Part shown: positions 1 to 64,000 of the stretch, one piece after another
Layout of the letters: the number at the start of each line of letters is the position of its first letter
Position numbering within the stretch: position 1 is the stretch's first letter
Origin: Bacteroidia bacterium
GTDB lineage: Bacteria > Bacteroidota > Bacteroidia > UKL13-3
Direction of reading: 5' to 3'
DNA length: 64,000 nucleotides
NCBI GenBank assembly: GCA_041675505.1
Contig: JBAYTR010000005.1
Coordinates: forward strand, 53,871-117,870
Translations under genes and position numbers: made by a program
Notes under the pieces: generated by a model
What the model saw: the letters and a program-made list of their open reading frames with translations, nothing else
Told to the model about the DNA's origin: nothing
Databases searched by the model: none

Positions 1-1
1 C

Positions 2-2113
2 ATGAGGCCACAACTTTTGGTAACTACCAACAGCGATACCACTTTATGCAAAGGGCAGACACCAACCATCACCCTGCACACCACCGCCACCGGAGGCGAT
101 AGCAACAACTACCGCTTCCTATGGAAAGATGCTGCGGGTAATGTATTGTCTGCATTGTCTCCTCAAGATACTTTACAAGCAGCTACAGACAGCACCCGCA
201 CCTACATAGTTTACTTAACAGACGGCTGCACCATGTTACCCGATACAGCAAACAGCGCACAGGTAACCGTAACCATACGCCCTCCGTTACAACTCAGCAT
301 ACAGCCCGATACACTAGTTTGTATAGGCAGTCCTGTAACATTAACCGCACAACTTTCAGGTGGTAAAGGTGTCGGGCATTATACCATTCAGTGGTTCATC
401 TTACCTGATACTACTACCGTTAAGCATACAGGCAATACTTACACCGTTACGGTAAACAACAACCAACAGTACCAGGCTAAACTAACCGATGGCTGCACCG
501 CCACACCCGCTTGGAGCAACAGCATTACTGTGAGTACGTTTAGCAAAATACAACTGCAACCCCGCACAGATACTACTATCAACAAAGGGCAGTCGGTTAA
601 CCTTACTGCACAAGCCACAGGAGGGCAGGGCAGTGCATACACCTTTACGTGGTATAAACTCCCTGATACCAGCACTGCCATAGGCACCACCAATCCGCTA
701 ACAGCACTACCTGTACAACCCGATAGCACCACTACCTACCGCGTAATAGCTACCGATGGTTGTGCAGCCAACAGCGATACAGCACAAGTAGTGATAACCG
801 TAAGGCAACAACTCATCATAACTCACCAGGCAAACGCAGATACAGCGGCCCACACAGACACCACCATTTGTACCGGCCAAAGTGTAACCTATACGCTATT
901 GGCCAATTACCCCTCAGCCGGGCAGCAGTTCACTTGGAACCAAGGGCAGGGCACAGGTAGCACCAAAACACTTACTCCCACTACTACCACCACCTACCGC
1001 GTAATACTGAGCGATAACCAAAGCACACCCGATACAGTGTACATTACCGTAAATGTTCGTGCACCTTTACAACTGCACAACCTGCATGACACTACTATTT
1101 GCGAAGGGCAGAGCGTAACATTTAATACCTTTGCCACAGGTGGCAGCAGTAACTATTCCTTTTTGTGGGATGATAACAGCAACACCTCCAGTAAAACCTT
1201 TACCATTACCACCACAGCCATCAACGCCACGCTTACTGTAAGTGATAATTGCAGCAACCCGCAAAGCAAAAGCATCACCATTACCCCTGAACTAAATCCG
1301 AAAGTTAGTCTCACCGCCACACCCACACAAGGCTGTCCGCCATTGAACACCACCATTACCAATACCCAAAACAACAGCGGCACCTACACCCAAGACTGGG
1401 ATTTTGCCGATGGCAGCAACACACAAACCGCAACCACCAACAATGATAACAATAGCATTAGCCACAGCTATACACTTACAGCAATCTACCAACCCACACT
1501 CACCCTTACCAGCAGCAGAGGATGTAAAAGCAGTGCCGTTCTTGCCACACCCATTACCTTATTTGAAAAACCCGAAGCCAAGTTTACCCTGAGCAGAGAC
1601 ACCACCTGGATTACCTTACCTCAAATACAACTCACCAATCAAAGCAGCAAAGCCGATAGTTTTTTCTGGCACTTCAGTCGCCTCATTAACGATACCATCA
1701 CCACCAAAACAAGTAACGCCACCTTCCATCGCAACTTTACGGATAGCGGTATATACACCATATCCCTCACCGCAAAAAACAGCGCTTGTGCCGATAGTAC
1801 ACAACAAAAATTAGTAGTACTGATGGATTATGATGTGTGGATACCCAATGCTTTTAGTCCGGGTACCAAAGACAATTTAAACCCCACCTTTGCCCCTGTA
1901 GGAGTTGGAATAAGCAGGTACAAAATGATAATCTACAACCGCTGGGGGCAACTGGTATTTGAATCAAAAGGCACACAAGACAGTTGGAACGGTTGCTTAG
2001 ATAACAACCCCGACAAACCCTTGCCCGAGGGAGTATATGTGTGGTACATAGAAATATTTAACTACCACAACAGCGGCAACATAAAAGGCGGCATGGTGCA
2101 TTTGGTGAGGTAA
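2..2113 (+). CDS. T9SS type-B C-terminal-domain (gliding-motility-associated CHU_C-like) surface protein, 5'-truncated at the window edge. It carries about six tandem ~85-aa Ig-like repeats with the pattern 'TIC.GQSV...TGG.S.Y.F.W'
   Basis: The ORF runs from the window edge. Repeated Cys/Gly-Gln modules are visible. The C-terminus 'WIPNAFSPG..NLNPTFAP..IYNRWGQLVFES' matches the type-B T9SS sorting domain, and the same tail occurs in the 1760-aa protein at 12951. Confidence 0.7.
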   Translation: MRPQLLVTTNSDTTLCKGQTPTITLHTTATGGDSNNYRFLWKDAAGNVLSALSPQDTLQAATDSTRTYIVYLTDGCTMLPDTANSAQVTVTIRPPLQLSIQPDTLVCIGSPVTLTAQLSGGKGVGHYTIQWFILPDTTTVKHTGNTYTVTVNNNQQYQAKLTDGCTATPAWSNSITVSTFSKIQLQPRTDTTINKGQSVNLTAQATGGQGSAYTFTWYKLPDTSTAIGTTNPLTALPVQPDSTTTYRVIATDGCAANSDTAQVVITVRQQLIITHQANADTAAHTDTTICTGQSVTYTLLANYPSAGQQFTWNQGQGTGSTKTLTPTTTTTYRVILSDNQSTPDTVYITVNVRAPLQLHNLHDTTICEGQSVTFNTFATGGSSNYSFLWDDNSNTSSKTFTITTTAINATLTVSDNCSNPQSKSITITPELNPKVSLTATPTQGCPPLNTTITNTQNNSGTYTQDWDFADGSNTQTATTNNDNNSISHSYTLTAIYQPTLTLTSSRGCKSSAVLATPITLFEKPEAKFTLSRDTTWITLPQIQLTNQSSKADSFFWHFSRLINDTITTKTSNATFHRNFTDSGIYTISLTAKNSACADSTQQKLVVLMDYDVWIPNAFSPGTKDNLNPTFAPVGVGISRYKMIIYNRWGQLVFESKGTQDSWNGCLDNNPDKPLPEGVYVWYIEIFNYHNSGNIKGGMVHLVR

Positions 2114-2239
2114 TTCGCCTTCAACATCTACAAACACACCGTCATCGCGAGTCATGTACTCATGGCGTGGCGATCTCCAAATTGGACCACATGTGCTCTA
2201 CCCAACGCGAGTGGTGATAGCCCCTCGGCACGGAAGACA

Positions 2240-2291
2240 AACCCAAACCCCTGACAGGGCTGTATACTTCCGCATACAGCCCTGTCAGGGG
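2240..2291 (-). terminator. Rho-independent terminator downstream of gyrB. Perfect 18-bp stem 'cccctgacagggctgtat'/'atacagccctgtcagggg' (2248-2265 / 2274-2291) with an 8-nt loop, followed on the minus strand by 'GGGGTTTGGGTTTG'
   Basis: The inverted repeat is read directly in the sequence. It sits about 70 bp 3' of the gyrB stop, and a T-rich tract follows on the gyrB strand. Confidence 0.7.
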
Positions 2292-2359
2292 TGATAGTCT
2301 AAAACAAAAAAGGAGAACCGTTTAACGATTCTCCTTTCAGTTATGATTGAGTTGTTAAC

Positions 2360-4339
<1,980 letters not shown>

Positions 4340-4541
4340 TTACTGATTGATGCGGTAAAGATAGTTTATATCGCCCGAAATGCCTGATTTTAGTGGCCCT
4401 GAAACATGTTTAGTTATCCACAAAAAGCGATTATTTTGTGAGTTTTAAATATGTGATTTTTTTGGAGAAGAAGCAGGTTATAATTCAGTAGGTAAAATGG
4501 TGCGAGAATTATTCTTATTACATACCTTATTCAGCTTATTT

Positions 4542-5564
4542 TCAGAAAATTGGATCGTTCAATATTTCAGCAGCTACCTTGATAACCCCTGTACTGAGTT
4601 TATTGTAATTTTTCAACTCTTCTTCTGCATAGTGATGTAAAGGTTTTAACTGGTCGGCTGTGAAGATACCTGTGGCCTCAATAAGCTTTTGGGCAACATT
4701 GTATTGGGGCAGCATTTTACCATCATCAATCTTGATGGCTACCCCGATTTTTTCTTTAAGGAAAGAGAGGCAATACACACCCTCAGCTCCTGTTTTTCCT
4801 ACAATGCGCTCTCCGCATATGGCCATCATATCAGTGCAGTAACGCTGACTGCCACCCACCATGAAAGGATAGGTACTTATAGCTTTAATCACTGTTTCGC
4901 AGGCTTTTTTACGCTTGTCGCTGAATTTGGAAGGGTTAGCCAGATTTTTATAAGCAATAGCCTGGTTGATTACCGGAATAGAAAAAATAGGAGCAGAGCA
5001 GCCGTCTAAACCAACTTTCATTTTGCTGAAAGGGTATTCATACATTTCCTCCACTACCTCAATAATGGCTTTTTGAAGCGGGTGTTCCGGGTGGTTGTAA
5101 GTTGCCAAATCGGCATTCATAAATTGGGTCATGGCTAAAAAACCCGCGTGTTTACCTGAGCAGTTGTTGTGAATATGCTCAGGCGATTGGTTGTTGCGGT
5201 ACAACTCCTGCACGTCCTTTTTCAAAGTAGGTAACTGCGGACCGCAGCGCAGGTAACTTTTATCTAAACCTGTTTTTTGCAAGATGGAAGAGGCCACCCG
5301 CACGTGTTCCGGTTCACCGTTGTGCGAGCCACACATTAAAGCAATCTCTTCAAGTGTAAAGCCGTAATGTTCAGCCGCGCCTGACTCCAGCAATGGAAGT
5401 ACCTGAAAGAATTTGAGTGCTGAACGCGGGTAACAAATCTGTTCTACGTTTCCGGCTGAGTATAAAATTTCGCCTTTATCGTTTACTACACAAATTACCC
5501 CGCGGTGAAAACTTTCAAGTTCTCCTCCGCGGTATACTTCTACCAAAATCGGATTAGCCTGCAT
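4542..5564 (-). CDS. L-asparaginase II family protein (PF06089-like, Rhizobium-type thermolabile asparaginase)
   Basis: The 340-aa protein contains 'YPRSALKFFQ' and 'SGKHAGFLA' motifs that I recall from the Asparaginase_II family. There is no 'TGGTIAG' motif of the classical type I/II enzymes. Confidence 0.5.
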   Translation of the reverse strand: MQANPILVEVYRGGELESFHRGVICVVNDKGEILYSAGNVEQICYPRSALKFFQVLPLLESGAAEHYGFTLEEIALMCGSHNGEPEHVRVASSILQKTGLDKSYLRCGPQLPTLKKDVQELYRNNQSPEHIHNNCSGKHAGFLAMTQFMNADLATYNHPEHPLQKAIIEVVEEMYEYPFSKMKVGLDGCSAPIFSIPVINQAIAYKNLANPSKFSDKRKKACETVIKAISTYPFMVGGSQRYCTDMMAICGERIVGKTGAEGVYCLSFLKEKIGVAIKIDDGKMLPQYNVAQKLIEATGIFTADQLKPLHHYAEEELKNYNKLSTGVIKVAAEILNDPIF

Positions 5565-5705
5565 GCTGTTTGATTCTTATTAGAGGGTCGCAAAGTTCAG
5601 GGTTTGAAAGTAAAAAGCAAATGAATTAAATGAACAGGATGCGCATATTTCTTCACCGTTTTTTTGTTTTTTGTCCAGGAGAATATACCTTGTAAAAAAA
5701 AGAAG

Positions 5706-6581
5706 ATGAAAATGTTTAACCTTTTACCCGGCATTTGTTTTCTGATGGGGTTGTTATTGCTGAGGACAACCAATTTGTATGCACAGGATTTAATTATTCT
5801 CAAAGAAAAACACGATACGCTTAAGGTCAAAGTAACAGAGGTGGGAGTGGATGAGGTAAAATACAAACTCTGGCCTGTGAATGAAAAAGATCCGGTGATA
5901 GTTTTGGAAAAAAAACGTATTCGTAAAGTGATTCTTGAAAGCGGTACAACTCTGAATTTTTTTCTTGATGACATAGATGATCCTAAGAATTATGTCGGGC
6001 AAAGGAAGCATTTGTTGAAGATGGATATTATTTCACCAACCTTAGGGGTGTCTTCTTTTGCCTATGAAAAAAGCATTAAACCAGGAAGAAGCTATGAAAT
6101 AGGATTAGGCTTGGTGGGCTTGGGGTTTAATGCTCCGGAGAATGATATCGCAGGTGCTTTTTTACGTGTTGGATATAAGTTTATCAATACACCAGATGTT
6201 ACTAACCGTGGCATGAGGTTTAGTCATTTACTTAAAGGTGGCTATGTACGTCCGGAACTTATTTTTATTAATTACACTTTCAGAAGTATCAACAGCCCTT
6301 CCACAGTACCTGTTTCAACGTATCGTACAACCGGAGGAGCATTCATTATTAATTTCGGAAAGCAATATGTGTTTAGCAACATCATTGCAGTTGATATATT
6401 TGCGGGGCTCGGTGTTGGTTCACAAAACAAAATTTTAACCTCCGGACCCGGAGATGCTTGGGATTTATTTCCTACTGGAGTTGGCTTTCTATCAGGGGAG
6501 GACGGAGAAATAACTCCGGCATTTCAATGTGGACTTAAAATGGGGGTATTACTAGGAGGTAAGAATAAAGAGAAAAAGTAG
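5706..6581 (+). CDS. Secreted paralog 1 of a four-member family: signal peptide, 'AQD' cleavage site, K-rich N-domain, and a C-terminal putative small outer-membrane beta-barrel
   Basis: The start is taken at internal 'MKMFNLLPGICFLMGLLLL'. Shared motifs with the ORFs at 7320, 8280 and 9234 include 'K..V.V.EV...V.YK.WPV', 'ESGT' and glycine-rich amphipathic C-terminal strands. Confidence 0.6.
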   Translation: MKMFNLLPGICFLMGLLLLRTTNLYAQDLIILKEKHDTLKVKVTEVGVDEVKYKLWPVNEKDPVIVLEKKRIRKVILESGTTLNFFLDDIDDPKNYVGQRKHLLKMDIISPTLGVSSFAYEKSIKPGRSYEIGLGLVGLGFNAPENDIAGAFLRVGYKFINTPDVTNRGMRFSHLLKGGYVRPELIFINYTFRSINSPSTVPVSTYRTTGGAFIINFGKQYVFSNIIAVDIFAGLGVGSQNKILTSGPGDAWDLFPTGVGFLSGEDGEITPAFQCGLKMGVLLGGKNKEKK

Positions 6582-6604
6582 AAATTATATTCTCCAAGGT
6601 TTTA

Positions 6605-7222
6605 CTACAGAATAACTTCCCCCTTGCCTTCACGTACTAACAGCGGTTCGTCTCCGCTGCAATCAATTACTGTTGAGGGAACAATTCCACCCAAACCTCC
6701 GTCAATAACTGCCGCTACCATATGTCCGAATTTTTCTTCCATCTCTTCGGGTTCAATCAGGTAATCTTCAAATGAATCAGTGCCGTGTAAGGAAGTAGCT
6801 ACCAAAGGATGACCAAATTGTTCTAACAGGGATTGTACTATTGGATTATCAGGCACACGAATACCAATTTCTTTTTTGCGGGAGTTCTTAAAAATTTTGG
6901 GAACGTTGCTGTTGGCCTTAAAAATGAAAGTATAGGGGCCGGGCAAACTCTGGTTCACCAAACGGTAAACGTTGCGTTCAAAATGAGCCGTGTATTCTGA
7001 CAGGTTTTTAAGGTCTTTGCATAACAGCGAGAAATTTGCCTTTTCTGATTTGATACCTTTTATACGGCAAATTTGCTCAATGGCTTTGAGGTTATGCGCA
7101 TCGCAGGCAAAAGCATATACGGTATCAGTAGGAATAATAATCACCCCGTCTTGTTTTAATAACTCAATCACCCGTGATAGTTCACGTGGCTGAGGATTAT
7201 CGGGGTGAAGAGTGATAAGCAT
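6605..7222 (-). CDS. tsaC: L-threonylcarbamoyladenylate synthase (YrdC/Sua5 short form)
   Basis: The 205-aa protein has 'VIIIPTDTVYAFACDA', 'IFKNSRKKEIGIRVPDNPI' and 'PSTVIDCSG', which are characteristic of the YrdC/Sua5 domain. Confidence 0.8.
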   Translation of the reverse strand: MLITLHPDNPQPRELSRVIELLKQDGVIIIPTDTVYAFACDAHNLKAIEQICRIKGIKSEKANFSLLCKDLKNLSEYTAHFERNVYRLVNQSLPGPYTFIFKANSNVPKIFKNSRKKEIGIRVPDNPIVQSLLEQFGHPLVATSLHGTDSFEDYLIEPEEMEEKFGHMVAAVIDGGLGGIVPSTVIDCSGDEPLLVREGKGEVIL

Positions 7223-7319
7223 GGAGCAAAGATAAGCAGTATAGGTATTACATACTTAACAAGAGTAGGTGGATGTGAGAAATGAATCGAATTTCTGTTA
7301 TATTGCTTATCATTTTACT

Positions 7320-8279
7320 ATGAGAATTGCAGTAACCTTGATTTTTATTTCCTTTATCTCTGCTTTACAGGCGCAGGATTCTGTATATGTAAGCGGGAAG
7401 AAGCAGCCCTTGGTATGTTATGTAAGTCGCATAACTAAAAATATAGTTGTAGTAAAACCGGATACGTTACACAACAGTAAAGCAGATACACTTTCTACAG
7501 GGTACATTACTAAAGTAGTTTTAAAAGGAGGAGTGGAAGTCTTTTTCAAAAAGCCGGTTGCGTTTTATTCTAATGACACCTTAATGATCAGGTCCAATTC
7601 AAGCACACTGAAAATGGATGTTCCCTTTTGTATACCCAATAGACTATCCCTCTCTTTTGAAACGATGGCAGGTAAAGCCTCATCAATAGAAATAAGTGCA
7701 GGTTGGGTAAATACAAACCTAAGTATTATGAGAATAAATGACGATGATAATTACAGTGAAATCAAGAGCGATTACACCCATGGCTTTTATGGTACTATCG
7801 GATATAAAATACTGCTTTCGGCTATCAATAGAAGTCCGAGTCCTTCCTATTGGCACAAGCTCACGGGGGCTTATCTACGTCCTGAAATAAATTTTTCTAT
7901 GCTTAACATTACCCGGTACGGTGAATATGAAGAGGAACAAATTGTTTTTGGCCCAACCTGGGAAGACTATACCGAGAAATTCAAACAAAAAAGTATAGCA
8001 CTTTCCTTTAACTATGGCTATCAATCTGTCGAAAGAAATAGATTAGTCTTTGATATATATGTGGGGGCAGGAGTTTCCTGGGCATCTAATCAAATGATCA
8101 GCACAACGTTTCCACCACCGTTATTTGTAATTTCCCACAGGTATTTGAACAGGTCTCCGGTAGATATGTTTTCATACATCACGTTAAAGAATGCTGACAT
8201 TAGTCCGATGCTTCAATTTGGAGTTAAGTGTGGACTTGCATTAGGTAGGAAAAAGAGCATTTCAGTTAATTCGAGATAA
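7320..8279 (+). CDS. Secreted paralog 2 (same family as 5706..6581)
   Basis: Signal peptide 'MRIAVTLIFISFISALQAQD'. Conserved 'YVSRITKNIVVVKPDT' and 'VVLKGG' in the N-domain. The C-terminus is 'GVKCGLALGRKK'. Confidence 0.6.
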   Translation: MRIAVTLIFISFISALQAQDSVYVSGKKQPLVCYVSRITKNIVVVKPDTLHNSKADTLSTGYITKVVLKGGVEVFFKKPVAFYSNDTLMIRSNSSTLKMDVPFCIPNRLSLSFETMAGKASSIEISAGWVNTNLSIMRINDDDNYSEIKSDYTHGFYGTIGYKILLSAINRSPSPSYWHKLTGAYLRPEINFSMLNITRYGEYEEEQIVFGPTWEDYTEKFKQKSIALSFNYGYQSVERNRLVFDIYVGAGVSWASNQMISTTFPPPLFVISHRYLNRSPVDMFSYITLKNADISPMLQFGVKCGLALGRKKSISVNSR

Positions 8280-9227
8280 ATGGAAAGCCGTACATATATA
8301 AGAAACATATTTTTTCATTTGTTATGCCTTGCTTGCATGTTTTTCCCGCTGGCCTTATCAGCTCAGGATACCCTATATTATGACAGTGGCAAAAAACTGC
8401 CTGTAAAGGTGATATTAGTTAATCTGGATAAGGTTGTTTACAAAAAATGGCCTGTTGATACTCTTGCTCCTTTGTATAGTGTTCCTAGGTTTTACCTGAG
8501 GAGAATTTATTTTGAGAGCGGCACCATGCTGGTGAACACGTTTACCCGATATAAGCCTAATCAGGAAGGCAGACCGTTGAATAAAGCCGGCAGGTCTGCG
8601 AAAAACAGAACAATACTGAAAACGGATGTGATGTCATGGTTTTCCTACAGAGGGTCGTTTTCGATAGAAGAGCGTATAGTAGAAAAACTTAGCTTAGAGT
8701 TTACGTATGGACTTGCGGGTGGAGGCTTTGCGGAGTCATCTTTTAAAGAACAAGGAGTTAAAGGTGATTTTTATAAAGGTGGATTAAAATTCACGTTTTC
8801 AAGAAGACACCCGCAGGAAGGATTCTACATTAAACCGGAATATGTTTACCTGAACTACACACATTCCCAACAGGGGAGGTCAATATATATTGTTGAAAGA
8901 ATTTCAAGTAACATTCTGCGATTAGACGAGTTTTATTTTGTGGCCACTAATAGAGTAACAGGTAAGGCGGGTATCATCAACTTTGGTTGGCAGCAAATGC
9001 TTACACGTCATCTTGTTTGTGATTTGTATCTTGGAGTTGGTATCGGAAGAAAAGATAAAAAGTTGGAACCTATGGAGAAACCCTATAGAGACGCAGATGA
9101 GATTTTTTTCTCGTTAGAAGATCCCGACAAAGAATTGATGGAAAATAACATTGGTTTTATGTCAGAGTACATGAATAAAAGTTCTGCCGTTATGCAGGGC
9201 GGTATAAAAATTGGAATTATCTTTTAG
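8280..9227 (+). CDS. Secreted paralog 3. Its C-terminal '...GGIKIGIIF' is a typical OMP beta-barrel terminal-Phe signature
   Basis: Signal peptide plus 'AQDTLYYDSGKKLPVKVILVNLDKVVYKKWPV'. It starts at the base immediately after the paralog-2 stop. Confidence 0.6.
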   Translation: MESRTYIRNIFFHLLCLACMFFPLALSAQDTLYYDSGKKLPVKVILVNLDKVVYKKWPVDTLAPLYSVPRFYLRRIYFESGTMLVNTFTRYKPNQEGRPLNKAGRSAKNRTILKTDVMSWFSYRGSFSIEERIVEKLSLEFTYGLAGGGFAESSFKEQGVKGDFYKGGLKFTFSRRHPQEGFYIKPEYVYLNYTHSQQGRSIYIVERISSNILRLDEFYFVATNRVTGKAGIINFGWQQMLTRHLVCDLYLGVGIGRKDKKLEPMEKPYRDADEIFFSLEDPDKELMENNIGFMSEYMNKSSAVMQGGIKIGIIF

Positions 9228-9233
9228 TGAGGA

Positions 9234-10181
9234 ATGAAAAAGTCAATCTGTTTTTTTATTGGCTTAATGTTGTTTCTTTTTCACGCCAATGTCAATGCAC
9301 AAGATACGCTCGTATACAGGAGAACCGGGCAGGTTGTCTTGGTAAAAGTCATTGAAATCAGTCCGTCTTTCATTTATTATAAGATTTGGCCTGTTCATGA
9401 TTCAGCAGCAATACAATCAGTGAAAAAAATGCGCTTGCAAAGTGTGCGCTTGCTTAATGGAGAGCGGTTGATATTTGTTTCAGCAACCAAAGTGTCGCTA
9501 GAAGCATTTACAGAACAACGAAGAATATTGATTAAAACAGAGCCAATGTTAAGCATGAGGAAATCAAGTTCTTTGTGGCTTGAATACGCATTTCATCCCA
9601 AGGTGGCTGCACAGGTAGGTTATGGGATGATTGGAACAGGTTGGGCTGCACTACAAACGGGTACTGAGAAGTTGCAAGGAAATGAATGGTCTGCCGGAGT
9701 AAAGTTTTATTTGCTGAATGTGGCATTTATGTCTCCTGAAAAGAGAAAGTTGCTTCAAGGGTTTTATCTGGCACCTGAATTCAATATGATTTCATACACG
9801 AGTCAGGCTGATTTCAAATGGCAGGTTGATACCAACGGAGTAATGGCTGCTGAAGGGGTTAGTAGCACTATCTACCAATCAAAAGGTTGGAACCTGAGTT
9901 GCTTGTTTGGTTACCAAAGGATATTTGATTTCGGTTTGTCACTTGAAGTAAATATATCAGCCGGAATAGGGAAACGAACAGAGGTAATTATTAAGGACGG
10001 GATGAATGATATTCCGCACATTCCGCTTCCCAACGGTGGATACAGAGGTTTATACAACATACCACTCAATGATGATTTTGTTGATTATGGCTATAGTGCT
10101 CCGGAGAGGGGTGTTGGCCTTACATTGCATTCCAGACTAAAAGTGGGATATCTTATTGGGCCAAGATGGAAGAAGAAGTAA
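9234..10181 (+). CDS. Secreted paralog 4
   Basis: Signal peptide plus 'AQDTLVYRRTGQVVLVKVIEISPSFIYYKIWPV'. The C-terminus is 'LKVGYLIGPRWKKK'. Confidence 0.6.
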   Translation: MKKSICFFIGLMLFLFHANVNAQDTLVYRRTGQVVLVKVIEISPSFIYYKIWPVHDSAAIQSVKKMRLQSVRLLNGERLIFVSATKVSLEAFTEQRRILIKTEPMLSMRKSSSLWLEYAFHPKVAAQVGYGMIGTGWAALQTGTEKLQGNEWSAGVKFYLLNVAFMSPEKRKLLQGFYLAPEFNMISYTSQADFKWQVDTNGVMAAEGVSSTIYQSKGWNLSCLFGYQRIFDFGLSLEVNISAGIGKRTEVIIKDGMNDIPHIPLPNGGYRGLYNIPLNDDFVDYGYSAPERGVGLTLHSRLKVGYLIGPRWKKK

Positions 10182-10289
10182 GAACTTTTTTAGAGGTGAC
10201 AGTCTTTTATGAAAACTCCTTGTTGGGCACTCCACCAAAGACTTTTTCAGCATAAACATCAATGGGAATATTAGTTACCCCGTTTTGTT

Positions 10290-10895
10290 TTATCTGGGTA
10301 CACCGGGCACAGTGCGTAGAATAAGCTCAGTTGGTGTATATCGCTCCGAACCAAAAAATGGGATATGAGATATTCCTCCATCTAATCTACACCCATTGGA
10401 ATGTTTACATTTTTTATGACTTAATGAAAGGGGGAATTTCATATAGTAAACATTTGGGGGTGTATTAAATTTTAGAGGGCTGTAGTAAAGTTCCAACTTG
10501 ATAATGTGCTGCTTCTTTTTTATAATAGTACAGGACTCTCCAGATTCATATACATCAATTTCTTTGATAAGGTTAAGCGGAGTCTCTATATTTGTTATTT
10601 CAGATTCTCTAACAGATGCTATTACAGTGCTGAACCTTCCAGAATCACTTTGAGGTATTACTACAATGAAAGTATCTTTGAGGTAAGGTCTTTTTTGAAA
10701 GGAAATAATTATACTCTCACATGAATCTTCTGATAGGTAATCTGTTTTAACCTTTGCTTCAAATATATAGTGCGGGCTGCTATCCGAAGTATTAAGTTTA
10801 ATAATGTGGCTAGAGTTTAATATTGAATCTTGAGCAAAAGCACTTTGAGTTTGATTAATGAAGCATAATATAAACATTAGAAATATACGTCTCAT
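10290..10895 (-). CDS. Hypothetical secreted protein in an AT-rich islet
   Basis: The start is taken at 'MRRIFLMFILCFINQTQSAFAQD' (signal peptide). AT content is much higher than in the neighbouring genes, and there are no recognisable motifs. The 3' ~100 nt may be read-through of non-coding DNA. Confidence 0.4.
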   Translation of the reverse strand: MRRIFLMFILCFINQTQSAFAQDSILNSSHIIKLNTSDSSPHYIFEAKVKTDYLSEDSCESIIISFQKRPYLKDTFIVVIPQSDSGRFSTVIASVRESEITNIETPLNLIKEIDVYESGESCTIIKKKQHIIKLELYYSPLKFNTPPNVYYMKFPLSLSHKKCKHSNGCRLDGGISHIPFFGSERYTPTELILRTVPGVPR

Positions 10896-10959
10896 GTAGC
10901 AAATATAACAAAAAAAGCCGCCCATATAATGAGCGGCTTTCTGGAAGTATCTTAAAGTA

Positions 10960-12171
10960 TTAAGCCAATACCTGTTTTACCAGTTCAGCGGCTTCTTTCA
11001 ATTCGATAGCTGAGAATACTTTTAATCCTGATTCATCAATCAGTTTCTTGGCTTCAGCAGCGTTGGTTCCTTGCAAGCGAACAATAATCGGAACGGGAAT
11101 GTTGCCGATGTTTTTGTAAGCATCTACCACACCTTGTGCAACACGGTCGCAACGTACAATACCACCAAAGATGTTAATGAGAATAGCTTTTACGTTAGGG
11201 TCCTGCAAAATGATACGGAAACCTGCTTCAACGGTAGTGGCGTTTGCCCCTCCGCCTACATCAAGGAAGTTGGCCGGTTCGCCACCGGAAATTTTAATGA
11301 TGTCCATGGTAGCCATAGCCAAACCTGCACCGTTTACCATACAACCTACGTTGCCATCCAGCTTCACGTAGTTGAGGTTAAATTTACCGGCTTCTACTTC
11401 TGTAGGATCTTCTTCAGAGGTGTCTCGTAAATCAGCATAGTCTTTATGACGGTACAACGCGTTATCATCCAGAGATACTTTCGCATCTACGGCAATAATT
11501 TTATCGTCAGCTGTTTTTAACACCGGGTTAATTTCAAACATGGCTGAATCTGTTTGCTCATACGCTTTGTATAAAGCAGCAACAAATTTTACCATTTGTT
11601 TGTTGGCTTCCCCTTCCAGCCCCAAGTTGTAGGCAATTTTACGTGCCTGAAAACCTTGAAGTCCCACACGTGGATCAACGTGTTCTTTTTGGATGAGGTG
11701 AGGAGTGGTTTCTGCCACGTGCTCAATATCCATTCCGCCTTCAGTAGAGTAAACGATAATGTTTTTGGCGGTGGTACGGTCGAGCATTACACTCATGTAA
11801 AATTCTTTGGTAGGGTTGGGGCCCGGGTAATAAACATCCTGAGCAATTAATACCTTGCTCACCAGTTTACCTTTTGGTCCGGTTTGAATGGTTACCAAAG
11901 TCCCCCCCAGAATATTGCCGGCAATTTCCTTTGCCTTATCCGCATTCTTAGCTACGGCCACACCGCGCTGGTCCTTGCCTTCGATAGTGCCTTTGCCACG
12001 ACCACCTGCGTGAATCTGGGCTTTTACCACAACGAAATCGCTGCCAAACTGTTCTTTCAGTTTTAATGCAGCATCATAAGCCTGATCAGGAGTTTCGGCA
12101 ACATGGCCTTCCTGAATGGCTACTCCAAACGATTTTAAAATCAATTTGGCCTGATATTCATGTAAATTCAT
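10960..12171 (-). CDS. sucC: Succinate--CoA ligase (ADP-forming) beta subunit
   Basis: '[17 protein letters not shown]' is the canonical SucC N-terminus. The ATP-grasp fold and the C-terminal CoA-ligase region '[15 protein letters not shown]' are present. The start was moved to the internal Met. Confidence 0.9.
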
Positions 12172-12239
12172 TTTCTGTGAAGTTTGGCGCAAAAATAATC
12201 CTATAAGGGGCAATTACAAATTTCACTACCTTCGATGCG

Positions 12240-12890
12240 ATGATTGTGGGAAAAAACATTTTCAAAGCCTACGGTAATGTTAAGGTTTTAAACGGAATAG
12301 ACCTTTCTATACAAAAAGGAGAGGTTGTTTCGGTTGTCGGAGCCTCAGGAGCAGGAAAAAGTACCCTTTTGCACATACTGGGTACATTAGATAAAGCCGA
12401 TGCAGGAGAGTTAATGTTGAACAACACAGCTGTTCACGCGCTTAAAGGCAATGAGTTAGCTGCTTTTCGCAATAAAAATATCGGCTTCGTATTTCAGTTC
12501 CATCAGCTATTACCTGAGTTTACTGCTTTGGAAAATGTGTGTATCCCCGCTTTTATTGGTGGAGTTGCCAAAGTAGAGGCCGAGAAAAAAGCCATGGAGT
12601 TGCTCGATTTTTTGGGCTTACCACAAAGGGCGCAGCATAAACCCGCAGAACTTTCAGGCGGAGAACAACAACGCGTAGCAGTAGCCCGTGCGCTCATCAA
12701 CAATCCCGCAATAGTGCTGGCCGATGAACCATCAGGTAATCTGGATTCGCACCATGCGGCTGAGTTGCATCAGCTCTTTTTCAGGTTGCGCGACCATTTT
12801 CAGCAAACATTTGTTATCGTAACCCACAACGAAACCCTCGCAAATCAGGCTGACAGAAAGCTGGTGATGAAGGACGGACGGATAATTTAG
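12240..12890 (+). CDS. ABC transporter ATP-binding protein (LolD/FtsE-like)
   Basis: Walker A 'GASGAGKST', signature '[10 protein letters not shown]', Walker B 'ILADEP' and H-loop are all present. Confidence 0.8.
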
Positions 12891-12953
12891 GTTGCAATTG
12901 CAACCTTTTGTGCGTAATTTTATCATGTATTAAGTCTGAAGCTGAATACCTTG

Positions 12954-15900
12954 ATGAAACACGTCTGTTCATTACTTCTGTTTTTTGCATTGAGTTTGTG
13001 CATTTACGCGCAGCCTGTTAATGATAGTTTTGCCCGCGCAGAAGAACTGATTATCCCTCAAAACGGCTACGGTACAGGGCAGTTTATTTCCAATAAAGTT
13101 CCGCTGGCAAACATTACCAAAGAACTTGGTGAAGCATTTTCCCCAATGCTGGTGAGTGCCGGTATGGATCGCAAAAGTGCCTGGTTTAAATTTACAGTAA
13201 ACAATACCCGGAGCGTAACCATTGATTTATTGCAAAAAGATACCATGGTCCCTCAAAATGCGGCCGGTTTAGCAATATATGAACGGGTAGTTGGTACGCC
13301 CAACATAGGTAACTTAAGCACTAAGCTTACGCCCATCAATAAATTCGGAAGCACATCTAACCTCTGCTTATCTCGGGGAGAATATTATATTCAACTTTGT
13401 GCCAGACATTATGCCACTGATACAGCTTGGATTAAAATAACTGTAAACATGCCGGGTTCACCCGACTATGACCAGATGAATACTGCAATGGATATGGGCT
13501 CCATAAGCGGGTATCGCACTACTTCATTGCAAGTTGGTTGTTTAAGTATAACCAACGAGAAAGAGTTTTTGCCATTAATTGGCAGTGATTATAAGGATTA
13601 TTCGAAGACAGCCTGGTTGATGGTGAAAACGGATAATTACACTGAAGCTTTCTCTATGTCCATGCGTGCTGCAGGTTTAGCTTATTATGGTAAGGACTCT
13701 ACCTTTTGGGGATACAGAATTTATTTTGGAAATATGGTAAATAACCCGACAGGATTAACTTGTATTGATTCAGGGGCAGTATACATAAGGAAGGGTAACT
13801 ACTTTAATAAACAAATAGACAGCGTTTGTAAATTATTGCCATACACATATTACACTATTCAGTTAATCTTTCATAAGAATGATGATTATACAATTTCTTT
13901 AGCCTTTCAAGAAGCGGGAAGTCAGCGATCGACTTCGTACCATCCTGCATATATTCCCTCTTCTCACAAGTTGGGGAGTTTGCCTATAGCACAAGGAGTT
14001 ATAACATCAGATTATTTTTCATGCGATGCCTTACTCAAAAATAATCTATGTGGTACAATTTCTCGAGGTTTTGTTGACGACAGTATTTTTACATCGATAT
14101 GGAATCCCGTAGATCAGAAATTTGACAAGATTTTTCAAAAAAACGATTCAATGCATCTCGGTCTGTGGTTTACATTTAAGCTAACACAAGATGGTCTGCT
14201 TGATATACATTCTCAAATTTATAGCTCCTCGGTATACAGAACTGCAAAGTGCATTCAGTTGTTTAAAGGAGATGCATCTATTAACTGCTATCTTTCATTG
14301 ATAGCCACATTAAAAGGTTATGGTGAGAACTTGTGTTTGAAAGCAGGGGAATATAGTGTTTTAGTTGTGGATGGTAAAAATGATGTCTACGGTATTCCTG
14401 GTTATCTTGGTTCTAATGTGATTACAAATTTATATTTTGTTCCTCTGGCAAAAGAAATTACCGCCTTTCATGATGAGCCGAATTTGGCAGATACCTTGGG
14501 TAATCTTTCAATTAAATTGGATGCATCTCCGATAGCAACTTTTGATACCAAGGAGTACAATGCCGGAGGCACAACAGATTCAGCAGTAATCGGAGGAAAG
14601 AATCTGTATGGTAGATTCACATACACTTCGTTTTATTTTGACCGTCCAGAATTGATTCGCATTGGCTTGTTTTCTGGAACAGGGAAAAAGCGTTCACCTG
14701 ATTACTATGTTATGGTCAAAGGGAAAGCAGTAGATATAGAGGATGCCTCCTGTCGTATCCCGTCTAAATACGGAGTTTTTGAATCACCCGGTTCATTCAT
14801 CTCTACCTGTCATTCTCTTGACTCAGGATGGTATACCCTTGTTGCTCAAAGTTCAACAGATTCATGTATTGAGTTTCCAGTTGGTTTCGGATTCAGAATA
14901 TGGCGTATTACACATATCACCACGCCTAACTATAATCAACCTCAAAAGGCACTGCTGGTTAATAGTGGTCAAGCACTTAGCTGGGCACCCAATAGCGGTA
15001 CTCCACAATTTCCAAAGACAAAAGCGATTTATTCAACAGGAGATCATTATTTCAATTGTATCCCAGATACCCCTTTTGCTGTTATACCAGGTTGCCAGCC
15101 ATCTTTAATAAATAACCAGCTGTTGCAAATTAATTATTATGTTTTCCAAATTGCGGAGAATAATACTTCGCTCAAAATCAGGACAAAGGATTATCTCACT
15201 AACTATCAGTCTTTTTTCGTACAATACTATCATTTGTTTAAGGGTAATTGTCTATCTAATTCTACCTTATTCGATGATACATTGAACAACATTTCTGCTT
15301 GTCAAGGTACTGTCACATATTGTGACCTTTCAGCTGGGTGGTACACGTTGGTGGTATATATGCCTAATACCATGGTGCCGCAATTAGCCAATTTTTATTT
15401 TGTGGTTGATAAACAGTATGTATCGACTTTTGATTATGCCTATAATAGTTACGATCTTGGTATGATTCCTCAGAATAATTCTGAAATAAAGTCGGCTCCA
15501 GATTTTTTCAGTTGTCGAACGGGTGCTGATACTAATAATATTGGTATGCATGCAAGTATACAGAGACCAAGCGGGAAGCCTGATTTTGTTCATCAGGATA
15601 ATGCAATCCCCAAAAATATATGGTACACATTTCAGGTTACTGGTACTGGCGATATCACAATAAAACCTTATGCTTATAAATACAATGGTGAGTATAATCC
15701 CTTTTCATATCAGGTATTTGTCTCCGATGATACCACAGGTCTGTCGTTTAATCAGCTAAAATGTGCTTCAGGCATAGACTCTACACTACAGCAAGGTTTA
15801 AAACGGGTAGCGCAAAATGGTGGGGCGATGTCAGACGGCACACCATCTTACATAACTTTTTCTAAAGCAGGGTGTGAAACCAGAAGGTATTATGTTTTGG

Positions 15901-18233
15901 TACAAAATGGAATACCTTTCAGAGATGTTTTTCAAGTGGAGCTGGGAGTTTCGTTCAAAGGCCTCGGATATCCGATTGAAGGAGACTATTGCAGTAATGC
16001 AGTTATACTAAATGCTTCTGCACCATCAACTGTTTCAGCAAAAGCAGTTGTGAATTGCCATACTGTTGGAGAAAGCTTTGGTGAAGACGGTACTAACATG
16101 GGGTGTTTGGGAGATAAAAATCAAGTGAAAACAACCTGGTTCAAATACACTTATCAATCGAACAATAAAGTCGATTTGGTTTTCAGCATAGTTAACCGAT
16201 CGAATTCGCCCTCCTCTATGATAAAGTATAGGGTACTTTATGGAAACTGTAAAAGTATGACCTCGGGTCCTTGTGTGGCAAATGGCACCGCTTCCTTTAA
16301 ACTGGATTGTATGTCGGCAGGAGAGTATTACATTCAAGTGGTTACACCACAAGTGACCGTGGGTGAGATTGAAATTCGTGTAACTGCCACCACTACGGTT
16401 TATCCTGTTTGCAAACCTTTTGACCTGAATAAGCCGTTCTCCTATTTCACACCTTATGGCGGGTGCGTGGATGGTAAAATAAAATTTACTAACTATTCTT
16501 CGCAGGGAGAAAATATTGTATACCGCTGGGATTTTGGTAACGGTACTTATTCTTCGGCATTAACACCTCAAGTGGAGTATACACAGAGATACACGGTCGA
16601 TACTTTTTCCGTGAAGCTGGTAGTTACAGATACAGTTTTACAAAAAGCTGATTCAATAACTATACCCGTATATGTGTATTATAATTCTGTATGGTTGGAA
16701 GCGGGTAGAGATACGGTTGTGAGTTGTGCGCAAGAGCTTATACAGCTCAAGGCTACAACCAATTACCCCTTCTCACAGTTTGAATGGTTTCCGGCAAATA
16801 AATTTAAGAATCCATATGAACAACAGCCTAAAGTAGTGTTGCCGGAAAATTTAGTATTCACTGTAAAGATGATAACGGAGAACTGTAGCCTCACTGATTC
16901 ACTTAAAATGTCTGTTATAGCAGATGATAAAATTGAGGGAGATTCTGTACTCAATTGTTATTCTTCACCTATCGTATTAAAAGGACCCGCAGGCTATTTT
17001 AATTATCAATGGTCAACAGGACAATTTTCTCCATCCATCACCGTAACTAAAACAGGTAAATATGCTGTGCGGATGACTAAGGGTTCCTGCCAGGTCAACG
17101 ACACCATTGAAGTTACCGGCAAAAATCCTCTATTGTTTAATTTGCCTAAGGATACTGTTATTTGTAAGACAGAACAGGTTAAGTTTTCCACTTCGTATAA
17201 AAACGTATTGTGGTCAACAGGAAGTACAGATACATCTATTTTGGTGAACACTTCAGGTAGTTATTGGATCAGAATTAATCACGAGGATTGTGAGATATAC
17301 GATACCATCTCTGTGCAAAAACACGATGTAAATGTATCATTACCCAAGCCGGTTATACTTTGTGAAGGTGCAACGGTTATGCTTCGGCCCGTGACTTCAG
17401 GCTCTCCATTTAGTTACCAATGGTCAACCGGTAGTACTGATTCTGTTTTGCAAGTAAGTCAAGGAGGGGTTTATCGTGTAGAAGTTGCACGCGACAGATG
17501 TAAAGCACAGGATTCCGCAGTAGTGCTTTTGCGCACTATTCCTTCAAGTCAATTGCCCAGCGACACCTTTTATTGTGATGAGCAACAGCTAACACTTAAA
17601 GTACCCGCTGTTTTTGATACGTATCAATGGTCAACCGGAAGTAATGCTCAGTCCATTCAGCCTTCAACTGAAGGTTGGTATTGGATACGTGTAACCAAAA
17701 ACAATTGCTCACGGGTGGATTCAGTAAAGATTGCGCGCTATATAAGTGAGCAATTTAGTTTAGGTTCTGATACTACTTTCTGTGGCGAGTTTGAACTTTA
17801 TCTGGATGGTGGTAATGCGCTTTCATATCAATGGCTTCCTCACGGGGAAACATCCCGAGTGATTTATGCTAATGAATACCGTTCTTTTGTGCTCCTCAGA
17901 AAAGATACACAACAATGTTTAACAGTTGACACCATCAGGATAAGCGAGTTTTGCGACCCTTCTATCTTTGTGCCAAATGCCTTTACGCCAAATGGCAACG
18001 GACTAAATGAGGTGTTTATGCCGGTAATGACGGATGTTGATGAATTTCAGTTGCTCATTTATAACCGCTGGGGCGAGTTGGTGTTTGAATCAACCAGTAT
18101 TGACAAAGGGTGGGATGGCACATTTAACGGTAAACCGGCTCAACAGGATGCTTATGTTTGGATGGTTTTTTTCAAAGGAAAAACATCAGGCAGCCGAAAA
18201 AATATTTCAGGTTCAGTAACCTTGTTGCGTTAA
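12954..18233 (+). CDS. Giant (~1760 aa) T9SS type-B CTD surface protein or adhesin with multiple Ig-like repeats in its C-terminal third
   Basis: Signal peptide 'MKHVCSLLLFFALSLCIYAQ'. Repeated 'Y.WSTGS..' modules. The terminal 'FVPNAFTPNGNGLNEVFMPV..IYNRWGELVFES' sorting domain is paralogous to the tail of ORF 2..2113. Confidence 0.75.
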   Translation: MKHVCSLLLFFALSLCIYAQPVNDSFARAEELIIPQNGYGTGQFISNKVPLANITKELGEAFSPMLVSAGMDRKSAWFKFTVNNTRSVTIDLLQKDTMVPQNAAGLAIYERVVGTPNIGNLSTKLTPINKFGSTSNLCLSRGEYYIQLCARHYATDTAWIKITVNMPGSPDYDQMNTAMDMGSISGYRTTSLQVGCLSITNEKEFLPLIGSDYKDYSKTAWLMVKTDNYTEAFSMSMRAAGLAYYGKDSTFWGYRIYFGNMVNNPTGLTCIDSGAVYIRKGNYFNKQIDSVCKLLPYTYYTIQLIFHKNDDYTISLAFQEAGSQRSTSYHPAYIPSSHKLGSLPIAQGVITSDYFSCDALLKNNLCGTISRGFVDDSIFTSIWNPVDQKFDKIFQKNDSMHLGLWFTFKLTQDGLLDIHSQIYSSSVYRTAKCIQLFKGDASINCYLSLIATLKGYGENLCLKAGEYSVLVVDGKNDVYGIPGYLGSNVITNLYFVPLAKEITAFHDEPNLADTLGNLSIKLDASPIATFDTKEYNAGGTTDSAVIGGKNLYGRFTYTSFYFDRPELIRIGLFSGTGKKRSPDYYVMVKGKAVDIEDASCRIPSKYGVFESPGSFISTCHSLDSGWYTLVAQSSTDSCIEFPVGFGFRIWRITHITTPNYNQPQKALLVNSGQALSWAPNSGTPQFPKTKAIYSTGDHYFNCIPDTPFAVIPGCQPSLINNQLLQINYYVFQIAENNTSLKIRTKDYLTNYQSFFVQYYHLFKGNCLSNSTLFDDTLNNISACQGTVTYCDLSAGWYTLVVYMPNTMVPQLANFYFVVDKQYVSTFDYAYNSYDLGMIPQNNSEIKSAPDFFSCRTGADTNNIGMHASIQRPSGKPDFVHQDNAIPKNIWYTFQVTGTGDITIKPYAYKYNGEYNPFSYQVFVSDDTTGLSFNQLKCASGIDSTLQQGLKRVAQNGGAMSDGTPSYITFSKAGCETRRYYVLVQNGIPFRDVFQVELGVSFKGLGYPIEGDYCSNAVILNASAPSTVSAKAVVNCHTVGESFGEDGTNMGCLGDKNQVKTTWFKYTYQSNNKVDLVFSIVNRSNSPSSMIKYRVLYGNCKSMTSGPCVANGTASFKLDCMSAGEYYIQVVTPQVTVGEIEIRVTATTTVYPVCKPFDLNKPFSYFTPYGGCVDGKIKFTNYSSQGENIVYRWDFGNGTYSSALTPQVEYTQRYTVDTFSVKLVVTDTVLQKADSITIPVYVYYNSVWLEAGRDTVVSCAQELIQLKATTNYPFSQFEWFPANKFKNPYEQQPKVVLPENLVFTVKMITENCSLTDSLKMSVIADDKIEGDSVLNCYSSPIVLKGPAGYFNYQWSTGQFSPSITVTKTGKYAVRMTKGSCQVNDTIEVTGKNPLLFNLPKDTVICKTEQVKFSTSYKNVLWSTGSTDTSILVNTSGSYWIRINHEDCEIYDTISVQKHDVNVSLPKPVILCEGATVMLRPVTSGSPFSYQWSTGSTDSVLQVSQGGVYRVEVARDRCKAQDSAVVLLRTIPSSQLPSDTFYCDEQQLTLKVPAVFDTYQWSTGSNAQSIQPSTEGWYWIRVTKNNCSRVDSVKIARYISEQFSLGSDTTFCGEFELYLDGGNALSYQWLPHGETSRVIYANEYRSFVLLRKDTQQCLTVDTIRISEFCDPSIFVPNAFTPNGNGLNEVFMPVMTDVDEFQLLIYNRWGELVFESTSIDKGWDGTFNGKPAQQDAYVWMVFFKGKTSGSRKNISGSVTLLR

Positions 18234-18793
18234 GCCTGCAACGCTTTTTCCAATAACAATAAGTACTCCTTCTGGGTAATTTCTACAGCACCCATAGTTT
18301 GCAAATGAGGGGTAATGTATTGTGTGTCCAGCAGCATAAAGTTATTTCTTCTTAGCCAATACACTAGTTCTACCAGGGCTACTTTGGATGCATCACGTTC
18401 TTTGTGAAACATGGATTCGCCAAAAAATGCTTTACCCATAGCCACACCATATAAGCCGCCTACCAGTTCATTCTGATTGTTGCGAGTTTCAAAACTGTAA
18501 CCGTAACCAAGTTCATGGAGTTGTAAAAAACATTGAATGATTTCTTCTGATATCCATGTATCATCTCTATCGGCACATGCACGAATGGTTCCTTCAAAAT
18601 CCTGATTGATAGTTACCTTAAACTTGCCGGAGTTAAGTGTTTGTTTCAGTGATTTGCTCACCTTAAGCTGATGCAAAGGAACTATACCCCGCAATTCTGG
18701 TTCGTACCAATACAAGGCATTGTCTTCACCCGGATGCGCCATAGGAAAGACTCCGATGGAATACCCGTACAACATTTCTTCCGGAATAAGCAT
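18230..18793 (-). CDS. aat: Leucyl/phenylalanyl-tRNA--protein transferase
   Basis: The 187-aa protein has 'GVFPMAHPGEDNALYWYEPELRGIVPL' and 'GYGYSFETRNNQNELVGGLYGVAMGKAFFGESMF', matching the Aat family. Confidence 0.85.
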   Translation of the reverse strand: MLIPEEMLYGYSIGVFPMAHPGEDNALYWYEPELRGIVPLHQLKVSKSLKQTLNSGKFKVTINQDFEGTIRACADRDDTWISEEIIQCFLQLHELGYGYSFETRNNQNELVGGLYGVAMGKAFFGESMFHKERDASKVALVELVYWLRRNNFMLLDTQYITPHLQTMGAVEITQKEYLLLLEKALQA

Positions 18794-18825
18794 GGCTGCA
18801 AAGATACAACCCTGCCCGTTTTACT

Positions 18826-20502
18826 TTACCTGTTTTGAGCCAGCAATGTTCCGTTTTCTGAAAGCCCCATAATAGCAGCAAGTTCTCCTTTGGTAATGTT
18901 GGAGGATATGGGTTTCAAATGAATGGGAATGGTACCTATTTTTTGATTGATTTTAGGCAGGTCATTTCGTTCCACATAATACAATTGCTGATTATCTCCT
19001 TGCACAATCAAAGCAATGGTATTTACGGTTGACAAACTGAAAGGAACAGAATAGAACCAGAATGCCGCATTGGCAGCTTTATCAACTACGGCTACTTGCC
19101 TCACTTGAACACCCTGCTGAGGGAATACAAATGAAGGAGCCACTTCAGCTTTGGCATACATACGGTACACCTGATCGCAGTTGTAAATACCCATGCTGGA
19201 TACGCTGAATAACTGGTTGGCCACCTGTAACGAAGAATCACGGAAAGAGTAGCTCCTTCTGCTTACTACATAATTCTGATAGTCTTTTTTGAGTTTAGCA
19301 TTAAAGTAGTTCTCTTTATTTTTAAGCATGATGTTGTACTTCCTGTAGTGTTTGGCAAAACGCACATGGGCATTTTTATCACGCGTAGGTGCCGATTTTC
19401 GGATATTAATATTAAGGTAAGTAAACCCTTTGTGGTTTTTCATTTCCAATGTGCAGAAATCATTGCCTTCTTTGTATTTAACCCGTAGATCAAAATATTT
19501 TCTTCCACTCTTGTACGCTTTAATAAATTCACGGTAGGGCATGGGCTCATCCAATGCCCATTTTCTGATGCTGAAAGTTCTGAGTTCATAAAATATCATC
19601 GACTCAGGTGCTTCGGCAATTTGTATGTATTCTACCTCACGTTCTTTGTTAAGAATTGGGACAATGCGAAACAAACTTCGGTTCTCACGTATGTAAGCAA
19701 AATTAGTTTCAATGGCGCGTCCTTCAGGAAATACACGTCTTTGTGCATACACCACACGGGTTGGTATCCTTTCGCGATTTTTGTCTTTGTCAAAATAGTA
19801 ATAATTGTCGGGGTCAGCATATCGGTCGGCAAAACTGGTAGTGTCGGGTAAACTTTTGCCGGCATTTGCAGAAGATAATGCCGGAGACGTGTTGATTTTA
19901 ACAATACGATTGTCTCGCTTTGAATCAGGTACAGGTGCCAGGTGAGTCCAGTTGCCATCCCGTTCATTCAGTCGGTAAAACTGGTATCCGCCTTCATCTG
20001 TGGGTGCGAACTTTACCTTTATCTCCTTGTTCGTTTTTAATTTTAAGGGAACATTGTTGTTCATGGTAGCATTCACCTCAAACATTCCTGCACTTTGAAA
20101 CAGCTGTTGTTGTTTGGCTGAATCATATTTCATCGGAATACCGCTGAGAAATATATCCAGCGGATTTTTAAATTCACGGTAAGTAACCGCAACCGGACCA
20201 GTTACAGGTTTACCATCAAGCGTTTCAAAAGCATCGGGTGGGATAATGAGGTAAGATGTTTTTCCGGTTGAAATAATGGTTTCTTTTACAACAGAAACGT
20301 TAATCATAAATGTTTGTCGGGGAACCTCCATACCGGGTAGTGGCGGAGTTAACTGCGGATGTTGTACAGCCGGGTGTTGATTTGATGTAAAAGCGTAGGT
20401 GAAATCTCTTTTTGGGAGTTGATTATTCTGAGCAAGAGCAACGGGGGCGCAGTACCAAACCATCAGTACCATTGCCAGTAGCGGGAGTTTGTTTATTCTC
20501 AT
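18826..20502 (-). CDS. Hypothetical secreted protein (558 aa)
   Basis: Signal peptide 'MRINKLPLLAMVLMVWYCAPVALAQ'. No motif I recognise. Confidence 0.5.
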   Translation of the reverse strand: MRINKLPLLAMVLMVWYCAPVALAQNNQLPKRDFTYAFTSNQHPAVQHPQLTPPLPGMEVPRQTFMINVSVVKETIISTGKTSYLIIPPDAFETLDGKPVTGPVAVTYREFKNPLDIFLSGIPMKYDSAKQQQLFQSAGMFEVNATMNNNVPLKLKTNKEIKVKFAPTDEGGYQFYRLNERDGNWTHLAPVPDSKRDNRIVKINTSPALSSANAGKSLPDTTSFADRYADPDNYYYFDKDKNRERIPTRVVYAQRRVFPEGRAIETNFAYIRENRSLFRIVPILNKEREVEYIQIAEAPESMIFYELRTFSIRKWALDEPMPYREFIKAYKSGRKYFDLRVKYKEGNDFCTLEMKNHKGFTYLNINIRKSAPTRDKNAHVRFAKHYRKYNIMLKNKENYFNAKLKKDYQNYVVSRRSYSFRDSSLQVANQLFSVSSMGIYNCDQVYRMYAKAEVAPSFVFPQQGVQVRQVAVVDKAANAAFWFYSVPFSLSTVNTIALIVQGDNQQLYYVERNDLPKINQKIGTIPIHLKPISSNITKGELAAIMGLSENGTLLAQNR

Positions 20503-20556
20503 GACTATCAGAGTTTATTATCAAACGCCAACAGCCAATATTAAATTGTACAGAAA

Positions 20557-21294
20557 TTACAGGTTAAAATGGTGGGATTCTTTGAAGAGTAAAATGAGTC
20601 CTATGCCTAAAATCAGGAATAGCACCAGCTTTTTGAATTTTTCTTGTGGTATGCGGTAGAGTAATTTTTTGCCAACCAGCGAACCGAAAAATGAAATAAC
20701 CAATAGTAGCGGAATAAGGTACCAATATTGTTTATCGAAGTAACCATAGCCCAAATACACCATGCTGCGGCTTAAATCCACACCTAAATCTACTGCTGCA
20801 GAAGTAGCAACAAATGTATTTTTCTCCAGATTAAATGCAGCCATGCTTATACCACGTATTGCTCCTCCGGTACCATTAAATCCGGCCAATAGTCCGGCTA
20901 AAGCTCCACTAAACAGGGCATTGTTTCGCGTTGCAGGTAATTGCAGTTTAGGTAACAAGAGTAAGGTGGCACTAAATATAACCAGAAAAAAGGCGAGTGT
21001 TAATTCGGCCAGTTCGAACGAAGTATGGGTACTCAGATAAGACCCTGCCAGCACCAGCAACACACTGGGAATGCCATAGTAAAGCAGAAGTTTTTTGTCT
21101 ATGCTGTTTCTGAACAGCAGCAGTTTGTTCACGTTACTGAACACGTGTAAAATGCCGGTAATGGCCAGCACCATGTTAAAACTGAAGAAAAACCTGGCTA
21201 TAGGAACAAAAAATACCGATGATCCGAAACCACCTACAGTTCCCAGTATTTCACATATAAAAGCGGCCAGTAAAAAAAGTATATCTAAACGCAA
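20557..21294 (-). CDS. Sulfite exporter TauE/SafE family membrane protein
   Basis: The 245-aa polytopic protein has two internally repeated halves with GxxxG-rich helices ('GTVGGFGSSVFFVP', 'GFNGTGGAIRGISMAAF'), typical of TauE/SafE. Confidence 0.65.
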   Translation of the reverse strand: MRLDILFLLAAFICEILGTVGGFGSSVFFVPIARFFFSFNMVLAITGILHVFSNVNKLLLFRNSIDKKLLLYYGIPSVLLVLAGSYLSTHTSFELAELTLAFFLVIFSATLLLLPKLQLPATRNNALFSGALAGLLAGFNGTGGAIRGISMAAFNLEKNTFVATSAAVDLGVDLSRSMVYLGYGYFDKQYWYLIPLLLVISFFGSLVGKKLLYRIPQEKFKKLVLFLILGIGLILLFKESHHFNL

Positions 21295-21327
21295 GCGGCT
21301 TTATTTAATTGAGTAGGGGACTTGGAG

Positions 21328-24015
21328 TTAGTTATCGTAGCCCAGATTAGGTGACAGCCACTTTTCAATGAAAGCCACATCTTTCCCTTTTCTTTGAGCG
21401 TACTCTTCTATTTGGTCTTTGTTTATTTTTCCAACACCAAAATATTTACTTTCAGGATGACCGAAATAAAAACCACTCACGCTGGCTGCGGGGTACATGG
21501 CAAAACTTTCTGTTAACGTAATACCTGCATTTTTTTCTGCCTGCAACAAGTCAAATAACAAACGTTTTTCTGTATGATCAGGACAGGCCGGATAACCCGG
21601 TGCAGGTCTGATGCCACGATAGCTTTCTTTAATTAACTCTTCAGTAGATAAGTGTTCTTCCTTGGCGTATCCCCAATATTCCCTGCGAACCAGTTCATGC
21701 ATTTTTTCTGCAAATGCTTCAGCAAGTCTGTCGGCAATTGCTTTAATCATGATGCTGTGGTAGTCGTCATGGTCTTTCTCGTATTGCTCCACTAACTTCT
21801 CTATGCCTATGCCTGTGGTTACAGCAAATCCGCCCATGTAATCCGTAACCCCTGTTTCTTTGGGAGCTACAAAATCGGCTAAGCAATTGTAGGTTTGTCC
21901 TTCTGCTTTCTCGCTTTGTTGACGTAAGAAATGGAAAGTATGTTTTTCATTGGCTGAAGTGTGGAGTTCAACATCATCTCCTACGGCATTAGAGGGCCAA
22001 AAGGCAATAACGGCTTTAGCCTGAAGAAGATTTTTTGCTATCACCTCATCCAGCATTTTGTTGGCATCGTTAAACAATTTTTGCGCTTCCACACCAACTA
22101 CTTCATCTGTTAGGATTTTCGGGTAACGGCCGGCCAATTCCCAAGTCATGAAGAACGGGGTCCAATCAATATAATCGCGCAATTCACTTAGAGGGAAATT
22201 ATCAAACACCTTCACTCCGGTAAAGCCGGGAGCAACTATATTTTTAACATCAACGTTAATTTTATTTGCACGGGCTTTTTCCAGCGATACAAAGTTTTTT
22301 TCGCGTTTGCGGTTTTTGTAATCTTCTCTGAACTGAGCATACTCTGCTTTTAAGTTGGCCTGAAAAGCAGGTCGGTTTTCTTTGCTGATGAGGCTTTGTG
22401 CTGCGGGTACACTCTTACTTGCATCCAGTACATGCACTACCGGACCACTGTAATTCTGATCAATTTTAACCGCTGTATGAACTCGAGAAGTGGTAGCTCC
22501 GCCAATCAGCAACGGAATATCCATTCCCAGCCGTTCCATTTCTTTAGCTACGTGAACCATCTCATCTAAACTGGGAGTAATTAAACCACTCAGGCCAATT
22601 ACGTCTGCTTTTTCAGCTTTGGCACGTTCCAGTATTTTATCAGCAGGTACCATTACGCCCATATCAACAATTTCAAAGTTGTTACAAGCCAGCACAACGC
22701 CAACAATGTTCTTTCCTATATCGTGCACATCACCTTTTACGGTAGCCAGTAAAATTTTTCCTTGTCCGCCACCTGCTGCTGCTCCGGCTAAACGTTTTTC
22801 TTCTTCCAGGTAAGGTGTTAAATAGGCTACAGATTTTTTCATAACCCGCGCACTTTTTACTACCTGAGGAAGAAACATTTTTCCTTGCCCGAATAAGTCG
22901 CCCACTATGTTCATACCAGCCATCAGCGGACCTTCAATCACATTAAGTGGCTTACCGTATTTTTTTCTGGCTTCTTCAGTATCTTCATCAATGTACTCTA
23001 CAATACCTTTTACCAAGGCATGGCTTAGTCGTTCCTCAATGGTGCCTTTGCGCCATTCCTCATCAATTACTTTTTCTTTGCCTTTACCTTTTACTTTCTC
23101 TGCATACTCCAGTAGTTTTTCTGTGGCATCATCCTTTCTGTCCAGCAAAACATCCTCTACATACTCCAGTAGTTCTTTGTCAATTTCATCGTATACTTCC
23201 AGCTGGCTGGGGTTAACTATGCCCATATCCATACCGTGTTTAATGGCATGGTACAAAAATGCTGAGTGCATGGCTTCACGCACTTTATCGTTACCACGGA
23301 AAGAGAAAGAAACATTCGACACACCTCCGCTTATTTTTGCTCCGGGCAGGTTTTCCTTAATCCATTTGGTTGCTTTGAAAAAGTCAATAGCATTTTGACG
23401 GTGCTCTTCCATTCCGGTGGCTACCGGGAAGATGTTGGGGTCAAAGATGATATCACCTGCGGGGAAGTGAACTTTTTCAGTTAATATTTTGTAAGCACGT
23501 TCAGCAATTTCAATTCTGCGCTGGTAGTTATCGGCCTGGCCAACTTCATCAAACAACATTACAATTACAGCTGCCCCAAAACGTTTTACAATTTTGGCCT
23601 GGCGGACAAATTCTTCTTCTCCGCCTTTCATGGAAATAGAATTCACCACGCATTTACCTTGCACACATTTTAATCCGGCCTCAATAATCTCCCATTTACT
23701 GGAGTCAATCATAACGGGAACACGTGCAATATCGGGCTCAGCCATAACAAGGTGAAGGAAACGGGTCATGGCTTCTGCGCCATCAATCATTCCCTCATCC
23801 ATATTGATGTCTATGATTTGTGCACCGCCCTGCACTTGTTCTCTGGCAACATCAAGCGCTTCATCAAAATTCCCCTCTTTAATCAATCGAAGAAATTTCT
23901 TTGAACCGGTAACGTTGGTGCGTTCTCCCACATTAATGAAATTGGAGCCTTCAAAAATGACTAGAGGTTCGAGTCCTGATAGTTTGAGGGTATAGTTTTG
24001 AGCAGTATTGGTCAT
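21328..24015 (-). CDS. metH: Methionine synthase, C-terminal polypeptide (pterin-binding, B12-cap, B12-binding and AdoMet-activation domains) of a split MetH
   Basis: 'GERTNVTGS' and '[13 protein letters not shown]' mark the pterin domain. '[15 protein letters not shown]' is the DxHxxG B12-binding motif, and an activation domain follows. The start is taken at internal 'MTNTAQNY' to avoid overlap with the upstream receiver gene. Confidence 0.9.
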
Positions 24016-24031
24016 AGAAAAATTGGTGTAA

Positions 24032-24418
24032 TTAAACGTGGTAAACAGCAGAGAGTTTTTCAAAAAGTTCTTCGGGTTTAAACGGCTTGGTGATAACATC
24101 ATTTATGCCGGCCGTCTTAGCATTTTCCTGTGTGTCGGAAGAAGCATCTGCCGTAAGTGCAAAAATGGGAGTGGTGGTATTGAATTTTCGTATTTCAACA
24201 GAGGCTTCAATTCCATTCATTACGGGCATATACATATCCATCAAAATAACATCATAAGTTCCTTCCGTACATTTATCAACGGCTTCTCTGCCGTTTTTTG
24301 CCACATCCGTTATCACCCCCCAGCGCTGCACAAATTTGGTAAGCACCAGTATGTTCATGTTATCATCTTCAGCAATAAGCATACGTAAACCGGTCAGGTC
24401 GTTTTTTACTTCACTCAT
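24032..24418 (-). CDS. Stand-alone response-regulator receiver (CheY-like) domain protein
   Basis: The 128-aa protein has 'LIAEDDNMN', '[14 protein letters not shown]', 'ALTA' and 'KPF', which are all the canonical REC residues. There is no output domain. Confidence 0.85.
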
Positions 24419-24442
24419 ATTATCTTCTCGTCAGTAAATGCA

Positions 24443-25462
24443 TTAAGAATTTGAAACTACAGCAGATTCAATTTTGCGCGGTTGATATTTTGCAGCCATC
24501 TCAGCTATTGCTTTAATGTGATCGGGTGTGGTTCCGCAGCAGCCCCCCAAAACGTTCACTAATCCTTCTTTGCAAAATTCTTCCACTTGCTTGGCCATAG
24601 CAGCGGGACTCTCGTCATATTGCCCCATTTCATTTGGTAAACCGGCATTGGGATATGCACTTACATAATACGGGGAGTTGTTGGCCATTACCTGCAAATA
24701 TGGTCTTAAAGCACTTGCACCTAAAGCACAATTTAATCCTATACTTAGTAAAGGCATATGTTGCATGCTGATAAGAAAGGCTTCTGTAGTTTGTCCGGAT
24801 AGTGTTCTTCCCGATGCATCGGTTATGGTTCCACTCACCATAATAGGAATACGTTTACCTGTTTCTTCAAATAATTCGTCAATAGCATACAATGCTGCTT
24901 TGGCATTTAGAGTGTCAGTGATTGTTTCAATCAGCAGCAGTTCAACTCCACCATCAAGCAAGCCCTTTGCCTGTTCTTTGAAAGCTACTACTAATTGGTC
25001 GAAAGTAACGGCTCTATATCCGGGGTTGTTTACATCTGGTGACATTGATGTAAGTTTTGTTGTTGGACCCATTGATCCCGCAACATATTTGGGCTTGTGG
25101 GGTTCCTTAGCTGTAAATGCATCTGCCACTTCGCGAGCAATTTTTGCTGATTGGTAGTTAATCTCATATACCAAAAAACCAAGTTCGTAATCTGCCTGCG
25201 CAATACTTGTGCTACCAAAAGTATTGGTTTCAATAATGTCTGCTCCGGCTTCCAGGTATTGTTGGTGAATGGCTTTTATAACATCAGGTCGCGTGATAGA
25301 TAATAAGTCGTTGTTCCCTTTGAGGGATAGTGGGTGATTCTTTAACTGTTCGTTTCTGAAATCATCTTCTTCCAAATGATACCGCTGAATCATGGTTCCC
25401 ATAGCGCCATCCAGTATAAGGATACGTTTTTGAATAATGTCTTTTATATTGGGTTTTGTCAT
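24443..25462 (-). CDS. metH: Homocysteine S-methyltransferase domain protein (N-terminal polypeptide of the split MetH)
   Basis: The 339-aa protein has '[10 protein letters not shown]', 'DIIETNTFG' and a C-terminal '[11 protein letters not shown]' zinc/Hcy-binding motif. Confidence 0.85.
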
Positions 25463-25520
25463 TGCCTGTTTATTTTCTTATCGCGATTGACTTCGTGACA
25501 GCAGGCAGTTAAAAAATAAC

Positions 25521-25632
25521 TGCTCATCTGTATACGAAACAGTAATTTCGTATTAGGAGTTGGCACCCGTCACTTGCCGGGTTGCCAAGACTTCACAGGG
25601 CCTATTCCCTCTGTCTTTCTTGATAAGCGTGG
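25521..25632 (-). promoter_or_regulatory. SAM-I riboswitch in the 5' leader of the split metH operon
   Basis: The reverse complement reads 'CGCUUAUCAAGAAAGACAGAGGGAAUAGGCCCUGUGAAGUCUUGGCAACCCGGCAAGUGACGGGUGCCAACUCC...ACAGAUGAGCAG'. This matches the SAM-I consensus (P1 'CUUAUC'/'GAUGAG', 'AGAGGGA', 'GGCCC', 'GGCAACC', 'GGUGCCAA..CC'). Confidence 0.85.
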
Positions 25633-25917
25633 CAAATATAAGTTAATGCCATATACTTTGTTACCACATTCTCAATTTGGGCCATTTTTTTCCACCTTTT
25701 TATTCGGCCATCGGATTTTATCCCAAAATAGTTCATTTATGCTTTTGTGTATCCCGTAATGGGTCTGTTATTTTTGGTCCCGAAATAAAAAAATCTGATT
25801 TTCAGTAAATTGGTGTTTGGCACAACTATTTCTATACACTACTCAGCAGACAGATAGGTTTTTCATAGTTTAGTTAGCCCCGGGATTCGCAAGAGTTCCG
25901 GGGTTTCTTTTTTTATG

Positions 25918-26916
25918 TTATGCAAAAAGAAGATTACACCCTCTGATATCGCTGTTGTCAAGTCTGCCACTCACTTCAAAACCGTTTGTATGTAAACGTC
26001 CTATATCATCTGTAGCAATAAAGGCGCAAGAATCTATATTGGCCAAATCAATGATATTGATGGCGCCCGATGCACCACTTGCACCACTGATATCAAAAGG
26101 GTCGTTGGTATTTCTAATCAGTACTTTCATCCAGTGCGGAGTATGGAAAAGAGCATCGCTTTCTGAGTAGGCCTGGCTTAATAGCTCAGTCATTCCGTAT
26201 TCAGATATAATTGCTGCAGGTTGAAGTCTTGTTTGAAGAGTATGATGCAGTTCGTTGCGTGTTATTTCTTTTCTGCGCCCTTTCATACCCCCGGTTTCTA
26301 CAATAATGGTATTGTCGAGGTGAAGTGTGGTTTGGTCAGTGATGTTAAGCAAGGCATACGTCACACCCCATAGAAGCAATTTTTTGTGTTCGCTGCGGGC
26401 TTTTTCCTGCAAGTAAGTGAGCTGATTAATGAGTTGTTCGTCTAACTTATAGAACCTGCTGTCGCTGTGTTTACTTTGATTAATCAGGTGGTCTACCATA
26501 TAAATAAGCGATGAACCCTCACGTTCTATGTAGGAGGGAAGCACTGCACAGAAAATAAAATCTTCGGGCTTACCAATAAAACGGATGAAACTATTGATAA
26601 AGGATTTGATGTACAGGTCGGTTGATTTTAGGCGATGATAACTTTGTCCTGTCCCGGTTGTGGAACTGCTGCTGAAAATAATTTCCGGTTCAAAAATTCC
26701 CGTTTGTATATGTTGTGTCTTAAAGAACTGAACAGGCAGAAAAGGTATATCTTGAATTTGTTTTACAGAAGTTGCATCTTTTCCTAATAAAGAAATGTAC
26801 TGGCGGTAAACAGGGTTATGAATAGCCTGATGCTGAAATAAAAGCAGGGCAGATTCGTTAAAATCGAAGCCGGAGGATGAAAATAGCTCATCAATGAATC
26901 TGTCACGGTTAAACAT
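25918..26916 (-). CDS. Acyl-protein synthetase, LuxE-like
   Basis: The 332-aa protein's length, the 'GGMKGRRKEI' motif and the overall profile are consistent with the LuxE family. No luxC/luxD homolog is adjacent. Confidence 0.5.
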   Translation of the reverse strand: MFNRDRFIDELFSSSGFDFNESALLLFQHQAIHNPVYRQYISLLGKDATSVKQIQDIPFLPVQFFKTQHIQTGIFEPEIIFSSSSTTGTGQSYHRLKSTDLYIKSFINSFIRFIGKPEDFIFCAVLPSYIEREGSSLIYMVDHLINQSKHSDSRFYKLDEQLINQLTYLQEKARSEHKKLLLWGVTYALLNITDQTTLHLDNTIIVETGGMKGRRKEITRNELHHTLQTRLQPAAIISEYGMTELLSQAYSESDALFHTPHWMKVLIRNTNDPFDISGASGASGAINIIDLANIDSCAFIATDDIGRLHTNGFEVSGRLDNSDIRGCNLLFA

Positions 26917-26934
26917 TATCTTTGCAAAAGTAAT

Positions 26935-27456
26935 ATGAAGAATTGTACTTTCTTTTTATTTTCATCGCTGATACTTCTGTTGTTTTCCTGCAGAGACAGG
27001 GAGTCGTTACCTGTTGTGCCGGAAATCAGTTTTAAGAGTTACAGTAAAATAACGAATGCAGCAGGAAAGGATTCGTTGGTACGAATTAGTTTTGATTACC
27101 TTGATGGTGACGGAGATTTGGGTTTATCAGCCCGAGATACTTTCCCCCCATTTCATTACACCGCTACAAATAAATTTTATTACAATATCTACATTGATTA
27201 CCTGGAGAAAAAAGGAGGCGTGTTTGTACCGGTAACGGTACCTTTCACAAATGATACCATACGTTTCTTATATCGAATGGATGTGATTACACCAACCGGA
27301 AAAAACAAAGCAATTAAGGGTGATATTACAATGGATATTGACTTATCTCCTTATCCTGTTAAGCCAGATACTATTCAGTTTAAGGTTCAGATAGCCGACA
27401 GGCAATTACACCTGAGCAATACCACAGAATCTCCGCAGATTAATATGAATTACTAA
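26935..27456 (+). CDS. Hypothetical lipoprotein
   Basis: The signal peptide has a lipobox ('LLLFSC'). No recognisable domain. Confidence 0.5.
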   Translation: MKNCTFFLFSSLILLLFSCRDRESLPVVPEISFKSYSKITNAAGKDSLVRISFDYLDGDGDLGLSARDTFPPFHYTATNKFYYNIYIDYLEKKGGVFVPVTVPFTNDTIRFLYRMDVITPTGKNKAIKGDITMDIDLSPYPVKPDTIQFKVQIADRQLHLSNTTESPQINMNY

Positions 27457-27499
27457 GCACTGAGATGACTTCTCAGCGCTTTCGATAGACTGAAGGGTA

Positions 27500-27724
27500 C
27501 TAAAAATCTTCTTCTTCGTCTTCTTCTTCAAAGTCGTCATCAAAATCATCTTCCACGTCAAGATCCAAATCCAGATCTTCGTCTGAATCTTCTTCGTCTT
27601 CATCAGGTGCAAAAAAATTCTTCTTCACGTACTTCGTTTCTTTTTGAGTACCTGGTGTGGGTTTTAAAGATGGTTTCTTTTTAACCTCTGTTTTTTCTTT
27701 GGTGTTTTTTATAGCTTTTTTCAT
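27500..27724 (-). CDS. Small bipartite protein (74 aa): lysine-rich N-half and an extremely acidic D/E-rich C-half
   Basis: The ORF sits alone in the gap downstream of the deacetylase gene. Its composition 'KKKPSLKPTPGTQKETKYVKK' plus 'DEDEEDSDEDLDLDLDVEDDFDDDFEEEDEEEDF' is striking. Low-complexity DNA can create spurious ORFs, so the call is tentative. Confidence 0.35.
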   Translation of the reverse strand: MKKAIKNTKEKTEVKKKPSLKPTPGTQKETKYVKKNFFAPDEDEEDSDEDLDLDLDVEDDFDDDFEEEDEEEDF

Positions 27725-27866
27725 CTTAAGTTGTAACGAGAGAAGCTTTAAACAAATTTAAAAGTTTTATTAATTAAAAAATCAAATCAGAAATATTTTT
27801 TTAAAATTTTTCTGTGGCGAAATTTATGTCGGCAATTTGTAATTCCAAACGATGAGTGAAAATACT

Positions 27867-28769
27867 TTACTGAAATAATTCACAAGCTGTCCTGAAAGTG
27901 TTACAGTGTGCATTTACAATATCTCCGATTCGGGGAGAATAACCACCACCCATGGAGGCTACAATTGGAACTGAATGTTGCAGAGCATGATGAAAAATAA
28001 GTCGGTCACGTTCCATGCATTCTTCAACGGTAAGAAGGAGTTTGCCGTATCTATCGGTAGCCAGCACGTCTACACCTGAGTTATAAAAGATAAAGTCAGG
28101 AGAGAAGAGTTTCATTATTTTGCTGAGTTGTTCAGCTAATATGAGCAGGTAGTTTTCTCCGGTGGTATCTGTGGGCAGCTCGATATCCAGATCGGAATTT
28201 TCTTTTCGCAACGGGTAATTTTCTTTGCCGTGCATGCTAAAAGTGAATACGCGTGGTTCGTTTGAAAATATTTGAGCAGTACCGTTTCCCTGATGCACAT
28301 CTAAGTCTGCAATTAAAATGCGTTTTGCCTGTTGCCGGTGCAGCAGATATTTAGCGGCAACAGCATTGTCATTCAATAAACAAAAACCTTCTCCTTTGTT
28401 GGTAAATGCGTGATGTGTGCCTCCTGCTATATTAAGTGCAGCACCGTTTTTTATGGCATATTCAGCACACTCTACTGTTCCCTGCACCAGAACTAATTCC
28501 CTTTTTACAAGTTCATCAGTTAGCGGAAAACCTACTGCTCTTACTTCTTTTTCACTCAGCGCTAAATGCAACAGTTTATCTACGTACTCTGCGGTATGGG
28601 TAAGTAAAACAGTTTTCAGATCTGCTGTTTCAGGCTCAAAAAACTGCTCCGGTGTTACTACGTTTTCCCTAAGTAGTTGTTCATGGAGCAATGCGTACTT
28701 TTCCATAGGAAACCGATGGCCTTCGGGCAATGGTAAAGAATACAGGTTACTCCAGGCTATGCGAATCAT
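27867..28769 (-). CDS. Histone deacetylase-family protein (AcuC/AphA-like)
   Basis: The 300-aa protein has 'LIADLDVHQGNGT', 'FSMHG' and 'GGGY', which are arginase/deacetylase-fold motifs. Confidence 0.8.
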   Translation of the reverse strand: MIRIAWSNLYSLPLPEGHRFPMEKYALLHEQLLRENVVTPEQFFEPETADLKTVLLTHTAEYVDKLLHLALSEKEVRAVGFPLTDELVKRELVLVQGTVECAEYAIKNGAALNIAGGTHHAFTNKGEGFCLLNDNAVAAKYLLHRQQAKRILIADLDVHQGNGTAQIFSNEPRVFTFSMHGKENYPLRKENSDLDIELPTDTTGENYLLILAEQLSKIMKLFSPDFIFYNSGVDVLATDRYGKLLLTVEECMERDRLIFHHALQHSVPIVASMGGGYSPRIGDIVNAHCNTFRTACELFQ

Positions 28770-28883
28770 AGGTATCAGTGTCCGAATTACCTCAATTGTT
28801 TGTTTAGAATTATTCTAATTATTGGCTATTTTGCACTGCAACATTTACAGAATGTTATATATTTACCCCAAAAACAATACTAC

Positions 28884-30023
28884 GTGAAATTAGCAGTACT
28901 CAAAGAAACACGGGCCAATGAGCCGCGTGTGGCACTTACACCCTCAGTGGTGCAAAGTTTTGTAAAGGCCGGATTTGAAGTTACGGTAGAGTCGGAAGCG
29001 GGCATGGCCTCTTCTTATTCTGATGAGGCTTATGTTAAGGCAGGAGCAAAAATAGCTTCTTCAGTAGCTGATTTGTACAACAATGCACAAGTGGTTATTA
29101 AAATGAGCCCCCCTCAGGAAAATGAGGTGCAGCAATTGCCACAGGGATGTTCACTGATATCGCTGATTTATGGAAGCATGAACGCGGCATTGGTGCAACA
29201 GCTTAACCAAAAACAAATATCAGTATTTGCTATGGACGCCATTCCGCGTATTTCGCGTGCACAAAATATGGATGCCTTAAGCTCACAAAGTAATCTGGCG
29301 GGTTATAAAGCGGTGTTGCTGGGTGCAAACCACATGCAGAAAATATTTCCGTTGATGATGACGGCTGCCGGAACTATAACCCCCTCTCGTGTGCTCATAT
29401 TTGGTGCAGGTGTGGCCGGATTACAAGCTGTAGCTACCGCGAAACGTTTGGGTGCCATTGTGGAGGTAACTGATGTTCGTCCGGAGACAAAGGAACAGGT
29501 GGAATCATTAGGTGGTAAATTTATTGAAGTAAAATCTGATGACGCTGTTAAAGTAGAAGGCGGATACGCCAAGGAAGTTTCTGCTGAATATTTACAGAAA
29601 CAAAAAGAAGCCGTGAACAAATCATTGTTTCAGGCCGATCTTGTTATCACAACAGCCTTGGTAATGGGCAAAAAAGCTCCTGTACTCATTACGGAAGAAC
29701 AGGTAAAACAAATGAAACTGGGCGCAGTAATAGTAGATATGGCCATTGAACAAGGCGGTAACTGCGAACTGAGTGAATTGAATAAAAATGTTAACAAATA
29801 CGGTGTAAACATTATCGGTCAGGCTAATTTGCCCGGTACACTTTCAAACAATGCCAGTGAGCTGTACGCAAAAAACGTGTACAACCTGCTTATGCATTTG
29901 GCTACAAAAGACGGTTTTAAATGGGAGCTGGAGGAAGAGATTACCAAAGGTACACTTATCGCACACAAAGGTGAAATCCTGAACCCCATGATTAAGCAAG
30001 CATTATCACAACCCTCAAACTAA
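28884..30023 (+). CDS. pntA: NAD(P) transhydrogenase subunit alpha, part 1 (PntAA). Probable GTG start, giving 'VKLAVLKETRANEPRVALTP'
   Basis: AlaDH/PNT N-domain. The 'GAGVAGLQA' Rossmann motif is present. The ORF has no in-frame ATG near the conserved N-terminus. Confidence 0.85.
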   Translation: MKLAVLKETRANEPRVALTPSVVQSFVKAGFEVTVESEAGMASSYSDEAYVKAGAKIASSVADLYNNAQVVIKMSPPQENEVQQLPQGCSLISLIYGSMNAALVQQLNQKQISVFAMDAIPRISRAQNMDALSSQSNLAGYKAVLLGANHMQKIFPLMMTAAGTITPSRVLIFGAGVAGLQAVATAKRLGAIVEVTDVRPETKEQVESLGGKFIEVKSDDAVKVEGGYAKEVSAEYLQKQKEAVNKSLFQADLVITTALVMGKKAPVLITEEQVKQMKLGAVIVDMAIEQGGNCELSELNKNVNKYGVNIIGQANLPGTLSNNASELYAKNVYNLLMHLATKDGFKWELEEEITKGTLIAHKGEILNPMIKQALSQPSN

Positions 30024-30032
30024 ATACAGCAC

Positions 30033-30338
30033 ATGGAAACAATACTTAATTTTATTACAGATAACCTGCAATTAATCTACCTCATTATACTCATGATTTT
30101 TGTAGGTGTAGAAATTATATCTCACGTACCTTCTGTTTTACATACGCCTTTAATGAGCGGTGCTAATGCTATTCACGGTGTGGTAATTATCGGTTCCATT
30201 ATTGTTATGGGGCAGGCACATCAAACTGTTTCCCTTGTACTGGGCTTTCTGGCTGTTGTACTCGGAACACTTAACGTTGTGGGTGGTTTTGTGGTAACCG
30301 ACCGCATGCTCGAAATGTTCAAGAAAAAGAAAAAGTAA
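30033..30338 (+). CDS. NAD(P) transhydrogenase subunit alpha, part 2 (PntAB, membrane)
   Basis: The 101-aa protein has three TM helices and 'GANAIHGVVIIGSII', typical of PntAB. Confidence 0.8.
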   Translation: METILNFITDNLQLIYLIILMIFVGVEIISHVPSVLHTPLMSGANAIHGVVIIGSIIVMGQAHQTVSLVLGFLAVVLGTLNVVGGFVVTDRMLEMFKKKKK

Positions 30339-30358
30339 TAAAGGAATTTCGAATGCTC

Positions 30359-30786
30359 AATTTCTAATGGTTAATAGTGTAAATATTTTGAATGTAATGT
30401 CTGAAGGTAAGATATACGATTTGGAGGAACGCACTTTCATATTTGCTAAAAGAGTTAGAGACTTTGTTCGATTATTGCCATTAACGATTTCCAACAAAGA
30501 AGATATTCGTCAGTTAATTAGATCATCAGGCTCAATCGGTGCAAATTATATAGAGGCTAATGAGAACCTAGGAGAAAAAGATAAAAAGATGCGCATACGT
30601 ATTTCAAGAAAGGAAGCTAAGGAGACTAGATACTGGCTTAATTTAATTGAAACGAAAGATGTTAAGGAACTTGAGGAAGAAAGAAGAAGATTGGCCACTG
30701 AGGCTGAAGAATTGATGCTAATATTTGGGACTATAATTAAACGTTTAAATTAACAATTCGAGATTCGGAATTAACAATTAGAAATT
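30359..30786 (+). mobile_element. Mini-insertion carrying a 'four-helix-bundle protein' gene, bounded by 17-bp imperfect inverted repeats. Left repeat 'aatttctaatggttaat' at 30359-30375; right repeat 'attaacaattagaaatt' at 30770-30786
   Basis: The two repeat arms agree at 16 of 17 positions when one is reverse-complemented. The element expands the pntAB-pntB junction, which is normally a few bp, to about 450 bp. Confidence 0.5.
30397..30753 (+). CDS. Four-helix-bundle protein (TIGR02436-like, '23S rRNA intervening-sequence protein' family)
   Basis: The 118-aa protein has 'YDLEERTFIFAKRVRDF', 'IRQLIRSSGSIGANYIEANE' and 'KDKKMRIRISRKEAKETRYWLNL', which are family hallmarks. Confidence 0.8.
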   Translation: MSEGKIYDLEERTFIFAKRVRDFVRLLPLTISNKEDIRQLIRSSGSIGANYIEANENLGEKDKKMRIRISRKEAKETRYWLNLIETKDVKELEEERRRLATEAEELMLIFGTIIKRLN

Positions 30787-30794
30787 AAAACAAC

Positions 30795-32210
30795 ATGCAA
30801 CAACACATACTACAACTCATATATCTGATAGGCTCAGTAACTTTCATTCTCGGATTAAAGTATCTGGGTAATGCTGCTACAGCCCGAAAAGGTAACCTTA
30901 TTGCAGCATTTGGTATGGCCATCTCCATTTTCGGAACTATCTTTTTGTATACAGATAAAGATGGCAATCACCTGGGTAATCTGGGTTTAATTTTTGGCGG
31001 TCTGATTGTAGGAACCATAATAGGTTGGATGGCCGCTAAAAAAGTACAGATGACAGCTATGCCGGAGATGGTGAGTTTGTTTAACGGAATGGGTGGTGCC
31101 TGCGCTATGCTTATTTCGGTTATTGAATTTCAACACCTCACCTCACCTGAGCACACAGGACCTCTTGCCAGTGGTATGTTACTTACCATCATTACCGGAT
31201 TGATTATCGGCTCGGTTTCTTTCTCCGGAAGTATAATTGCCTGGGGCAAACTCAGCGGTAAGGTGAAAGACAAATCATTCCCTTTTCAGCAATACATCAG
31301 CATAGGTTTAATGCTGGTGATTTTGTTTTTCGCCTATCAGGTGATTGCATTAAAATCAGACAATTTTCAAACTGAACTTTACATTGTACTGGCACTTTCT
31401 CTGGTGTACGGTATCTTATTCGTACTGCCAATTGGTGGTGCTGATATGCCTGTGGTTATCTCGTTGCTCAATTCTTTTACTGGTGTGGCCGCAGCTTGCG
31501 GAGGTTTCCTTTACGATAACAAGGTGATGCTGGTAGGAGGTATACTGGTTGGTTCAGCAGGAACACTGCTCACCATTGTGATGTGTAAAGCCATGAATCG
31601 CTCCCTGTTGAATGTGTTAATAGGTAATTTTGGTGGTGGTGCTTCAGGCGCTGTTGCCACTTCATCAACAATAGTGGGTTCCATTAAAGAAGTGAAGGCC
31701 TCTGATGCAGCTATACTAATGAAATATGCCAAGAAAGTAATTATTGTTCCGGGTTACGGATTGGCTGTAGCACAAGCACAGCACGTGGTGCATGAACTGG
31801 AAGAACTTTTGGAAAGAGAGGGTGTAGAAGTTAAATATGCTATTCATCCCGTTGCCGGTCGTATGCCTGGGCACATGAACGTATTGCTGGCTGAGAGTAA
31901 TGTGAGCTACGATAAATTGGTGGAAATGGAAGAAATCAATCCGGAGTTCAATACCACAGATGTGGTACTGGTAGTAGGAGCGAATGACGTAGTGAACCCA
32001 GCAGCTAAAACAGATCCCGCTTCACCTATTTACGGTATGCCCATACTGGAAGTGGAGAATGCCCAAAATGTGATTGTAAACAAACGTAGCATGAAAGCCG
32101 GTTATGCAGGCATCGAAAACGAGTTGTTCTACCGTCCTAAAACCAGCATGTTATTTGGTGATGCGAAAAAAGCACTAACTGAGTTGGTGAACGAAATAAA
32201 ATCCCTTTAA
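30795..32210 (+). CDS. pntB: NAD(P) transhydrogenase subunit beta
   Basis: The 471-aa protein has an N-terminal polytopic membrane domain and a C-terminal dIII domain with 'VPGYGLAVAQAQH' and 'GANDVVNPAA'. Confidence 0.9.
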   Translation: MQQHILQLIYLIGSVTFILGLKYLGNAATARKGNLIAAFGMAISIFGTIFLYTDKDGNHLGNLGLIFGGLIVGTIIGWMAAKKVQMTAMPEMVSLFNGMGGACAMLISVIEFQHLTSPEHTGPLASGMLLTIITGLIIGSVSFSGSIIAWGKLSGKVKDKSFPFQQYISIGLMLVILFFAYQVIALKSDNFQTELYIVLALSLVYGILFVLPIGGADMPVVISLLNSFTGVAAACGGFLYDNKVMLVGGILVGSAGTLLTIVMCKAMNRSLLNVLIGNFGGGASGAVATSSTIVGSIKEVKASDAAILMKYAKKVIIVPGYGLAVAQAQHVVHELEELLEREGVEVKYAIHPVAGRMPGHMNVLLAESNVSYDKLVEMEEINPEFNTTDVVLVVGANDVVNPAAKTDPASPIYGMPILEVENAQNVIVNKRSMKAGYAGIENELFYRPKTSMLFGDAKKALTELVNEIKSL

Positions 32211-32211
32211 G

Positions 32212-32751
32212 ATGAAAAAAATACTTTTGATTGTAGGCGGAATTATTCTTTTAGCTGTAATTGCTCTGCCTGTATTGCGCTCTCAAACTAAAAAACACAG
32301 CCCCGAAGCGGTGGTTACTTTTAACAGCAACGGTTTTGATATGCAGGTCAACTACTGCCAACCCTCTAAAAAAGGAAGGCTGATTTTTGGCGAAAAGGCA
32401 GATGGTGCCTTGCAACCTTATGGCGAGTATTGGAGAGCCGGAGCTAATGAGGCAACTGTGTTTGAAACCAAAACAACCATCAACTTTGGCGGCAAAATAT
32501 TACCCGCAGGCAAATACAACCTTTACGTATACCCCGGAAAAGACAACTGGGATATTTGCTTAGGCAGTGATTGGGACAGGTGGGGTGCAGCCGAGGCAGA
32601 TAAAGCGAAGGAGTTGATGAGAGTCAACGTACCGGTTGATAATAACGCCTCGCTACAAGAGGTATTCACCATTTCTTTCGACCCCAGCGGGGCTCTTATT
32701 TTGCATTGGGATCAAACCAAAGTAATGGTGCCCGTGCTTTTGGCGGGATAA
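32212..32751 (+). CDS. DUF2911-like secreted protein
   Basis: Signal peptide plus 'YGEYWRAGANEAT' and 'GKYNLYVYPGKDNWD', motifs I associate with DUF2911. Confidence 0.5.
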   Translation: MKKILLIVGGIILLAVIALPVLRSQTKKHSPEAVVTFNSNGFDMQVNYCQPSKKGRLIFGEKADGALQPYGEYWRAGANEATVFETKTTINFGGKILPAGKYNLYVYPGKDNWDICLGSDWDRWGAAEADKAKELMRVNVPVDNNASLQEVFTISFDPSGALILHWDQTKVMVPVLLAG

Positions 32752-32869
32752 TTCATTAAATTCTTAATGTTGAATGCTTAATTTTTAATTAAGGCAGTTT
32801 ATTCAGTTGGAAAGAATAGCGTTAAACATTAATTCTTTTTTTACATCGAATAAGCAAAAACTTTAACTT

Positions 32870-33418
32870 GTGAAAAACAACTATACGCTACTTCTTTTTT
32901 TTGCTGCATTTTGCTTAATAAGCGTGCAGTGCAAAAAAGATGATGATAGTTATGCAAAAGAATTAGCCAAGTTACCACCTGCTACCACCAAAGGCCACAA
33001 TACTTTTGGGTGTTTGATAAATGGAAAGGCATTTCCTTCTGGTGCACCAGGCGAGCACATGCCATTGGCTTATTATGAAAACAATGAATTGTATATAAGT
33101 TATTCGACTCGCTTAGATCCATTCAGTCCAATATTAGACAAAGGTGTTTCACTTCGGATTTTTAATAAAATATACTCAGAGGGTATATTCCAAATCAACC
33201 CTACTGGCAATGACCACTTCAGTGCTATTTGGGATGGGGATGTTTATCATTCCTACTTATGCAACATACCCCAAGATAAAGTTGCAACCATTGTCATCAC
33301 CCGATTTGACTCAATTCATCATATTCTCTCAGGTATGTTCAGCTTTAAAGCAAAATCGAGAAAGAATGATAAAATTCTTCTCGTAGAACACGGCCGTTTC
33401 GATTTTTCTTACCAATAA
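32870..33418 (+). CDS. Hypothetical lipoprotein
   Basis: Lipobox 'LISVQC'. No known motif. Confidence 0.5.
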   Translation: MKNNYTLLLFFAAFCLISVQCKKDDDSYAKELAKLPPATTKGHNTFGCLINGKAFPSGAPGEHMPLAYYENNELYISYSTRLDPFSPILDKGVSLRIFNKIYSEGIFQINPTGNDHFSAIWDGDVYHSYLCNIPQDKVATIVITRFDSIHHILSGMFSFKAKSRKNDKILLVEHGRFDFSYQ

Positions 33419-33506
33419 TCATAGTTTTATCACTAAAACCTAAAATGAGTAAAATCATTTTTTTGTTCGCCTCAGTTGGCTGTACTTTGTACTATAAAAT
33501 TCGGTT

Positions 33507-34280
33507 ATGATACGTTTTGATTATTTAGAAGCCAATAAAGATAAATTTCGTGAGCAGTTTTTGATGGCCAGACCATTCCCACACATTGGAATTGATGAGG
33601 TTTGCGAGCCGGAGAAGGCCATTGAACTCTACAACAGTATTCCCAATATTGAAACCAAAAGTGCTGATTACATTTTTGCAGCTGAGAAATACGAGAAATC
33701 AAAGTTCTGGACCATGGGTGGTGTTTTTCAGGAGTTGTACAATGACCTTACCTCTGAACGATTTAAAAACTGGCTGTGTTACGTGAGCAACGAAGAGGTG
33801 TTTATTGATGACACCTTTTATGGTGGAGGTATTCACCAGGGTAAAAAAGGCAGTTTCCTTGATATGCATGCTGATTTTAACTACCACCCGCTCAACGATC
33901 ATTGGTTCCGTAACCTCAACCTGTTGCTTTACCTCAACAAAGACTGGAAGAAAGAATTTGGAGGCGAATTGAAACTGGAAGATAGCCGCAACGGTGTAAA
34001 AACAGAGGTGGATGTACCTTTTAACCGCTTAGCCATTATGTTATGTCGGGGGTATACTCTGCATGGTTATGACCCCATCAACTTTCCGGAAGGACAATTC
34101 AGAACTTCCATTGCTTCCTACGCTTATACCCTGCATAACGAGCCAACAGAATCATCACGCACCACCATGTGGAAAGTGAAGGAGGATGCCTCTTTCTTAA
34201 AGAAACTGGCTTCCAAAATATGGGTGCCGGCTGTAAAATTGAAGAGTAAGTTCACTAAGAGCAAAACGGCTGACCATTAA
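33507..34280 (+). CDS. 2OG-Fe(II) oxygenase-superfamily protein
   Basis: 'HADFNYH' (HxD), 'LNLLLYLNKDWKKEFGGELKL' and a later 'H' in 'YTLHGY', followed by 'R', fit the cupin 2OG-oxygenase triad. Confidence 0.55.
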   Translation: MIRFDYLEANKDKFREQFLMARPFPHIGIDEVCEPEKAIELYNSIPNIETKSADYIFAAEKYEKSKFWTMGGVFQELYNDLTSERFKNWLCYVSNEEVFIDDTFYGGGIHQGKKGSFLDMHADFNYHPLNDHWFRNLNLLLYLNKDWKKEFGGELKLEDSRNGVKTEVDVPFNRLAIMLCRGYTLHGYDPINFPEGQFRTSIASYAYTLHNEPTESSRTTMWKVKEDASFLKKLASKIWVPAVKLKSKFTKSKTADH

Positions 34281-34303
34281 TCTCATTTAAAAAGATATCC
34301 GAA

Positions 34304-34331
34304 AGACGAAATGAAAGTTTCGTCTTTTTTT
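34304..34331 (+). terminator. Intrinsic terminator: stem 'agacgaaa'/'tttcgtct', loop 'tgaaag', followed by T7
   Basis: Read directly in the sequence, 24 bp after the stop of the 33507..34280 gene. Confidence 0.7.
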
Positions 34332-34345
34332 GTTTTCTTTGATAC

Positions 34346-34840
34346 ATGATTATTTCACTTATTGTTGTTGCAGATGAGCATAATGGTATTGGTAAAAACA
34401 ATCAATTGTTATGTCACCTGCCTGCCGACCTGAAATACTTTAAACAAACCACAACAGGGCACCACATTGTAATGGGGCGCAAAACCTATGACTCTGTGGG
34501 GAGGCCATTACCCAACAGGGTAAACATTGTTATCACCCGAAATAGTTTATTAAGTTTACCGGGGTGTGTGGTGGTGGCCGATTTGCAACAGGCCATGAGT
34601 TACGCAGCAGAGAACGGGGAAACAGAATTATTTATAACCGGTGGCGGAACCATCTACGAACAAGCTATCGGCATTGCTAACCGCATTTATTTAACCCGTA
34701 TTCATCACAACTTTGAAGCAGATACTTTTTTTCCGGTTATTGAACCTACCATGTGGAAGGAACTGAGTAGTGAGTTCAATGAGCGGGATGAGAAGAATAC
34801 ATACGATTACACCTTTCAGGTGTTGGAAAAACTGAGTTAA
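34346..34840 (+). CDS. folA: Dihydrofolate reductase
   Basis: The 164-aa protein has 'IISLIVVADEHNGIGKNNQLLCHLPADLKYFKQTT', 'IVMGRKTYDS' and 'LFITGGGTIYE'. Confidence 0.9.
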   Translation: MIISLIVVADEHNGIGKNNQLLCHLPADLKYFKQTTTGHHIVMGRKTYDSVGRPLPNRVNIVITRNSLLSLPGCVVVADLQQAMSYAAENGETELFITGGGTIYEQAIGIANRIYLTRIHHNFEADTFFPVIEPTMWKELSSEFNERDEKNTYDYTFQVLEKLS

Positions 34841-35599
34841 TTACTTCTCTGCGTCTCTGTTCATCTGAAACCCCAGCGTTTTAGCTGTCGGGAATCCTGA
34901 ACTGTAGCTTTCCATGTTTTTCTGGTCAACTGTAATGAAGTTGACTGCTTCTACAGGAGGTGCAATCAAATCAAAATTGAGGCAATAAAGCATAGCCTCT
35001 TCAATAATGCGCTGAATTTTTTCTTCGTTAAGTTCATGATGACTGATATCATTGAACAGAAAACTTAATGGTCTTTTGCCCTCTATAAAAAAGTGGTTGT
35101 CCTTGTTAATAAAAATGCGGGCTATCAGAATGCCTATATCGTCCTGTCTGTTGTATTTAATGGAGTCAGAAAGAAAATTATATACCTGAATAAGTCCGCA
35201 GTACTCGCGCATTTTATCCTCTTTGATGTAGGGGTGTTTGTTGATGTGATGATCTTCGGCAAAGTCAAATACATTGGTATGCATCATGAGTACCAGTGTG
35301 TCTCCTGAGAATTTCAAATGCGCTTCAAAGTCACCTTTCTCACTATACTTAACTTCCACACCCTTATCTAAGGCAGCCATTTTACCGCTCAGTTTTTCCT
35401 CTACTTCATGCAACTTCTTTTTAAACTGTTGAAAGCTGTTCAGGGTATTTCGGTACACTAACTGTTTGGTGCATGATTTGGTGCTGAGCACTTGATAGAT
35501 GTCATCAATTTTTGTTTCCATATCAATACGCTTTAGCGAACAGAACTCTTTGTGCGGAAGGTTGGCCGGAGTATATACAGGTGCCTGTTTCCTGCACAT
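34841..35599 (-). CDS. Hypothetical protein
   Basis: Long ORF with no signal peptide and no motif I recognise. The start is uncertain; an internal Met that clears the proS stop seems likely. Confidence 0.4.
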
Positions 35600-37001
35600 T
35601 ATTTAACGGTATGCAGCGAATGGTAGCCTTGGTTTCTTCTTTTATTTTTTCTTCAGTTGCAGGGGTGCCATCCCAATGTGCTGATATAAATCCACCCGGA
35701 TTTTCGAGTTTTTCTTTAAACTCTTCATAGGTGTTTACTACATGTATATTCTGGTCACGGAAAGCCAGTGCTTTTTCATACAGGTTATTCTGAATCTGTT
35801 CCAGCAGGTGAGGTATTTTGTGTTCCAGATCAACACTGCTTAATAGTTGTTTTTCCTTGGTATCTCTGCGGGCTACTTCTACTGTGCCGTTGTCAACATC
35901 ACGCGGGCCAACAGCAATACGCACAGGTACACCCTTCAATTCATATTCGTTGAATTTCCAACCCGGTTTGTGTGTATCGCGGTTGTCGTATTTAACACTG
36001 ATGTTTTGTTTTTCTAATTGTGCCTTAATATTTTTAGCCACAGCATCCACTTTGCTCAACTCTTCGTCAGAGCGGTAAATGGGTACAATTACCACCTGAA
36101 TAGGTGCAACACTGGGAGGTAATACCAAACCTTCATCATCAGAGTGGGCCATAATCAAGGCTCCCATCAAACGGGTGGAAACGCCCCAGGAGGTGGCCCA
36201 AACGTAATCGAGCTTACCATCTTTTCCGGCATATTTTACATCAAATGCTTTGGCAAAATTTTGTCCGAGGAAGTGGGAGGTACCCATTTGTAAAGCTTTT
36301 CCGTCCTGCATCAAACCTTCGATACAATAAGTGTCATCGGCTCCGGCAAAACGTTCGTTTGCTGTTTTTACACCTTTGATTACCGGAACTGCTAAAAATT
36401 TCTCGGCAAAATCAGCATATACTTCCAGCATCTGTTTGGTTTCAACAATGGCTTCTTCTTTGGTAGCATGAGCCGTGTGGCCTTCCTGCCAAAGAAACTC
36501 TGTGGTGCGCAGAAATAAACGGGTACGCATTTCCCAGCGTACTACATTGGCCCATTGGTTAATGAGAATAGGTAAATCGCGGTAGGATTGTATCCAGTTT
36601 TTATAGGTGCTCCATATAATGGCTTCTGAGGTTGGGCGTACCACAAGCTCTTCTGTAAGTTTTGCTTCAGGGTCAACAATCAATTTACCTTTATGGTCAG
36701 GATCTGTTTTAAGTCGGTAGTGTGTTACTACAGCACATTCTTTGGCAAAACCTTCTGCATTTTTTTCTTCAGCTTCAAACAAACTTTTGGGCACAAACAG
36801 GGGGAAATAAGCATTTACGTGTCCTGTTGCTTTAAACTGTTTGTCCAACTCCTGCTGCATTTTTTCCCATATAGCGTAGCCGTAAGGCTTAATCACCATA
36901 CAGCCCTTCACAGCTGAATGTTCAGCCAGATCGGCATTATTGACCAGATTATTGTACCATTCTGAATAGTTCTCGCTGCGTTTTACTTTTTTATTTTCCA
37001 T
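35523..37001 (-). CDS. proS: Proline--tRNA ligase (class II, archaeal/eukaryotic-type as in Bacteroidota)
   Basis: The 492-aa protein has 'YSEWYNNLV', '[12 protein letters not shown]', motif 2 '[22 protein letters not shown]' and the C-terminal zinc-binding domain. Confidence 0.9.
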
Positions 37002-37155
37002 TGACCTTGATGCTTGGAATAGTATTTGTTAAATTTAATGTGGGCAAAAATAAGGTTTAATCAGCTTAGTTGAGGTATGTGTACCCGGTCAATTTTACCT
37101 TTGGTTTAACTAACTTGCCTTTGTTCCGGTCAGGTAATTTATTTAACCGTTCAAC

Positions 37156-38235
37156 ATGAAAACAGGTATTTACATTTTGGGTTTTTTCGGAGTGCTATGG
37201 GCGGGCTGTCAGCCGGCACGTACTTACGTAAAGGTGGATGACGATGTTTACTACAGTCGTAAAGATGCACAGCAGGAACGGAATGAATATTTAGCAAAAA
37301 CTAAGGAGACGGCTGCACCCGTGATGAAAAGCACGGAGTATGTAATTGAAGGTGAAAATCAGGATTCGGTCGCCATTAGTGACACACTTCCCGACAACGA
37401 TGTTTTAACAGATGTGCCGTCAAAAGAAGAAAGAAGTTATTTTGATGAAAACGGGGTGGCTTATGGTACTGATGACTGGGGCACTTACAATTCACCTTCG
37501 CCTTACTACGGTGGATTCATGGGTAGCCCGTTCGGTTTTCAGCCCAGTCCGTTTTGGACTCCCGGATGGCACTTTTCAGTAGGATACACCTGGGGTTTTC
37601 CTTCCACCTATTTTGGCAATCCTTACGGTTACGGAGGCATGGGATATAATTCTCCTTTTTATTCGCCATTTTGGAACACCGGCTGGGGTTCTTATTACAG
37701 CCCTTACAATTATTACGGATTCAATCCCTATAATGGCGGTTACAGTACTACACCCGGTGTAATTATGTATGATAACCGTCCTTCAGCAACACGTACCCCG
37801 CGCACACAGGGAAATCGTTCTTTACCCGGCAGAGTGTATAACAGAGGAAATGTAGTTCCTGTTCAACCCAACAGAACTGTGCAACCTCGTAAAGAAACCA
37901 TTACTCCCCGTTCAGGTTCACAACCGGTGCAGGTTCAACCTGCGCAACCCGCTGCACCTGCACGCGTTCCGGTTACTCCGTCAAATCAGCCTCAAAATAA
38001 TTTACCGAATGTAGCCCCGAAAAACCAGGTTACTCCGCAACCACAAGTGCCTGTCAATAAACGTGAGGAGCGCATTGAACGATTGAAAGAAAGGCAACGG
38101 GAACAGCGTATTGAAAGGCAAGAGAGACAACAAAGACAGCCTGAATCTCGTCCGGCACCACAGGTAAGGCCCGCGTCTCCGGCACCGACTCCTGCGCCAA
38201 GAACTCCTGCTCCACGTCAAGGTAGAATAAGGTAA
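37156..38235 (+). CDS. Low-complexity lipoprotein: a G/Y/F/W/P-rich central region and a P/Q-rich plus R/E-rich ('ERIERLKERQREQRIERQERQQRQ') C-terminus
   Basis: Lipobox 'VLWAGC'. Composition read directly in the translation. Confidence 0.55.
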   Translation: MKTGIYILGFFGVLWAGCQPARTYVKVDDDVYYSRKDAQQERNEYLAKTKETAAPVMKSTEYVIEGENQDSVAISDTLPDNDVLTDVPSKEERSYFDENGVAYGTDDWGTYNSPSPYYGGFMGSPFGFQPSPFWTPGWHFSVGYTWGFPSTYFGNPYGYGGMGYNSPFYSPFWNTGWGSYYSPYNYYGFNPYNGGYSTTPGVIMYDNRPSATRTPRTQGNRSLPGRVYNRGNVVPVQPNRTVQPRKETITPRSGSQPVQVQPAQPAAPARVPVTPSNQPQNNLPNVAPKNQVTPQPQVPVNKREERIERLKERQREQRIERQERQQRQPESRPAPQVRPASPAPTPAPRTPAPRQGRIR

Positions 38236-38245
38236 TTGTAAGCGG

Positions 38246-39760
38246 ATGAACAGACTGTTAATACTGACAGTATTTTGGAGTATGCAGGTATTGCATGCCT
38301 CAGCACAAAATGAAGAAGATATTTTACGCTATTCTGTTTACCAGATTGGCGGTAATGCCCGGGCTGTTGCTTTAGGTGGTGCCACCGGAGCGATGGGTGC
38401 TGATATGTCGGCCTTGTCGAATAACCCTGCCGGATTGGGATTGTACCGCAAAAGTGAGTTCACGCTTTCGGCCTCGGTTTTTAATGCATCCAATTCATCT
38501 GATTATTTTTCACAAACAACTAAAACAGGCAATACAAGTTTTCATTTTCCTAATTTGGGTGTGGTAAAAGCAAATACCCACCAACGTAAAGGTAAGCCGG
38601 TTGATAAAGGTTGGATGAACTATAATTTTGGTTTTAGCTTAAACAGGGCTGCGAGTTACAACAGTACAACTGATTTTGCAGGCATGAACAACAGCTCATC
38701 TTACTTGCAATCACTGGCTCAACAAGCGAACGGAACAGATTACAACCAGCTGAGTGACTTTACAGATTATGGTTTGGCCTGGAAAGTTTATTTGATTGAC
38801 ACCGTTGGAAATAATTCCGCAGATTATAAAAGCAGTATTCCGCAAGGAACTGGGTTGTTGTTGCAGCAGTTTTACCGGGCAGAAAGGGAAGGGCGTATTA
38901 ATGATCATAACTTTTCGTTTGCTACCAGTTACAATGATGTGCTTTATCTGGGTGCTACACTTACACTCAGTAGTGTCAGGTTTCGGGTATCCTCTTCCTT
39001 CTATGAAGGTGATGTGTACGATACCATCAATTCAGGTACTGTACCTTTTGATGCAGAGCTTACTCCTTACAGCAGTATACGCGTAAGCGATGAACTAAAC
39101 GCTTTAGGTTTCGGCATTAACGGAAAACTTGGCGTTATCTATAGCCCTTTTGAATTCATTCGAATTGGAGCGGCTTACCATACTCCGCGTTACCTTAGCA
39201 TGAATGATTACTTTAGTAAGACAATTACTGTTGGTTTTGATGATGGTAGTTTTGCCTCACTATCCTCGGGTGAAGGATATTATGAATACACCATTAAAAC
39301 TCCAGGAAAAACTATGTTCAGTGTTACAGGTATACTGCCCAAAAAAGGACTTATCAATGTTGATGTGGAGCAGGTGGATTACCGCAACGGAAAACTAAAG
39401 GCAGATGACTACAGTTTTTCTGAAGCCAATCAAATGGCCAATCAGTTGTACCGAAAAGCTATGAATGTTAAAGCCGGTGCAGAATACCGTTACGGTTACT
39501 GGTATTTCAGGGGCGGGTATGCAATGATGGGCAATCCATACAAGTCATCCATCATTACCAATAAAGAGGGAAGGACACGTACCGTTACCGGAGGGGTGGG
39601 TTACCGCAAAGGAGATTATTATTTGGATTTTGCGTTTGCTACGGCAAAATCTACTTCTTTTTATACACCTTACGTCATGGTTTCGGGTGCTGAAACACCC
39701 ACAGCGGTCAACACCATTATCCGCAATAGTTTTATTGTTACCGGTGGGTTTAAATTTTAA
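38246..39760 (+). CDS. Outer-membrane beta-barrel protein, FadL/TodX-like (possibly a T9SS-associated PorV-like shuttle)
   Basis: Signal peptide. 'ARAVALGGATGAMGADMSALSNNPAGLGL' is the N-terminal hatch motif ('NPA') of the FadL/OmpP1 family. The C-terminus ends 'VTGGFKF'. Confidence 0.55.
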   Translation: MNRLLILTVFWSMQVLHASAQNEEDILRYSVYQIGGNARAVALGGATGAMGADMSALSNNPAGLGLYRKSEFTLSASVFNASNSSDYFSQTTKTGNTSFHFPNLGVVKANTHQRKGKPVDKGWMNYNFGFSLNRAASYNSTTDFAGMNNSSSYLQSLAQQANGTDYNQLSDFTDYGLAWKVYLIDTVGNNSADYKSSIPQGTGLLLQQFYRAEREGRINDHNFSFATSYNDVLYLGATLTLSSVRFRVSSSFYEGDVYDTINSGTVPFDAELTPYSSIRVSDELNALGFGINGKLGVIYSPFEFIRIGAAYHTPRYLSMNDYFSKTITVGFDDGSFASLSSGEGYYEYTIKTPGKTMFSVTGILPKKGLINVDVEQVDYRNGKLKADDYSFSEANQMANQLYRKAMNVKAGAEYRYGYWYFRGGYAMMGNPYKSSIITNKEGRTRTVTGGVGYRKGDYYLDFAFATAKSTSFYTPYVMVSGAETPTAVNTIIRNSFIVTGGFKF

Positions 39761-40613
39761 AGAACAGCATACTCAGAATGCCTGTAAGCATAATTACTTT
39801 ACAGTAGCTGCTCAGTAAACTAAAGTCTCTTTTTTTATCTGCCTTTTTCAGTTTAAAAAGAAAAATGTTCATGGGTACTAATACGGCCAGCACGCCATAG
39901 GCTAAATAAAACCATCCCATTCGCTGTGCCTGAAACAGTGTGTAAAACAATAACACCAGCATCAGCGTGCTCATAATAAATGATACCACTAACTTGGCCG
40001 GACGAATGCCCATTTCAATAGGTAAAGTTCGTGCGGCATACTTAGCATCACCTTTCATGTCTTCAATGTCTTTGATAATCTCCCTAACCAGTGTGATGAG
40101 AAAGGCAAAACCCGCATAGGCCAGTATATAATTCATGCTGATGTTGTTGTCGAACAAGGGTAACATGAGCAAACTGATACCTGTAAGTGCAGCTACGGTG
40201 AGGTTACCTATGAAGAAGCGTTTCTTTAATCGCGAAGAGTAAATCCACAGCAGTAATATGGCTGCTGAAAAAAGTAAGGCAATGCGCCACGAGAGTAATA
40301 AACCCATCAACAAGGCCGCTGCATTAAAAACAAAATGCCATATCATGGCCCATCTGCGGGAAATGGATTTGCCTACCACCACCTTGCGGGGTTTATTAAC
40401 CAAATCCAGTTTTACATCAATGTAATCATTCAGTATGTATCCGGCTGCAGCAATAAGCAGCGTACCGCTTAGCAACATCAAAAAACGGGTGGAGATAAAG
40501 TGAGATATGTGTTGGTAATCGGAGAGGCACCAGGCTGCCAGCAACTGGGTGAGCAGCAGAATCAGCAGGTTGAGCCAGCGGATGAGTGAAAAGAAGTCAA
40601 TGATTTTTTTCAC
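39750..40613 (-). CDS. UbiA-family prenyltransferase
   Basis: The 287-aa polytopic protein has a 'NDYIDVKLD' Asp-rich motif and a second 'DIEDMKGD' motif. Confidence 0.75.
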   Translation of the reverse strand: MKKIIDFFSLIRWLNLLILLLTQLLAAWCLSDYQHISHFISTRFLMLLSGTLLIAAAGYILNDYIDVKLDLVNKPRKVVVGKSISRRWAMIWHFVFNAAALLMGLLLSWRIALLFSAAILLLWIYSSRLKKRFFIGNLTVAALTGISLLMLPLFDNNISMNYILAYAGFAFLITLVREIIKDIEDMKGDAKYAARTLPIEMGIRPAKLVVSFIMSTLMLVLLFYTLFQAQRMGWFYLAYGVLAVLVPMNIFLFKLKKADKKRDFSLLSSYCKVIMLTGILSMLFFKI

Positions 40614-40622
40614 GCGGGGTAA

Positions 40623-41171
40623 TTACCAAATGAGGTTTTCACTTTCTTCCACGTTCCACTTGCCTTGTATTTTCATCACTTGCTCCAGCACATCGCGCAC
40701 ACAGCCTTTGCCCCCTTTTTTTGGAGAGGTGTATAAACTTACCTGTTGAATATCTCCCACAGCATCTTTGGGGCAACAGGGTACACCCACTTGTTTCATG
40801 ATGGCACGGTCAGGGATATCATCGCCCATGTACAGGATGTGTTCAGTGTTCATTTGGTGTTCTTTAATGTAGCTGTTAAACTGTTCGAGTTTATTGGCCA
40901 CACCTGCATATATATCGGTAATGCCCAAACCTTGCAAACGTTTTATCACACCGGGAGATTTTCCTCCGGTAATAATGACTATGCGGTAGCCTTTTTTTAC
41001 GGCCAGTTGCAAAGCATACCCGTCTTTGATGTTGAATACGCGCAGTTGTTCGCCTGTATCGGTGGCCAGTACGCTGCCATCAGTAAGTACACCATCTACA
41101 TCCAACATAAAAGTATTTACGTGGTGAAGTTTGTTTAAGAATTCATTGCTCATTGCTACAAATCTAAACAA
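40623..41171 (-). CDS. kdsC: KDO 8-phosphate phosphatase (HAD-IIIA)
   Basis: 'FMLDVDGVLTDG', 'KDG' and 'GDDIPD' are present. The start may be internal Met-7. Confidence 0.8.
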   Translation of the reverse strand: MFRFVAMSNEFLNKLHHVNTFMLDVDGVLTDGSVLATDTGEQLRVFNIKDGYALQLAVKKGYRIVIITGGKSPGVIKRLQGLGITDIYAGVANKLEQFNSYIKEHQMNTEHILYMGDDIPDRAIMKQVGVPCCPKDAVGDIQQVSLYTSPKKGGKGCVRDVLEQVMKIQGKWNVEESENLIW

Positions 41172-41192
41172 ATGTGCTGGCTGATGTGTCAG

Positions 41193-41966
41193 TTATGTGT
41201 TATGTTTTTTCTGTATGAGCGCGGTAAGCAATTCATATACCTGCTTTGCCTCGGCATTGTTTTGAAGCAGTTCGAGGTGCTTAGTGATTACACCTGCGTC
41301 ATTACGTTTAGCCGGACCGGTTTGAATCTTGTGCGGGTTTTGTTTCATGGCATCCTGTAAGGCCGCTGTGAGTAAGGAATGCAGCAGGTTAACGGGGAGT
41401 TTGTTGGCTTCGAGTAATTCGTAAGCAGTGCCGTAAAGGTAATTGGTGAAATTATTGGCAAACACCGCTGCCAGGTGCAGTTGTAATCGTTTGGCTGAAT
41501 CCATGCGGTGAACATGGTTCGAAATTCTGTCGGCCAGTATGCTGAGCTTCTCTTCTGATGTATTGTTGTTGCCTTCAATGCAAAGAGGAATGTTCAGAAA
41601 ATCCTTCAGCTCATTTTTGTTAAAGGTTTGTACCGGGTAAAAAACTCCGTATTGATAGGAACTCTTATTCAAAACATCTAATGGCGTACTACCTGAACAA
41701 TGTGCCACTACCTGTTGTCCCAAATTGAGTTGTGCCGCAATGGACGCAATGGCTGAGTCTTTTACACACAGCAACACCATATCGGCTGTGGGGTCAATAT
41801 TACTGAGGTTGGTATCAGCCAATGCATTCACTTCTTTTGCCAATGCATTCGAATGGTTGAGGTGCTGGCTGATAACCTGCAACACCGTTTGACCATTGTG
41901 GTGTAGTGAATGGGCCAGATTCCACGCGAGGTTTCCGGCACCGATGATGGTAATTTTGTAAGACAT
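41193..41966 (-). CDS. Rossmann-fold NAD(P)-binding protein (DUF2520-type)
   Basis: N-terminal 'KITIIGAGNLAWNLA'. Confidence 0.5.
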   Translation of the reverse strand: MSYKITIIGAGNLAWNLAHSLHHNGQTVLQVISQHLNHSNALAKEVNALADTNLSNIDPTADMVLLCVKDSAIASIAAQLNLGQQVVAHCSGSTPLDVLNKSSYQYGVFYPVQTFNKNELKDFLNIPLCIEGNNNTSEEKLSILADRISNHVHRMDSAKRLQLHLAAVFANNFTNYLYGTAYELLEANKLPVNLLHSLLTAALQDAMKQNPHKIQTGPAKRNDAGVITKHLELLQNNAEAKQVYELLTALIQKKHNT

Positions 41967-42231
41967 GGCAGTTAATTACTGCGTCCAATTTCGGTAATTC
42001 GCGTTGAAAACTCAACAAAAGTCATTTAAATACGACTTCGTTACGCCCATAGGAAGTTTATGTTTTAAATATTAATAGGAAAGAGTTCAATCAGACCGGA
42101 TAGGCGAAGCGCTTAAAGGAAAAGTTGTAAAGTATTAGCCTATAATATATTAACTAACATTTGAATGGAATTGAGAAAAGGTGAAATAGGAATGCAGTAG
42201 CACTCATCCAATTGAGTTGGTGGTTAAGAAA

Positions 42232-43035
42232 CTATTCGGAAGTTGTTTTTAGTATTTTTTGATAACTAAAACTCCCATCGGCAAGTTGAACCCGAAGGAT
42301 ATACAAACCGGGTACCAGATACCGCAACTCATCAATAATGATTTCAGATTGTATTTCTTTGAAACTACACTTGGTTACCTTGCCATCACTCGCATGAATA
42401 AGTATTAGGGAGTATGGTGCGGTTGGTATTTTTACATGCAATTGGTCATTGAATGGATTGGGGTAAACTTCGACTTTGTTTACAGCAGTTTTTTGTATAC
42501 CGCTTGCAAATTCAAAAAGTGCAATTTCAATAGGAAAGTGCCACTTAAAATATGGGGGGAGTACAATAGAATCGCTCATCCTCATATCATATCGATTACC
42601 AAAATTTGTATTTAAAATATAATCATTGCGCATTTTTGCTTCATGTATAACAAATGGAATAGCTTGTGACCTGAATAAATTGGTGTCCCATCGAACAATA
42701 AAAGGAGGTTTTCCGCCATATGAAAAAACATCTGTAACAACTCCAAAATAATTTGTACGAACCGTATTTGCTTTTACAGGGTCATTGCCATAAAAAGAAT
42801 AGACCTGAAATTTTGCTGTTGCAGATGTATCGACTGAAATAGTTTGTTCGCCTAACAACGTGTCTCTACCTGTTGTGGCAGACGAATCCAAAGCCAGATA
42901 AACTGTATCTCTTTGTCCGCTGGAATCTTCAAACGCTACCCAAAATTTCCATTGAGGTTCCTTTGCAAAAACTGCTGATTGGGCTTGGACAGTAAAAGAA
43001 AATCCCAGCAGCAGAAATATGTATATATGTTTCAT
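42232..43035 (-). CDS. T9SS C-terminal-domain cargo protein (function unknown)
   Basis: Signal peptide plus the C-terminal 'VYPNPFNDQLHV..LYILRVQLADGSFSYQKI' Por-secretion tail. Confidence 0.65.
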   Translation of the reverse strand: MKHIYIFLLLGFSFTVQAQSAVFAKEPQWKFWVAFEDSSGQRDTVYLALDSSATTGRDTLLGEQTISVDTSATAKFQVYSFYGNDPVKANTVRTNYFGVVTDVFSYGGKPPFIVRWDTNLFRSQAIPFVIHEAKMRNDYILNTNFGNRYDMRMSDSIVLPPYFKWHFPIEIALFEFASGIQKTAVNKVEVYPNPFNDQLHVKIPTAPYSLILIHASDGKVTKCSFKEIQSEIIIDELRYLVPGLYILRVQLADGSFSYQKILKTTSE

Positions 43036-43156
43036 TAGCATTTAAGACCTTAGTGCTAATGTAAACAATATTTGATGGGAAAGCCAAAAGAATCTGAATA
43101 CTTTTTTTTTGCACCCGGCTTTTCAGTGGGTTGGAATCAACGTTTTTGTGATTGAG

Positions 43157-45577
43157 TTAGATGGTCCGTCTAATTTCGGAAATTCTACGTTGAATACTCA
43201 ATAAAAATCCGATAATCATCACAATAGTACCGCCCCACAGGAAGTTGATGTAAGGAAATACAATGGCTTTCATGATGATGAAATTTTTGCGCGGACTACG
43301 TTCAGCAGTCTCTATCAGGATGTGTTCTGTTTTAGGGTCGATGTTCATAAAACGAAAACGCAGTCCGGTTTCATCGCTCACTTTTTCAATGCTTACTATG
43401 CCGTTACCCTCAATGGCGTAAACGGGTTCAACGGTGTAGGTACTGTCCAAGGTTACTATACGTATTTTTGCGGCTACGGCTAAATCAACATTAGCCAATT
43501 CAGGCGAACTGCTGCGGTCAACCTTGGTGTGTAATCCGTCAAAGTAAACCATGCCGTTGTTGGTACGTACACTGTCGCCTTGTTTCAACTCGTGTTTCTT
43601 TTCGTTGTGGAAAGGCGCATCATTTTCTTCGTTCTTCTTAGGAACTGAGCTTACATACGTGAACACATCATGCGATAAATAGTGTCGAGTATCCGGGTTG
43701 GCAATAAAGCCCATCTTCGGATTAATTTGTCCGTTGGGATAAAGCATAAAGGTGTTTTTTACATTCCCTTCTTTATCCAACTGTTCATAACGCACCTTGT
43801 AGTAAATATTTACCCACTTACTGGAGTCGCCTAAATAGGTTACCCGGTAGTTATTCATGTCAACAGGCTTACCTTGTTCCAGGTAAATATTTTCGTAATT
43901 CTCGCGCACGGTTTTCTGATCTTCACCATCAAAAAATGCTTGTCCGGTATTGTTGCGCGAAATCACATTTTTATTGGCTGAAGAAACCAATACACCTATG
44001 AGCATAAGCCCGAAACCGATGTGGGCCACAGATGCTCCCGATACTTTTATCTTGCCCTGAATAAACGGCCAGGCGGTTTTAAAGTTAACCACAATAGTGT
44101 AAACGGAGGCAAATAATAAAATGAAGTACAGCCAATTATTTAACCCGAACCACCAAAAAGCCATGCCGGTTAACACCAATGAAATACTTCCGAGCACAGC
44201 AGCCTCTTTCCAGAATTTTTTGCTGTCGGTTTTCAGGTACTTGAGTAATTGTGCTGTTGCAGTTAGCAAAGCAATCAGTATAGCGATGGGCAATTGCCAT
44301 TTGTTGTAGTGAGCAATTACATCAGTAGGAGGGGCCATGTTACTGCCAAATACTTTATTGATAACGGGCAGGGAAGTGGTAAGTATAATTTGGAAGGCAG
44401 ATACAATTAATACCAATGCACCTATGAACATCCAGAACTCACGTGAGTAAGCATTTTCTTCTAAGGGAGTTGTAGGGATTTTTTTCCAGTGTACCACCAT
44501 AAGCACTATGGCCAATACAAGGAACATAAGCAGAAATACCAGTAGTTGTCCGCTCATACCTAAGTCGGTAAAGGAGTGTACAGAGGAGTTGCCCAAAATA
44601 CCGCTGCGGGTTAAGAACGTAGCATACAGCACCAATACAAAACTGGTAATCACCATAAGGTAACTGAAGTGCAGGGCCGTTTTGCGCGCTTTGTAGATGA
44701 GCATGGTATGTACCGCACCAATAAGAATTAACCAGGGGATAAGTGAGGCATTTTCTACGGGGTCCCAGGCCCAGTAACCGCCAAAACTCAATGATTCATA
44801 GGCCCAGAAACCGCCCATAATAATGCCGGTTCCCAATACCATTACTCCAATGAGTGCCCAAGGCAAAGCAGGCTTAATCCATTCGGTATATTTTTTCTGC
44901 ATCAAGGCTGCCATGGCATACGCAAACGGAACAATGGTACAGGCAAAACCAAAGAACAAGGTAGGCGGATGAATTACCATCCAGTAATTTTGTAACAGCG
45001 GATTTAAACCATTGCCGTCTTTAATGCGGGTAAGGTAATCGGGCATGCTGAAAACAGGGCCGCTTTCATTTACTATCCGCATCAGTTCAAACGGACTGCT
45101 GCCTAATTTGTAGCCGAAAACTTTAACTCCGATAAGCATGGAGGTAAGTGCAATTTGCGAAAGGCTGAGCACAAACATGACGGGGTATTTCCATTCTTTG
45201 GCAGTAAAGAGCAGAATTAATCCCAGTACCATGTGCCAGAAAATCCACAGCAGAAAACTTCCTTCCTGACCTTCCCAAAAGCAGGAAATCATATAATACC
45301 AAGGCAAGTCGGTTGACGAGTGCTGCCAGGCATACTGGTACTCGAAGTAGTGGCTGTAAATTATATAGAACAGGGAAGCTACAATGCTCAGCACAGCGGC
45401 TGCGTGTAGGTAAAAACCAATTACGGCAGATTTACCCCAACCGGTTTCATCGGGTGAGCGAAAGGCTTTGAAAAAAGCGGCACTGCTGAATATGGCTGTG
45501 GCAAAGGCGAGAACTACTGAGAAATGACCCAGATTTCCGGGTAACAAATGTTCTCCTTCAAAAATAATTTCCTGCAT
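43157..45577 (-). CDS. ccmF: Cytochrome c-type biogenesis protein CcmF-like (heme lyase, WWD family)
   Basis: The 806-aa polytopic protein has a WWD motif ('GGYWAWDPVENASLIPW') and conserved His residues flanking it. Confidence 0.75.
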   Translation of the reverse strand: MQEIIFEGEHLLPGNLGHFSVVLAFATAIFSSAAFFKAFRSPDETGWGKSAVIGFYLHAAAVLSIVASLFYIIYSHYFEYQYAWQHSSTDLPWYYMISCFWEGQEGSFLLWIFWHMVLGLILLFTAKEWKYPVMFVLSLSQIALTSMLIGVKVFGYKLGSSPFELMRIVNESGPVFSMPDYLTRIKDGNGLNPLLQNYWMVIHPPTLFFGFACTIVPFAYAMAALMQKKYTEWIKPALPWALIGVMVLGTGIIMGGFWAYESLSFGGYWAWDPVENASLIPWLILIGAVHTMLIYKARKTALHFSYLMVITSFVLVLYATFLTRSGILGNSSVHSFTDLGMSGQLLVFLLMFLVLAIVLMVVHWKKIPTTPLEENAYSREFWMFIGALVLIVSAFQIILTTSLPVINKVFGSNMAPPTDVIAHYNKWQLPIAILIALLTATAQLLKYLKTDSKKFWKEAAVLGSISLVLTGMAFWWFGLNNWLYFILLFASVYTIVVNFKTAWPFIQGKIKVSGASVAHIGFGLMLIGVLVSSANKNVISRNNTGQAFFDGEDQKTVRENYENIYLEQGKPVDMNNYRVTYLGDSSKWVNIYYKVRYEQLDKEGNVKNTFMLYPNGQINPKMGFIANPDTRHYLSHDVFTYVSSVPKKNEENDAPFHNEKKHELKQGDSVRTNNGMVYFDGLHTKVDRSSSPELANVDLAVAAKIRIVTLDSTYTVEPVYAIEGNGIVSIEKVSDETGLRFRFMNIDPKTEHILIETAERSPRKNFIIMKAIVFPYINFLWGGTIVMIIGFLLSIQRRISEIRRTI

Positions 45578-45586
45578 GTTCGGGGT

Positions 45587-45979
45587 CTAAAGTTCTCCGG
45601 GTTTTTGTCCTTCCGTGTATTTAGACGGGCATTTCAAAAGTATTTGTGAGGCTTCGAATTCGTCTTTGTTCAGGGCTTTGCCCACGATCACAATTTTTTC
45701 AGAACGTTCGAAATCCTGCGGTTTGGTGTTGTGGTATATCACTTTCATTTCCATGCCTAAACTATCCTGCATATAAAAACTGAAGTGATTTGCGTCTTTT
45801 TCGGGATTATATTCCAGCGGTTTATCGCGGTTAAGTGTGCCAATAACGTGGTATTCTGAGCCCATGTTTTCCACTGCTGTATCAAAGGCTACGTAAGTGC
45901 TGCTGTCTCCATAAGTACTTACAATGGCACCAATAGCAGCGGCAATAAGAACAATGGCAATAATGTATTTGAGCTTCAT
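45587..45979 (-). CDS. ccmE: Heme chaperone CcmE, CxxxY variant
   Basis: N-terminal anchor plus OB-fold. The C-terminal 'ILLKCPSKYTEGQ' aligns with the canonical 'VLAKHDENYTPPE', so the heme-binding His is replaced by Cys. Confidence 0.65.
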   Translation of the reverse strand: MKLKYIIAIVLIAAAIGAIVSTYGDSSTYVAFDTAVENMGSEYHVIGTLNRDKPLEYNPEKDANHFSFYMQDSLGMEMKVIYHNTKPQDFERSEKIVIVGKALNKDEFEASQILLKCPSKYTEGQKPGEL

Positions 45980-46000
45980 CGTATATTTTCTGTTGTCTGA

Positions 46001-46225
46001 TTAACTTTTACCTGTAGGAATTTGTTTTTCGATGCGCCCCACTTTTCGGTCAATAAAAAGCAGGTACACCACAATGCCGGTAAAAATTACAGCAATTACA
46101 GCAACCACCACCATCAGCTTGTTGTCAGAACCTTCAGCTTCAGCGGCTGCACTGCCGGTAACAGATAATATATCCAGATTTGGAATGTGAAACAGACTTA
46201 AAAAAAATGCGATCACTGCTTTCAT
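46001..46225 (-). CDS. CcmD-like small membrane protein
   Basis: 74 aa with a single TM helix. Sits between ccmC and ccmE. Confidence 0.45.
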   Translation of the reverse strand: MKAVIAFFLSLFHIPNLDILSVTGSAAAEAEGSDNKLMVVVAVIAVIFTGIVVYLLFIDRKVGRIEKQIPTGKS

Positions 46226-46227
46226 AA

Positions 46228-46902
46228 TCAGTTGTCGTTTAACGTTTGTTCAATCTTTTTAATTCGAACGCGAATTGTCGCAATCCACGTGCCAAGAAGC
46301 GTCCATCCGAGCACTGCGGGATAAAAAACCATACGCATGTTGCTGTCTAAATCGTATTGGTTAAATCCCGGGTTTCCTCCGTTGCCGGGGTGAAGTGAAG
46401 CGGTAAGCCTCGGTAATACAAATATCAACACCACAAAAACGGGGAATGCAAATATATTGTAAACGGCTGAAATTCTTGCTCTTTTTTCCACATCTTCTAA
46501 AGCATCTCTCAACACTGTGTAAGCTAAATAAATCAGCATGCCAATGGCCGCGCTGTTCAGCTTGGGGTCATTGGTCCACCAGGTGCCCCAGGTATTTTGG
46601 GCCCAAATCATACCGGTGAGTAAACCCAACACTCCGAAAAATATCCCTGAAAAGGCCAGTTGTGAAGCAATAATGTCGTATTGACGCTGGTTGGTGCTCA
46701 GGTAAACAATGCTGTAAACGGTAGAGGCCAGCAGCAGCAGTAACATACTGAACCACATGGGCACATGAAAATACAGGTTACGGATGGACTCTTCCAGAAT
46801 GGGTAAATGGGGCACCGGACCCGTAAGTCCTTGAAAGATGGTGTAGTAGAGTAAAACCACACACAGTATTTTCCACCAGTGTTTAGCCATAAAGCGGTGC
46901 AA
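46228..46902 (-). CDS. ccmC: Heme exporter protein CcmC
   Basis: The 224-aa protein has six TM helices and the WWD-like 'WAQNTWGTWWTNDPKLN'. Confidence 0.65.
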   Translation of the reverse strand: MHRFMAKHWWKILCVVLLYYTIFQGLTGPVPHLPILEESIRNLYFHVPMWFSMLLLLLASTVYSIVYLSTNQRQYDIIASQLAFSGIFFGVLGLLTGMIWAQNTWGTWWTNDPKLNSAAIGMLIYLAYTVLRDALEDVEKRARISAVYNIFAFPVFVVLIFVLPRLTASLHPGNGGNPGFNQYDLDSNMRMVFYPAVLGWTLLGTWIATIRVRIKKIEQTLNDN

Positions 46903-47037
46903 AGTTAGCCAATGCAGCTAAGTATGGAAATGAAAAGAGGAAATTAATTTTTAATGCGAAGCGGAGCTCAGTGCAGCTGATTCTTAATGAATACTCAATC
47001 ATTCAACATTAAGAATTAATCACTCAACATTAGCCCC

Positions 47038-47697
47038 TCAGTCTTTCCATATAAAAGGAAACAGGATGTAAGCCAGAACCGCGATAATGAGGTTGATGAG
47101 CAGTATAACAGAAAAATCCTGGTAGAAGGTAGTATAGTCCAATCCGTCAACGGCTTTTTTTGCTACTTTAATGGTGACCAGCAACAACGGAATGATTACC
47201 GGAAAACTCAGAATGGGCATAAGCACGTGGCTGTTGTTGGCCTTGGAAGCAATGGCCGAAACCATAGTAAAACAAGCGGCCAGCCCCATACTTCCCAGGG
47301 TTGCTGTAAGGGTAAAGGCCCACATGTTCTGAATAATGTTGCCGATAAGGGTGCAATACACCAGCAAACACAACAGGCTCAGCACAAGCATGAGCAGTGT
47401 GTTGTAAATCATTTTGGAAAGTATGATGCCTTGCGCACTGGCAATGGTGTAATAATACAACATGCGTCCGCGGCTTTCTCCGATAAAAGATTTGGCCACG
47501 GCACTCACACTACTGAACAGCATGATAATCCAAAACAGCGCGTTCCAACTGGCGGGATTGACTACATGAAAAGAAAGGAAAGCCACAAATACAGAAGATA
47601 TTACGTAGAGCAACATCCCGTTAATGGCATAACGCTGTCTCCACTCGGTGAGTAGTTCCTTCTTCAGCAATACGCTTACTTCATGCTTTAAAGTCAT
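47038..47697 (-). CDS. ccmB: Heme exporter permease CcmB
   Basis: The 219-aa polytopic protein sits at the head of the ccm cluster. Its length and topology are CcmB-like. No ccmA is adjacent. Confidence 0.55.
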   Translation of the reverse strand: MTLKHEVSVLLKKELLTEWRQRYAINGMLLYVISSVFVAFLSFHVVNPASWNALFWIIMLFSSVSAVAKSFIGESRGRMLYYYTIASAQGIILSKMIYNTLLMLVLSLLCLLVYCTLIGNIIQNMWAFTLTATLGSMGLAACFTMVSAIASKANNSHVLMPILSFPVIIPLLLVTIKVAKKAVDGLDYTTFYQDFSVILLINLIIAVLAYILFPFIWKD

Positions 47698-47699
47698 GG

Positions 47700-48140
47700 G
47701 GCGAAATTACAACTTTTGCGCTTCGCTTAATTTTGAATTTTTAATGCTTAATTCTTAATGGGGTGCTTTTGGGTGTTTAAGTGGGTAAGTGTTTAGGTGT
47801 TTATGGGCAGGCTTTATTTAAGCCACAGATTTCACAGATAAGAAAATTAATCAGTGTAATCAGTGGCAGAAACGCTTTGCTTAATTTTGAATTACCCTTC
47901 TTCCGTTAAATGTGATATAATCTGCGTGAATCTGAGGAATCAGTGGCAGTCCTGTGCTTCGCTTAATTTTGAATTTTTAATGAAATGTCTTCCACTAAAT
48001 GTGATTTAATCTGCGTTAATCTGCGAACCGTAAGCTCAGCGAAGCTAAATTAGCGGCAAGAAACGCTTCGCTTAATGTTTAATGAGGGCTTCTGGTAAAT
48101 GTGATATAATTTGTGAAATCAGTGTTAATCAGTGGCAGTT
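47700..48140. repeat. Four degenerate tandem units (~80-110 bp each). Each begins '(aa)acgctt(c/t)gcttaatt(t)tgaat...', contains 'taaatgtgat(a/t)taat(c/t)tg', and ends 'aatcagtggcag'
   Basis: Visible by eye. Unit boundaries are roughly 47720-47869, 47870-47949, 47950-48057 and 48058-48139. Confidence 0.7.
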
Positions 48141-48162
48141 TATCGGTAGTGTGAACAGAACC

Positions 48163-48855
48163 CTACTGCTTTGGTGCAGGAACCGGTTGGCATTCTATAG
48201 TGAGTTGTTTTACCCATTGCTTTTTCTTTTCGTCCCAGTATTCTTTCTCTGTGGGTGTGAGGTGCTCCATGGGCATTTGAGTATCCACTTTAGTTAAAGG
48301 TTGATTGGTACTGCTGAAGGTAATTTCAGTTTCATACCAATACCTGCTGGCTCCCGGATTCATACTGGTGTTGGCACTTTCTACCGAACCGTTGGGGCGG
48401 TGTTTCAGTATGGTGATGATGGAGTAGGAGAAGTGCTTGTCTTCGAAGGTATAGGTAAGCTGTCCGTTCATATCAAAGAGCTGAATGGTGCGCTGGTCAT
48501 TTTTCCACGGACTGGTTTTTACGGATATTTTTTTGCTGTTGCTGTAGTAAACGTATTGCGTGTCGGTGGGCATTTTGTAAACCGGAGTTTTTACAGGTTT
48601 TTTCTCGGGAGTTTTTTTGACAGGGTTGGGAGTTGTAATTTTTTTGATTGGTTGAGGTGTTGTTTTCTTTAGCTGTTGAACAGTATCGGTGTGTTCGATT
48701 ACTACCTGCCTTTTATGTACCTGAACAGTTTCAGTTTCGTATACGATCACCTTTTTTCTATGGTACACGGTATCGGTATCCTGTGTTGTGCCGTTGTTTT
48801 CAGGTGTACAACCCCAGATAAGCGCCATGATCAAAATTGGTAAGATGATTCGCAT
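48163..48855 (-). CDS. Hypothetical lipoprotein with a K/P-rich linker
   Basis: Lipobox 'LIWGC'. Low-complexity 'TPQPIKKITTPNPVKKTPEKKPVKTPV'. Confidence 0.5.
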   Translation of the reverse strand: MRIILPILIMALIWGCTPENNGTTQDTDTVYHRKKVIVYETETVQVHKRQVVIEHTDTVQQLKKTTPQPIKKITTPNPVKKTPEKKPVKTPVYKMPTDTQYVYYSNSKKISVKTSPWKNDQRTIQLFDMNGQLTYTFEDKHFSYSIITILKHRPNGSVESANTSMNPGASRYWYETEITFSSTNQPLTKVDTQMPMEHLTPTEKEYWDEKKKQWVKQLTIECQPVPAPKQ

Positions 48856-48885
48856 GTGACTCTCTTAGCTAAAATGATTCCAAAA

Positions 48886-49959
48886 TTACGGAGTATTGTT
48901 TTTCAGGTCAGCCGGACTATCCACACTTTTTATGGCACGTGAGTCGGGGGCGAAAATATATTTGGTGCGAATGGTTTGCAAAAAATGTCGGAGAGAGGTT
49001 TGGCCGCTGTTAAAATATTCCCGCATTTTGATGGCCGTTTGCGGTTCGTATATGGCCAGTAAAGGTTCTGCAAAACCGTCTTCGTTTTTAAAACAAATGG
49101 CATCATATTCTGCTTCCCGTGCTTCGATGAGCGCTTGTATATCAGCCGAGGTGAGGAATGGGTAATCACAACCCGCAACCAGTAAAGCCTGATTGTGGTT
49201 CTGCTGAAAAACACTGAGCACACCCGTCATTGGGCCTGCACCGGCAAAGGTGGTTTCATCAGGTATTACTACCGCATTGGTTGCTAGCTTTTCTTTTTGT
49301 TCAGCATTGCAGGAAATAACTACATCGTTACACAACGGAAACAATAGTTGTTGAACATGGTACACCTGTTCTGTTTGGTGGTATTTGATAAAGGCTTTAT
49401 CGGTTCCCATGCGGGTGCTTTGACCTCCGCACAACACTACTCCCGTAAGCGATGCAGGAGAATAAGCCTCATTCAGGAAATACTCTTTAGGTAGTAACGT
49501 GGCCACGGGAATATCATAATGTTGCAAGGCTTCCTGTAATAAATAATCTCGGATGATGAGCAACAGTTTAGTGCTTGTAGTGTGTTGTTTGAAATGTTCA
49601 ATTACACTGGTAATGGCCGGTTCCAAACCTTCTTTACGGTCCATTTCCAAACGGCCTATTTCATCCACTACTATCCAATCGAAATTTTTATTTAGTGCGC
49701 TGGTAAGTGTTTCCTGAGCCAGAGCAAACACATTTTTATCAAATACAAACCTGCCTATTTCAACGCCTTTCTCACCCGTTGTCAGTTGCAGGTTGTGGTA
49801 GGTTTTTTCTTGAATCAGGTACAGTTTGCGTTGTCCGTTTACATCCGGTGTAAGTATTCCTCCTGAATTTTGTTGTGCAGGCAGAGACAGCCAATTCATC
49901 AGCAAAGTAGTTTTGCCGGTTTGTATGGGTTCACTTAATATGTAAATGTCATTCTGCAT
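48886..49959 (-). CDS. Fusion protein: MobB-like P-loop NTPase (N-terminal) plus MobA-like molybdenum-cofactor guanylyltransferase or NTP-transferase (C-terminal)
   Basis: N-domain: 'QTGKTTLLMNWL' (compare MobB 'GTGKTTLLKKLI') and Walker-B-like 'WIVVDEIGRLE'. C-domain: 'VVLCGGQSTRMGTDKAFI', the MobA signature. Confidence 0.6.
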   Translation of the reverse strand: MQNDIYILSEPIQTGKTTLLMNWLSLPAQQNSGGILTPDVNGQRKLYLIQEKTYHNLQLTTGEKGVEIGRFVFDKNVFALAQETLTSALNKNFDWIVVDEIGRLEMDRKEGLEPAITSVIEHFKQHTTSTKLLLIIRDYLLQEALQHYDIPVATLLPKEYFLNEAYSPASLTGVVLCGGQSTRMGTDKAFIKYHQTEQVYHVQQLLFPLCNDVVISCNAEQKEKLATNAVVIPDETTFAGAGPMTGVLSVFQQNHNQALLVAGCDYPFLTSADIQALIEAREAEYDAICFKNEDGFAEPLLAIYEPQTAIKMREYFNSGQTSLRHFLQTIRTKYIFAPDSRAIKSVDSPADLKNNTP

Positions 49960-51034
49960 CGGCAGTACTGCTGTGGTACAAGGCCAGCACAATCAGGTTC
50001 ACCACAAAGGCTCTGTAAACGGCCAAACCTTTGTGTTCCTGTTTGGCCAGTTGCATGGCAGGGGCAAGCAGGTTACGAAGCTCAGGTAGCATATCCAGCA
50101 GGGTTTGCATCTTGGCTTTTTCACTCCCTTCTTTTTTGCCGGCCCACTTTTGCAGCAACCATTTTATCAGCGGGTTTATCAGGTAGAACAGCAACAGCAA
50201 GGCAGCCAACGTACGCAATATGGCATAGGTAGCTTTACTGCCGGCACCTTGTATCAGAAACACACCTACCACAAACAGTAGTATAAAAAATGCACTGAAC
50301 AGTTTTTTGAAACGTTTATTCTTTTTCTTTTCCTGTTGTTCCTCTTCAGGTGAAATAGTGAGGGCTTCATACTGCTGTAAAATTTCCATCTGCTGTACTT
50401 CCAGTTGTTGGGGCAGTTTGCCGGCCCACCAACCCAGCACCATTCCCCACAAAGTGTAGATGCCCGTGTAAACCGCAATGAGCCAAAAGCTGAAAGAGAA
50501 GTCGGATGACAGCGAGAGGTCTTTTGCTATTCCCTGGAAAAAAAGATCCAAAGCTTCCCACAATGATTTTCCGAAAATGAGTGTCATCACCAGAAATTTT
50601 TGAATGGCTGATTCAAACAATGCGAGCATTCCAAACAACACTGCAGCTAAACGAAATGCGGGCAGGGTTGAATACACCACTGCACCCATCAATCCCTGAA
50701 AGCCTACTGCAATGTAGGCCGGTGGTGGAGAGTGCGGACTGGCTGCGGCTTTAATCAACACCACCAATATCGTGGCCTGCAAAATATCTTTCCACCTGTT
50801 TTGTGAAAAATGTGCGATAAGGGTAATCACCACAATGGCAAAACCACCCAGAAAAAAACCGGTGAAAGGAATTTTGAGTGCATGCATCATGCCTCCCAGT
50901 CCGCTTTCAGAAAGCGCCCACAGGGCGGTGAGGCGGGTAATGGTGTTGCGGTTGTATTCTGTAGAAATGCTCATTTTGATTGCAAAGTAAGCACTCGCAT
51001 GATAAAAATCATCCACAAGGTTGACGATTGTCAT
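49949..51034 (-). CDS. Polytopic membrane protein of unknown function, likely co-transcribed with the MobB-MobA fusion
   Basis: Multiple hydrophobic helices and a charged central loop 'EEEQQEKKKNKRFKK'. The start is uncertain; it may be the internal Met near 50974. Confidence 0.5.
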   Translation of the reverse strand: MTIVNLVDDFYHASAYFAIKMSISTEYNRNTITRLTALWALSESGLGGMMHALKIPFTGFFLGGFAIVVITLIAHFSQNRWKDILQATILVVLIKAAASPHSPPPAYIAVGFQGLMGAVVYSTLPAFRLAAVLFGMLALFESAIQKFLVMTLIFGKSLWEALDLFFQGIAKDLSLSSDFSFSFWLIAVYTGIYTLWGMVLGWWAGKLPQQLEVQQMEILQQYEALTISPEEEQQEKKKNKRFKKLFSAFFILLFVVGVFLIQGAGSKATYAILRTLAALLLLFYLINPLIKWLLQKWAGKKEGSEKAKMQTLLDMLPELRNLLAPAMQLAKQEHKGLAVYRAFVVNLIVLALYHSSTADAE

Positions 51035-51085
51035 ATTAGCGGGGATTTTATAAGCTCACCTTTGTGAGGTAAAATAATTATATCT

Positions 51086-51475
51086 ATGACCGCACAAGCT
51101 AAAGAAAGTATCAAATTACTTCATTTCGAACACCGCGAATGGCTCAACCGTTTTGAATTCTATAAAAATGAATTCAGCAATTATGAGCGTCTGTTAGGTG
51201 AAGTAGCAGTTAAGAACACCTCGCATGAAATCACCCCTCAGGTAGAGCATTTCCAAAATCAGTTTGTGCTGCAAAGAGAGAAACTCGATGTGTTAAAACA
51301 CAACGTAAAACAATCAGAGCATGCCATTGAAGAGCGTATGAAAGATAATGCTACAGCTTGGGACCACCAATCCATGCCGGCTGAAACAGAACTGCGCAAC
51401 AAGGTGCTGGCTTTTGACGACATGTTCAATGAACTAAAAGCAGAGTTCAGGACTTTTTTGCAAAAGGTGCTTTAA
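51086..51475 (+). CDS. Hypothetical helical protein (129 aa)
   Basis: No known motif. It is followed by a clear terminator. Confidence 0.5.
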   Translation: MTAQAKESIKLLHFEHREWLNRFEFYKNEFSNYERLLGEVAVKNTSHEITPQVEHFQNQFVLQREKLDVLKHNVKQSEHAIEERMKDNATAWDHQSMPAETELRNKVLAFDDMFNELKAEFRTFLQKVL

Positions 51476-51527
51476 ACCTGTAATGAGTTAGCAAAATAAA
51501 TTTCATATAAGCGTAATAAGTGGAACT

Positions 51528-51551
51528 GTCCCGCACTGTGCGGGACTTTTT
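51528..51551 (+). terminator. Intrinsic terminator 'gtcccgcactgtgcgggac' plus T5
   Basis: Read directly in the sequence. Confidence 0.7.
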
Positions 51552-52561
51552 CATTTTATATAGTTCTGCAACGCAGCTTCCAGTTCCTGCTGTATCTTGT
51601 TTTTGAGGTGAGCGGGTGAGTGTACCTTAATCTTTGACCCGAAGCTGAGCAACTGGGCCACCAGTTCATAACTTTCTATCACCTCAATTTCAAACTTACA
51701 GGCTTTGCTCGTTTCGCTCACAATGCGTTGTGAATGGTGCAGCGGCTGACTTTTTACATACATGGCCTCGCTGGCAGGGAGTGTAAATGTAACTTTGGCC
51801 GGTTGCAGGTTATTGGGTACCGAGATACCAAAGGCGTGTGCAAAATATTCACGGGTATTAAAACTACTCTCCCTGCTAAATTTTTCCTCTTTCAACTCCA
51901 GCGACTGAATGCGATCAAGCGCAAAAGTGGTAATCTGTTTTTTATCGGGGTGATAGCCCAGCACGTACCAGCGGTTGCGGTATTCCTTTAAAAGATAGGG
52001 GTGAAGGTGGTGTTGTTTTGCTGCATCGGGTTCAAAACGTTGGTACATCAATGTCACCACTTTGCGTTCGCGAATGGCTTGCAATAAAACACCCAGGTAT
52101 TCATTCCCGGTTTGTACCCAACCTTTTTCTACCTGCACGTAATCGTCCAATTTTTCATCTCCCAGGTAATCGTGCAGGTTAATAAGCTCCTCTATTTTTT
52201 GTACCGCACCGGCAAAAGATTGCACCGGTTGCAGCCCGTCAAACTGCCGCATCAGTTGTTTGGCAAAGTCCAGCGCATAAAGTTCTTCCTCACGCAAGGG
52301 CATTTTGTTAATGCTGTAATGCTGGTCGCTGTAGCAGTAGCCATTGTACCTGCGTTCATAAACAATGGGAGCCAGGTAGCCCAGTTCTTCATTGTTTTTC
52401 ATTTCCTCCAAATCCTTTTCAATGGTACGTAAGGACACTTTACCTACCACTTCGGTGCAGGCTTCTATCAGGTCTTCTTTACTGGGATAAGGCTTTTGCT
52501 TGTTGCGCAAACACTGGTCAATAATGCGGAAACGGATATAAGCACTCTTATTTATTGGCAT
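51551..52561 (-). CDS. WYL-domain transcriptional regulator (N-terminal HTH, central WYL, C-terminal extension)
   Basis: 'KVVTLMYQRFEPDAAKQHHLHPYLLKEYRNRWYVLGY' fits the WYL domain. The N-terminal 'SAYIRFRIIDQCLRN...SLRTIEKDLEEM' is an HTH. The start is trimmed to the internal Met. Confidence 0.7.
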   Translation of the reverse strand: MPINKSAYIRFRIIDQCLRNKQKPYPSKEDLIEACTEVVGKVSLRTIEKDLEEMKNNEELGYLAPIVYERRYNGYCYSDQHYSINKMPLREEELYALDFAKQLMRQFDGLQPVQSFAGAVQKIEELINLHDYLGDEKLDDYVQVEKGWVQTGNEYLGVLLQAIRERKVVTLMYQRFEPDAAKQHHLHPYLLKEYRNRWYVLGYHPDKKQITTFALDRIQSLELKEEKFSRESSFNTREYFAHAFGISVPNNLQPAKVTFTLPASEAMYVKSQPLHHSQRIVSETSKACKFEIEVIESYELVAQLLSFGSKIKVHSPAHLKNKIQQELEAALQNYIK

Positions 52562-52648
52562 GTGGTAAAAATAATTTAAAAAAAATATTTCCCCGCATAT
52601 AGGCTGCGGTGAACCCCATTTTGTTTGTATCATCAAATAACAACAAGT

Positions 52649-53080
52649 ATGAACACACAAATTCAGGTTATCAATCAGGTGCTGCATTTACTGGGTAAAG
52701 TCAACACATTGGAAGTTACAGATGAATTCAGTTATGAGGCACTGGAAGATTTCAGAGTTACATATGTGTATGCAGAAGAGCTGGGTGAAATTATCTACAA
52801 AGGTCGCATGGCACTTGTGCAACGTGATACCGAAAAACTGAGCAACGTACTTCGCCAGTTGATTAAGCACCCTGCCTTTAAACATGACGGTTCGCGCAAA
52901 TTGCTGGCGGACTGCATTGAACTGATGCACGAAGACAGGTTGCTGTTGCTTACCTCTATGCCGGTACGCAAAATTTTACTGGCCTGCCACAAGAGCATAC
53001 AAAACCATTTGGGCATACTCATCATCAAAGGCGAAATCCGTTTTCACCTGATGCAGGCCAGCATTGAAGAATTAGCTTAA
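52649..53080 (+). CDS. Hypothetical protein, divergent from the WYL regulator
   Basis: ORF only. Confidence 0.4.
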   Translation: MNTQIQVINQVLHLLGKVNTLEVTDEFSYEALEDFRVTYVYAEELGEIIYKGRMALVQRDTEKLSNVLRQLIKHPAFKHDGSRKLLADCIELMHEDRLLLLTSMPVRKILLACHKSIQNHLGILIIKGEIRFHLMQASIEELA

Positions 53081-53106
53081 TCAATCAACTCTTAAAATCC
53101 ATACTT

Positions 53107-53754
53107 ATGCAAGACAACCGCAGTACTCAACTGATGTTTCGCGAGGCGTTACATCTCTACCACCAGGAGCAATTTACCCGTGCTTTTCAGCAACTGGAAA
53201 TTATACTGGCCCTACAGCCCGCCCACATGCCGGCTAAATACCAACAGGCTTTGTGCAAAATACATTTAGGGCAGGAGGAAGAGGCTTACCATGATTTATT
53301 GCAACTGGTGGAGCAGGATCCGGATCATCATCAGGCACTGTCGCAACTGGCGCAGGTATGCTTTAGTCTGGGTGATAAAACCATGGCACTGGTGCATATT
53401 CACCGGGCACTGGAAAGTGATTGCGATGAAATTAACAGAGCCGAGTACTACTTTATCGCTACCAACTTTTACAGCCTGAGCGGTGAAACGGAAATGGCGC
53501 TGGAGTTTGTGGAACAAGCCATTCAACTGCAACCTTCCAATCAGGAGTACCTGATTAAACGGGCACGTTTGTTTATTAAGCAGCACCAATATGCCTATGC
53601 CTTAAGCTGCCTCAACCAATTGCTCATACAAATGCCTTTTTGCCGCGATGCTTATTTCTTGCGTGCCCTGTGCCGCAAGCAGCTCAACGACAATACGGGT
53701 GCTCACCTGGACATGGAACGTTTTCGTTCCAACCGCTGTGAGTTACCTTCTTAA
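53107..53754 (+). CDS. TPR-repeat protein
   Basis: Several 34-aa repeats with the 'A..Y..AL' pattern. Confidence 0.6.
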   Translation: MQDNRSTQLMFREALHLYHQEQFTRAFQQLEIILALQPAHMPAKYQQALCKIHLGQEEEAYHDLLQLVEQDPDHHQALSQLAQVCFSLGDKTMALVHIHRALESDCDEINRAEYYFIATNFYSLSGETEMALEFVEQAIQLQPSNQEYLIKRARLFIKQHQYAYALSCLNQLLIQMPFCRDAYFLRALCRKQLNDNTGAHLDMERFRSNRCELPS

Positions 53755-53897
53755 ATTGAAATTTTAGCTTAGCAAATAAAAGATTCTGCCGGGGCCAAGT
53801 GTTTGGGTGAACACGTCCCGTGCAGTTTTTTTGTTTTGGAGGTGGAAGCGTTGGTTGGCGGGGGACGCCAACTACGGACAATTACGAATTCTGTGTT

Positions 53898-54356
53898 TTA
53901 CTTCTTATTTAACGTAGACGTATCCGGATTAAAAAGTACCACCCATTTGTTGTCAACAAACTCAACAAAAAATCCAAATCCTTTGTAATAGTTTTTATCG
54001 TATTTGAACCAGGCTTTGATGTTGTAGGTGCCAAAATCACGTGACATCTTTTCGGCTTCTACACTGTAAATTTCTATGTAGTCAATTTTCAGGTTACGGT
54101 TCAAAGCGGTGTCTAAAAACTCCTGTAAGTGATAGAAGTTGTCTTTTATATCTTGCTCAGTAAATGGTCTGTCGTGATAGGGCCACTTGTACTTGCCGGT
54201 ATGCCATAGGCCGATAAAGGATGCACTGTCAGAACTTTTTAAATGTGTTATGGCTTTTTCCAGTAGCAGCCGGGCTTCTTTCTTAGATATTTTTTGCCCG
54301 AATAAAGTTGTGGACAAGCTCAGGCAAATAATGGCGAGTAGTAGTGCTTTTTTCAT
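53898..54356 (-). CDS. Hypothetical secreted protein (AT-rich islet)
   Basis: Signal peptide 'MKKALLLAIICLSLSTTLFGQ'. The start is set by homology of its 5' leader to the next gene's leader. Confidence 0.5.
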   Translation of the reverse strand: MKKALLLAIICLSLSTTLFGQKISKKEARLLLEKAITHLKSSDSASFIGLWHTGKYKWPYHDRPFTEQDIKDNFYHLQEFLDTALNRNLKIDYIEIYSVEAEKMSRDFGTYNIKAWFKYDKNYYKGFGFFVEFVDNKWVVLFNPDTSTLNKK

Positions 54357-54440
54357 TGTACTAAAATACAAAAAGAGAGCGGTTTCAAAGAGTGTTTCAA
54401 TTTTTTCCTATTAGGTTGGTCAGTGCTGACACGGACCAAA
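54357..54440 (-). repeat. Copy A of a duplicated 5' leader/hairpin module: 'tgtactaaaatacaaaaagagag.ggttt...gtttcaatttttt' plus the hairpin 'ttggtcagtgctgacacggaccaa'
   Basis: Aligns with 55213..55345. Confidence 0.6.
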
Positions 54441-54465
54441 GCAGTACTCATAGTGTGTGTGCCTT

Positions 54466-55212
54466 CTAATGCGGTGGTAGAACATCCCAAAAAACTAAAT
54501 TCGGTTTGCACTTCTTAATCTTTTGAATAGTTGGGTAAATACTCATTCGACTCAAATAAAGTTCTTTGTTTTTTATTTTTGAATCAATAATATTGAATTG
54601 ATGAATGTCGCTCAATTTACAAACATCACATTTAATCTCTGTTATTTGTTTGGTCTCGAATGTGAAACTTTGAAGCTTACTTAGTGTCTCTATCCATTGT
54701 GGTATAACCTGCGATTTTCCTCTATAGCCTAAAAAAGTTAAGCCCAAAAAGGCTGAATCAAATTGGGGAAACGTCAAATTTGGCGCAAACAAGTATAAAA
54801 AGTTCAAGCTGTCACTTACGTTAATCAAGTTGATTCTATCCACCTTGTATCCTCCAAAGATTCCAATTGATTGAAGGTTTTCAAATTTGGCCAAATCTAG
54901 ATTGGTCACAGGCTGATTTAAATTGTCAATCCGAATGCTGATAATTTTATTCAGGTCAATATGTAGTGACAATGCTTCGAAATCAATTGGCTTTGTTGAA
55001 TTAATTACCAACTGACTTATATCTTTTGATTTAATTGAATCTGGTATCTCTGAGATATCGCAATTTGTTAGGTATAGAGCATGATATTTCTCTTTATATA
55101 CAACGCAACTATTCTTGCTTGGAATGTCTTTTTTTGTTGTATTGTCACAAGAAGAGACAATTAACAGAATAAGAACTATGCATAAGGAATTAAAAGTACA
55201 TCTTACTTTCAT
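54466..55212 (-). CDS. Leucine-rich-repeat-like lipoprotein
   Basis: Lipobox 'IVSSC'. Repeated 'L..L.L..N.I' segments. Confidence 0.5.
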   Translation of the reverse strand: MKVRCTFNSLCIVLILLIVSSCDNTTKKDIPSKNSCVVYKEKYHALYLTNCDISEIPDSIKSKDISQLVINSTKPIDFEALSLHIDLNKIISIRIDNLNQPVTNLDLAKFENLQSIGIFGGYKVDRINLINVSDSLNFLYLFAPNLTFPQFDSAFLGLTFLGYRGKSQVIPQWIETLSKLQSFTFETKQITEIKCDVCKLSDIHQFNIIDSKIKNKELYLSRMSIYPTIQKIKKCKPNLVFWDVLPPH

Positions 55213-55345
55213 TGTACTAAAATAGAAAAAAAAGAGAGGTTTTATGAGGCTGTTTCAATTTTTATTTTCTAAATCAATCTTTTCTTGTGCTCAACTTTGG
55301 TTCTTGCAAGCATTGGGGCTTTCGGTTGGTTCGTGTAACACGAAC
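55213..55345 (-). repeat. Copy B of the duplicated leader/hairpin module. Contains a perfect 10-bp palindrome 'ttggttcgtg taa cacgaaccaa'
   Basis: Read directly in the sequence. Confidence 0.6.
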
Positions 55346-55442
55346 CAAAGCGGGGTAATTTGATGTAATTTAACTTTTTTGCCACTTTCGTTTGTTAGTG
55401 CTGTCACAAACAAAAGAAAACGGTGAGTGGATATGTGTTATT

Positions 55443-56168
55443 TCAATAAAGTAAGTCTGCACCGTTTTCTTTTAAGGTATCAATTAATCCTTTTACACCT
55501 TGTTTGATGATTTCTTTTTTAGATTCACTTAAAAATTCCTTTATGAACTTTGTTCCTTGTTTTGCAATTTTCGCCCAAATACTTGTCAACTTTGTGACAA
55601 CCCACTTTTTTGATTTATTAGTAATATGGTCACGAAGGACTATAATGTCTTGCTTTATTTCCTTAATGTCTTTTGTGTTATTTTCAGTTTCAAATTCAGA
55701 TAATCTATTCCCTATCGCTTCCAAGTATTTGTCTAATAGTAAAATCTGATTAGTTTTCAATGGCTTTGATTCTGCTTCTTCGTCTATTATTTCAAATTCA
55801 GCGTAAAACTCTTCTTTAAATGACTTTGTTATTGGGTCATCAAAAAAAGAATTTACGCTTTCGTATTCATTTAATAAATTTGACCAAGCTTCAAATTGCC
55901 CTTTCAAACTTGTTACTTCAACCCAAGTTTGATAACTTCCGCTATCATTAATGTTTCGTGGACACTTTGTTATTAAGAATTGAAATATGTTACTGTTAGT
56001 TTTTTGATAATCTTCGATAGTAAAATGAAACTTTGAATCTAAATCTTTATCAATTATCTTAAGTAAATTTTCTTTTGGCTCAATAACTTCAAATTTGTCA
56101 CCTTTTAAATTGACGAAAGGCTCCAATGCTTTCAAAATTACTAATGGTAAGTCCTTTTTCTTTCTCAT
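55443..56168 (-). CDS. Hypothetical cytoplasmic protein (241 aa, AT-rich, orphan)
   Basis: ORF only. Its K/E-rich composition is unlike the flanking core genes. Confidence 0.45.
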   Translation of the reverse strand: MRKKKDLPLVILKALEPFVNLKGDKFEVIEPKENLLKIIDKDLDSKFHFTIEDYQKTNSNIFQFLITKCPRNINDSGSYQTWVEVTSLKGQFEAWSNLLNEYESVNSFFDDPITKSFKEEFYAEFEIIDEEAESKPLKTNQILLLDKYLEAIGNRLSEFETENNTKDIKEIKQDIIVLRDHITNKSKKWVVTKLTSIWAKIAKQGTKFIKEFLSESKKEIIKQGVKGLIDTLKENGADLLY

Positions 56169-56414
56169 GCTTATTGATGGTTTGTCGTTTTATATGCTTG
56201 GAATTTATATAGACGCCATTCTTAGTTCTTTTGAAAATATTGATTAGATTTCGCAGCCATACCAGATAAATTTTAGGTAAAACTAATCGCATGTATGCAG
56301 AAAAACAAATGTAGAAGATAAGTTCAACTTCGCTATAGCTCCTGTCCCCACGAGCCACTAAAGAAAAATCCGTGGAATCTGTGCAATCAGTGTCGCACTC
56401 CTCTTGTGCAGGAG

Positions 56415-57704
56415 CTATTTCTTTTTCTTCCCCGGTATCTTGTTCAAATCCTCGTGCAGGTCTTTGATGGAGCCAAAGCCAATCACATCTTTCAGCACCG
56501 GGTCTTTGGATAACTCAGCGGCCCGTATAATTTTTTCTGTACCAAAGCGGCCCTTAATGCCGTACACGGTTTTGCGTAATTTGTCTTTGCGGCTGTGGTC
56601 GTCAAACAGGGAATACTGCACCTGTGTATCGGGTACAAAATCACTTACCGTTACGCCCAAAGCTGCCAGTTGGTTGTTGATGATGGGTTGTGTTTGGTGC
56701 TCCTTTTCAAAAGCCTCCATTTTTTGTTTTACTAAGTGCAACAAATCAATGCCGTCCTGCAAGGGTTGGGAGAGAGGGATGCCTGTTCCCCACTCGTAGC
56801 CGTCAATGTAGCGGCAGTAGAGCGATATGTTACGGCAAAATACGCCTTGCTTTACCATGCGCCCTTCCAGTTTGAGGCAAAGGGATAACAACAACTCTTG
56901 CAAGGTTTCCAATTTTTCGCGCTGGTGTTTGGAAATCATGCGTTGCGCGGCCATGCTCTTGTAATCGTGGGTTTCGGTATCTATGGTTACTTCCTGAAAG
57001 TTGAGGCGCTGGTGCCAGTACAAACCCACCACACTGCGGCAAGCCGCTTTAAGTTTTTGCGGAGAGGTATACCGCAGTTCCAGCGGAGTGCGAATGCCTG
57101 CATGCTCCAGTCGCGTGGCCATGCCACGGGCAATGCCGGGCAGATCGGTTAGTTTCATGTTTTTCAGAATACCGTCAATGGTATCGGGCATAATGGTGGT
57201 AAGGCCATCGGGCTTTTTCACATTGGAAGCCAGCTTGGCTAAAAAGGCATTGGGGGCAATGCCAATGGAACAGGTAAGGTAATCGCCCACTTCATTTTTA
57301 ATATCTTTTTTTATTTGTTTGGCCAGCTCTTTCGGGTCTTTGTAAATAAGGTGGTAGCCCGTAAGGTCAATCACGGCTTCATCAATACTTTTGGGAATTA
57401 CCTTATCCGAGTACTTGCGCAACACGTTCATGATTTTGATGTGTATTTCGCGGTACAGGTTAGGATGTGTTTCCACCGCTACAATATCGGGGCACACTTT
57501 TAAAGCCTCGTTCATGCGCATACCACCTTTTACTCCTTTTTTCTTAGCATCAACGGAAGCGGCAATAATGGCGGCAAAACGGTTGAGGTACACACATACG
57601 CCCACAGGTTTTCCGCGCAGTTCAGGGTTTACCTGTTGCTCGCAGGTAGCAAAAAAACTGTTCATGTCCACAAACAGAAAACAAGATTCGGGTGCGCGTT
57701 GCAT
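56415..57704 (-). CDS. dinB: DNA polymerase IV (Y-family)
   Basis: 'FLFVDMNSFFATCEQ', 'KPVGV' and 'SIDEAVIDLTG' are Y-family palm motifs. It has a long C-terminal little-finger domain. Confidence 0.85.
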   Translation of the reverse strand: MQRAPESCFLFVDMNSFFATCEQQVNPELRGKPVGVCVYLNRFAAIIAASVDAKKKGVKGGMRMNEALKVCPDIVAVETHPNLYREIHIKIMNVLRKYSDKVIPKSIDEAVIDLTGYHLIYKDPKELAKQIKKDIKNEVGDYLTCSIGIAPNAFLAKLASNVKKPDGLTTIMPDTIDGILKNMKLTDLPGIARGMATRLEHAGIRTPLELRYTSPQKLKAACRSVVGLYWHQRLNFQEVTIDTETHDYKSMAAQRMISKHQREKLETLQELLLSLCLKLEGRMVKQGVFCRNISLYCRYIDGYEWGTGIPLSQPLQDGIDLLHLVKQKMEAFEKEHQTQPIINNQLAALGVTVSDFVPDTQVQYSLFDDHSRKDKLRKTVYGIKGRFGTEKIIRAAELSKDPVLKDVIGFGSIKDLHEDLNKIPGKKKK

Positions 57705-57869
57705 GTGTGCTTACAGTGGGATAAAATTACTTCTACGGGCTTACAATTGCATCATCAGTTGGCAGGTAAATTTCAACGCGTTAAACAGCAACTGTTTGTA
57801 TTTTTTGTTTGGAGAAAAATAAAACTCTCCCTTTCTTCGCATCCGTTACTCGGTTCTTAGTTCATATAA

Positions 57870-58060
57870 TTTGAACAAAAGATTAATAGGGAATCAGGTG
57901 TAAATCCTGAACAGTTCCCGCTGCTGTAAGTTTCTGCAACGCAAGTTGCAACCTGTTGCCAGCCTTTACGTCACTGTTCACCTTTGGTGGATGGGAAGAC
58001 CGGACAACTGGGGAAATGAGTCAGAAGACCTGCCGCAATAACACAAGTGCATGTAGCTTT
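57870..58060 (+). promoter_or_regulatory. Cobalamin (AdoCbl) riboswitch
   Basis: 'AATAGGGAATCAGGTGTAAATCCTGAACAGTTCCCGCTGCTGTAAG', then 'CACTG..GGGAAG', then the B12 box 'AGTCAGAAGACCTGCC'. It lies about 110 nt upstream of the TonB-dependent receptor. Confidence 0.9.
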
Positions 58061-58171
58061 CGGGAAAAAAGCATAAGGCGTTCTCGGTTCAACCCATTAT
58101 GGTATTACCGTAATTAATCGCAACGAGCAGTCTTTGTTATTTCCTTTGGCTACAGCAATAACTAACGGTTT

Positions 58172-60154
58172 ATGCTGAACGAAAAATACACATGCGACTC
58201 ATTTCAACTCAGGTTACTATTAACCTTACTGAGTGTTGCCTGTGCTGTGTTCCATACCTCAGCACAAACTGATTCCTCCAAACACATACCTGAGGTGACC
58301 ATTACAGCCGTGCGCGGGGAACAGTTGCAAACAGGTGCCAAGGTGCAACAATTTACTCCCGCACAGTTACGTGCATTTGCCACAGCTAACCTGGGCGAAC
58401 TACTTTCAGCCAACACTCCGGTGTTTATTAAAAGTTACGGACCGGGTAGTTTAAGTAGCATTTCTTTTCGGGGTACAGGAGCCTCGCATACCGCAATTGT
58501 GTGGAACGGGTTTAACCTGCAAAGTTCCATGAACGGGCAAACTGATTTGTCCATGTTTCCCATAGGCACCTTTGATGAGGTGAGGTTGCAGTATGGCGGC
58601 AACAGTGCTTTGTACGGAAGTGGTGCAATTGGTGGCAGCATTTATTTGCGCAACACAGCTGCCTTGGTTGATTCACCACAGATGCACTTGGTCTTGCAAG
58701 CCTCTTCGGGAAGCTTTGGTACACAGCAATATTTTGGCAGCTACGGTTATTCAGGCAAAAGGTTTAGTACACAAGTGAAATATTACCGCAATAACTCAGA
58801 TAATAATTATTCTTTTACCAATACCGCAGCTTTTCAATCTCCTGACGTAAAACAAACACATGCGGCCTTTACCCAACAAGGTGTAGTGTTGAATGTCGGT
58901 GGGAGCGTGTCTAAATATACCCGCATCAATGCGTATTACTGGTGGCATAACAACCAACGCGATTTGCCGCCTACTATGTTGCAAAGCACTTCATTGGCTA
59001 CACAAGCGGATGAATCACACCGGGCAGCGATTGATTTTACTTATGGTCGTAACAAATGGCAAAGCATTTTACGCAGCGGATTTTTTCTGGAACAACTTCG
59101 CTACAGCGACCCGATTGCTGGTATTGACAGTAAAAATCGTGCAGTCAATTGGGTGAATGAGTTGGAGCTTTCTTATACCGTTTCACCGATTCTGAAAGTG
59201 ATATCGGGGGTAAACTTTACCACCATCAATGCATCTTCACCCGGCTATTCATCAACTGCTTCTCCTTCCCAAAACAGAACAGCCATTTTCGCAGCTGCCA
59301 GATGGGGGAAGCAAACAGCAGCCTCGCGTTTTAAATCAGACATCTCGGCACGTGCTGAAAATATTTCGGGAGTTTGGGTGCCCGTTACCTTCAGCTTCGG
59401 AACGCAGACAAGGGTAGCTAATAATTTGCACTTTCATACTTTGGTATCACGCAATTACCGTTACCCAACGTTCAATGATTTGTACTGGCAACCCGGTGGC
59501 AATTTACAACTGAAACCGGAGTACAGCTTTAATGCGGAAAGCGGATTGAACTATGTATACACTTTATCAAAGCATCAGTTCAAAGCTAACGTAACGGTGT
59601 TCAGTCATTGGGTTGATAACTGGATTATCTGGATGCCTGATTCCGTTAACCCCAACGTGTGGACTCCCAACAACGCAGCCGAAGTGTGGAGCAGGGGAGT
59701 AGAGTATGGTTTGGGTTATACCTGGCAGCCGAAGTTAAACACAGCTATTTCGGTAAACGCGTTGTATACGTGGCAGCAAGCCACACACGAGAAGGTGGCC
59801 TTTGCAGGAGATGCTGCTTTGCACCGTCAGTTAATTTATATGCCGAGACAAATGGGCTCGTTGCAACTGAGTGTGCAACACAAAAAGTGTCAATTCAGTT
59901 TTCAGCAAGTGTATAACGGTTTGCGTTTTACCAGCAGCGACAATTACAATTACCTGCCAGCATTCTGGTTAAGCAGTGCTCAGCTGTCCTACACCTTTCA
60001 ATTGAAAAAATATCCTGCCTCGGCCCGTGCGTTTGTTTCGGCAAAAAATATGTGGAATGAAAATTACCAGGTGATGTTGTGGCGAGCCATGCCGGGGCGC
60101 TACATAGAAGCAGGTTTACGATTGGAATTACAACATAAAATTAAACATCAATAA
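58172..60154 (+). CDS. btuB: TonB-dependent receptor, probable corrinoid transporter BtuB
   Basis: Signal peptide and plug domain ('VTITAVRGEQL', 'SISFRG'). The C-terminal barrel ends '...RLELQHKIKHQ'. The preceding cobalamin riboswitch supports the BtuB assignment. Confidence 0.75.
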   Translation: MLNEKYTCDSFQLRLLLTLLSVACAVFHTSAQTDSSKHIPEVTITAVRGEQLQTGAKVQQFTPAQLRAFATANLGELLSANTPVFIKSYGPGSLSSISFRGTGASHTAIVWNGFNLQSSMNGQTDLSMFPIGTFDEVRLQYGGNSALYGSGAIGGSIYLRNTAALVDSPQMHLVLQASSGSFGTQQYFGSYGYSGKRFSTQVKYYRNNSDNNYSFTNTAAFQSPDVKQTHAAFTQQGVVLNVGGSVSKYTRINAYYWWHNNQRDLPPTMLQSTSLATQADESHRAAIDFTYGRNKWQSILRSGFFLEQLRYSDPIAGIDSKNRAVNWVNELELSYTVSPILKVISGVNFTTINASSPGYSSTASPSQNRTAIFAAARWGKQTAASRFKSDISARAENISGVWVPVTFSFGTQTRVANNLHFHTLVSRNYRYPTFNDLYWQPGGNLQLKPEYSFNAESGLNYVYTLSKHQFKANVTVFSHWVDNWIIWMPDSVNPNVWTPNNAAEVWSRGVEYGLGYTWQPKLNTAISVNALYTWQQATHEKVAFAGDAALHRQLIYMPRQMGSLQLSVQHKKCQFSFQQVYNGLRFTSSDNYNYLPAFWLSSAQLSYTFQLKKYPASARAFVSAKNMWNENYQVMLWRAMPGRYIEAGLRLELQHKIKHQ

Positions 60155-60156
60155 TC

Positions 60157-61128
60157 ATGAGAAAAACAACTTTACTATTTTTATTCGCTATTCTTTCTGC
60201 GGCAGTTTCTGCTCAAACAGTTGCCAATTTTGAAAATATCACCTTACCTGTCGACAGCTTTTGGGATGGCCGATATGACCAGCAGGCCAAAGGTTTCAGC
60301 AGCGGTAATGCCTTTTTTACCAACATGTGGGATACCTCTTTCGGTGGTTTTTGGGCAGATGGTTTTGCCTGCAGCAATAAAAAAGATACCATCAATGGAA
60401 CCTATACCAATAAGTATTCAGCCATTACTGCCGGTGGCTACAACGCCTCAGCCAACTTTGTTATCGGTCAGCAAAACGCCATAGTGCGTTTAACAGGAAA
60501 CGGAGCAGGTAAAGTAGTGGAAGGTTTTTATGTAACCAACGGAACTTATCCTTACAGCACCATAAAAAACGGAGACAGTTTTTCGAAGAAATTCGGTGGT
60601 GTTACCGGTACTGACCCTGACTTCTTTTTACTGCATGTAGTGGGTTGGCACAACGGTACATTAAAGAACGATACCGTTAAATTTTATCTGGCAGATTTCC
60701 GCTCAACAGACAGCAGCGCTGATTATATCGTAAAAGACTGGCGTTGGGTTAACCTTACTTCACTGGGTAATGTGGATAGCATTAAACTATTTATGACTTC
60801 TTCTGATGTGGGCCAGTGGGGAATTAACACCCCGTTGTTTTACGCCATAGATAATTTTACCACACGCGATATTGCCGCAAGTGTTGCTCCAGTGAAAACC
60901 AACCTTGTTGCTGCGTATCCTAATCCGTTCACTACACAAGTTAGTGTTGCCGTTGAGGTAGCTTCATCTATAGTGCTGTTAGATATCAATGGGAGAGTAG
61001 TATTAAATGAAACCATTTCTGACGCAGGGAAAATCACGTTAAATACCGCTGAAATTGCCGCAGGAATTTACTTTATTCGTGTAAGCAATGTTTACGGACA
61101 AAGCACACAAAAATTAATCAGGTACTAA
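60157..61128 (+). CDS. DUF4465-like (BtuH-like?) protein with a T9SS C-terminal sorting domain
   Basis: The N-terminus 'AQTVANFENITLPVDSFWDG' resembles DUF4465 starts as I recall them. The C-terminal 'AYPNPFTTQVSV...GIYFIRVSNVYGQ' is a type-A T9SS CTD. Confidence 0.5.
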   Translation: MRKTTLLFLFAILSAAVSAQTVANFENITLPVDSFWDGRYDQQAKGFSSGNAFFTNMWDTSFGGFWADGFACSNKKDTINGTYTNKYSAITAGGYNASANFVIGQQNAIVRLTGNGAGKVVEGFYVTNGTYPYSTIKNGDSFSKKFGGVTGTDPDFFLLHVVGWHNGTLKNDTVKFYLADFRSTDSSADYIVKDWRWVNLTSLGNVDSIKLFMTSSDVGQWGINTPLFYAIDNFTTRDIAASVAPVKTNLVAAYPNPFTTQVSVAVEVASSIVLLDINGRVVLNETISDAGKITLNTAEIAAGIYFIRVSNVYGQSTQKLIRY

Positions 61129-62132
61129 TGCGTTTTTACAGTCTGTTTTTTATACTTCTGTTGAGCCTTGGCGGAGCAAATGCACAATTTGCTCCGCAGG
61201 TTGGCAGGCCCGGTTCTACCGCCATTCACAAGGACAATGTGTTGTTTGTGAACTGGGCACAAACCTGCACCGTTAATCGCGGTTACCAGCATGCAGGTAA
61301 TCCGTCTTTGGGTTATCCTACCGTGGGCGATTCGTCTATGGCCGTTGGCAAAGCGGGCACTAACGGAGTGGTGAGTCTGGGAGATGGTGGAAATGCAGTG
61401 CTCACTTTTTATCCTGCTATTAAAAACAAAGCCGGATATGATTTCGCAATTTTCGAAAACGGTTTTCAGTTTATTGCTGATTCAGGTTTGGCGTTTTTGG
61501 AATTTGCTTTTGTAGAAGTGAGTTCAGATGGTCAGTACTTTGTTCGTTTCCCCGCAATAAGTAATATAGATACAAGCGTTCAATGTGACCCTTACGGCAT
61601 CAGCGATGCAGCCAAAGTAGATCAACTGGCCGGTAAGTACGTGTTTCCTTACGGCACCCCGTTTGACTTAGAACTATTGAAAGACACACCGGGTTTAGAT
61701 GTTAACCGCATCACACACATTCGTTTAGTAGATGTGGTGGGCAGTATTGATGCACCCTATGCGCAGCGTGATTCACGCGGAATTATAGTGAATGATCCCT
61801 GGCCCACTGATTTTCCCAACTGTGGTTTTGATGTGGATGCGATAGGAGTGATTAACCAGAACGATCCTAACACTGTGGAGGAAACACTTCAACAGGCACT
61901 TGTTTTATACCCTAATCCTTCTGCAACTCATGCTGCGGTGCGATTACATTTGCCCATGTGGAATATGCCTGCACAGGTAAAAGTCTATGACATCAACGGA
62001 AAAATGGTATTGACCCAACAACTCAACCATGCGGGTGATTACCTCCAAGCTGCTGCATTACCCAAAGGAATATTTTTGGTAGAAGTCGAACAGCAAGGTA
62101 TCACTTACCGCTGCAAATGGATGATTCAATGA
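61128..62132 (+). CDS. Secreted protein of unknown function with a T9SS CTD, in the B12 operon
   Basis: Signal peptide. The C-terminal 'LYPNPSATHAAV...GIFLVEVEQQGITY' is a T9SS CTD. Confidence 0.5.
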   Translation: MRFYSLFFILLLSLGGANAQFAPQVGRPGSTAIHKDNVLFVNWAQTCTVNRGYQHAGNPSLGYPTVGDSSMAVGKAGTNGVVSLGDGGNAVLTFYPAIKNKAGYDFAIFENGFQFIADSGLAFLEFAFVEVSSDGQYFVRFPAISNIDTSVQCDPYGISDAAKVDQLAGKYVFPYGTPFDLELLKDTPGLDVNRITHIRLVDVVGSIDAPYAQRDSRGIIVNDPWPTDFPNCGFDVDAIGVINQNDPNTVEETLQQALVLYPNPSATHAAVRLHLPMWNMPAQVKVYDINGKMVLTQQLNHAGDYLQAAALPKGIFLVEVEQQGITYRCKWMIQ

Positions 62133-63163
62133 GTTCATTTCGTCTGTTGTTTTTGCTTTCAGTTGCACTAACGGTATTTGCCTGTAAAGAAGAAATTCCG
62201 CAAGCACCTGAATTGCCTTCAGCACAAAGTAACCGTTTGGTGTACGTAATTAACGAGGGGAATTTTCAGTGGGGCAATGCTACCATCACCCGCTTTGATC
62301 GCATCAGCAAACAAAAAACGCACGATGATTTTTTTGAAAGTGCCAACCAACGCCCTTTGGGTGATGTGGCACAATCCATCACCTTTCACAACGGATTGGG
62401 GTATCTCGTCATCAATAATTCCTCTAAAATTGAAGTAGTAGATTCCACCACGTTTGTTACCAAAGGTGTCATCAGCGGATTGACTTCACCGCGTTACCTG
62501 TTACCTGTGGGAGGCAATAAAGCCTATGTAACCGATATTTATTCCAACTGCATTTGGGTGGTGAATCTGAATACGCGTACACTCATTAAAACCATTCCTT
62601 GTCGCGGGTGGACGGAAGAGTTGCTTTTGCACAATGGCAAAGTATGGGTTACCAACCTGCGCACCAATTACCTCTATCGCATCAATCCGGTTACAGATAT
62701 TATGGAAGATAGTGTGTTGCTCGGCTTTCCCGCAGGTTCTTTAGTAACGGATGCCGGCAATAAATTGTGGGTATTGTGCAGTCAGGTTTTGCAAGCCAAT
62801 GCGCCTTCCCGTTTGATGCAACTCAACGCACAAGGTACGCAGGTACTCAAAATATTTGATTTGGGCACGGGAGCAGGAAAGGTGTTGCGCACCAACCCCG
62901 ACCGCACGCAGCTCTACTGGATAAAGGGCCACATTTACAGCATGCACATCACTGCTGATTCACTTCCTGTTGCTCCTTTAATAACCAAACAGTCGGGTGA
63001 AAATTTTTACAGTTTAGGAATAGATCCTGTGAGCGGAGAGATTTATGCAGGCGATGCACTCGATTATGTGCAGAAGGGAAACGTGAAATGTTTCACTCCT
63101 GCAGGAGCATTCATCACCTCATTTAAAGCGGGTATCACACCGGGAAATTTTGCATTTAATTAA
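62117..63163 (+). CDS. Beta-propeller (YncE/YVTN-like) surface lipoprotein, a candidate BtuG-like B12-binding protein
   Basis: Lipobox 'LTVFAC'. Repeated 'YV.N.G' blade motifs ('LVYVINEGNF', 'KAYVTDIYSN', 'KVWVTNLRTN'). It overlaps the upstream gene by 16 nt. Confidence 0.5.
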   Translation: MDDSMSSFRLLFLLSVALTVFACKEEIPQAPELPSAQSNRLVYVINEGNFQWGNATITRFDRISKQKTHDDFFESANQRPLGDVAQSITFHNGLGYLVINNSSKIEVVDSTTFVTKGVISGLTSPRYLLPVGGNKAYVTDIYSNCIWVVNLNTRTLIKTIPCRGWTEELLLHNGKVWVTNLRTNYLYRINPVTDIMEDSVLLGFPAGSLVTDAGNKLWVLCSQVLQANAPSRLMQLNAQGTQVLKIFDLGTGAGKVLRTNPDRTQLYWIKGHIYSMHITADSLPVAPLITKQSGENFYSLGIDPVSGEIYAGDALDYVQKGNVKCFTPAGAFITSFKAGITPGNFAFN

Positions 63164-63494
63164 GATGGAACACAAAACCTGTGAACGTTGTGAAGCTGAG
63201 TTTACCTGCAATGTATCGAACATCAGCAATTGCTGGTGCATGGATGTGCAGGTAAATGCTGCGGCTAAAGGAGTGATTGCCGCCAGCTACAACGATTGTT
63301 TATGTGAAAAGTGTTTGAAAGAAATTGCTTTAGAAACGGCCGATAAGCCACTTACCCGGGAAGAATTGAAACCCAACGAACATTATTATTACAACGAAAA
63401 AGGCTTAATGGTGCTCACCGCCACCTACCTGTTACGTAGAGGTTACTGCTGTGAAAACGGCTGCCTGCATTGCCCTTATGGGTTTAGGAAGTAA
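63150..63494 (+). CDS. Cysteine-rich 'CWC'-type small protein (11 Cys in 114 aa)
   Basis: 'CERCEAEFTC...NCWCMD...CLCEKC' plus C-terminal 'GYCCENGCLHCPYGF'. It is translationally coupled to the beta-propeller gene by a 14-nt overlap. Confidence 0.5.
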   Translation: MHLIKMEHKTCERCEAEFTCNVSNISNCWCMDVQVNAAAKGVIAASYNDCLCEKCLKEIALETADKPLTREELKPNEHYYYNEKGLMVLTATYLLRRGYCCENGCLHCPYGFRK

Positions 63495-63569
63495 GTCCTA
63501 AGTAGTGGCTTGTGACGGCACGAACCACAGCAGGTGTATCCTTTTTTGTAAGATAAGGACGCCCTATGA

Positions 63570-63947
63570 CTAGTCAGTTTTAATTTCAATTGGCACTTCA
63601 ATCATATTTTTGACTGTTGTGTACAATTCAACATCTTGTGCAGGTGTCTCCAAAGAAATGATGAGGGAATAGCGGGTTGAATTTTCAACTTTTCCAAGAT
63701 GCTTTCTTTCACGCCACCAACCAATAATTGGGAAAACGGCAATCAAATTACAAGTTGCTAAATCTGCTGCAGTTCCTTCCCAATAGTCGGAATGAATTGA
63801 GCCGTTGCTGCGATTATTCGCTCCAATTACCCATCTATTACTACCTGAGTTGCCATTTACTTCTTCATTCTCTTCGCGGGCTTCAACATTTACACGTTTT
63901 CTAAATTCATCTTCTTCCTCGCCAACATTATTAATATCAAAACGCAA
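63570..63947 (-). CDS. Hypothetical protein
   Basis: ORF only. The N-terminal region is acidic. Confidence 0.3.
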   Translation of the reverse strand: MRFDINNVGEEEDEFRKRVNVEAREENEEVNGNSGSNRWVIGANNRSNGSIHSDYWEGTAADLATCNLIAVFPIIGWWRERKHLGKVENSTRYSLIISLETPAQDVELYTTVKNMIEVPIEIKTD

Positions 63948-64000
63948 TCCATGTGATTGATAGCGGTATTTATCCTTCCACCCAATTTCACCTGCTCCGG

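Follow-up and report, generated by a model that had tools for sequence, protein, structure and literature searches.

Four diverged paralogues of a predicted outer-membrane barrel with a small N-terminal module, arrayed around tsaC in a Bacteroidia genome

The stretch of Bacteroidia DNA analysed here (64,000 nt, hereafter the window) contains a cluster of genes for putative secreted proteins, which a preliminary description had presented as four diverged paralogues interrupted by tsaC. The locus raises the questions of whether the four proteins share a common origin, what their two halves are, and what such an array may be for. All four open reading frames are present on the plus strand, in the following layout.

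5706-6581, plus strand: paralogue A, 291 aa from the ATG at 5706, the copy nearest to the family consensus; N-domain about 5781-5963, predicted barrel about 5991-6557
6605-7222, minus strand: tsaC (L-threonylcarbamoyladenylate synthase; TIGR00057, 183 bits against a cut-off of 123)
7320-8279, plus strand: paralogue B, which has diverged furthest of the four, 319 aa with the ATG at 7320 as start; N-domain about 7371-7553, predicted barrel about 7593-8243
8280-9227, plus strand: paralogue C, 315 aa; predicted signal peptide 8280-8363, N-domain 8364-8540, disordered linker 8541-8609, predicted 8-stranded barrel 8610-9224
9234-10181, plus strand: paralogue D, 315 aa; N-domain about 9297-9479, predicted barrel about 9510-10160

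The TIGR00057 score confirmed the identity of tsaC, a housekeeping neighbour that splits A from B, C and D and lies outside the barrel family. For paralogue B, the mechanically called frame begins at a GTG at 7269, upstream of the ATG used here. Paralogues B to D are back-to-back, as described, with spacers of 0 nt (B/C) and 6 nt (C/D), and from these two spacers we infer the transcription units of the array. A scan for sigma-70 promoters and terminators gave a result no better than that from shuffled sequence, and inspection by eye of both upstream regions yielded no exact match to the Bacteroidetes-type promoter motif.

Pairwise BLASTP alignments of the four proteins showed 20 to 28% identity over almost their full length, in agreement with the earlier estimate of less than 30%. 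The lowest E values were obtained for A-C (1.3e-27), A-D (7e-24) and C-D (4e-17), followed by A-B (1.6e-9), B-C (1.6e-5) and B-D (2.4e-4). A, B, C and D are true homologues, well beyond chance. The same was observed for each half separately, using test HMMs built solely from sequences of other organisms, with the window proteins excluded. All four paralogues were matched by both the N-domain HMM (2.5e-25 to 7e-7) and the barrel HMM (1e-61 to 4e-24), the respective values being 2.5e-25 and 1.1e-61 for A, 7.4e-7 and 2.5e-35 for B, and 1.7e-13 and 3.7e-24 for D. None of the 273 open reading frames of the window other than A to D was matched. A shared N-domain thus exists, as had been proposed, with a length of about 58 to 60 aa instead of the 70 aa first given.

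In all four paralogues the hydrophobic helix of the signal peptide is directly followed by an A↓QD junction (the arrow marks the predicted cut), as in NLYA↓QD for A, ALQA↓QD for B and NVNA↓QD for D. The Gln (Gln29) was invariant in 121 of 121 relatives, and Asp30 was conserved in at least 90% of these 121 sequences. Gln directly after the cleavage site is what the Q-rule described for Bacteroidetes calls for (PMC5837995, PMC10653852). Given the invariant Gln and the fit to this rule, the most likely cut is placed before the Gln, leaving it as the predicted N-terminal residue, and not after it, as the preliminary description had it. An A↓QD junction was also noticed in a 211-aa secreted protein encoded downstream of the array (10290-10925, minus strand), which matched neither half of the paralogue family.

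An AlphaFold2 model (mean pLDDT, 90) comprised a signal helix at residues 3 to 25, six short strands at 30 to 85 (the fourth and fifth separated by a 3-10 turn), a linker at 91 to 102 with pLDDT below 50, and eight long strands at 111 to 314. The linker between N-domain and barrel is 15 to 23 aa long and predicted to be disordered. An architecture of N-domain, linker and barrel is therefore well supported by the model and the HMMs, although the pTM of the model was only 0.66 and the relative placement of N-domain and barrel is consequently undefined. Fold searches with the whole model returned barrel matches alone, the best for the C-terminal half being the OprF, OmpA and NspA barrels, and its eight antiparallel strands superposed strongly on OmpA or OprF. 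The C-terminal half is thus predicted with high confidence to be an 8-stranded barrel, in keeping with the small outer-membrane barrels suggested beforehand. Its conserved residues form alternating Lys/Glu/Asp pairs that resemble the salt-bridge network of the OmpA lumen. The outer-membrane-type ending reported for these proteins held for paralogue C alone, which stops at a terminal aromatic residue (GIKIGIIF); in A, B and D the last strand is followed by a short Lys-rich tail.

The topology was derived from the model together with loop-length statistics. Three segments were strongly variable in length, namely loop L2 (8 to 31 aa), the β5-β6 stalk (14 to 38 aa) and loop L4 (8 to 44 aa), whereas turns T1 (2 aa) and T3 (3 to 4 aa) were of fixed length. 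In the model, the β5-β6 hairpin has 28 to 30 residues per strand, far beyond the membrane span. Since the variable segments correspond to alternate loops, the pattern to be expected of extracellular loops, and the two shortest turns are fixed, both termini and the N-domain would be periplasmic, which gives indirect support to the location proposed for the N-domain and to the corresponding barrel topology. Pairwise identity was lowest in the outer segments (0.13 to 0.24); the strands reached 0.31 to 0.43 and the N-domain 0.30. The N-domain is thus about as conserved as the membrane strands, which argues for a function of its own.

No family in Pfam, NCBIfam or the PDB matched the all-beta N-domain; against PDB sequences, nothing significant was returned for its profile, for one N-domain taken singly or for the profile of the full-length protein. 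The weak matches were all to SH3-fold proteins and comprised a designed SH3 protein (7ur7, E 0.005 over 26 residues), Tudor_2 (E 0.026), SHD1 (0.13), and Hfq-like and MJ1435 entries (0.7 to 0.9); none with an SH3, SH3b, Tudor or Sm family was significant. The five to six short strands and the 3-10 turn of the model would fit a small barrel of the SH3b, Sm/Hfq and Tudor type, and judging from this strand order and the weak matches its fold may be SH3-like. Four relatives contain two N-domains in tandem (P0059, P0078, P0100 and P0125), one has an N-domain without a barrel (P0169) and two consist of the barrel only (P0108 and P0133), in accordance with an N-domain that behaves as an independent module.

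The breadth of the family became apparent only with an exhaustive profile search, which gave 2489 representative clusters at 50% identity (E of 1e-3 or lower); k-mer-prefiltered protein searches had given just 2, 6 and 2 matches, and a contig scan of genomes with paralogue C as the query gave no relative. A tighter alignment built around paralogue A was used to locate 67 loci in GTDB species genomes. Nearly all of their record titles name Bacteroidota, and the three naming other phyla resemble mislabelled bins; barring these, the family has so far been seen only in Bacteroidota. Cultured carriers include Carboxylicivirga and Saccharicrinis. The named copies that were looked up were all annotated as "hypothetical protein", except for one UniRef DUF3575 label (Mucinivorans). 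Most genomes carry one copy: 44 loci were single, 11 double, 4 triple and 1 quadruple, and two (L006 and L007) contained five copies each. Arrays of two to five copies were confined to one uncultured Bacteroidia lineage, many of whose metagenome-assembled genomes (MAGs) come from lakes and reservoirs.

The preliminary description had suggested looking for the same array in related genomes. It was found there, in the conserved order gyrB-asparaginase II-[array]-tsaC-sucC. As tsaC adjoins the array in 17 related loci, its presence beside the array reflects the synteny of the lineage and is nothing particular to the window. Distant single-copy members did not have tsaC nearby, except on two fragmentary contigs (L050 and L073) with the same tsaC-sucC synteny. 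A functional link to tsaC was rejected, because the adjacency is limited to one lineage and the position of tsaC relative to the array varies; links to lolD, lolA and CHU_C proteins were also rejected, none being conserved over distant loci. No partner gene was conserved outside the array lineage, the commonest neighbour occurring in only 4 of the distant loci, which fits a stand-alone structural protein. Two large proteins of the window (2-2113 and 12951-18233) end in a C-terminus of the T9SS CHU_C type.

Each window copy is nearer to an orthologue in another genome than to any of its paralogues in the window. Thus, A shares 73% identity with the fourth gene of the array in MAG GCA_019695215.1, D best matches gene 3 of L006 (39%), and B best matches gene 1 of L002 (35%) and genes 1 and 4 of L006 (33 to 34%). 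The duplications would consequently be older than those species, which bears out the view of an old, maintained duplication. On the basis of this identity ranking, A to D may be regarded as orthologous subtypes; a neighbour-joining tree of the subtypes was unreliable, with low bootstrap values and saturated distances (undefined values). When compared with a 98.3%-identical MAG contig, B to D showed 12 nonsynonymous and 9 synonymous codon changes, against 2 and 25, respectively, for tsaC (Fisher p = 2.7e-4). The nonsynonymous changes in B to D fell mostly in the signal peptide, linker and outer loops. As an expansion of an outer-membrane protein gene within one lineage, the four-copy array is unremarkable.

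From the sequences and established pathways, the following course can be proposed. A to D would be exported by Sec and cleaved at A↓QD by signal peptidase I, after which the exposed Gln would be cyclised to pyroglutamate as the Q-rule predicts. In the outer membrane, BAM would then insert the C-terminal two thirds in the form of an OmpA/OprF-like barrel of 8 strands, whose lumen is probably closed and packed with charged residues, with loop L2, the long β5-β6 hairpin and loop L4 facing outward. The compact, putatively SH3-like module of about 58 aa would hang in the periplasm from its flexible linker and there bind a ligand, either peptidoglycan or a partner that is itself periplasmic or a lipoprotein, while the barrel serves as the outer-membrane fixation. 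In the uncultured Bacteroidia lineage, tandem duplication would have turned an ancestral single gene into subtypes A to D, maintained across species and differing most in their surface-exposed parts. Taken as a whole, this reading of Bacteroidota outer-membrane barrel paralogues, tethered through the N-module to a periplasmic ligand and expanded in one lineage into kept subtypes, is the one we tentatively adopt, at rather less than even confidence.

The outer segments could themselves be the main functional part, in adhesion or as decoys or receptors for phages or predators, in which case the array would provide a set of surface variants and the periplasmic N-domain would do no more than stabilise the protein or help its assembly. 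L2, the β5-β6 stalk and L4 do diverge more than any other part, in sequence as in length, both between the paralogues and over the family as a whole, the β5-β6 strands far exceed the membrane span, arrays have arisen in one lineage only, and the excess of nonsynonymous changes in B to D over tsaC points the same way. However, variable outer loops are generic to outer-membrane proteins and do not imply diversifying selection, and of the 12 nonsynonymous changes the signal peptide of D accounts for 5 and linkers for two. The retention of old subtypes as orthologues, with no quick turnover, the single copy in most genomes and the conservation of the N-domain at the level of the membrane strands also weigh against such a role, which we consider unlikely. 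Decidedly improbable is a small-molecule channel (like OmpW, AlkL or CarO) or a lipid-modifying enzyme (like PagL or PagP), in which the N-domain would hand over substrate or regulate the barrel: the best matches are closed anchor barrels (OprF-N, OmpA and NspA), the conserved Lys/Glu/Asp pairs resemble those of the OmpA lumen, with no Ser-His-type catalytic set, no conserved metabolic or transport partner gene lies nearby, and the sequences matched none of the OmpW, PagL and PagP families.

Two further readings concern surface export and surface or secretion machines. The order of N-terminal passenger, linker and C-terminal barrel is also that of autotransporters, and one relative gave a weak match to the Pfam Autotransporter beta-domain (7.9e-5), so that the N-domain might be a passenger on the cell surface and not periplasmic. 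An autotransporter barrel is made of 12 strands and holds a helix or linker in its pore, whereas the family barrel is predicted to be 8-stranded, of the OmpA class and without a pore for a passenger, and its linker, predicted to be disordered, is read as lying outside the barrel; we regard a surface passenger as highly implausible. An accessory part of a type V (Mfa/Fim) pilus or of the T9SS/gliding apparatus is very improbable, despite the distant relationship of the barrel to DUF3575, whose genes in B. thetaiotaomicron are listed beside DUF3868 and Mfa1-fimbrilin genes (PMC10434189), and despite the CHU_C-type proteins of the window, the same large protein being also found near the array in relatives. 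No fimbrilin, Mfa2/FimB, DUF3868 or PorP/SprF gene adjoins a family gene in the window or the 67 loci, the four proteins matched no NCBIfam model (T9SS component models included), and the CHU_C gene stands beyond sucC and lolD, as mere lineage synteny.

Should the N-domain indeed tether these proteins, an SH3-like module on a flexible leash would link an 8-stranded anchor to peptidoglycan or a lipoprotein. Attachment and organisation of the outer membrane are far less understood in Bacteroidota than in Proteobacteria, and the family is common, usually as one gene amid housekeeping genes. Carboxylicivirga and Saccharicrinis would make this candidate envelope tether tractable in culture, and the N-module, missing from Pfam and NCBIfam, is a definable new domain for annotators. 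The bolder idea of unrecognised, Bacteroidota-wide "inverted OmpA" tethers, with arrays supplying different surface hairpins, e.g., for escape from phages that have them as receptors, seems quite unlikely.

Among known families, DUF3575 (PF12099) was the sole one with a recurring sequence signal. Paralogue C reached 17.8 bits (E 0.0021), below the Pfam cut-off of 21.1 bits, A, B and D gave no match at E of 1 or lower, and 35 of the 121 relatives matched at E below 0.01 (best, 1.2e-7); being all below the cut-off, A to D are peripheral relatives of DUF3575 and not formal members. Both are small outer-membrane barrels in Bacteroidota, DUF3575 being described by Pfam as a Bacteroidetes family. 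The DUF3575 model (177 positions) spans the barrel alone, whereas the paralogues add the N-domain and linker, and the fimbrial neighbourhood listed for the DUF3575 genes of B. thetaiotaomicron is missing around the paralogue family. DUF3575 proteins also appear in a table of a study of P. gingivalis outer-membrane vesicles (PMC12937337). With OMP_b-brl and OMP_b-brl_2 (PF13505 and PF13568; cut-offs, 28.7 and 27 bits), B alone matched, at 15.9 and 14.6 bits, respectively. The PorP/SprF models of NCBIfam and Pfam matched none of A to D, and the CHU_C genes of the window are not adjacent to the array.

Compared with OmpA and OprF (PDB 1qjp, 3nb3 and 4rlc), to which the paralogue barrel is 11 to 17% identical in sequence, the order of the parts is inverted. 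The soluble module is N-terminal, and A to D finish with the last barrel strand, with no OmpA_C-like domain after it; the module is all-beta instead of the alpha/beta peptidoglycan-binding OmpA_C fold. No OmpA family model of Pfam or NCBIfam matched A to D. This inverted layout suggests a structural anchor or tether. The same order of N-module, linker and C-terminal barrel is found in the OmpM/SLH-porins of Negativicutes, Deinococcus-Thermus and cyanobacteria, whose N-terminal module is periplasmic and binds the cell wall, and Veillonella OmpM1 (8byt) was among the weak Foldseek matches. OmpM carries an SLH domain and a coiled-coil stalk and forms a large trimeric porin with roughly 16 strands to the barrel, whereas the paralogues are predicted to be 8-stranded and are without an SLH signature, neither the whole proteins nor their N-domains matching SLH in Pfam. 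The resemblance is architectural only, with no homology; as a described outer-membrane attachment system, OmpM is the closest known example of the mode proposed here.

The four paralogous ORFs (A to D) and the gene lying between A and B were located as follows:

5706-6581, + strand: ORF of paralogue A
6605-7222, - strand: tsaC, 205 aa, between A and B (TIGR00057; 183 bits, cut-off 123)
7320-8279, + strand: ORF of paralogue B (mechanical ORF start, GTG at 7269)
8280-9227, + strand: ORF of paralogue C
9234-10181, + strand: ORF of paralogue D

The four ORFs were homologous, as the preliminary description had proposed. BLASTP alignments were nearly full length, with E values of 1.3e-27 (A-C), 7e-24 (A-D) and 4e-17 (C-D), and weaker ones for the pairs with B (1.6e-9 for A-B, 1.6e-5 for B-C and 2.4e-4 for B-D). 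Identities of 20 to 28% by BLASTP, and of at most 30% within the window, agreed with the initial estimate (below 30%), and the reported interruption by tsaC was confirmed, the intervening gene being an L-threonylcarbamoyladenylate synthase. To avoid circularity, HMMs of the N-module (the N-domain that follows the signal peptide) and of the barrel were made separately and only from relatives in other organisms. All four paralogues were matched by the N-module HMM (2.5e-25, 8e-17, 1.7e-13 and 7e-7) and by the barrel HMM (1e-61 to 4e-24); of the window's 273 ORFs, no other was matched by either. Since the intergenic gaps are only 0 nt (B/C) and 6 nt (C/D), B-C-D is probably a single transcription unit; a promoter and terminator scan gave nothing better than shuffled sequence.

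Between the array and sucC, the - strand gene at 10290-10925 encodes a 211-aa hypothetical secreted protein with an ...AFA↓QD junction, which matched neither the N-module HMM nor the barrel HMM; a weak homologue (28% identity) occupies the same place in one related locus (L012). The first Met of this protein is overlapped by a strong hairpin (10942-10912, 14-bp stem) that resembles a terminator for sucC, so that the true start is likely the second Met (MRRIFLMF..., ∼10895). Elsewhere in the window, two very large repeat- and Thr/Ser-rich proteins (2-2113 and 12951-18233, both + strand) have at their C terminus a domain of the CHU_C type (gliding motility/T9SS); the former runs off the window start, and its DNA is strongly skewed in composition, with a GC skew of -0.24 to -0.30 and an AT skew of +0.23 to +0.28. 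A cobalamin riboswitch (57834-58052, +, 86.5 bits) precedes a 660-aa ORF (58172-60154) and three more + strand ORFs, probably a B12 uptake operon. For its part, a SAM riboswitch (25521-25629, -, 76.9 bits) lies upstream of a - strand ORF (24443-25462), at whose corresponding place a syntenic relative (L004) carries an S-methyltransferase gene and a metH-like gene.

The motif ...A-Q-D followed the hydrophobic helix in all four paralogues, the Gln being invariant and the Asp at least 90% conserved across 121 sequences. The "Q-rule" of Bacteroidetes holds that cleavage by signal peptidase I leaves a Gln at the N terminus, which glutaminyl cyclase then turns into pyroglutamate (PMC5837995, PMC10653852). 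The junction appears by its sequence to be a case of this rule, and, as the invariant Gln fits it, the cut is placed at A↓QD instead of at AQ↓D, as previously annotated.

An AlphaFold2 model of paralogue C, with the 121-sequence alignment as input, had a mean pLDDT of 90. It comprised a signal helix (residues 3-25), a compact, all-beta N-module (30-85; strands 30-34, 39-47, 51-56, 66-69, 73-77 and 83-85, with a 3-10 turn at 70-72), a linker of low confidence at 91-102, and a barrel whose eight long strands span residues 111-314. This architecture of signal peptide, N-module, linker and barrel is well supported, and we hold it to be very probable.

In the classical pattern of outer-membrane barrels, the turns on the periplasmic side are short and the loops on the outer side are long. 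When the alignment was laid onto the model, the turns T1 (2 aa) and T3 (3-4 aa) were constant in length, and T2 was conserved and usually of 16 aa, with only 7 aa in paralogue C. Lengths ranged widely in loop L2 (8-31 aa), in the part of the beta5-beta6 hairpin that projects past the membrane (14-38 aa) and in loop L4 (8-44 aa), which were also the least conserved segments, with pairwise identities of 0.13-0.24 versus 0.31-0.43 in the strands. Short constant turns, long variable loops and eight strands would therefore place both termini, and hence the N-module, in the periplasm, a location that we consider likely. The pattern gives indirect support to the original proposal of an outer-membrane barrel with a periplasmic N-domain. 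The N-module is under its own constraint, because its pairwise identity (0.30) was on par with that of the strands. Conserved charged strand residues (K114, E130, E140, K170, E187, D248 and K310) may recall the salt-bridge-filled lumen of OmpA.

The hallmark of SH3 folds is a strand order in which strands 4 and 5 are joined by a 3-10 turn. The modelled N-module has this order, and its weak matches gathered on SH3-fold proteins (7ur7, Hfq-like, MJ1435, Tudor_2 and SHD1), that to the designed SH3 protein 7ur7 reaching an E value of 0.005 over just 26 residues; the module may therefore be SH3-like. No Pfam family matched the N-module sequences, and a PDB sequence search gave nothing significant. 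The sole recurring Pfam match, HCBP_related (5 of 48 sequences, best E value 8e-5), was set aside as generic beta-hairpin similarity. Judged from domain arrangements, the N-module behaves as an independent module: it occurs twice in tandem ahead of the barrel in four relatives (P0059, P0078, P0100 and P0125) and without a barrel in one Cnuella protein (P0169), and the barrel follows another N terminus in two others (P0108 and P0133).

Nothing in Pfam or NCBIfam scored above threshold for A-D. Below it, the only matches were of C to DUF3575 (17.8 bits; cut-off, 21.1) and of B to OMP_b-brl (15.9 bits; cut-off, 28.7), and 35 of the 121 relatives matched DUF3575 at E < 0.01. By sequence, the barrel is a sub-threshold DUF3575 relative, and the N-module is outside every curated family. 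When 1.84 billion representative proteins were searched exhaustively with a profile, 2489 family clusters matched at E ≤ 1e-3, 517 at 1e-10 and 79 at 1e-30. Among the best 150 matches, the majority were of 260-330 aa and aligned in a single stretch over the N-module and the whole or greater part of the barrel. Named copies were all "hypothetical protein" from Bacteroidota, the sole exception being a Mucinivorans protein with the UniRef label DUF3575-containing. No solved structure of any relative was detectable by PDB sequence search.

Scanning a single genome for each GTDB species gave 67 loci, with record titles almost all from Bacteroidota: uncultured Bacteroidia, Bacteroidales, Prolixibacteraceae, Saprospiraceae, Cryomorphaceae, Chitinophagaceae and Cyclobacteriaceae, and the cultured Carboxylicivirga and Saccharicrinis. 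Three titles named other phyla, for MAGs called Vulcanococcus, a cyanobacterium (L024, CALRIT020000001.1), Bifidobacteriaceae (L039) and Desulfobacterales (L061). These look like mislabelled contigs or bins and not real occurrences beyond Bacteroidota; L024 keeps the Bacteroidia gyrB/sucC synteny. Genes with both modules were single at 44 loci, two at 11, three at 4 and four at 1; a metagenomic relative had five. Distant single-copy members lay in unrelated housekeeping contexts, with no neighbour recurring in more than four loci. At one distant locus (L010, GCA_900089805.1, FLOH01000107.1, 6419-10311), the duplication of the family gene took in a putative lipoprotein of 203 aa as well (lipoprotein-barrel-lipoprotein-barrel, adjoining lolA and ftsK), which hints at a lineage-specific lipoprotein partner.

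Arrays, sought in related genomes, were found in one uncultured Bacteroidia lineage only (gyrB ∼85% identical to that of the window; many MAGs with lake or reservoir sample names), at a constant site, gyrB-asparaginase II-[array]-tsaC-sucC(-lolD). Most of these relatives have an unbroken array followed by tsaC; the window has A upstream and B-C-D downstream of it, and the five-copy locus L006 has tsaC before all copies. Thus, tsaC is a syntenic bystander around which the array was rearranged. Each window copy was nearer to a foreign-genome gene than to any window paralogue: A shared 73% identity with the fourth GCA_019695215.1 gene and 43-46% with the three L009 genes; B, 33-35% with L002 gene 1 and L006 genes 1 and 4; C, 35-44% with L002 gene 2, P0006, P0007 and L006 genes 2 and 5; and D, 39% with L006 gene 3. 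This closeness, together with the recurring B-C adjacency (B-C-D-B-C in L006), shows that the duplications are old and the subtypes retained, in accordance with the first reading of an old, maintained duplication. The paralogue tree had poor bootstrap support because distances were saturated.

A 3.4-kb contig (L001, CAYZMN010000090.1, MAG GCA_964479485.1) was 98.3% identical to the window. Codon changes were 12 nonsynonymous and 9 synonymous in B-D versus 2 and 25 in tsaC (Fisher p = 2.7e-4). Signal peptides, linkers and segments predicted to lie outside contained most of the nonsynonymous changes in B-D. Small as the numbers are, they fit a core under constraint and edges that are relaxed or diversifying. 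In tsaC (6605-7222), 27 codons differed in 618 bp (∼4.4%), nearly all synonymously; in B-D (7320-9920), just 21 differed in ∼2.6 kb (∼0.8%). This mosaic suggests a recombination tract or mixed-strain assembly across tsaC.

The array arose by tandem expansion, specific to one lineage, of an outer-membrane protein family that is widespread and unannotated in Bacteroidota; the preliminary observation was real and its interpretation essentially right. Each copy could be a stand-alone structural outer-membrane protein of inverted OmpA layout: the barrel would serve as membrane anchor, the probably periplasmic N-module, joined to it by a flexible linker of 15-23 aa, would bind peptidoglycan or an envelope protein, and the variable loops and long hairpin would face outside. 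We advance this tether function tentatively, as the most plausible reading only. Rival readings would make the copies surface-variation proteins, adhesins or receptors, or else outer-membrane enzymes or narrow channels of hydrophobic type. An accessory role in a pilus or in the T9SS is a further candidate, to which the gene context lends no support, and an exported passenger is unlikely with a barrel of eight strands.

The architecture is distinctive yet unsurprising. In structure, the eight-stranded barrel belongs to the OmpA/OprF class. By architecture, the nearest known working example is provided by the OmpM proteins, SLH-porins that attach the outer membrane and that show no detectable homology to the present family.

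Follow-up and report, generated by a model that had tools for sequence, protein, structure and literature searches.

Organization of the split metH locus

The window, which here means the whole 64-kb stretch of DNA that was analysed, carries on its minus strand a methionine synthase gene divided into two open reading frames, with the gene of a small signalling protein placed between them. Read in the direction of transcription, the locus comprises a candidate Bacteroidota-type -7 promoter box recovered by pattern search (TATATTTG, conforming to TAnnTTTG; 25640..25633), which lies 4 nt upstream of a SAM-I riboswitch aptamer (RF00162, 25629..25521, 76.9 bits against a gathering threshold of 44.4); metH-N (25462..24443), which encodes the homocysteine S-methyltransferase module of 339 aa (PF02574 S-methyl_trans, E 2.3e-99); an intercistronic spacer of 24 nt (24442..24419); the gene of a stand-alone receiver, or single-domain response regulator, of 128 aa (24418..24032, PF00072, 97.1 bits); a second spacer of 16 nt (24031..24016); and metH-C (24015..21328), whose product of 895 aa contains PF00809 Pterin_bind, PF02607 B12-binding_2, PF02310 B12-binding and PF02965 Met_synt_B12. 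The receiver frame is bounded by its own ATG at 24418 and its own TAA at 24034..24032 and includes no output domain. A preliminary description of this DNA had reported a metH gene split into a homocysteine methyltransferase gene and a remainder, and the Pfam domains bear this out, with the length of the remainder corrected from 890 to 895 aa; of the two spacer lengths that it gave, 16 nt was accurate and the other is 24 rather than 25 nt.

The start of metH-C was placed at the conserved ATG at 24015, as the alignments with related proteins begin at residue 1-6 of the 895-aa form. A start at 24102, which the mechanical reading frame would give, was rejected, for it would overlap the receiver gene and no similarity to the relatives extends ahead of the ATG at 24015. 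Downstream of metH-C, after a spacer of 33 nt, lies a minus-strand gene for a TauE/SafE-family membrane protein (PF01925, 21294..20557), which is probably the last cistron of the metH operon, and the terminator scan found no minus-strand terminator-like site between the two genes. This gene is a variable part of the operon, because it abuts or overlaps metH-C in the related contigs L078 and L080 yet is missing from L167 and L170.

The modules of MetH are complete across the two reading frames, with PF02574 in the 339-aa protein and PF00809, PF02607, PF02310 and PF02965 in the 895-aa protein. The zinc-ligand cysteines of the homocysteine module can be read in the translation of metH-N (GLNCALG and GGCCGTTP), the cobalamin motif DxHxxG..SxL..GG can be read in that of metH-C (GDVHDIG, GLSGL and LIGGA), and both halves look catalytically intact. 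Among the 77 metH-N loci fetched from genomes, a separate metH-C lies just downstream of metH-N in 58, mostly of Bacteroidota with a few of Proteobacteria, in agreement with the earlier statement that the split is common. A comparable enzyme is the MetH of Phaeobacter inhibens, a three-part split in which separate genes work together (Price et al., 10.1101/192971 / PMC5764234). The window resembles it in carrying the MetH modules on separate genes and differs from it in that the split is two-part, falls between the homocysteine and pterin modules and retains the reactivation domain, and in that a signalling gene stands between the parts, an insert that is not described in 10.1101/192971. Because of the conserved adjacency in those 58 loci and by analogy with this genetically shown three-part enzyme, we infer that the two polypeptides together form an active enzyme. 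A comparison of the window with its close relative L001 further exposed a mosaic within metH-N, where identity is 72% over 25260..24861 and above 90% in the flanks, which indicates recombination in the metH operon.

Riboswitch, promoter and transcript

The SAM-I match covers the full RF00162 model (positions 1-108 of 108, E 2.5e-16), which upholds the earlier placement of a SAM-I riboswitch ahead of the whole unit, and the fold z-score is -4.8. In the fold, P1 of the aptamer is directly followed by a weak AU hairpin that has a U run, a helix extends to the region just before the metH-N AUG, and no canonical terminator was found downstream of the aptamer by the terminator scan, a scan that operates at chance level in this window (9 found versus 6.1 expected). 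SAM-I (S-box) riboswitch regulons of methionine genes are known, Bacteroidetes included (Barrick and Breaker 2007, PMC2258182). The window agrees with the known SAM-I regulons in having a full-length RF00162 aptamer in the leader of an operon for methionine biosynthesis, and departs from them in that the operon also carries a two-component signalling gene and in that no canonical terminator was found in its expression platform.

Of the 24 related loci searched, 16 carry a SAM-I match ahead of metH-N, whether or not they have the receiver, which argues that the riboswitch predates the receiver in the metH operon. In one receiver-bearing group, sub-lineage C (L167-L169), the receiver is retained and no SAM-I aptamer was found even at E values up to 10. 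Since this sub-lineage keeps the receiver without SAM-I, SAM-dependent expression of the receiver is no constant feature, and the constant partner of the receiver appears to be the split metH rather than the riboswitch.

On the minus strand between 21328 and 25700 the TAnnTTTG motif occurs twice only, at 25640..25633 and at 25223..25216, the latter inside metH-N. Because the motif is not enriched across the window (68 found versus 77 expected), only position counts for the box before the aptamer, and its position is suggestive; a box of this kind is also found in the leader of L167. No such box precedes the receiver or metH-C, and the minus strand is free of it for 790 nt ahead of the receiver. 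The terminator scan likewise found no terminator-like hairpin in the spacers flanking the receiver, and these spacers, which measure 3-40 nt across the receiver-bearing loci, are too short for a terminator plus a promoter. Because there is no room for a promoter or terminator of its own, in line with what the preliminary description had proposed, the receiver would share one mRNA with methionine synthase. This mRNA would, in the lineage of the window, begin with the SAM-I riboswitch, and the receiver would then be abundant when SAM is low.

Promoters can lie in coding sequence, and a promoter inside the 3' part of metH-N might drive the receiver, possibly together with metH-C, and so let it escape the riboswitch. 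A sigma-70-type match of 10/12 was indeed detected, but it lies at 24279..24251, inside the receiver gene itself, and the sigma-70-type scan performed at chance (15 promoters versus 14.0 expected) with a consensus that differs from that of Bacteroidota. With the long stretch upstream of the receiver free of the TAnnTTTG box, and with the short, hairpin-free spacers also standing against it, independent transcription is regarded as quite improbable.

Sequence, structure and selection of the receiver

The receiver matches PF00072 over profile positions 2-110 of 111 (97.1 bits with a cut-off of 30.2, E 8.8e-28), and its AF2 model, with a pLDDT of 91.5, displays the (beta-alpha)5 fold, with the elements E12-16, H20-31, E36-40, H43-52, E57-61, H69-79, E85-89, H94-102, E107-110 and H115-126. 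The top Foldseek matches to the model in the PDB are all receivers, with TM values of 0.81-0.88; the best is 8phn, which comes from a fungal hybrid histidine kinase (TM 0.85). Among proteins of solved structure the closest in sequence is the hybrid kinase ShkA (6qrj, 76.8 bits), followed by other hybrid-kinase receivers. The acidic pocket E17-D18, the phospho-acceptor D61, T89 and K111 followed by P112 are all present, so the earlier account of a 128-aa receiver with all phospho-acceptor residues between the two halves was correct. In the five-member family alignment A2 no substitution occurs at D18, D61, T89 or K111-P112, and the 12-sequence alignment A1 likewise shows no change at D61, T89 and K111, with E17 nearly invariant. 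Most positions of helix alpha1 are invariant or nearly invariant, and it is the most conserved surface of the protein; helix alpha1 is the face by which receivers dock on their kinase or HPt partners.

The orthologues of the receiver measure 125-129 aa. The dN/dS of the receiver is 0.025 in comparison with L001 and 0.05-0.07 in comparison with L078 and L082, values equal to those of the metH halves and read with synonymous sites at or near saturation, and they show the receiver to be under strong purifying selection. The GC and GC3 of the receiver gene match those of the neighbouring genes, and therefore a recent foreign insertion was rejected, the position moreover having been kept through saturated synonymous divergence. 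The possibility that the protein supplies electrons for MetH reactivation in the manner of a flavodoxin was also discarded, as it clearly belongs to PF00072, has every phospho-acceptor residue and has structural neighbours that are all receivers. Nor is it a chemotaxis CheY proper, since its nearest relatives are hybrid-kinase receivers and che-type or kinase genes are absent from the window; the term CheY-like applies to its fold only.

The preliminary description had proposed a search for a cognate histidine kinase, and none was found within the 64-kb window by tblastn with the receiver and 13 hybrid kinases as queries, which likewise recovered no second receiver, HisKA or HATPase_c sequence there. 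An HPt protein was not found in the window either.

Conserved position in related genomes

The receiver was observed directly after metH-N in fifteen contigs of five sub-lineages, with identities down to 54%, and metH-C follows it directly in all of these contigs but L083, whose contig ends after the receiver. In the scan of the genome collection for metH-N, a sample biased by the peptide patterns used in the scan, a receiver between the halves occurred only in L001 (JAGPCK010000023) among the 77 loci, and the further receiver-bearing cases came from contigs encoding receiver homologues. The receiver shows 98% identity within the sub-lineage of the window and L001; in L078-L082 it is 80-83% identical to that of the window, with MetH-C at 87-91%; in L167-L170, which include NCBI GCA_020849055.1, the values are 60% for the receiver and 80% for MetH-C; in L171 it is 60%; and in L083, where the tail of metH-N lies directly upstream, it is 54%. 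In P0012 (60%) the next gene, of at least 461 aa, overlaps the receiver gene by 4 nt, and this receiver is probably linked to metH as well. The first spacer measures 25, 12, 12, 5, 3 and 40 nt in L001, L078, L082, L167, L171 and L083, respectively, and the second measures 15, 11, 14, 6 and 3 nt in the relatives. Whereas the preliminary description had held that absence of the receiver gene from this position in close relatives would point to a recent insertion, orthologues share the position in both close and moderately distant relatives.

The wider neighbourhood, which includes pntAB, a deacetylase gene and a LuxE-like gene, is also syntenic in the receiver-bearing contigs. Because the whole neighbourhood is syntenic, the conserved position of the receiver is by itself no proof of functional coupling with metH.

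Ancestry of the receiver

The metH-linked receivers all reach 195 bits or more in the profile search, against 154 bits for the first outsider, and in the receiver tree, as in all trees here built by neighbour-joining only, the metH-linked receivers form a single clade. The nearest outsiders are approximately 41-54% identical to the receiver of the window and belong to two groups. The first consists of C-terminal receivers of hybrid kinases with the architecture PAS/GAF-HisKA-HATPase_c-REC; the outsiders L172 and L173 are receiver reading frames right behind a HATPase_c tail, and P0014, a HATPase_c tail plus receiver (53% identity), was considered as a possible intermediate beside metH-C. The second consists of stand-alone receivers located elsewhere, such as L174 (after atpC), L175 (beside a VanZ-like gene) and L084. 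None of the outsiders P0031, P0045, P0023, P0019 and P0025 has a metH context. In a metagenome scan with the receiver alignment, the matches listed were all generic receivers at no more than 45% identity, none of them adjoining metH, and the outsiders among these matches were hybrid-kinase tails. Because the metH-linked receivers form one clade and the first group of outsiders is kinase-attached, the receiver appears to be of hybrid-kinase type and to have been captured once into the metH operon.

Probable losses of the receiver and other occupants of the spacer

A neighbour-joining tree of MetH-C with 22 taxa and 860 columns, bootstrapped over 200 replicates, groups the window, L078 and L080 with the receiver-less L073 at 100%, and groups L167 and L170 with a large receiver-less clade at 85%. 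The two groups together form one clade at 100%, outside which lie L035, L053, L045, L048 and L050, where the halves simply abut. Because the deepest split of the clade has receiver-bearing lineages to either side, the pattern fits one ancestral capture of the receiver and at least two losses. Recombination in the metH operon, including transfer of the receiver by this means, could mimic or blur such a pattern of loss. The receiver itself is dispensable in the sister lineages and appears not to be required for MetH function.

The spacer between metH-N and metH-C in the receiver-less relatives exhibits different contents: it contains no gene (6-210 nt) in 20 loci, holds a 23S_rRNA_IVP gene (PF05635) of 107-134 aa in approximately 22 loci, and holds a PDDEXK_3 gene of 124-131 aa in 7 loci, and the IVP and PDDEXK_3 genes in this spacer are all co-oriented with metH. 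An IVP gene is also present in the window itself, at 30367..30753, wedged between pntA-beta and pntB, and is absent from that place in L078, L082 and L168. The 23S_rRNA_IVP (PF05635) and PDDEXK_3 / GxxExxY (PF13366) genes thus share with the receiver the metH spacer, the orientation and a similar size; they differ from it in belonging to unrelated folds and families and in having been inserted repeatedly and patchily, as against the single capture of the receiver.

These observations bear on the view that the receiver is a pure passenger, for which the spacer is simply a permissive site, the receiver serving some signalling unrelated to methionine and its co-expression with metH being a historical accident. 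Such a view is favoured by a spacer that holds IVP genes, PDDEXK_3 genes or nothing, by the IVP gene that entered between pntA and pntB in the window and is missing there in three relatives, by the two or more losses of the receiver, by sub-lineage C, which lost the riboswitch yet kept the receiver, and by the syntenic neighbourhood, in which a kept position needs no special cause. Against it stand the purifying selection on the receiver, as strong as that on MetH over a divergence that saturates synonymous sites, the location of the receiver gene always in very tight and sometimes overlapping junctions, and the fact that it was captured once and inherited, unlike the repeatedly inserted IVP and PDDEXK_3 genes. 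On balance we consider a pure passenger possible but on the unlikely side.

The same comparison weighs on a direct post-translational control, in which the receiver, phosphorylated or not, would bind one or both MetH halves and modulate their assembly, activity or reactivation, a reading close to that of the preliminary description. The receiver gene lies exactly between the genes of two interacting halves with translationally coupled junctions, the linkage of receiver and metH outlasts the loss of the riboswitch, and single-domain receivers generally work via protein-protein contacts. However, L073, the closest receiver-less relative, and the large sister clade use the same split enzyme without a receiver, no receiver-MetH fusion was found among the best 120 of 859 relatives, the affinity by sequence is to kinase-attached receivers, and the most conserved surface is alpha1, the face for docking on a kinase or HPt protein. 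Direct control of MetH by the receiver is accordingly rated as improbable. Its more specific form, in which the phosphorylated receiver would be an accessory subunit docking on the product of metH-N or metH-C and gating the assembly or reactivation of the two-piece enzyme, is held to be decidedly improbable; if true, it would mean that a two-component pathway exerts direct post-translational control over the methionine/SAM cycle and that the splitting of metH made room for such control.

Proposed role of the receiver

It is well established that stand-alone receivers can act as phosphate sinks or shuttles, examples being Spo0F, CheY1 of Sinorhizobium, DivK of Caulobacter and MrrA, and such single-domain receivers measure approximately 120-130 aa. 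The receiver of the window is like them in being a stand-alone (beta-alpha)5 protein that has an intact acidic pocket with the conserved T and K but lacks an output domain, and is unlike them in lying inside a biosynthetic operon behind a SAM-I riboswitch, with no kinase, HPt or che neighbours. It is also like the C-terminal (D1) receivers of hybrid kinases, its best matches being 6qrj of ShkA, 8phn, 7c1j, Sln1 (8phx/2r25) and GacS D1 (7qz2), and is unlike them in being a free-standing reading frame with no HisKA or HATPase_c sequence upstream.

The reading that we prefer, and hold tentatively at somewhat below even confidence, is that of a captured receiver of hybrid-kinase type, co-transcribed with metH, which would serve as a phosphate sink or shuttle by analogy with these systems. 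The receiver would derive from the receiver at the C-terminus of a hybrid histidine kinase and would have entered the short spacer of a split metH in a single capture, in the ancestor from which one clade of uncultured Bacteroidota descends; some lineages would have retained it under strong purifying selection and others would have lost it. It may draw phosphoryl groups from a hybrid kinase or an HPt relay encoded elsewhere, and as a sink or shuttle it would weaken or redirect that relay each time the metH operon is expressed. This role is proposed by analogy from the ancestry of the receiver, a protein of hybrid-kinase type that lacks an output domain. The 128-aa reading frame looks like a functional single-domain response regulator able to accept a phosphoryl group, as its sequence and model indicate, and this is part of the same joint reading. 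The flow of information could equally be the opposite of that from a phosphorelay to methionine synthase, running from SAM status through receiver abundance to the phosphorelay, or receiver and metH could be functionally uncoupled altogether. With a spacer colonised repeatedly, a receiver lost in some lineages and a neighbourhood that is syntenic in general, caution is called for on an adaptive coupling of receiver and metH.

The phosphorelay input into methionine synthase that the preliminary description had raised is not supported, as the receiver has no output domain and kinase, HPt and second receiver are absent within the 64 kb, as L073 and the large clade keep the split operon without it, and as one receiver-bearing sub-lineage lacks SAM-I and the spacer hosts unrelated small genes. 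The earlier remark that the arrangement is undescribed is in keeping with a literature search, covering only part of the subscription-journal papers, which found no paper on a receiver in a metH operon. The receiver is a curious, presumably co-expressed passenger of the split metH operon, not a proven regulator of methionine synthesis, and the locus represents a new context for known kinds of parts, namely a receiver, a split metH and a SAM-I riboswitch.

If the coupling is functional, a SAM-I RNA and the operon of an essential one-carbon enzyme would set the dose of a two-component protein, a wiring that is undescribed, and the bolder reading, if true, would have a phosphorelay acting directly on methionine synthase. 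For the uncultured Bacteroidota in which it occurs, the receiver in the split metH is a well-documented, conserved oddity of the neighbourhood that is dispensable in sister lineages, and the break point of the split gene provides a clean natural example of a landing pad, which was occupied once by the receiver and many times by IVP and PDDEXK_3 genes.

Occupants of Intercistronic Spacers and Fragmented Kinases

A 23S_rRNA_IVP (PF05635) gene of 128 aa lies on the plus strand at 30367..30753, between the pntA-beta (30033..30338) and pntB (30795..32210) cistrons, and locus comparison showed that it is also present in the closest relative, L001, and absent from the pnt site of the receiver-bearing loci L078, L082 and L168, where the two pnt genes abut. 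The pnt site is a second case of an intercistronic spacer colonised by a small gene. At the related locus L011, the metH halves are separated by 103 nt, and this metH-N/metH-C spacer has a further type of occupant, a long and perfect inverted repeat (L011:6985-7083), ctacaaagaaacaaag...ctttgtttctttgtag. Several close outsiders of the metH-linked receivers are broken hybrid kinases (L172:2380-3576 and the protein-level relative P0014), one being a HisKA-only ORF followed by an ORF comprising a HATPase_c tail and a receiver, and another a 195-aa ORF beginning inside HATPase_c. These may be pseudogenes or assembly frameshifts, and fragments of this kind could give rise to a free receiver.

Conservation and Divergence around metH-N

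A hairpin is located 3' of the LuxE-like gene at 25912..25842 on the minus strand, with a counterpart in receiver-bearing L167 (L167:2122-2190), and its stem displays compensatory changes between the two, CCCCGG/CCGGGG in the window versus CCCCGAAG/CTTCGGGG in L167. The hairpin is followed in both by an identical stretch of ~35 nt, ctaactaaactatgaaaaacctatctgtctgc, despite only 53% identity between the LuxE-like proteins. The hairpin and the stretch behind it form a conserved element, perhaps a terminator with another signal or a mini-ORF (MKNLSVC). The SAM-I aptamer 5' of metH-N has been lost in receiver-bearing L167-L169 (leader e.g. L167:2113-2514), where a leader of ~110 nt is retained after a TATATTTG box, and no Rfam family matched these metH-N leaders.

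Differential divergence from L001 was also observed inside metH-N, where ~400 nt (25260..24861) have 72% nucleotide identity, whereas the flanks exceed 90% and the receiver and metH-C range from 91 to 100%; identity also drops, though less strongly, at 28858..27859 and 26659..25660. From the identity profile, the metH-N patch looks like a product of recombination or gene conversion.

Sequences Downstream of metH-N Homologues, and a Cobalamin Riboswitch

An APC-family amino-acid permease (~560 aa) replaces metH-C after the metH-N homologue in the MAG loci L003, L004, L006, L010, L022, L034, L037, L049, L074 and L075, whose metH-N homologues are 76–81% identical. The pair resembles the mmuP/mmuM-type S-methylmethionine pair, or else metH-C is encoded elsewhere; no SAM-I riboswitch was found at L004, the sole permease-type locus searched. 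At another locus, L012, the metH-N homologue is directly followed by a tandem array of four paralogous genes (L012:7300-9393) whose products are secreted proteins of ~135 aa, and the one of the four that was tested had no Pfam match. The missing downstream metH-C at receiver-bearing L083 is an assembly artefact, since the contig ends in Illumina adapter sequence, AGATCGGAAGAGC, immediately past the receiver stop codon (L083:775-807).

A cobalamin riboswitch (RF00174, 86.5 bits) was detected on the plus strand at 57834..58052, upstream of a 660-aa ORF (58172..60154) and three more co-oriented ORFs. These ORFs probably constitute a B12 uptake operon, which would suit a genome dependent on a B12-requiring MetH.

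Follow-up and report, generated by a model that had tools for sequence, protein, structure and literature searches.

Within the 64-kb window (the whole stretch of DNA that was analysed), the transhydrogenase genes pntAA, pntAB and pntB and a gene for a four-helix-bundle (4HB) protein are encoded on one strand in the order pntAA, pntAB, 4HB gene and pntB (Table 1). The first-pass annotation had taken the three pnt genes to be normally contiguous, and this holds, since 70 of the 79 species representatives have a pntAB–pntB spacer no longer than 114 nt. Its further claim, that a 118-aa 4HB gene occupies this spacer in the sense orientation, was confirmed by profile HMM scores above the curated cut-offs (PF05635, 45.6 bits against 33.8; TIGR02436, 68.1 bits against 24) and by the strand shared with the pnt genes. 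pntAA is called as a 379-aa gene in L002, an identical contig, pntAB ends with a TAA stop codon at 30336–30338, and the ATG of the 4HB gene at 30397 is backed by a conserved N-terminus among homologues; an alternative 128-aa ORF from 30367 would begin within the left of the two repeat arms described below. The GC content of the segment between pntAB and pntB, hereafter the cassette, is 0.32, as compared with 0.43 in the pnt genes.

Table 1. Features of the pnt operon and of the cassette within it, in window coordinates
Feature	Position	Strand	Basis
pntAA (transhydrogenase alpha subunit, dI domain)	28884–30023	+	PF05222 + PF01262 (AlaDh_PNT_N/C); NF006942, 409 bits
pntAB (4-TM part of the alpha subunit)	30033–30338	+	PF12769 (PNTB_4TM), 113 bits
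Cassette as indel unit	30339–30778	+	Alignment of filled and empty alleles; right edge uncertain by ~8 nt
Left arm, ~five heptamer units	30343–30379	+	Direct repeat D2, inverted repeats I1–I4, lag-7 autocorrelation 0.52
4HB gene (S23p/IVS-protein/Avd-like), 118 aa	30397–30753	+	PF05635 and TIGR02436 above cut-offs
Right arm, ~six heptamer-like units	30748–30789	+	Direct repeat D1, inverted repeats I1–I4, lag-7 autocorrelation 0.67
pntB (transhydrogenase beta subunit)	30795–32210	+	PF02233 (PNTB), 599.8 bits

The genes within 6 kb on each side are those for LuxE, a deacetylase, the pnt proteins, DUF2911, a 2OG-Fe oxygenase, DHFR and ProRS; no reverse transcriptase, template repeat or variable repeat was found among them, and no transposase, recombinase or reverse transcriptase lies alongside the cassette. 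Searches with tblastn, a subfamily HMM and two divergent 4HB queries detected no further 4HB gene in the 64-kb window. No Rfam family matches the arms or the cassette, either in the window or in eight canonical loci, and the only Rfam matches at gathering score in the window are two riboswitches, with no rRNA.

In profile comparison, the 4HB protein matches PDB entry 2RLD (E = 1.6e-14), which holds five chains. Its AlphaFold2 monomer model (pLDDT 90.9) has helices at residues 9–26, 34–56, 60–83 and 90–117, the predicted four-helix-bundle fold of a protein of ~110–125 residues, and the best Foldseek matches of the model are 2RLD (TM 0.75–0.81), 2GSC and 4DWL. The 2GSC protein is pentameric according to work cited in PMC4990558. 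At least 7989 related proteins were returned by one search, and genes with the annotation “four helix bundle protein” are extremely common.

The inverted repeat that the first-pass annotation placed around the gene, formed by 17-mers at 30359–30375 and 30770–30786 that are complementary at 16 of 17 positions, is real and non-random, its score being attained by 0 of 2000 shuffles of only the two short spacers. These 17-mers are the best-matching portion of larger arms, with about five heptamer units per side. The left arm consists of the units GGAATTT, CGAATGC, TCAATTT, CTAATGG and TTAATAG, and the right arm, which overlaps the 4HB stop codon, of AATTAAC, AATTCGAG, ATTCGG, AATTAAC, AATTAGA and AATTAAA; over 31 nt, the complementarity of the two arms is 71%. 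The anticipated recurrence of the 17-bp arms at further 4HB copies was not observed in this DNA, as the 64-kb window contains one 4HB gene and no second exact 17-mer, and outside the cassette the only further matches to the arm motif are loose ones within an unrelated repeat region at 47.7 kb.

Filled and empty alleles at the pntAB–pntB junction

Comparison of the spacer among relatives revealed an empty site: in L012 and L015, whose PntAB is identical to that of the window, the pntAB–pntB spacer measures 57 nt and contains neither the gene nor the repeats. Because an identical PntAB is thus encoded by contigs with and without the cassette, a presence/absence polymorphism exists. The annotation had named two observations that would speak against a cassette, namely a long spacer with the same repeats in gene-less relatives and a lack of such arms at other copies; the relatives' spacers are short and repeat-free, and nearly all homologues examined carry arms of the same kind.

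The difference between the alleles is a replacement, in which ~440 nt of the filled allele stand against ~42 unrelated nt of the empty one (gap columns 30339–30773), and a clean insertion bounded by terminal inverted repeats (TIRs) was not seen in this comparison. The boundary between filled and empty sequence lies within 8 nt of the arm ends, and the outermost 5–8 nt of the right arm (TAGAAATT) may be native sequence, since a near-copy with one mismatch occurs in the empty allele (TAAAAATT). For the ~42 empty-specific nt, the only match found is to a conserved stretch of pntAB coding sequence in other species (20/21 in reverse complement, E = 0.002), and it may be due to chance. Outgroup species gave no means of polarising the difference as loss or gain, their spacers having diverged beyond alignment. 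In the species complex, the two allelic states occur on different backgrounds, as would be expected if recombination shuffled them.

Orthologous 4HB genes occupy the same junction in L019 (P0006; 78% identity), L039 (66%), L192 and L193 (62–63%; P0013 for L192 and P0024 for L193–L198) and L030 (60%). The order HDAC-pntAA-pntAB-4HB-pntB is seen in L019 and L193–L195, and the pnt-junction cassettes are in the sense orientation in all cases. In the 4HB tree the junction orthologues group together, as do their hosts in the PntB tree. These comparisons show that, in this lineage, the cassette came into the pntAB–pntB spacer before several species split and has since been inherited there.

Within the species complex, the 4HB gene displays 0 nonsynonymous versus 5–7 synonymous differences, and the 4HB genes of L192 and L193 give a dN/dS of 0.063. 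The 99 nt of non-coding cassette DNA, including the left arm, carry no substitutions between the window and L001/L014; the left arm is also conserved in L019, and 55 of 66 columns of the right arm are invariant across the window, L003, L001, L014 and L019. The substitutions in L003 at 30348/30349 and at 30762 are not compensatory in the minimum-free-energy register, and the repeat units permit several registers. These patterns show purifying selection on both the protein, where it is strong, and the arms.

Architecture and mobility of the cassette family

The cassette family is very large. At nearly all of ~80 homologous loci in other organisms, inverted heptamer arrays (AAATCCG-type) flank the gene, even at a host GC content of 60–67%, where the arms remain AT-rich. 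Nearly all members have A/C-rich heptamer arrays just 5′ of the ATG, the left arm adjoining the start codon at a distance of 4–20 nt, and complementary T/G-rich arrays ~30 nt past the stop codon. Of 80 loci, 49 have the sequence AAATCCGA upstream and 41 have its complement downstream, and the family-wide lag-7 autocorrelation of the arms is 0.42. The inverted-repeat score averages 17.7 over 79 loci, versus 7.5 for shuffles, and reaches at least 12 in 67 of them; moreover, the arms of a locus pair better with each other than with arms from other loci (Wilcoxon p = 2.7e-4). Conservation across phyla and GC contents extends to the arm sequence itself, beyond its complementarity, and apparently young copies possess perfect arms of 28–43 bp. 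The upstream neighbour is co-directional with the gene in 61 of 70 loci, and both neighbours are in 40 of 53. Members of the same subfamily (55–70% identity) are found beside RNase III or ABC transporter genes as well as within polysaccharide loci and a conjugation operon; a plasmid collection yielded six distant matches only, all below 60% identity. A full-text literature search found no description of such cassettes outside rRNA, although this does not prove that none has been published.

Two pairs of loci bear on the mobility of the family. L184 and L185 share 430 nt at 97.7% identity, while the 2.4 kb upstream and the upstream genes are unrelated; the left edge of the homology coincides with the arm, and the right edge is lost because L185 stops at the contig end. 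For L114 and L144, the outer arm ends mark the exact limits of the homology on both sides, so that this pair has inverted repeats at the precise ends of the unit. Because near-identical cassettes occur in unrelated contexts, the family is mobile. The annotation had spoken of tiny selfish cassettes that travel. Travel stands for the family, given these near-identical copies; “selfish” alone is inadequate, because the gene is under strong purifying selection and the arms are conserved.

Competing readings of the segment

We consider it likely that the segment is a cassette of the type known from intervening sequences (IVSs), composed of a 4HB ORF and inverted heptamer arrays and situated in the sense orientation in the spacer of a protein-coding operon; it would belong to a mobile family, be an old inherited resident at this junction and carry a protein and arms under selection. 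No terminator-like site was found between pntAB and pntB; the cassette contains no Bacteroidetes-type TTTG...TAnnTTTG promoter, and its one promoter-like site, a weak 9-of-12 sigma-70-type match spanning the right arm, is fewer than chance would give in the region. The cassette would lack its own promoter and terminator and be co-transcribed with pnt. The arms may base-pair in that transcript and enclose the ORF in a long stem that would, judging from the rRNA IVSs, be a substrate of RNase III. Weighing against this reading are the weak arms of the window copy, the lack of an excess of G.U over A.C mismatches across the arm pairs, the lack of a target-site duplication and the absence of an accompanying transposase, recombinase or reverse transcriptase.

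It is somewhat unlikely that the arrays act purely in the transcript, by RNase III processing, mRNA stabilisation or translational control, and that the copies spread by ordinary recombination or horizontal transfer without arm-based mobility. A purely RNA-level role is favoured by the long ORF-closing stems predicted in canonical copies, by the cleavage of an equivalent stem by RNase III in Coxiella (PMC4990558), by the position of the left arm directly upstream of the start codon and by the shuffling of alleles among backgrounds. A ~29-bp stem closes the ORF in the transcript of the orthologous pnt-junction locus L192 (z = -3.1), and the fold of the paralogous L022 cassette has z = -5.6. The RNA of the window cassette folds no better than shuffles (z = +0.3), with a long-range helix of only 11 bp, and processing of this copy by RNase III is doubtful, since its arms have decayed. 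Against a role confined to RNA stand the homology between unrelated contexts, which stops exactly at the outer arm ends as for the termini of an element, and the conservation of the arm sequence itself across phyla and GC contents. In addition, 77 arm pairs contain no excess of G.U over A.C mismatches (79 versus 89), so that there is no sign of selection for pairing of the sense RNA beyond complementarity at the DNA level.

The cassette reading is also to be set against a recent selfish insertion, in which a mini-element with 17-bp TIRs newly jumped into the spacer and the empty alleles represent the ancestral site. The existence of empty alleles among close relatives, the GC content of the cassette below that of its flanks and the mobility of the family elsewhere are in line with such an event; furthermore, dS among filled lineages is 0.07–0.10 in the cassette versus 0.28–0.41 in the adjacent pntB, and the cassette allele is consequently younger than its flanks. 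However, the empty alleles of L012 and L015 are identical to each other on backgrounds 5–6% apart and are by this measure “young” too. No target-site duplication was found at any boundary examined (window, L114, L144, L184 and L185), nothing in the filled allele corresponds to ~42 nt of the empty spacer, and the arms are degenerate (71% complementary over 31 nt) as compared with the perfect arms of apparently young copies. A recent de novo insertion of this copy, as in a literal reading of the annotation, is very unlikely, being largely refuted by the orthologues of 60–78% identity, including L019, L039, L192 and L193, that share the junction in several other species and cluster together.

Equally, it is highly improbable that the 4HB gene is a domesticated member of the operon, encoding a transhydrogenase accessory such as an assembly or regulatory factor, with the repeats as relics. 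Long retention in exactly this junction, always in sense, and the strong purifying selection on the protein would suit such a role, as would an enrichment of the junction for 4HB genes: with the window protein as tblastn query, 4 of the 80 species-representative loci (~6 kb each) give a match, each time at this junction only, and L031, too divergent for this query, holds a fifth junction 4HB gene. Nevertheless, the same subfamily occurs in many unrelated contexts, ~90% of the surveyed pnt operons lack the gene, including members of the same species complex, and the arms are conserved rather than relics. The junction is also occupied by a different 4HB subfamily (L031), by independent lineages (L041 and L078) and by ORF-less heptamer hairpins (L088, L089 and L102), and is flagged as a landing site that has been used repeatedly. 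A reading of the arms as biologically meaningless chance matches in AT-rich spacer DNA has a negligible probability despite the shortness and AT-richness of the spacers and the unremarkable fold of the window RNA, being refuted by the recurrence of the architecture in 67 of 79 independent loci and opposed by the shuffling result, by nine occurrences of the arm motif in the window versus 1.3 expected, four of them at the cassette ends, and by the conservation of the L019 arms despite saturated dS.

Relation to known elements and significance

The Correia/NEMIS elements of Neisseria and the enterobacterial ERIC elements are co-transcribed miniature inverted-repeat elements whose hairpins are cut by RNase III. 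Like them, the pnt cassette is a small unit bounded by TIRs in an operon intergenic spacer, without a transposase of its own and with presence/absence polymorphism; hairpin formation in the host transcript would, for the window cassette, be a likeness by analogy, and ORF-less versions exist in the pnt junction (L088, L089 and L102). Unlike them, the cassette carries a conserved and selected protein gene, its arms are heptamer arrays rather than a single TIR, and no TA or other target duplication was seen at its boundaries.

The resemblance to the 23S rRNA IVSs of Leptospira, Coxiella, Xanthomonas and Brucella includes the S23p/PF05635 protein family, the size (~430–520 nt), the sense orientation of the ORF relative to the host transcript, the inverted repeats that bracket it, and a sporadic distribution, which for IVSs is attributed to horizontal transfer. 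In the Coxiella IVS, RNase III cuts an inverted-repeat stem, and tandem heptamers (GACAGAT x3) directly precede the ATG of the S23p ORF (PMC4990558); heptamers stand immediately 5′ of the ATG in the pnt cassette and its family too, as AAT-type or AAATCCG-type units. In contrast to the IVSs, the pnt cassette is located between pntAB and pntB, in a protein-coding operon spacer, rather than in helix 25 or 45 of a 23S rRNA gene, the arms of the window copy are degenerate, and excision by RNase III, a property of IVSs, could apply to it by analogy only. The Coxiella ORF is, moreover, reported to be decaying and probably untranslated, whereas the ORF of the pnt cassette is under strong purifying selection.

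The third relative is Avd of the diversity-generating retroelements (DGRs; PDB 4DWL and 8UBE), which has the same four-helix-bundle fold (TM 0.70–0.75) and serves as a nucleic-acid-binding scaffold in the DGR ribonucleoprotein; Avd resembles the Pfam family PF05635 (PMC10053308). However, its sequence identity to the 4HB protein is only 13–14%, and the neighbours of the cassette are the pnt genes, the deacetylase and DUF2911, with no reverse transcriptase, template or variable repeat nearby.

An early idea, as cited in PMC4990558, held that the IVS ORF encodes a component of mobility. In the pnt family, the arms may double as terminal recognition sequences for mobilisation, and the likeliest ligand of the heptamer arrays is predicted to be the cassette's own 4HB protein, since this is the only component that always accompanies the arms, since its solved relatives are a pentameric nucleic-acid-binding scaffold, and since the arms keep their sequence in different phyla and at different GC contents. 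A bolder and rather unlikely proposal is that inverted heptamer-array ends and one 118-aa Avd-like protein make up a minimal autonomous mobile element of ~0.45–0.5 kb, whose sole protein would bind its own ends, as DNA or as RNA released by RNase III, and, for moving or copying the unit, bring in host enzymes or a reverse transcriptase acting in trans.

The architecture of the rRNA IVSs, in which heptamer arrays, an ORF and complementary arrays follow one another, is the general form of a cassette family that lives mostly in ordinary operon spacers across phyla, has defined termini, recurs in identical form in unrelated contexts and has its protein and arms under selection. For genome annotation, such cassettes account for unusually long spacers within conserved operons, and the arm sequences, the empty and filled sites and the canonical versus decayed copies offer testable substrates. 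The origin of the ORF-bearing 23S IVSs has been in question since their description, and the pnt locus and its relatives bear on it. If the autonomous-element proposal were true, the classical 23S rRNA IVSs would be just those members of the family that landed in rRNA, which would answer the question, raised in the 1990s, of what IVSs are and what role their ORF plays.

The pntAB-pntB junction and its small gene

The first-pass annotation had described a four-helix-bundle (4HB) gene lying in sense between pntAB and pntB, and profile searches recovered this order, with all four genes of the region on the same strand. The product of the small ORF is a member of the PF05635/TIGR02436 family (45.6 bits on PF05635, curated cut-off 33.8; 68.1 bits on TIGR02436, curated cut-off 24). 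Its alignment profile matched PDB 2RLD (E = 1.6e-14), and its AlphaFold2 model is a four-helix bundle (pLDDT 90.9), for which the top structural matches were 2RLD, 2GSC (a Xanthomonas protein of the type encoded in intervening sequences, IVSs, of 23S rRNA genes) and 4DWL (Avd, a protein of diversity-generating retroelements, DGRs). A DGR component was rejected because reverse transcriptase is absent near the gene.

The inverted repeat reported to flank the gene was verified: its two 17-mers are complementary at 16 of 17 positions, a score reached by none of 2000 shuffles of the two short spacers. Both are embedded in longer arrays of 7-nt period, the left and right arms, which are complementary to each other at 71% over 31 nt; ORF and arms together are called the cassette here. 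Its GC content is 32%, versus 43% for the pnt genes. No terminator-like site was found inside the cassette, its sole promoter-like match is a weak 9-of-12 sigma-70-type match at 30750-30778, across the right arm, and the count of such matches in the surrounding region is below that of shuffles.

Features of the window, in window coordinates
Feature	Position	Strand	Remarks
Homocysteine S-methyltransferase-domain gene	24443-25462	-	so identified in matching contigs
SAM riboswitch	25521-25629	-	76.9 bits; upstream of the preceding gene
pntAA	28884-30023	+	profile matches
pntAB	30033-30338	+	profile matches
Left arm	30343-30379	+	lag-7 autocorrelation 0.52
Left 17-mer	30359-30375		
4HB ORF, 118 aa	30397-30753	+	PF05635 and TIGR02436 above curated cut-offs
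Right arm	30748-30789	+	lag-7 autocorrelation 0.67
Right 17-mer	30770-30786		
pntB	30795-32210	+	profile matches
Non-coding repeat stretch	47700-48160		~460 nt, separating two minus-strand ORFs
Cobalamin riboswitch	57834-58052	+	86.5 bits

The non-coding repeat stretch carries the units GCTTCGCTTAATTTTGAATTTTTAATG, CTTCCNNTAAATGTGATATAATCTG and AATCAGTGGCAG in 3-5 copies at an irregular spacing of 80-180 nt; their AATTTTGAAT/TTAAT portion bears a loose likeness to the left arm of the cassette.

Architecture and mobility of the cassette family

Scanning metagenomes with an alignment of 22 sequences yielded 80 further loci at 55-66% identity. At the 79 loci with both flanks, 150-nt segments 5′ of the ATG and 3′ of the stop codon were compared; the mean best inverted-repeat score was 17.7, compared with 7.5 for shuffles, and 67 of the 79 scored at least 12. 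Several loci (L110, L022 and L156) have arm pairs without any mismatch over 31-43 bp. The left arm ends 4-20 nt 5′ of the ATG, the right arm begins ~30 nt 3′ of the stop codon, and the 7-nt period is seen across the family (autocorrelation of 0.42 for lag 7, 0.385 for lag 14). The motif AAATCCGA is present upstream at 49 of the 80 loci and its complement downstream at 41, and the arms are still AT-rich in hosts of 60-67% GC. Arm pairs from the same locus match better than arms from different loci (Wilcoxon p = 2.7e-4), and variant units, e.g., CTAAATC, track a 4HB clade. Cassettes are tightly packed between genes, with the upstream neighbour co-directional at 61 of 70 loci and both neighbours at 40 of 53.

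The cassette belongs to a mobile family. Loci L114 and L144 share a cassette (91.8% identity) within unrelated flanking nucleotides, the homology spanning exactly from the outer tip of the left arm (AAAYCCGAAACCC...) to that of the right arm (...TTTCGGATTTAT); both loci contain polysaccharide-synthesis genes. A 430-nt cassette common to L184 and L185 (97.7% identity) is preceded by 2.4 kb of unrelated sequence, where one locus has an AMMECR1 gene and its partner an unrelated ORF; since L185 stops at the contig end, the left boundary alone is readable in this pair. In L115 and L123, the ORFs are 98% identical and the flanks 73-82%.

Several other arrangements were observed. Two different cassettes lie in tandem at L114 1893-2994, 3′ of the gene for a Wzz/GNVR chain-length determinant; the ORF of the second scores 111.6 bits on PF05635. 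At L188 1688-2902, conjugation genes (PrgI-like, TraC-like and one for a TraG-like ATPase with an intein/LAGLIDADG domain) have two 4HB genes, of 119 and 133 aa, interspersed among them, indicating that a conjugative element also carries 4HB cassettes. The cassette at L022 3429-4127, with a perfect 28-31-bp stem, directly adjoins rnc (RNase III) on the opposite strand, which is probably a coincidence, though notable given RNase III as the proposed processing enzyme. A ~150-nt GC-rich, near-perfect hairpin on the high-GC contig L110 (633-787; CCCCTCCCCCCAACCCCCTCCCC... / ...GGGGAGGGGGTTGGGGGGAGGGG) resembles microRNA families in Rfam, with scores short of the gathering thresholds, and has no relation to the arms of the cassette.

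Occupied and empty junctions

The cassette had been read as a travelling selfish unit, for which relatives with an empty site were to be sought. Contig k141_2445153 of ERZ27247358 (L002) is identical to the window. Contigs from related populations, with 2-8% nucleotide divergence, were gathered by exact PntAB protein look-up. The cassette is present in most contigs sharing the exact PntAB; in two contigs, L012 and L015, the pntAB-pntB spacer is just 57 nt and lacks the 4HB gene, any inverted repeat and any 7-nt periodicity, so that these gene-less relatives keep neither the long spacer nor the repeats. Homology between filled and empty alleles runs to the pntAB stop codon and resumes ~16-19 nt before the pntB ATG, with ~440 nt between these edges in the filled allele versus ~42 unrelated nt in the empty one. 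The difference is thus a replacement, not a clean insertion; no target duplication was found in this comparison, and the empty allele also contains, with one mismatch, the outermost 5-8 nt of the 17-mer on the right.

Relative to L001 and L014, dS is 0.07-0.10 in the cassette and 3-4 times higher in the adjacent pntB (0.28-0.41), and the two empty alleles are mutually identical on flanks 5-6% apart, which indicates that both alleles are younger than their backgrounds. Since each empty allele also groups with a different filled haplotype, recombination appears to have moved the alleles among lineages. Outgroup spacers, sought to polarize loss against ancestral absence, did not align to those of the species complex.

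Two small features of these spacers were noted. Read as reverse complement, nucleotides 11-31 of the empty spacer (L012 6317-6337; TCACTTCAATTCCAACAAAAA) match a conserved stretch of the pntAB coding sequence in other species (20/21 in L056, E = 0.002) and do not match the pntAB of their own species; the match may have arisen by chance or be a rearrangement footprint. At L014 6303-6310 (also L001 and L016-L018; equivalent to window 30336-30342), a one-base insertion (TAATGAAAGG versus TAATAAAGG) gives rise to an ATG that overlaps the stop codon of pntAB, and from this ATG gene callers give a 138-aa 4HB product reading through the left arm; this product is probably an annotation artefact, and the overlapping ATG could allow translational coupling.

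Among 79 species representatives having both genes, the pntAB-pntB spacer is at most 114 nt in 70. The long-spacer exceptions include 4HB cassettes at L030, L039 and L041, and a 4HB gene of a different subfamily at L031. In Chitinophagaceae bacterium PMP191F (L078 3309-3820), the junction 4HB gene is frame-broken, leaving an 82-aa C-terminal ORF; this is a decaying copy in which arm-like repeats are still present. L041 and L078 fall in separate Chitinophagaceae clades among empty junctions in the PntB tree, indicating at least three independent occupations of the junction. All occupations are in sense orientation, and the remaining junctions of the 80 species-representative pnt loci yielded no 4HB gene. 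Also among the exceptions are ORF-less hairpins of 7-nt units in the spacers at L088 2516-2671, L089 3309-3409 and L102 3309-3382 (for example, AATTGGGAAATTGGGAAA / TTTCCCAATTTCCCAATT). The L046 spacer (3309-3575) is a tandem array, 265 nt long, of GAACGCGAATGAACACGAATA-type units. Hairpins and array may derive from cassettes by loss of the ORF or belong to a related class of repeats. A second presence/absence polymorphism was observed directly beside the pnt operon in another species: a ~780-nt insert separates pntB from a DUF4159 gene (L193 4409-5222, L198 3027-3850; a 19-nt spacer in L194, L195 and L197), with a minus-strand 185-aa gene weakly matching PF05635 and a local hairpin of TTAGGAC-type short units.

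P0006, which at 78% identity is the nearest 4HB homologue from beyond the species complex, sits at this junction too, in a host (L019) that differs by 23% of nucleotides and has the same deacetylase-pntAA-pntAB-4HB-pntB-DUF2911 order. Members of the same 4HB clade occupy the junction in L192 (P0013) and L193-L198 (P0024; 62-63%), L039 (66%) and L030 (60%); their hosts form one clade in the PntB tree (L030, with a truncated pntB, is unplaced), inside which the empty-junction species L028, L029, L035 and L036 also fall. Within the complex, differences in the 4HB gene are all synonymous (5-7, against 0 nonsynonymous), and dN/dS between L192 and L193 is 0.063; the 99 nt of non-coding cassette DNA have zero substitutions between the window and L001/L014, and the L019 arms are recognizable and largely conserved despite saturated synonymous sites. 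These observations indicate that selection maintains both the protein and the arms. The travelling-cassette reading stands for the family, which is mobile, and empty sites exist, but a fresh selfish insertion is rejected for the window copy, given the same-clade orthologues at the same junction and this selection: the copy has long resided here, passed on by vertical descent and kept by selection, and its arms have decayed.

Comparison with rRNA intervening sequences

In size, terminal inverted repeats and polymorphism the cassette is like MITEs, whereas its protein is under selection and target duplication is absent. Of the systems described, the ORF-bearing 23S rRNA IVS comes closest. That of Coxiella, 428 nt with an S23p ORF, has an inverted-repeat stem cut mid-stem by RNase III and three tandem heptamers directly 5′ of the ATG (PMC4990558), the same plan as the cassettes; that of the window lies between protein-coding genes and not in rRNA. 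The literature search, itself incomplete, found no account of such cassettes outside rRNA, and an earlier description is possible. With an IVS-like plan but without the defining location, the element is best described as an IVS-type cassette in an mRNA operon.

Stems closing the whole ORF are predicted in L192, at the pnt junction (~29 bp, z = -3.1), and in L022 (z = -5.6). Together with the Coxiella-like plan, these suggest that the cassette would be co-transcribed with its host operon and that canonical copies would be processed by RNase III at the arms. Two findings temper this reading: the window cassette folds no better than shuffles (z = +0.3), and arm mismatches show no G.U excess (79 G.U versus 89 A.C), so that selection for arm pairing in the RNA is not demonstrable. 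The conservation of arm sequence across phyla, the exact match between the limits of homology and the arm ends, and the lack of any other gene in the unit point to sequence-specific recognition of the arms, for which the cassette's own Avd-like protein would be the obvious candidate.

Follow-up and report, generated by a model that had tools for sequence, protein, structure and literature searches.

The start of ccmB (47697, minus strand) and the stop of the 230-aa ORF that lies upstream of it (48163, minus strand) are separated by a spacer of 465 nt in the stretch of uncultured Bacteroidia DNA analysed here (64,000 nt of contig JBAYTR010000005.1, hereafter the window). An earlier note, made from the letters of the window, had described this spacer as a degenerate tandem repeat block with dispersed relatives, had offered a MITE or REP-like family or a set of sRNA or promoter units as its identity, and had placed it where ccmA would be expected. 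The question raised by the locus is what this block is and how it came to stand there. Our analysis indicates that the block is probably one array of lineage-specific, non-coding mosaic repeats that are intergenic genome-wide, have been reshaped by recombination, and are largely neutral or selfish.

The block itself is real. Four degenerate units of 153, 80, 110 and 79 nt run head to tail on the plus strand at 47717-48138, between the start of ccmB and the stop of the upstream gene. The 21-mer CGCTTCGCTTAATTTTGAATT matches four times with at most 3 mismatches (47719, 47873, 47955 and 48064, all plus strand) against 0 expected from 100 shuffles, and the four-unit tandem arrangement announced in the earlier note is thus far beyond chance. 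A repeat search gave four head copies at spacings of 154, 82 and 109 nt, and exact copies of AATCAGTGGCAG are located at 47858, 47938 and 48127. With unit boundaries set by cutting after the tail, the locus reads as follows:

47038..47697, minus strand: ccmB (Pfam CcmB, E 6.7e-11), whose start adjoins the head end of the array
47698..47716, no strand assigned: ccmB-proximal flank, outside the repeat units, which on the ccmB strand reads ...GCAAAAGTTGTAATTTCGCCCC-ATG
47717..47869, plus strand: unit 1, core type B, 153 nt, with head GCTTCGCTTAAT at 47720
~47727-47762, 47773-47803 and 47823-47839, plus strand: unit 1 modules, in this order heptamers, GTGTTTAN octamers and a pair of inverted nonamers
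47848-47869, plus strand: unit 1 nonamers and tail AATCAGTGGCAG
47870..47949, plus strand: unit 2, core type A, 80 nt, with linker AAAC, head GCTTTGCTTAAT and core cttccgtTAAATGTGATATAAT, followed by nonamers and then the tail at 47938-47949
47950..48059, plus strand: unit 3, core type A, 110 nt, with linker TCCTGT and head at 47956; its 3' part consists of the core, nonamers split by a 21-nt module, and a degenerate tail AATTAGCGGCAA
48026..48046, plus strand: the 21-nt module aaccgtaagctcagcgaagct, nested within the nonamer run of unit 3
48060..48138, plus strand: unit 4, core type A, 79 nt, with linker GAAAC, head at 48065, core and nonamers
48127-48138, plus strand: unit 4 tail, with which the end of the array coincides exactly
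48163..48855, minus strand: 230-aa ORF whose stop is 24 nt away from the array's tail end and whose N-terminus, which includes a Cys, is signal-peptide-like; Pfam and NCBIfam gave no significant family for it

All units can be written in one grammar, in which a 4-6-nt linker leads to the head GCTTCGCTTAAT, then to TTAATKN heptamers, a core, and AATCWGTGN nonamers that end GTGGCAG and close the unit with AATCAGTGGCAG. The core is of type A, cttccgtTAAATGTGATWTAAT, in units 2-4 and of type B, made of GTGTTTAN octamers, in unit 1. The description in the earlier note is right in the main, and only the common opening, core and ending that it ascribed to every unit need some correction. The core 'taaatgtgat[at]taat' is shared by units 2-4, with the quoted string exact in unit 2 only, and is replaced by a different core in unit 1; the opening 'acgct' belongs to units 2 and 4 and not to the others; and the shared ending stands wherever a 'aatcagtggcag'-type tail is kept, which excludes unit 3, ending in 'aattagcggcaa' instead of 'aatcagtggcag'. 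Within the unit 3 module, AGCGAAGC is complementary to GCTTCGCT of the head that follows.

Because the units are joined head to tail, a tail-linker-head junction of ~20-30 nt, of which AATCAGTGGCAG-TCTTAC-GCTTCGCTTAATTTTGAAT is an example, recurs along the array. Head and tail are clearly better conserved than the cores, and both conservation and GC content are highest, within the unit, at the junction. On the head-first strand G exceeds C and T exceeds A (GC skew ~+0.2, TA skew ~+0.15), and AT content is above that of the flanks. The long-period array escaped Tandem Repeats Finder, whose calls were limited to the short-period sub-repeats at 47741-47760 (period 7), 47773-47803 (period 8), 47848-47865 (period 9) and 48006-48025 (period 10). 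For the phased pattern TNAATNNTNAATNNTNAAT we counted 8 occurrences where 0.05 would be expected. It is thus the sub-modules, and not the whole unit, that fall within the class of intergenic short-period direct repeats with a unit of 5-11 nt.

Family membership was scored with leave-out profiles, for which every unit came from another genome and from a locus not orthologous to this one. The type-A profile recovered unit 2 at E 3.3e-13, unit 3 at E 2.4e-12 and unit 4 at E 3.8e-9, and a type-B profile from other loci recovered unit 1 at E 1.2e-23. Since profiles that had never seen the ccm locus find its units, the family is multi-copy. A scan for the head 19-mer over one genome per species (GTDB) returned 70 stretches, mostly with single matches, many of which we took as chance from the coding-like look of the flanking sequence. 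The exception is the MAG JAGPCK01 ('Bacteroidia bacterium Gw_SlAct_bin_253'), in which 13 head matches are spread over six contigs and every one of the 13 stands in the same context of nonamers ending GGCAG, linker, head, heptamers, core and nonamers. This MAG carries at least seven arrays on the six contigs, all intergenic and in either orientation. The family is also present in a second Bacteroidia MAG, DATGWX01 (L053), and in 5 metagenome contigs; a search of the metagenome collection with the junction pattern gave five stretches only. The proposal of a dispersed, multi-copy, intergenic family is therefore borne out, as the head occurs in its full modular context well beyond the ccm locus and the motifs are not confined to this spot.

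Identities of CcmB homologues step from 99% to 89% and 82% and then fall straight to 64% or less, and the family appears, from its distribution among the sequences searched, to be limited to a narrow lineage. An identical 19-nt head followed by heptamer tracts was found in one Clostridia MAG, CALWRJ01. Every array is intergenic, whether the surrounding genes are tandem, convergent or divergent, and there is no rule for array orientation relative to genes, all four configurations being seen. The neighbouring genes (asparaginase, S51 peptidase, HU/SPOR protein, TPR protein, radical-SAM enzyme, glutamine amidotransferase) are housekeeping genes and not mobile-element genes. A literature search returned no description of this repeat family; it is a new, previously undescribed family in an uncultured Bacteroidia lineage.

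Relatives of the block had also been reported elsewhere in the window. We scored these with a family profile that left out the ccm locus and found three stretches that merit a place in the feature list:

46940..47037, minus strand: degenerate, incomplete copy between ccmB and ccmC, opposite in orientation to the main block, with heptamers, tail-like AATCAGCTGCAC and then head-like GCTTCGCATTAA
32753..32793, plus strand: solo run of the heptamer module (profile E 0.0056), just past the stop of a DUF2911 gene (32212-32751; Pfam)
56366..56392, plus strand: solo nonamer run aatccgtgg aatctgtgc aatcagtgt (profile E 0.051), directly beyond the stop codon of a minus-strand gene (56415-57704)

All of the strings that had been quoted are present, each representing one module (heptamer or nonamer), and none forms a whole unit. 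In the ccmB-ccmC spacer the profile match (46998-47033, minus strand, E 4.7e-5) covers the heptamer module only, and 'ttaatgcgaagcg...gagctcag' lies at 46950-46985; this fragment is kept in relative L076 and is missing from the 77-nt spacer of relative L084. The stretch 46940-47037 is a true, if degenerate, fragment in which pieces resembling tail and head are both present. The heptamer run near the DUF2911 gene lies within 32752-32800. At 30351-30370 a quoted string is exact, and the profile match around it (30344-30375, plus strand, E 0.043) is again to the heptamer module only. We regard this last stretch as only suggestive of family membership, as we do the nonamer run at 56366-56392, because its profile E-value is 0.051.

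In Proteobacteria ccmA lies directly upstream of ccmB, and it is this very place that the array occupies, which could be read as the mark of a decayed ccmA remnant or of a purely local tandem duplication unique to this spot. Relatives that carry no array speak to this point. In L084-L086, whose CcmB is 82% identical, the homologue of the 230-aa ORF ends 36 nt before ccmB, and there is no array and no ccmA at the site and no family match anywhere in these loci. In L087 (62% CcmB identity) ccmB is the first gene of its cluster. The last ~19 nt of the ccmB-proximal flank in the window are similar to the 36-nt spacer GTTAATTTTGCGCC-ATG of L084. Among the scanned window genes the only ABC ATPase is encoded at 12240-12890 and is LolD-like, not CcmA. 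That relatives with a 36-nt spacer have neither array nor ccmA argues that the array is an addition in this lineage and not a stand-in for ccmA, and the suggestion that it fills ccmA's expected position falls away. Units at 7 or more other loci and the lack of any ORF conserved across units also count against a local origin, to which we give next to no credence; together with the ccmA-free relatives, the units at other loci refute both the local duplication and the ccmA remnant. Filled and empty sites have flanks so diverged that they mark neither an insertion point nor a duplication, and all sampled close relatives carry an array there.

How the array changes can be followed among these close relatives. 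The window is identical to Logan contig L001. In a related strain or species (L002, L003 and L052, with flanks 94-96% identical) the ccm site holds three units with the core types in a different order, and the short-read contigs L002 and L003 terminate inside the array. A third lineage, L076, has flanks 91-93% identical. Unit counts at the ccm locus are thus 4 in the window, 3 in L052 and ~2.5 in L076, and at a second orthologous site they are 6, 5 and 2 in L056, L074 and L053. Orthologous units differ by indels of whole modules between repeated heptamers, as seen when window unit 4 is compared with L052 unit 3, to which its 3' half is orthologous. Within one MAG the nearest relative of a unit lies in a different array for 16 of 20 units (70-90% identity). 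The 21-nt module at 48026-48046 recurs at an equal relative position in units with three different cores, including at two other loci (L044 array b unit 2, and L075), where the cores differ. Linker classes tend to be particular to one array, consistent also with local duplication. Overall, the intergenic sites that arrays occupy are fixed and orthologous, unit number and types vary between close relatives, and types are common to several loci. Together, the unit counts, indels, cross-array relationships and linkers point to local duplication, to deletion through recombination or slippage, and to exchange from one array to another.

We also examined whether the units have properties of structured RNAs or promoters, either of which had been suggested for them. 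As a transcription unit, each repeat would be a small promoter or sRNA gene driven by 'tgtgatataat' or by the head 'TAATTTTG', which is TAnnTTTG-like. In Bacteroidetes, promoters have a -7 box TAnnTTTG with a -33 TTTG ~19-21 nt upstream. The heads of 10 of 33 units do contain TAnnTTTG on the head-first strand (0 on the reverse strand), and TGATATAAT is perfect in units 2 and 4. No unit, however, has a TTTG 17-23 nt upstream of TAnnTTTG, at the -33 position. Of the 33 family units only 3 contain TGnTATAAT, namely window units 2 and 4 and their orthologue, most others having TTTAAT or variants, and a scan for sigma-70 promoters and intrinsic terminators returned 0 sites. Unit lengths and cores vary by indels, and arrays face both ways relative to the flanking genes.

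Folding likewise revealed no stable or conserved structure. The block gave z -0.77 on the ccmB strand and z +1.84 on the plus strand, the latter less stable than 99 of 100 shuffles, and 33 units folded on both strands gave mean z values of +0.1 and +0.3 with 1 of 66 below -2. The Rfam search, which took in the whole window at gathering score and 46850-48250 at E<=1, returned nothing in the block or its flanks. The lone Rfam match at E<=1 was to Entero_CRE (26 bits against a gathering score of 55, E 0.053) and lies inside the ccmB coding sequence. Given the failed -33 position, the rarity of the extended -10 and the shuffle-like folding, we judge it very improbable that the units are transcription units, and the identification as sRNA or promoter units is not supported.

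The same folding results bear on the idea that the units are MITEs or REP/BIME-type elements moved by a transposase or a RAYT. Such elements would share with our units that they are short, non-coding, multi-copy, intergenic and dispersed, and that assemblies break at the array. Our units, however, have no terminal inverted repeats and no 20-40-nt palindromes; inverted matches were only 8-11 nt long and either AT-rich or incidental, and head GCTTCGCTTAAT and tail AATCAGTGGCAG are not complementary. Orientation is uniform within every array, against the alternating orientation of BIMEs. Arrays are found at orthologous sites in all sampled close relatives, and not at polymorphic insertion sites. 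The scan of window genes against Pfam covered ORFs up to 57.8 kb other than two hypotheticals at 54466-56168, and a 1,760-aa ORF was compared with NCBIfam only; this scanned part and the genes beside arrays contained no transposase or recombinase, and the scanned window genes contained no RAYT. Comparison of the block with phage and plasmid collections by blastn gave no match, and three pattern scans of viral contigs yielded nothing or chance matches inside coding sequence. The classical MITE and REP readings, including the identity put forward in the earlier note, are largely refuted, and movement of the units by a transposase or RAYT is very improbable indeed.

Conservation of the junction raises a different possibility, namely that the units are functional substrates comparable to the NIME arrays of Neisseria, with the tail-linker-head junction serving as the site of a dedicated trans-acting protein whose repeated action makes arrays grow. 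Candidates for such a protein would be a site-specific recombinase, an Ssn-type ssDNA nuclease, an HUH or RAYT-like enzyme, or a nucleoid protein. Arrays start at a head and stop exactly at a tail, as would be expected of discrete elements with defined, non-identical ends; unit types are common to different loci; and the peak of conservation and GC content at the junction points the same way. Indeed, head and tail could owe their stronger conservation to selection connected with a trans-acting factor and not simply to homogenisation. Neisseria provides a precedent in its dRS3 repeats, which within NIME arrays are targeted by a phage recombinase (PMC1797815), and in the longer NTS repeat, encompassing dRS3, which is cut by the ssDNA nuclease SsnA (PMC11893778). 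The complementary strand of the head moreover carries GCGAAGC, a motif that forms an extraordinarily stable DNA mini-hairpin (PMC13037366). Against these points, neither the scanned part of the window nor the neighbourhood of arrays yielded a gene for a candidate enzyme, the junction is neither a palindrome nor a hairpin, unlike dRS3/NTS or REP, and no target-site signature was found. We consider a dedicated junction protein unlikely, though it is the chief rival to our reading.

By analogy with dRS3/NTS, the arrays might also be the footprint of non-palindromic mini-elements mobilised in trans, with a 5' end GCTTCGC... (the GCGAAGC mini-hairpin on the other strand) and a 3' end ...GTGGCAG, units being inserted beside existing copies by a single-strand-specific or site-specific enzyme. 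We regard this as a rather improbable extension. If it were true, the grammar seen in the Clostridia MAG would mean that the system, or the enzyme that writes it, had crossed phyla.

We return, then, to a lineage-specific family of largely neutral mosaic repeats as the probable explanation. The array would have arisen after the split from the relative that has a 36-nt spacer at this site. Later change would have proceeded by unequal or homologous recombination and by slippage, between conserved junctions and between short-period repeats, with exchange among arrays through gene conversion or copy transfer. Concerning spread between loci, we saw no enzyme, target-site duplication or insertion intermediate. 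The array would be largely neutral or selfish DNA, serving as a substrate for recombination and as a spacer between the upstream gene and the ccm cluster, and it probably has no role as a structured RNA, a set of promoters or a classical transposon. We infer its neutrality from the absence of functional signals.

Several practical points follow for this lineage. For annotation, the 465-nt 'gap' upstream of ccmB is explained, no ccmA has been lost and annotation of an sRNA or promoter is not warranted. For assembly, the array explains why short-read contigs break at such sites. For biology, this is a Bacteroidia repeat family of unusual build, in which 7-, 8- and 9-nt repeats and interchangeable cores are set between a fixed head and tail, and which is strongly strand-asymmetric (G>C, T>A) without secondary structure. 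If a cognate binding or cutting protein exists, the family would offer a second tractable case in which local recombination is driven by array-forming intergenic repeats; if none exists, it is ordinary lineage-specific junk-like DNA. Only the demonstration of a cognate enzyme or of a relationship across phyla would add to its interest.

Several known systems resemble the family in part. The units are like MITEs in size, non-coding nature and copy number, and unlike them in having no terminal inverted repeats and in forming fixed tandem arrays; no target-site duplication was recognised, the flanks of the filled and empty sites being too diverged to define one. A conserved segment alternating with variable segments recalls CRISPR, but spacing here is irregular, repeat length is not fixed and the 'spacers' come from a few shared families (70-90% identity between loci); the window genes that were scanned against Pfam or NCBIfam gave no match to a cas family. 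Mosaic, multi-copy, intergenic repeats are also seen in the REP/BIME elements of Enterobacteria and in the BOX elements of Streptococcus pneumoniae, whose boxB module varies in tandem number. REP and BOX are built from imperfect palindromes or complementary modules that form stable stem-loops. Our family shares their mosaic modular character, whereas its units fold like shuffles and are joined head to tail only.

Cyanobacterial heptamer tracts contain nested small dispersed repeats (SDR), as reportedly described by Elhai et al. in 2008. In a similar manner, modules of ~20 nt (aaccgtaagctcagcgaagct; aacgaagttcaacgtagc) are nested at an equal relative position in otherwise different units of our family, but this nested pattern is equally explicable by recombination shuffling tail variants. 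To our knowledge, the SDR sequences and the modules described here are unrelated. Heptamer direct repeats as such, exemplified by the TAACTGA sets, are intergenic in Beggiatoaceae, Cyanobacteria and some Bacteroidetes, where they are associated with assembly breaks and where close relatives have shorter, repeat-free spacers (PMC4679880). Like these sets, the cyanobacterial STRR and the 'long simple sequence repeats', our family has intergenic direct repeats of 7-9 nt with several heptamers per spacer, contigs that break within the repeats, and close relatives whose shorter spacers are free of them. It differs in that the heptamer run is one module of an 80-150-nt unit with fixed head and tail that is both tandem and dispersed, in that the heptamer is TTAATKN and not TAACTGA, and in showing no preference for one orientation just upstream of start codons.

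The closest likeness is to the NIME arrays of Neisseria, where segments of 50-150 bp that belong to recurring families are separated by a short conserved element and the number of units differs between syntenic arrays (PMC1797815). In our family, too, non-coding intergenic arrays are dispersed through the genome, a comparatively GC-rich element recurs between segments of limited families, and syntenic arrays vary in number and length; specifically, the junction recurs between few core types, and unit numbers vary at syntenic sites. The differences are equally clear. The dRS3 element is a 20-bp inverted repeat, ATTCCCN8GGGAAT, which has 0 matches in the window at up to 1 mismatch, and the junction of our family is not palindromic. 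There are about four core types as against more than 100 RS families, the units are built of 7-, 8- and 9-nt tandem sub-repeats, the phylum is a different one, and the linked phage recombinase or Ssn nuclease of Neisseria has no counterpart in the scanned part of the window or among array neighbours. Because dRS3 is absent, the likeness is one of architectural analogy and not of membership, and the family is best described as built like the Neisseria NIME in architecture and not in sequence logic.

Read on the minus strand, the window has TAATTTCG four nucleotides before the ATG of ccmB (47698-47716), and in L084, a relative without the array, ccmB is preceded by TAATTTTG (3965-4000), which matches the Bacteroidetes -7 promoter box perfectly. 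Ahead of ccmC is TAACTTTG. These sequences hint that each ccm gene may have its own promoter, with a leader that is very short or missing altogether. In the distant relative L087, whose CcmB is 62% identical, ccmB is separated from ccmC by a 555-nt spacer (4661-5214) whose sequences (e.g. gtcattgcgagcgag ... cggaatgacgg) are unrelated to the window's repeat family, and which looks like a different repeat family.

Elsewhere among the ccm genes, we observed an insertion of ~1.15 kb between ccmF and the next gene (window 42021-43166), carrying the following gene:

42232-43041, minus strand: 269-aa protein with a T9SS C-terminal sorting domain

A ~45-nt segment from the ccmF 3' end flanks the insertion as two direct copies (about 41983-42022 and 43167-43206). 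L002 and L052, from a related strain, are without the insertion, and there the ccmF 3'-end segment is single-copy.

We also noted that ggcgaagcgcttaaaggaaaagttgtaaag at window 42101-42135 (plus strand) is similar to gcgaagcgcaaaagttgtaatttcg, the flank next to ccmB (window 47698-47725, reverse-complemented). The stretch at 42101-42135 may be a further small fragment of the repeat family. Within the units themselves, ~20-nt modules of two kinds are nested:

L044, a locus carrying arrays of the family: units with gaaacgaagttcaacgtagc
L052, 7880-7900: nested module
Window, 48026-48046: nested module

A C-GAA-G motif is present in both kinds of module (AACGAAGTT, AGCGAAGCT) and also on the strand opposite the head, where it reads GCGAAGC, the published 'mini-hairpin DNA' sequence (PMC13037366).

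At the second orthologous array site (L056, L053 and L074), the last tail of the array is directly adjoined, on the opposite strand, by a short run of codons opening with ATG:

L056, about 260-300, opposite to the array: ATG plus 14 codons (MNNNVRLIGRLGMK)
L053, about 700-745, opposite to the array: the same
L074, about 7340-7385, opposite to the array: the same

The 14 codons look like the N-terminus of a single-stranded-DNA-binding protein. Beyond them the reading frame enters the units of the array, an arrangement that gives the impression of a gene cut short by it.

A four-helix-bundle gene in the window lies between the transhydrogenase alpha genes and pntB (30795-32210):

28800-30023, with a small ORF ending about 30340: transhydrogenase alpha genes
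30367-30753, plus strand: 128-aa '23S rRNA intervening-sequence protein' (four-helix bundle; Pfam PF05635, E 1e-11)

Weak heptamer-like runs are found on both sides of the PF05635 gene, at 30344-30375 and 30756-30795.

Two riboswitches are also present in the window:

25521-25629, minus strand: SAM riboswitch, 76.9 bits
57834-58052, plus strand: cobalamin riboswitch, 86.5 bits

Downstream of the SAM riboswitch, on its strand, are genes for homocysteine S-methyltransferase (24443-25462) and B12-dependent methionine synthase (21328-24102), and a 660-aa ORF starts 120 nt downstream of the cobalamin riboswitch on the same strand.

An abundant mosaic repeat of its own was seen in the unrelated MAG CALWRJ01 ('uncultured Clostridia bacterium'):

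L006, L025, L032, L034, L065, L066, L070 and L071: loci of the CALWRJ01 repeat

Its head is an identical 19 nt, GCTTCGCTTAATTTTGAAT, followed by TTTTGAA/TAGGAAT heptamers, a core, and then TGCTAAT heptamers and small hairpin modules. When the Bacteroidia family profile was applied to this repeat, the head and heptamer part alone was matched (E 5e-6 to 8e-4). The two repeats share the same 'grammar', a likeness for which convergence, transfer or a coincidence made likelier by the search pattern could account.
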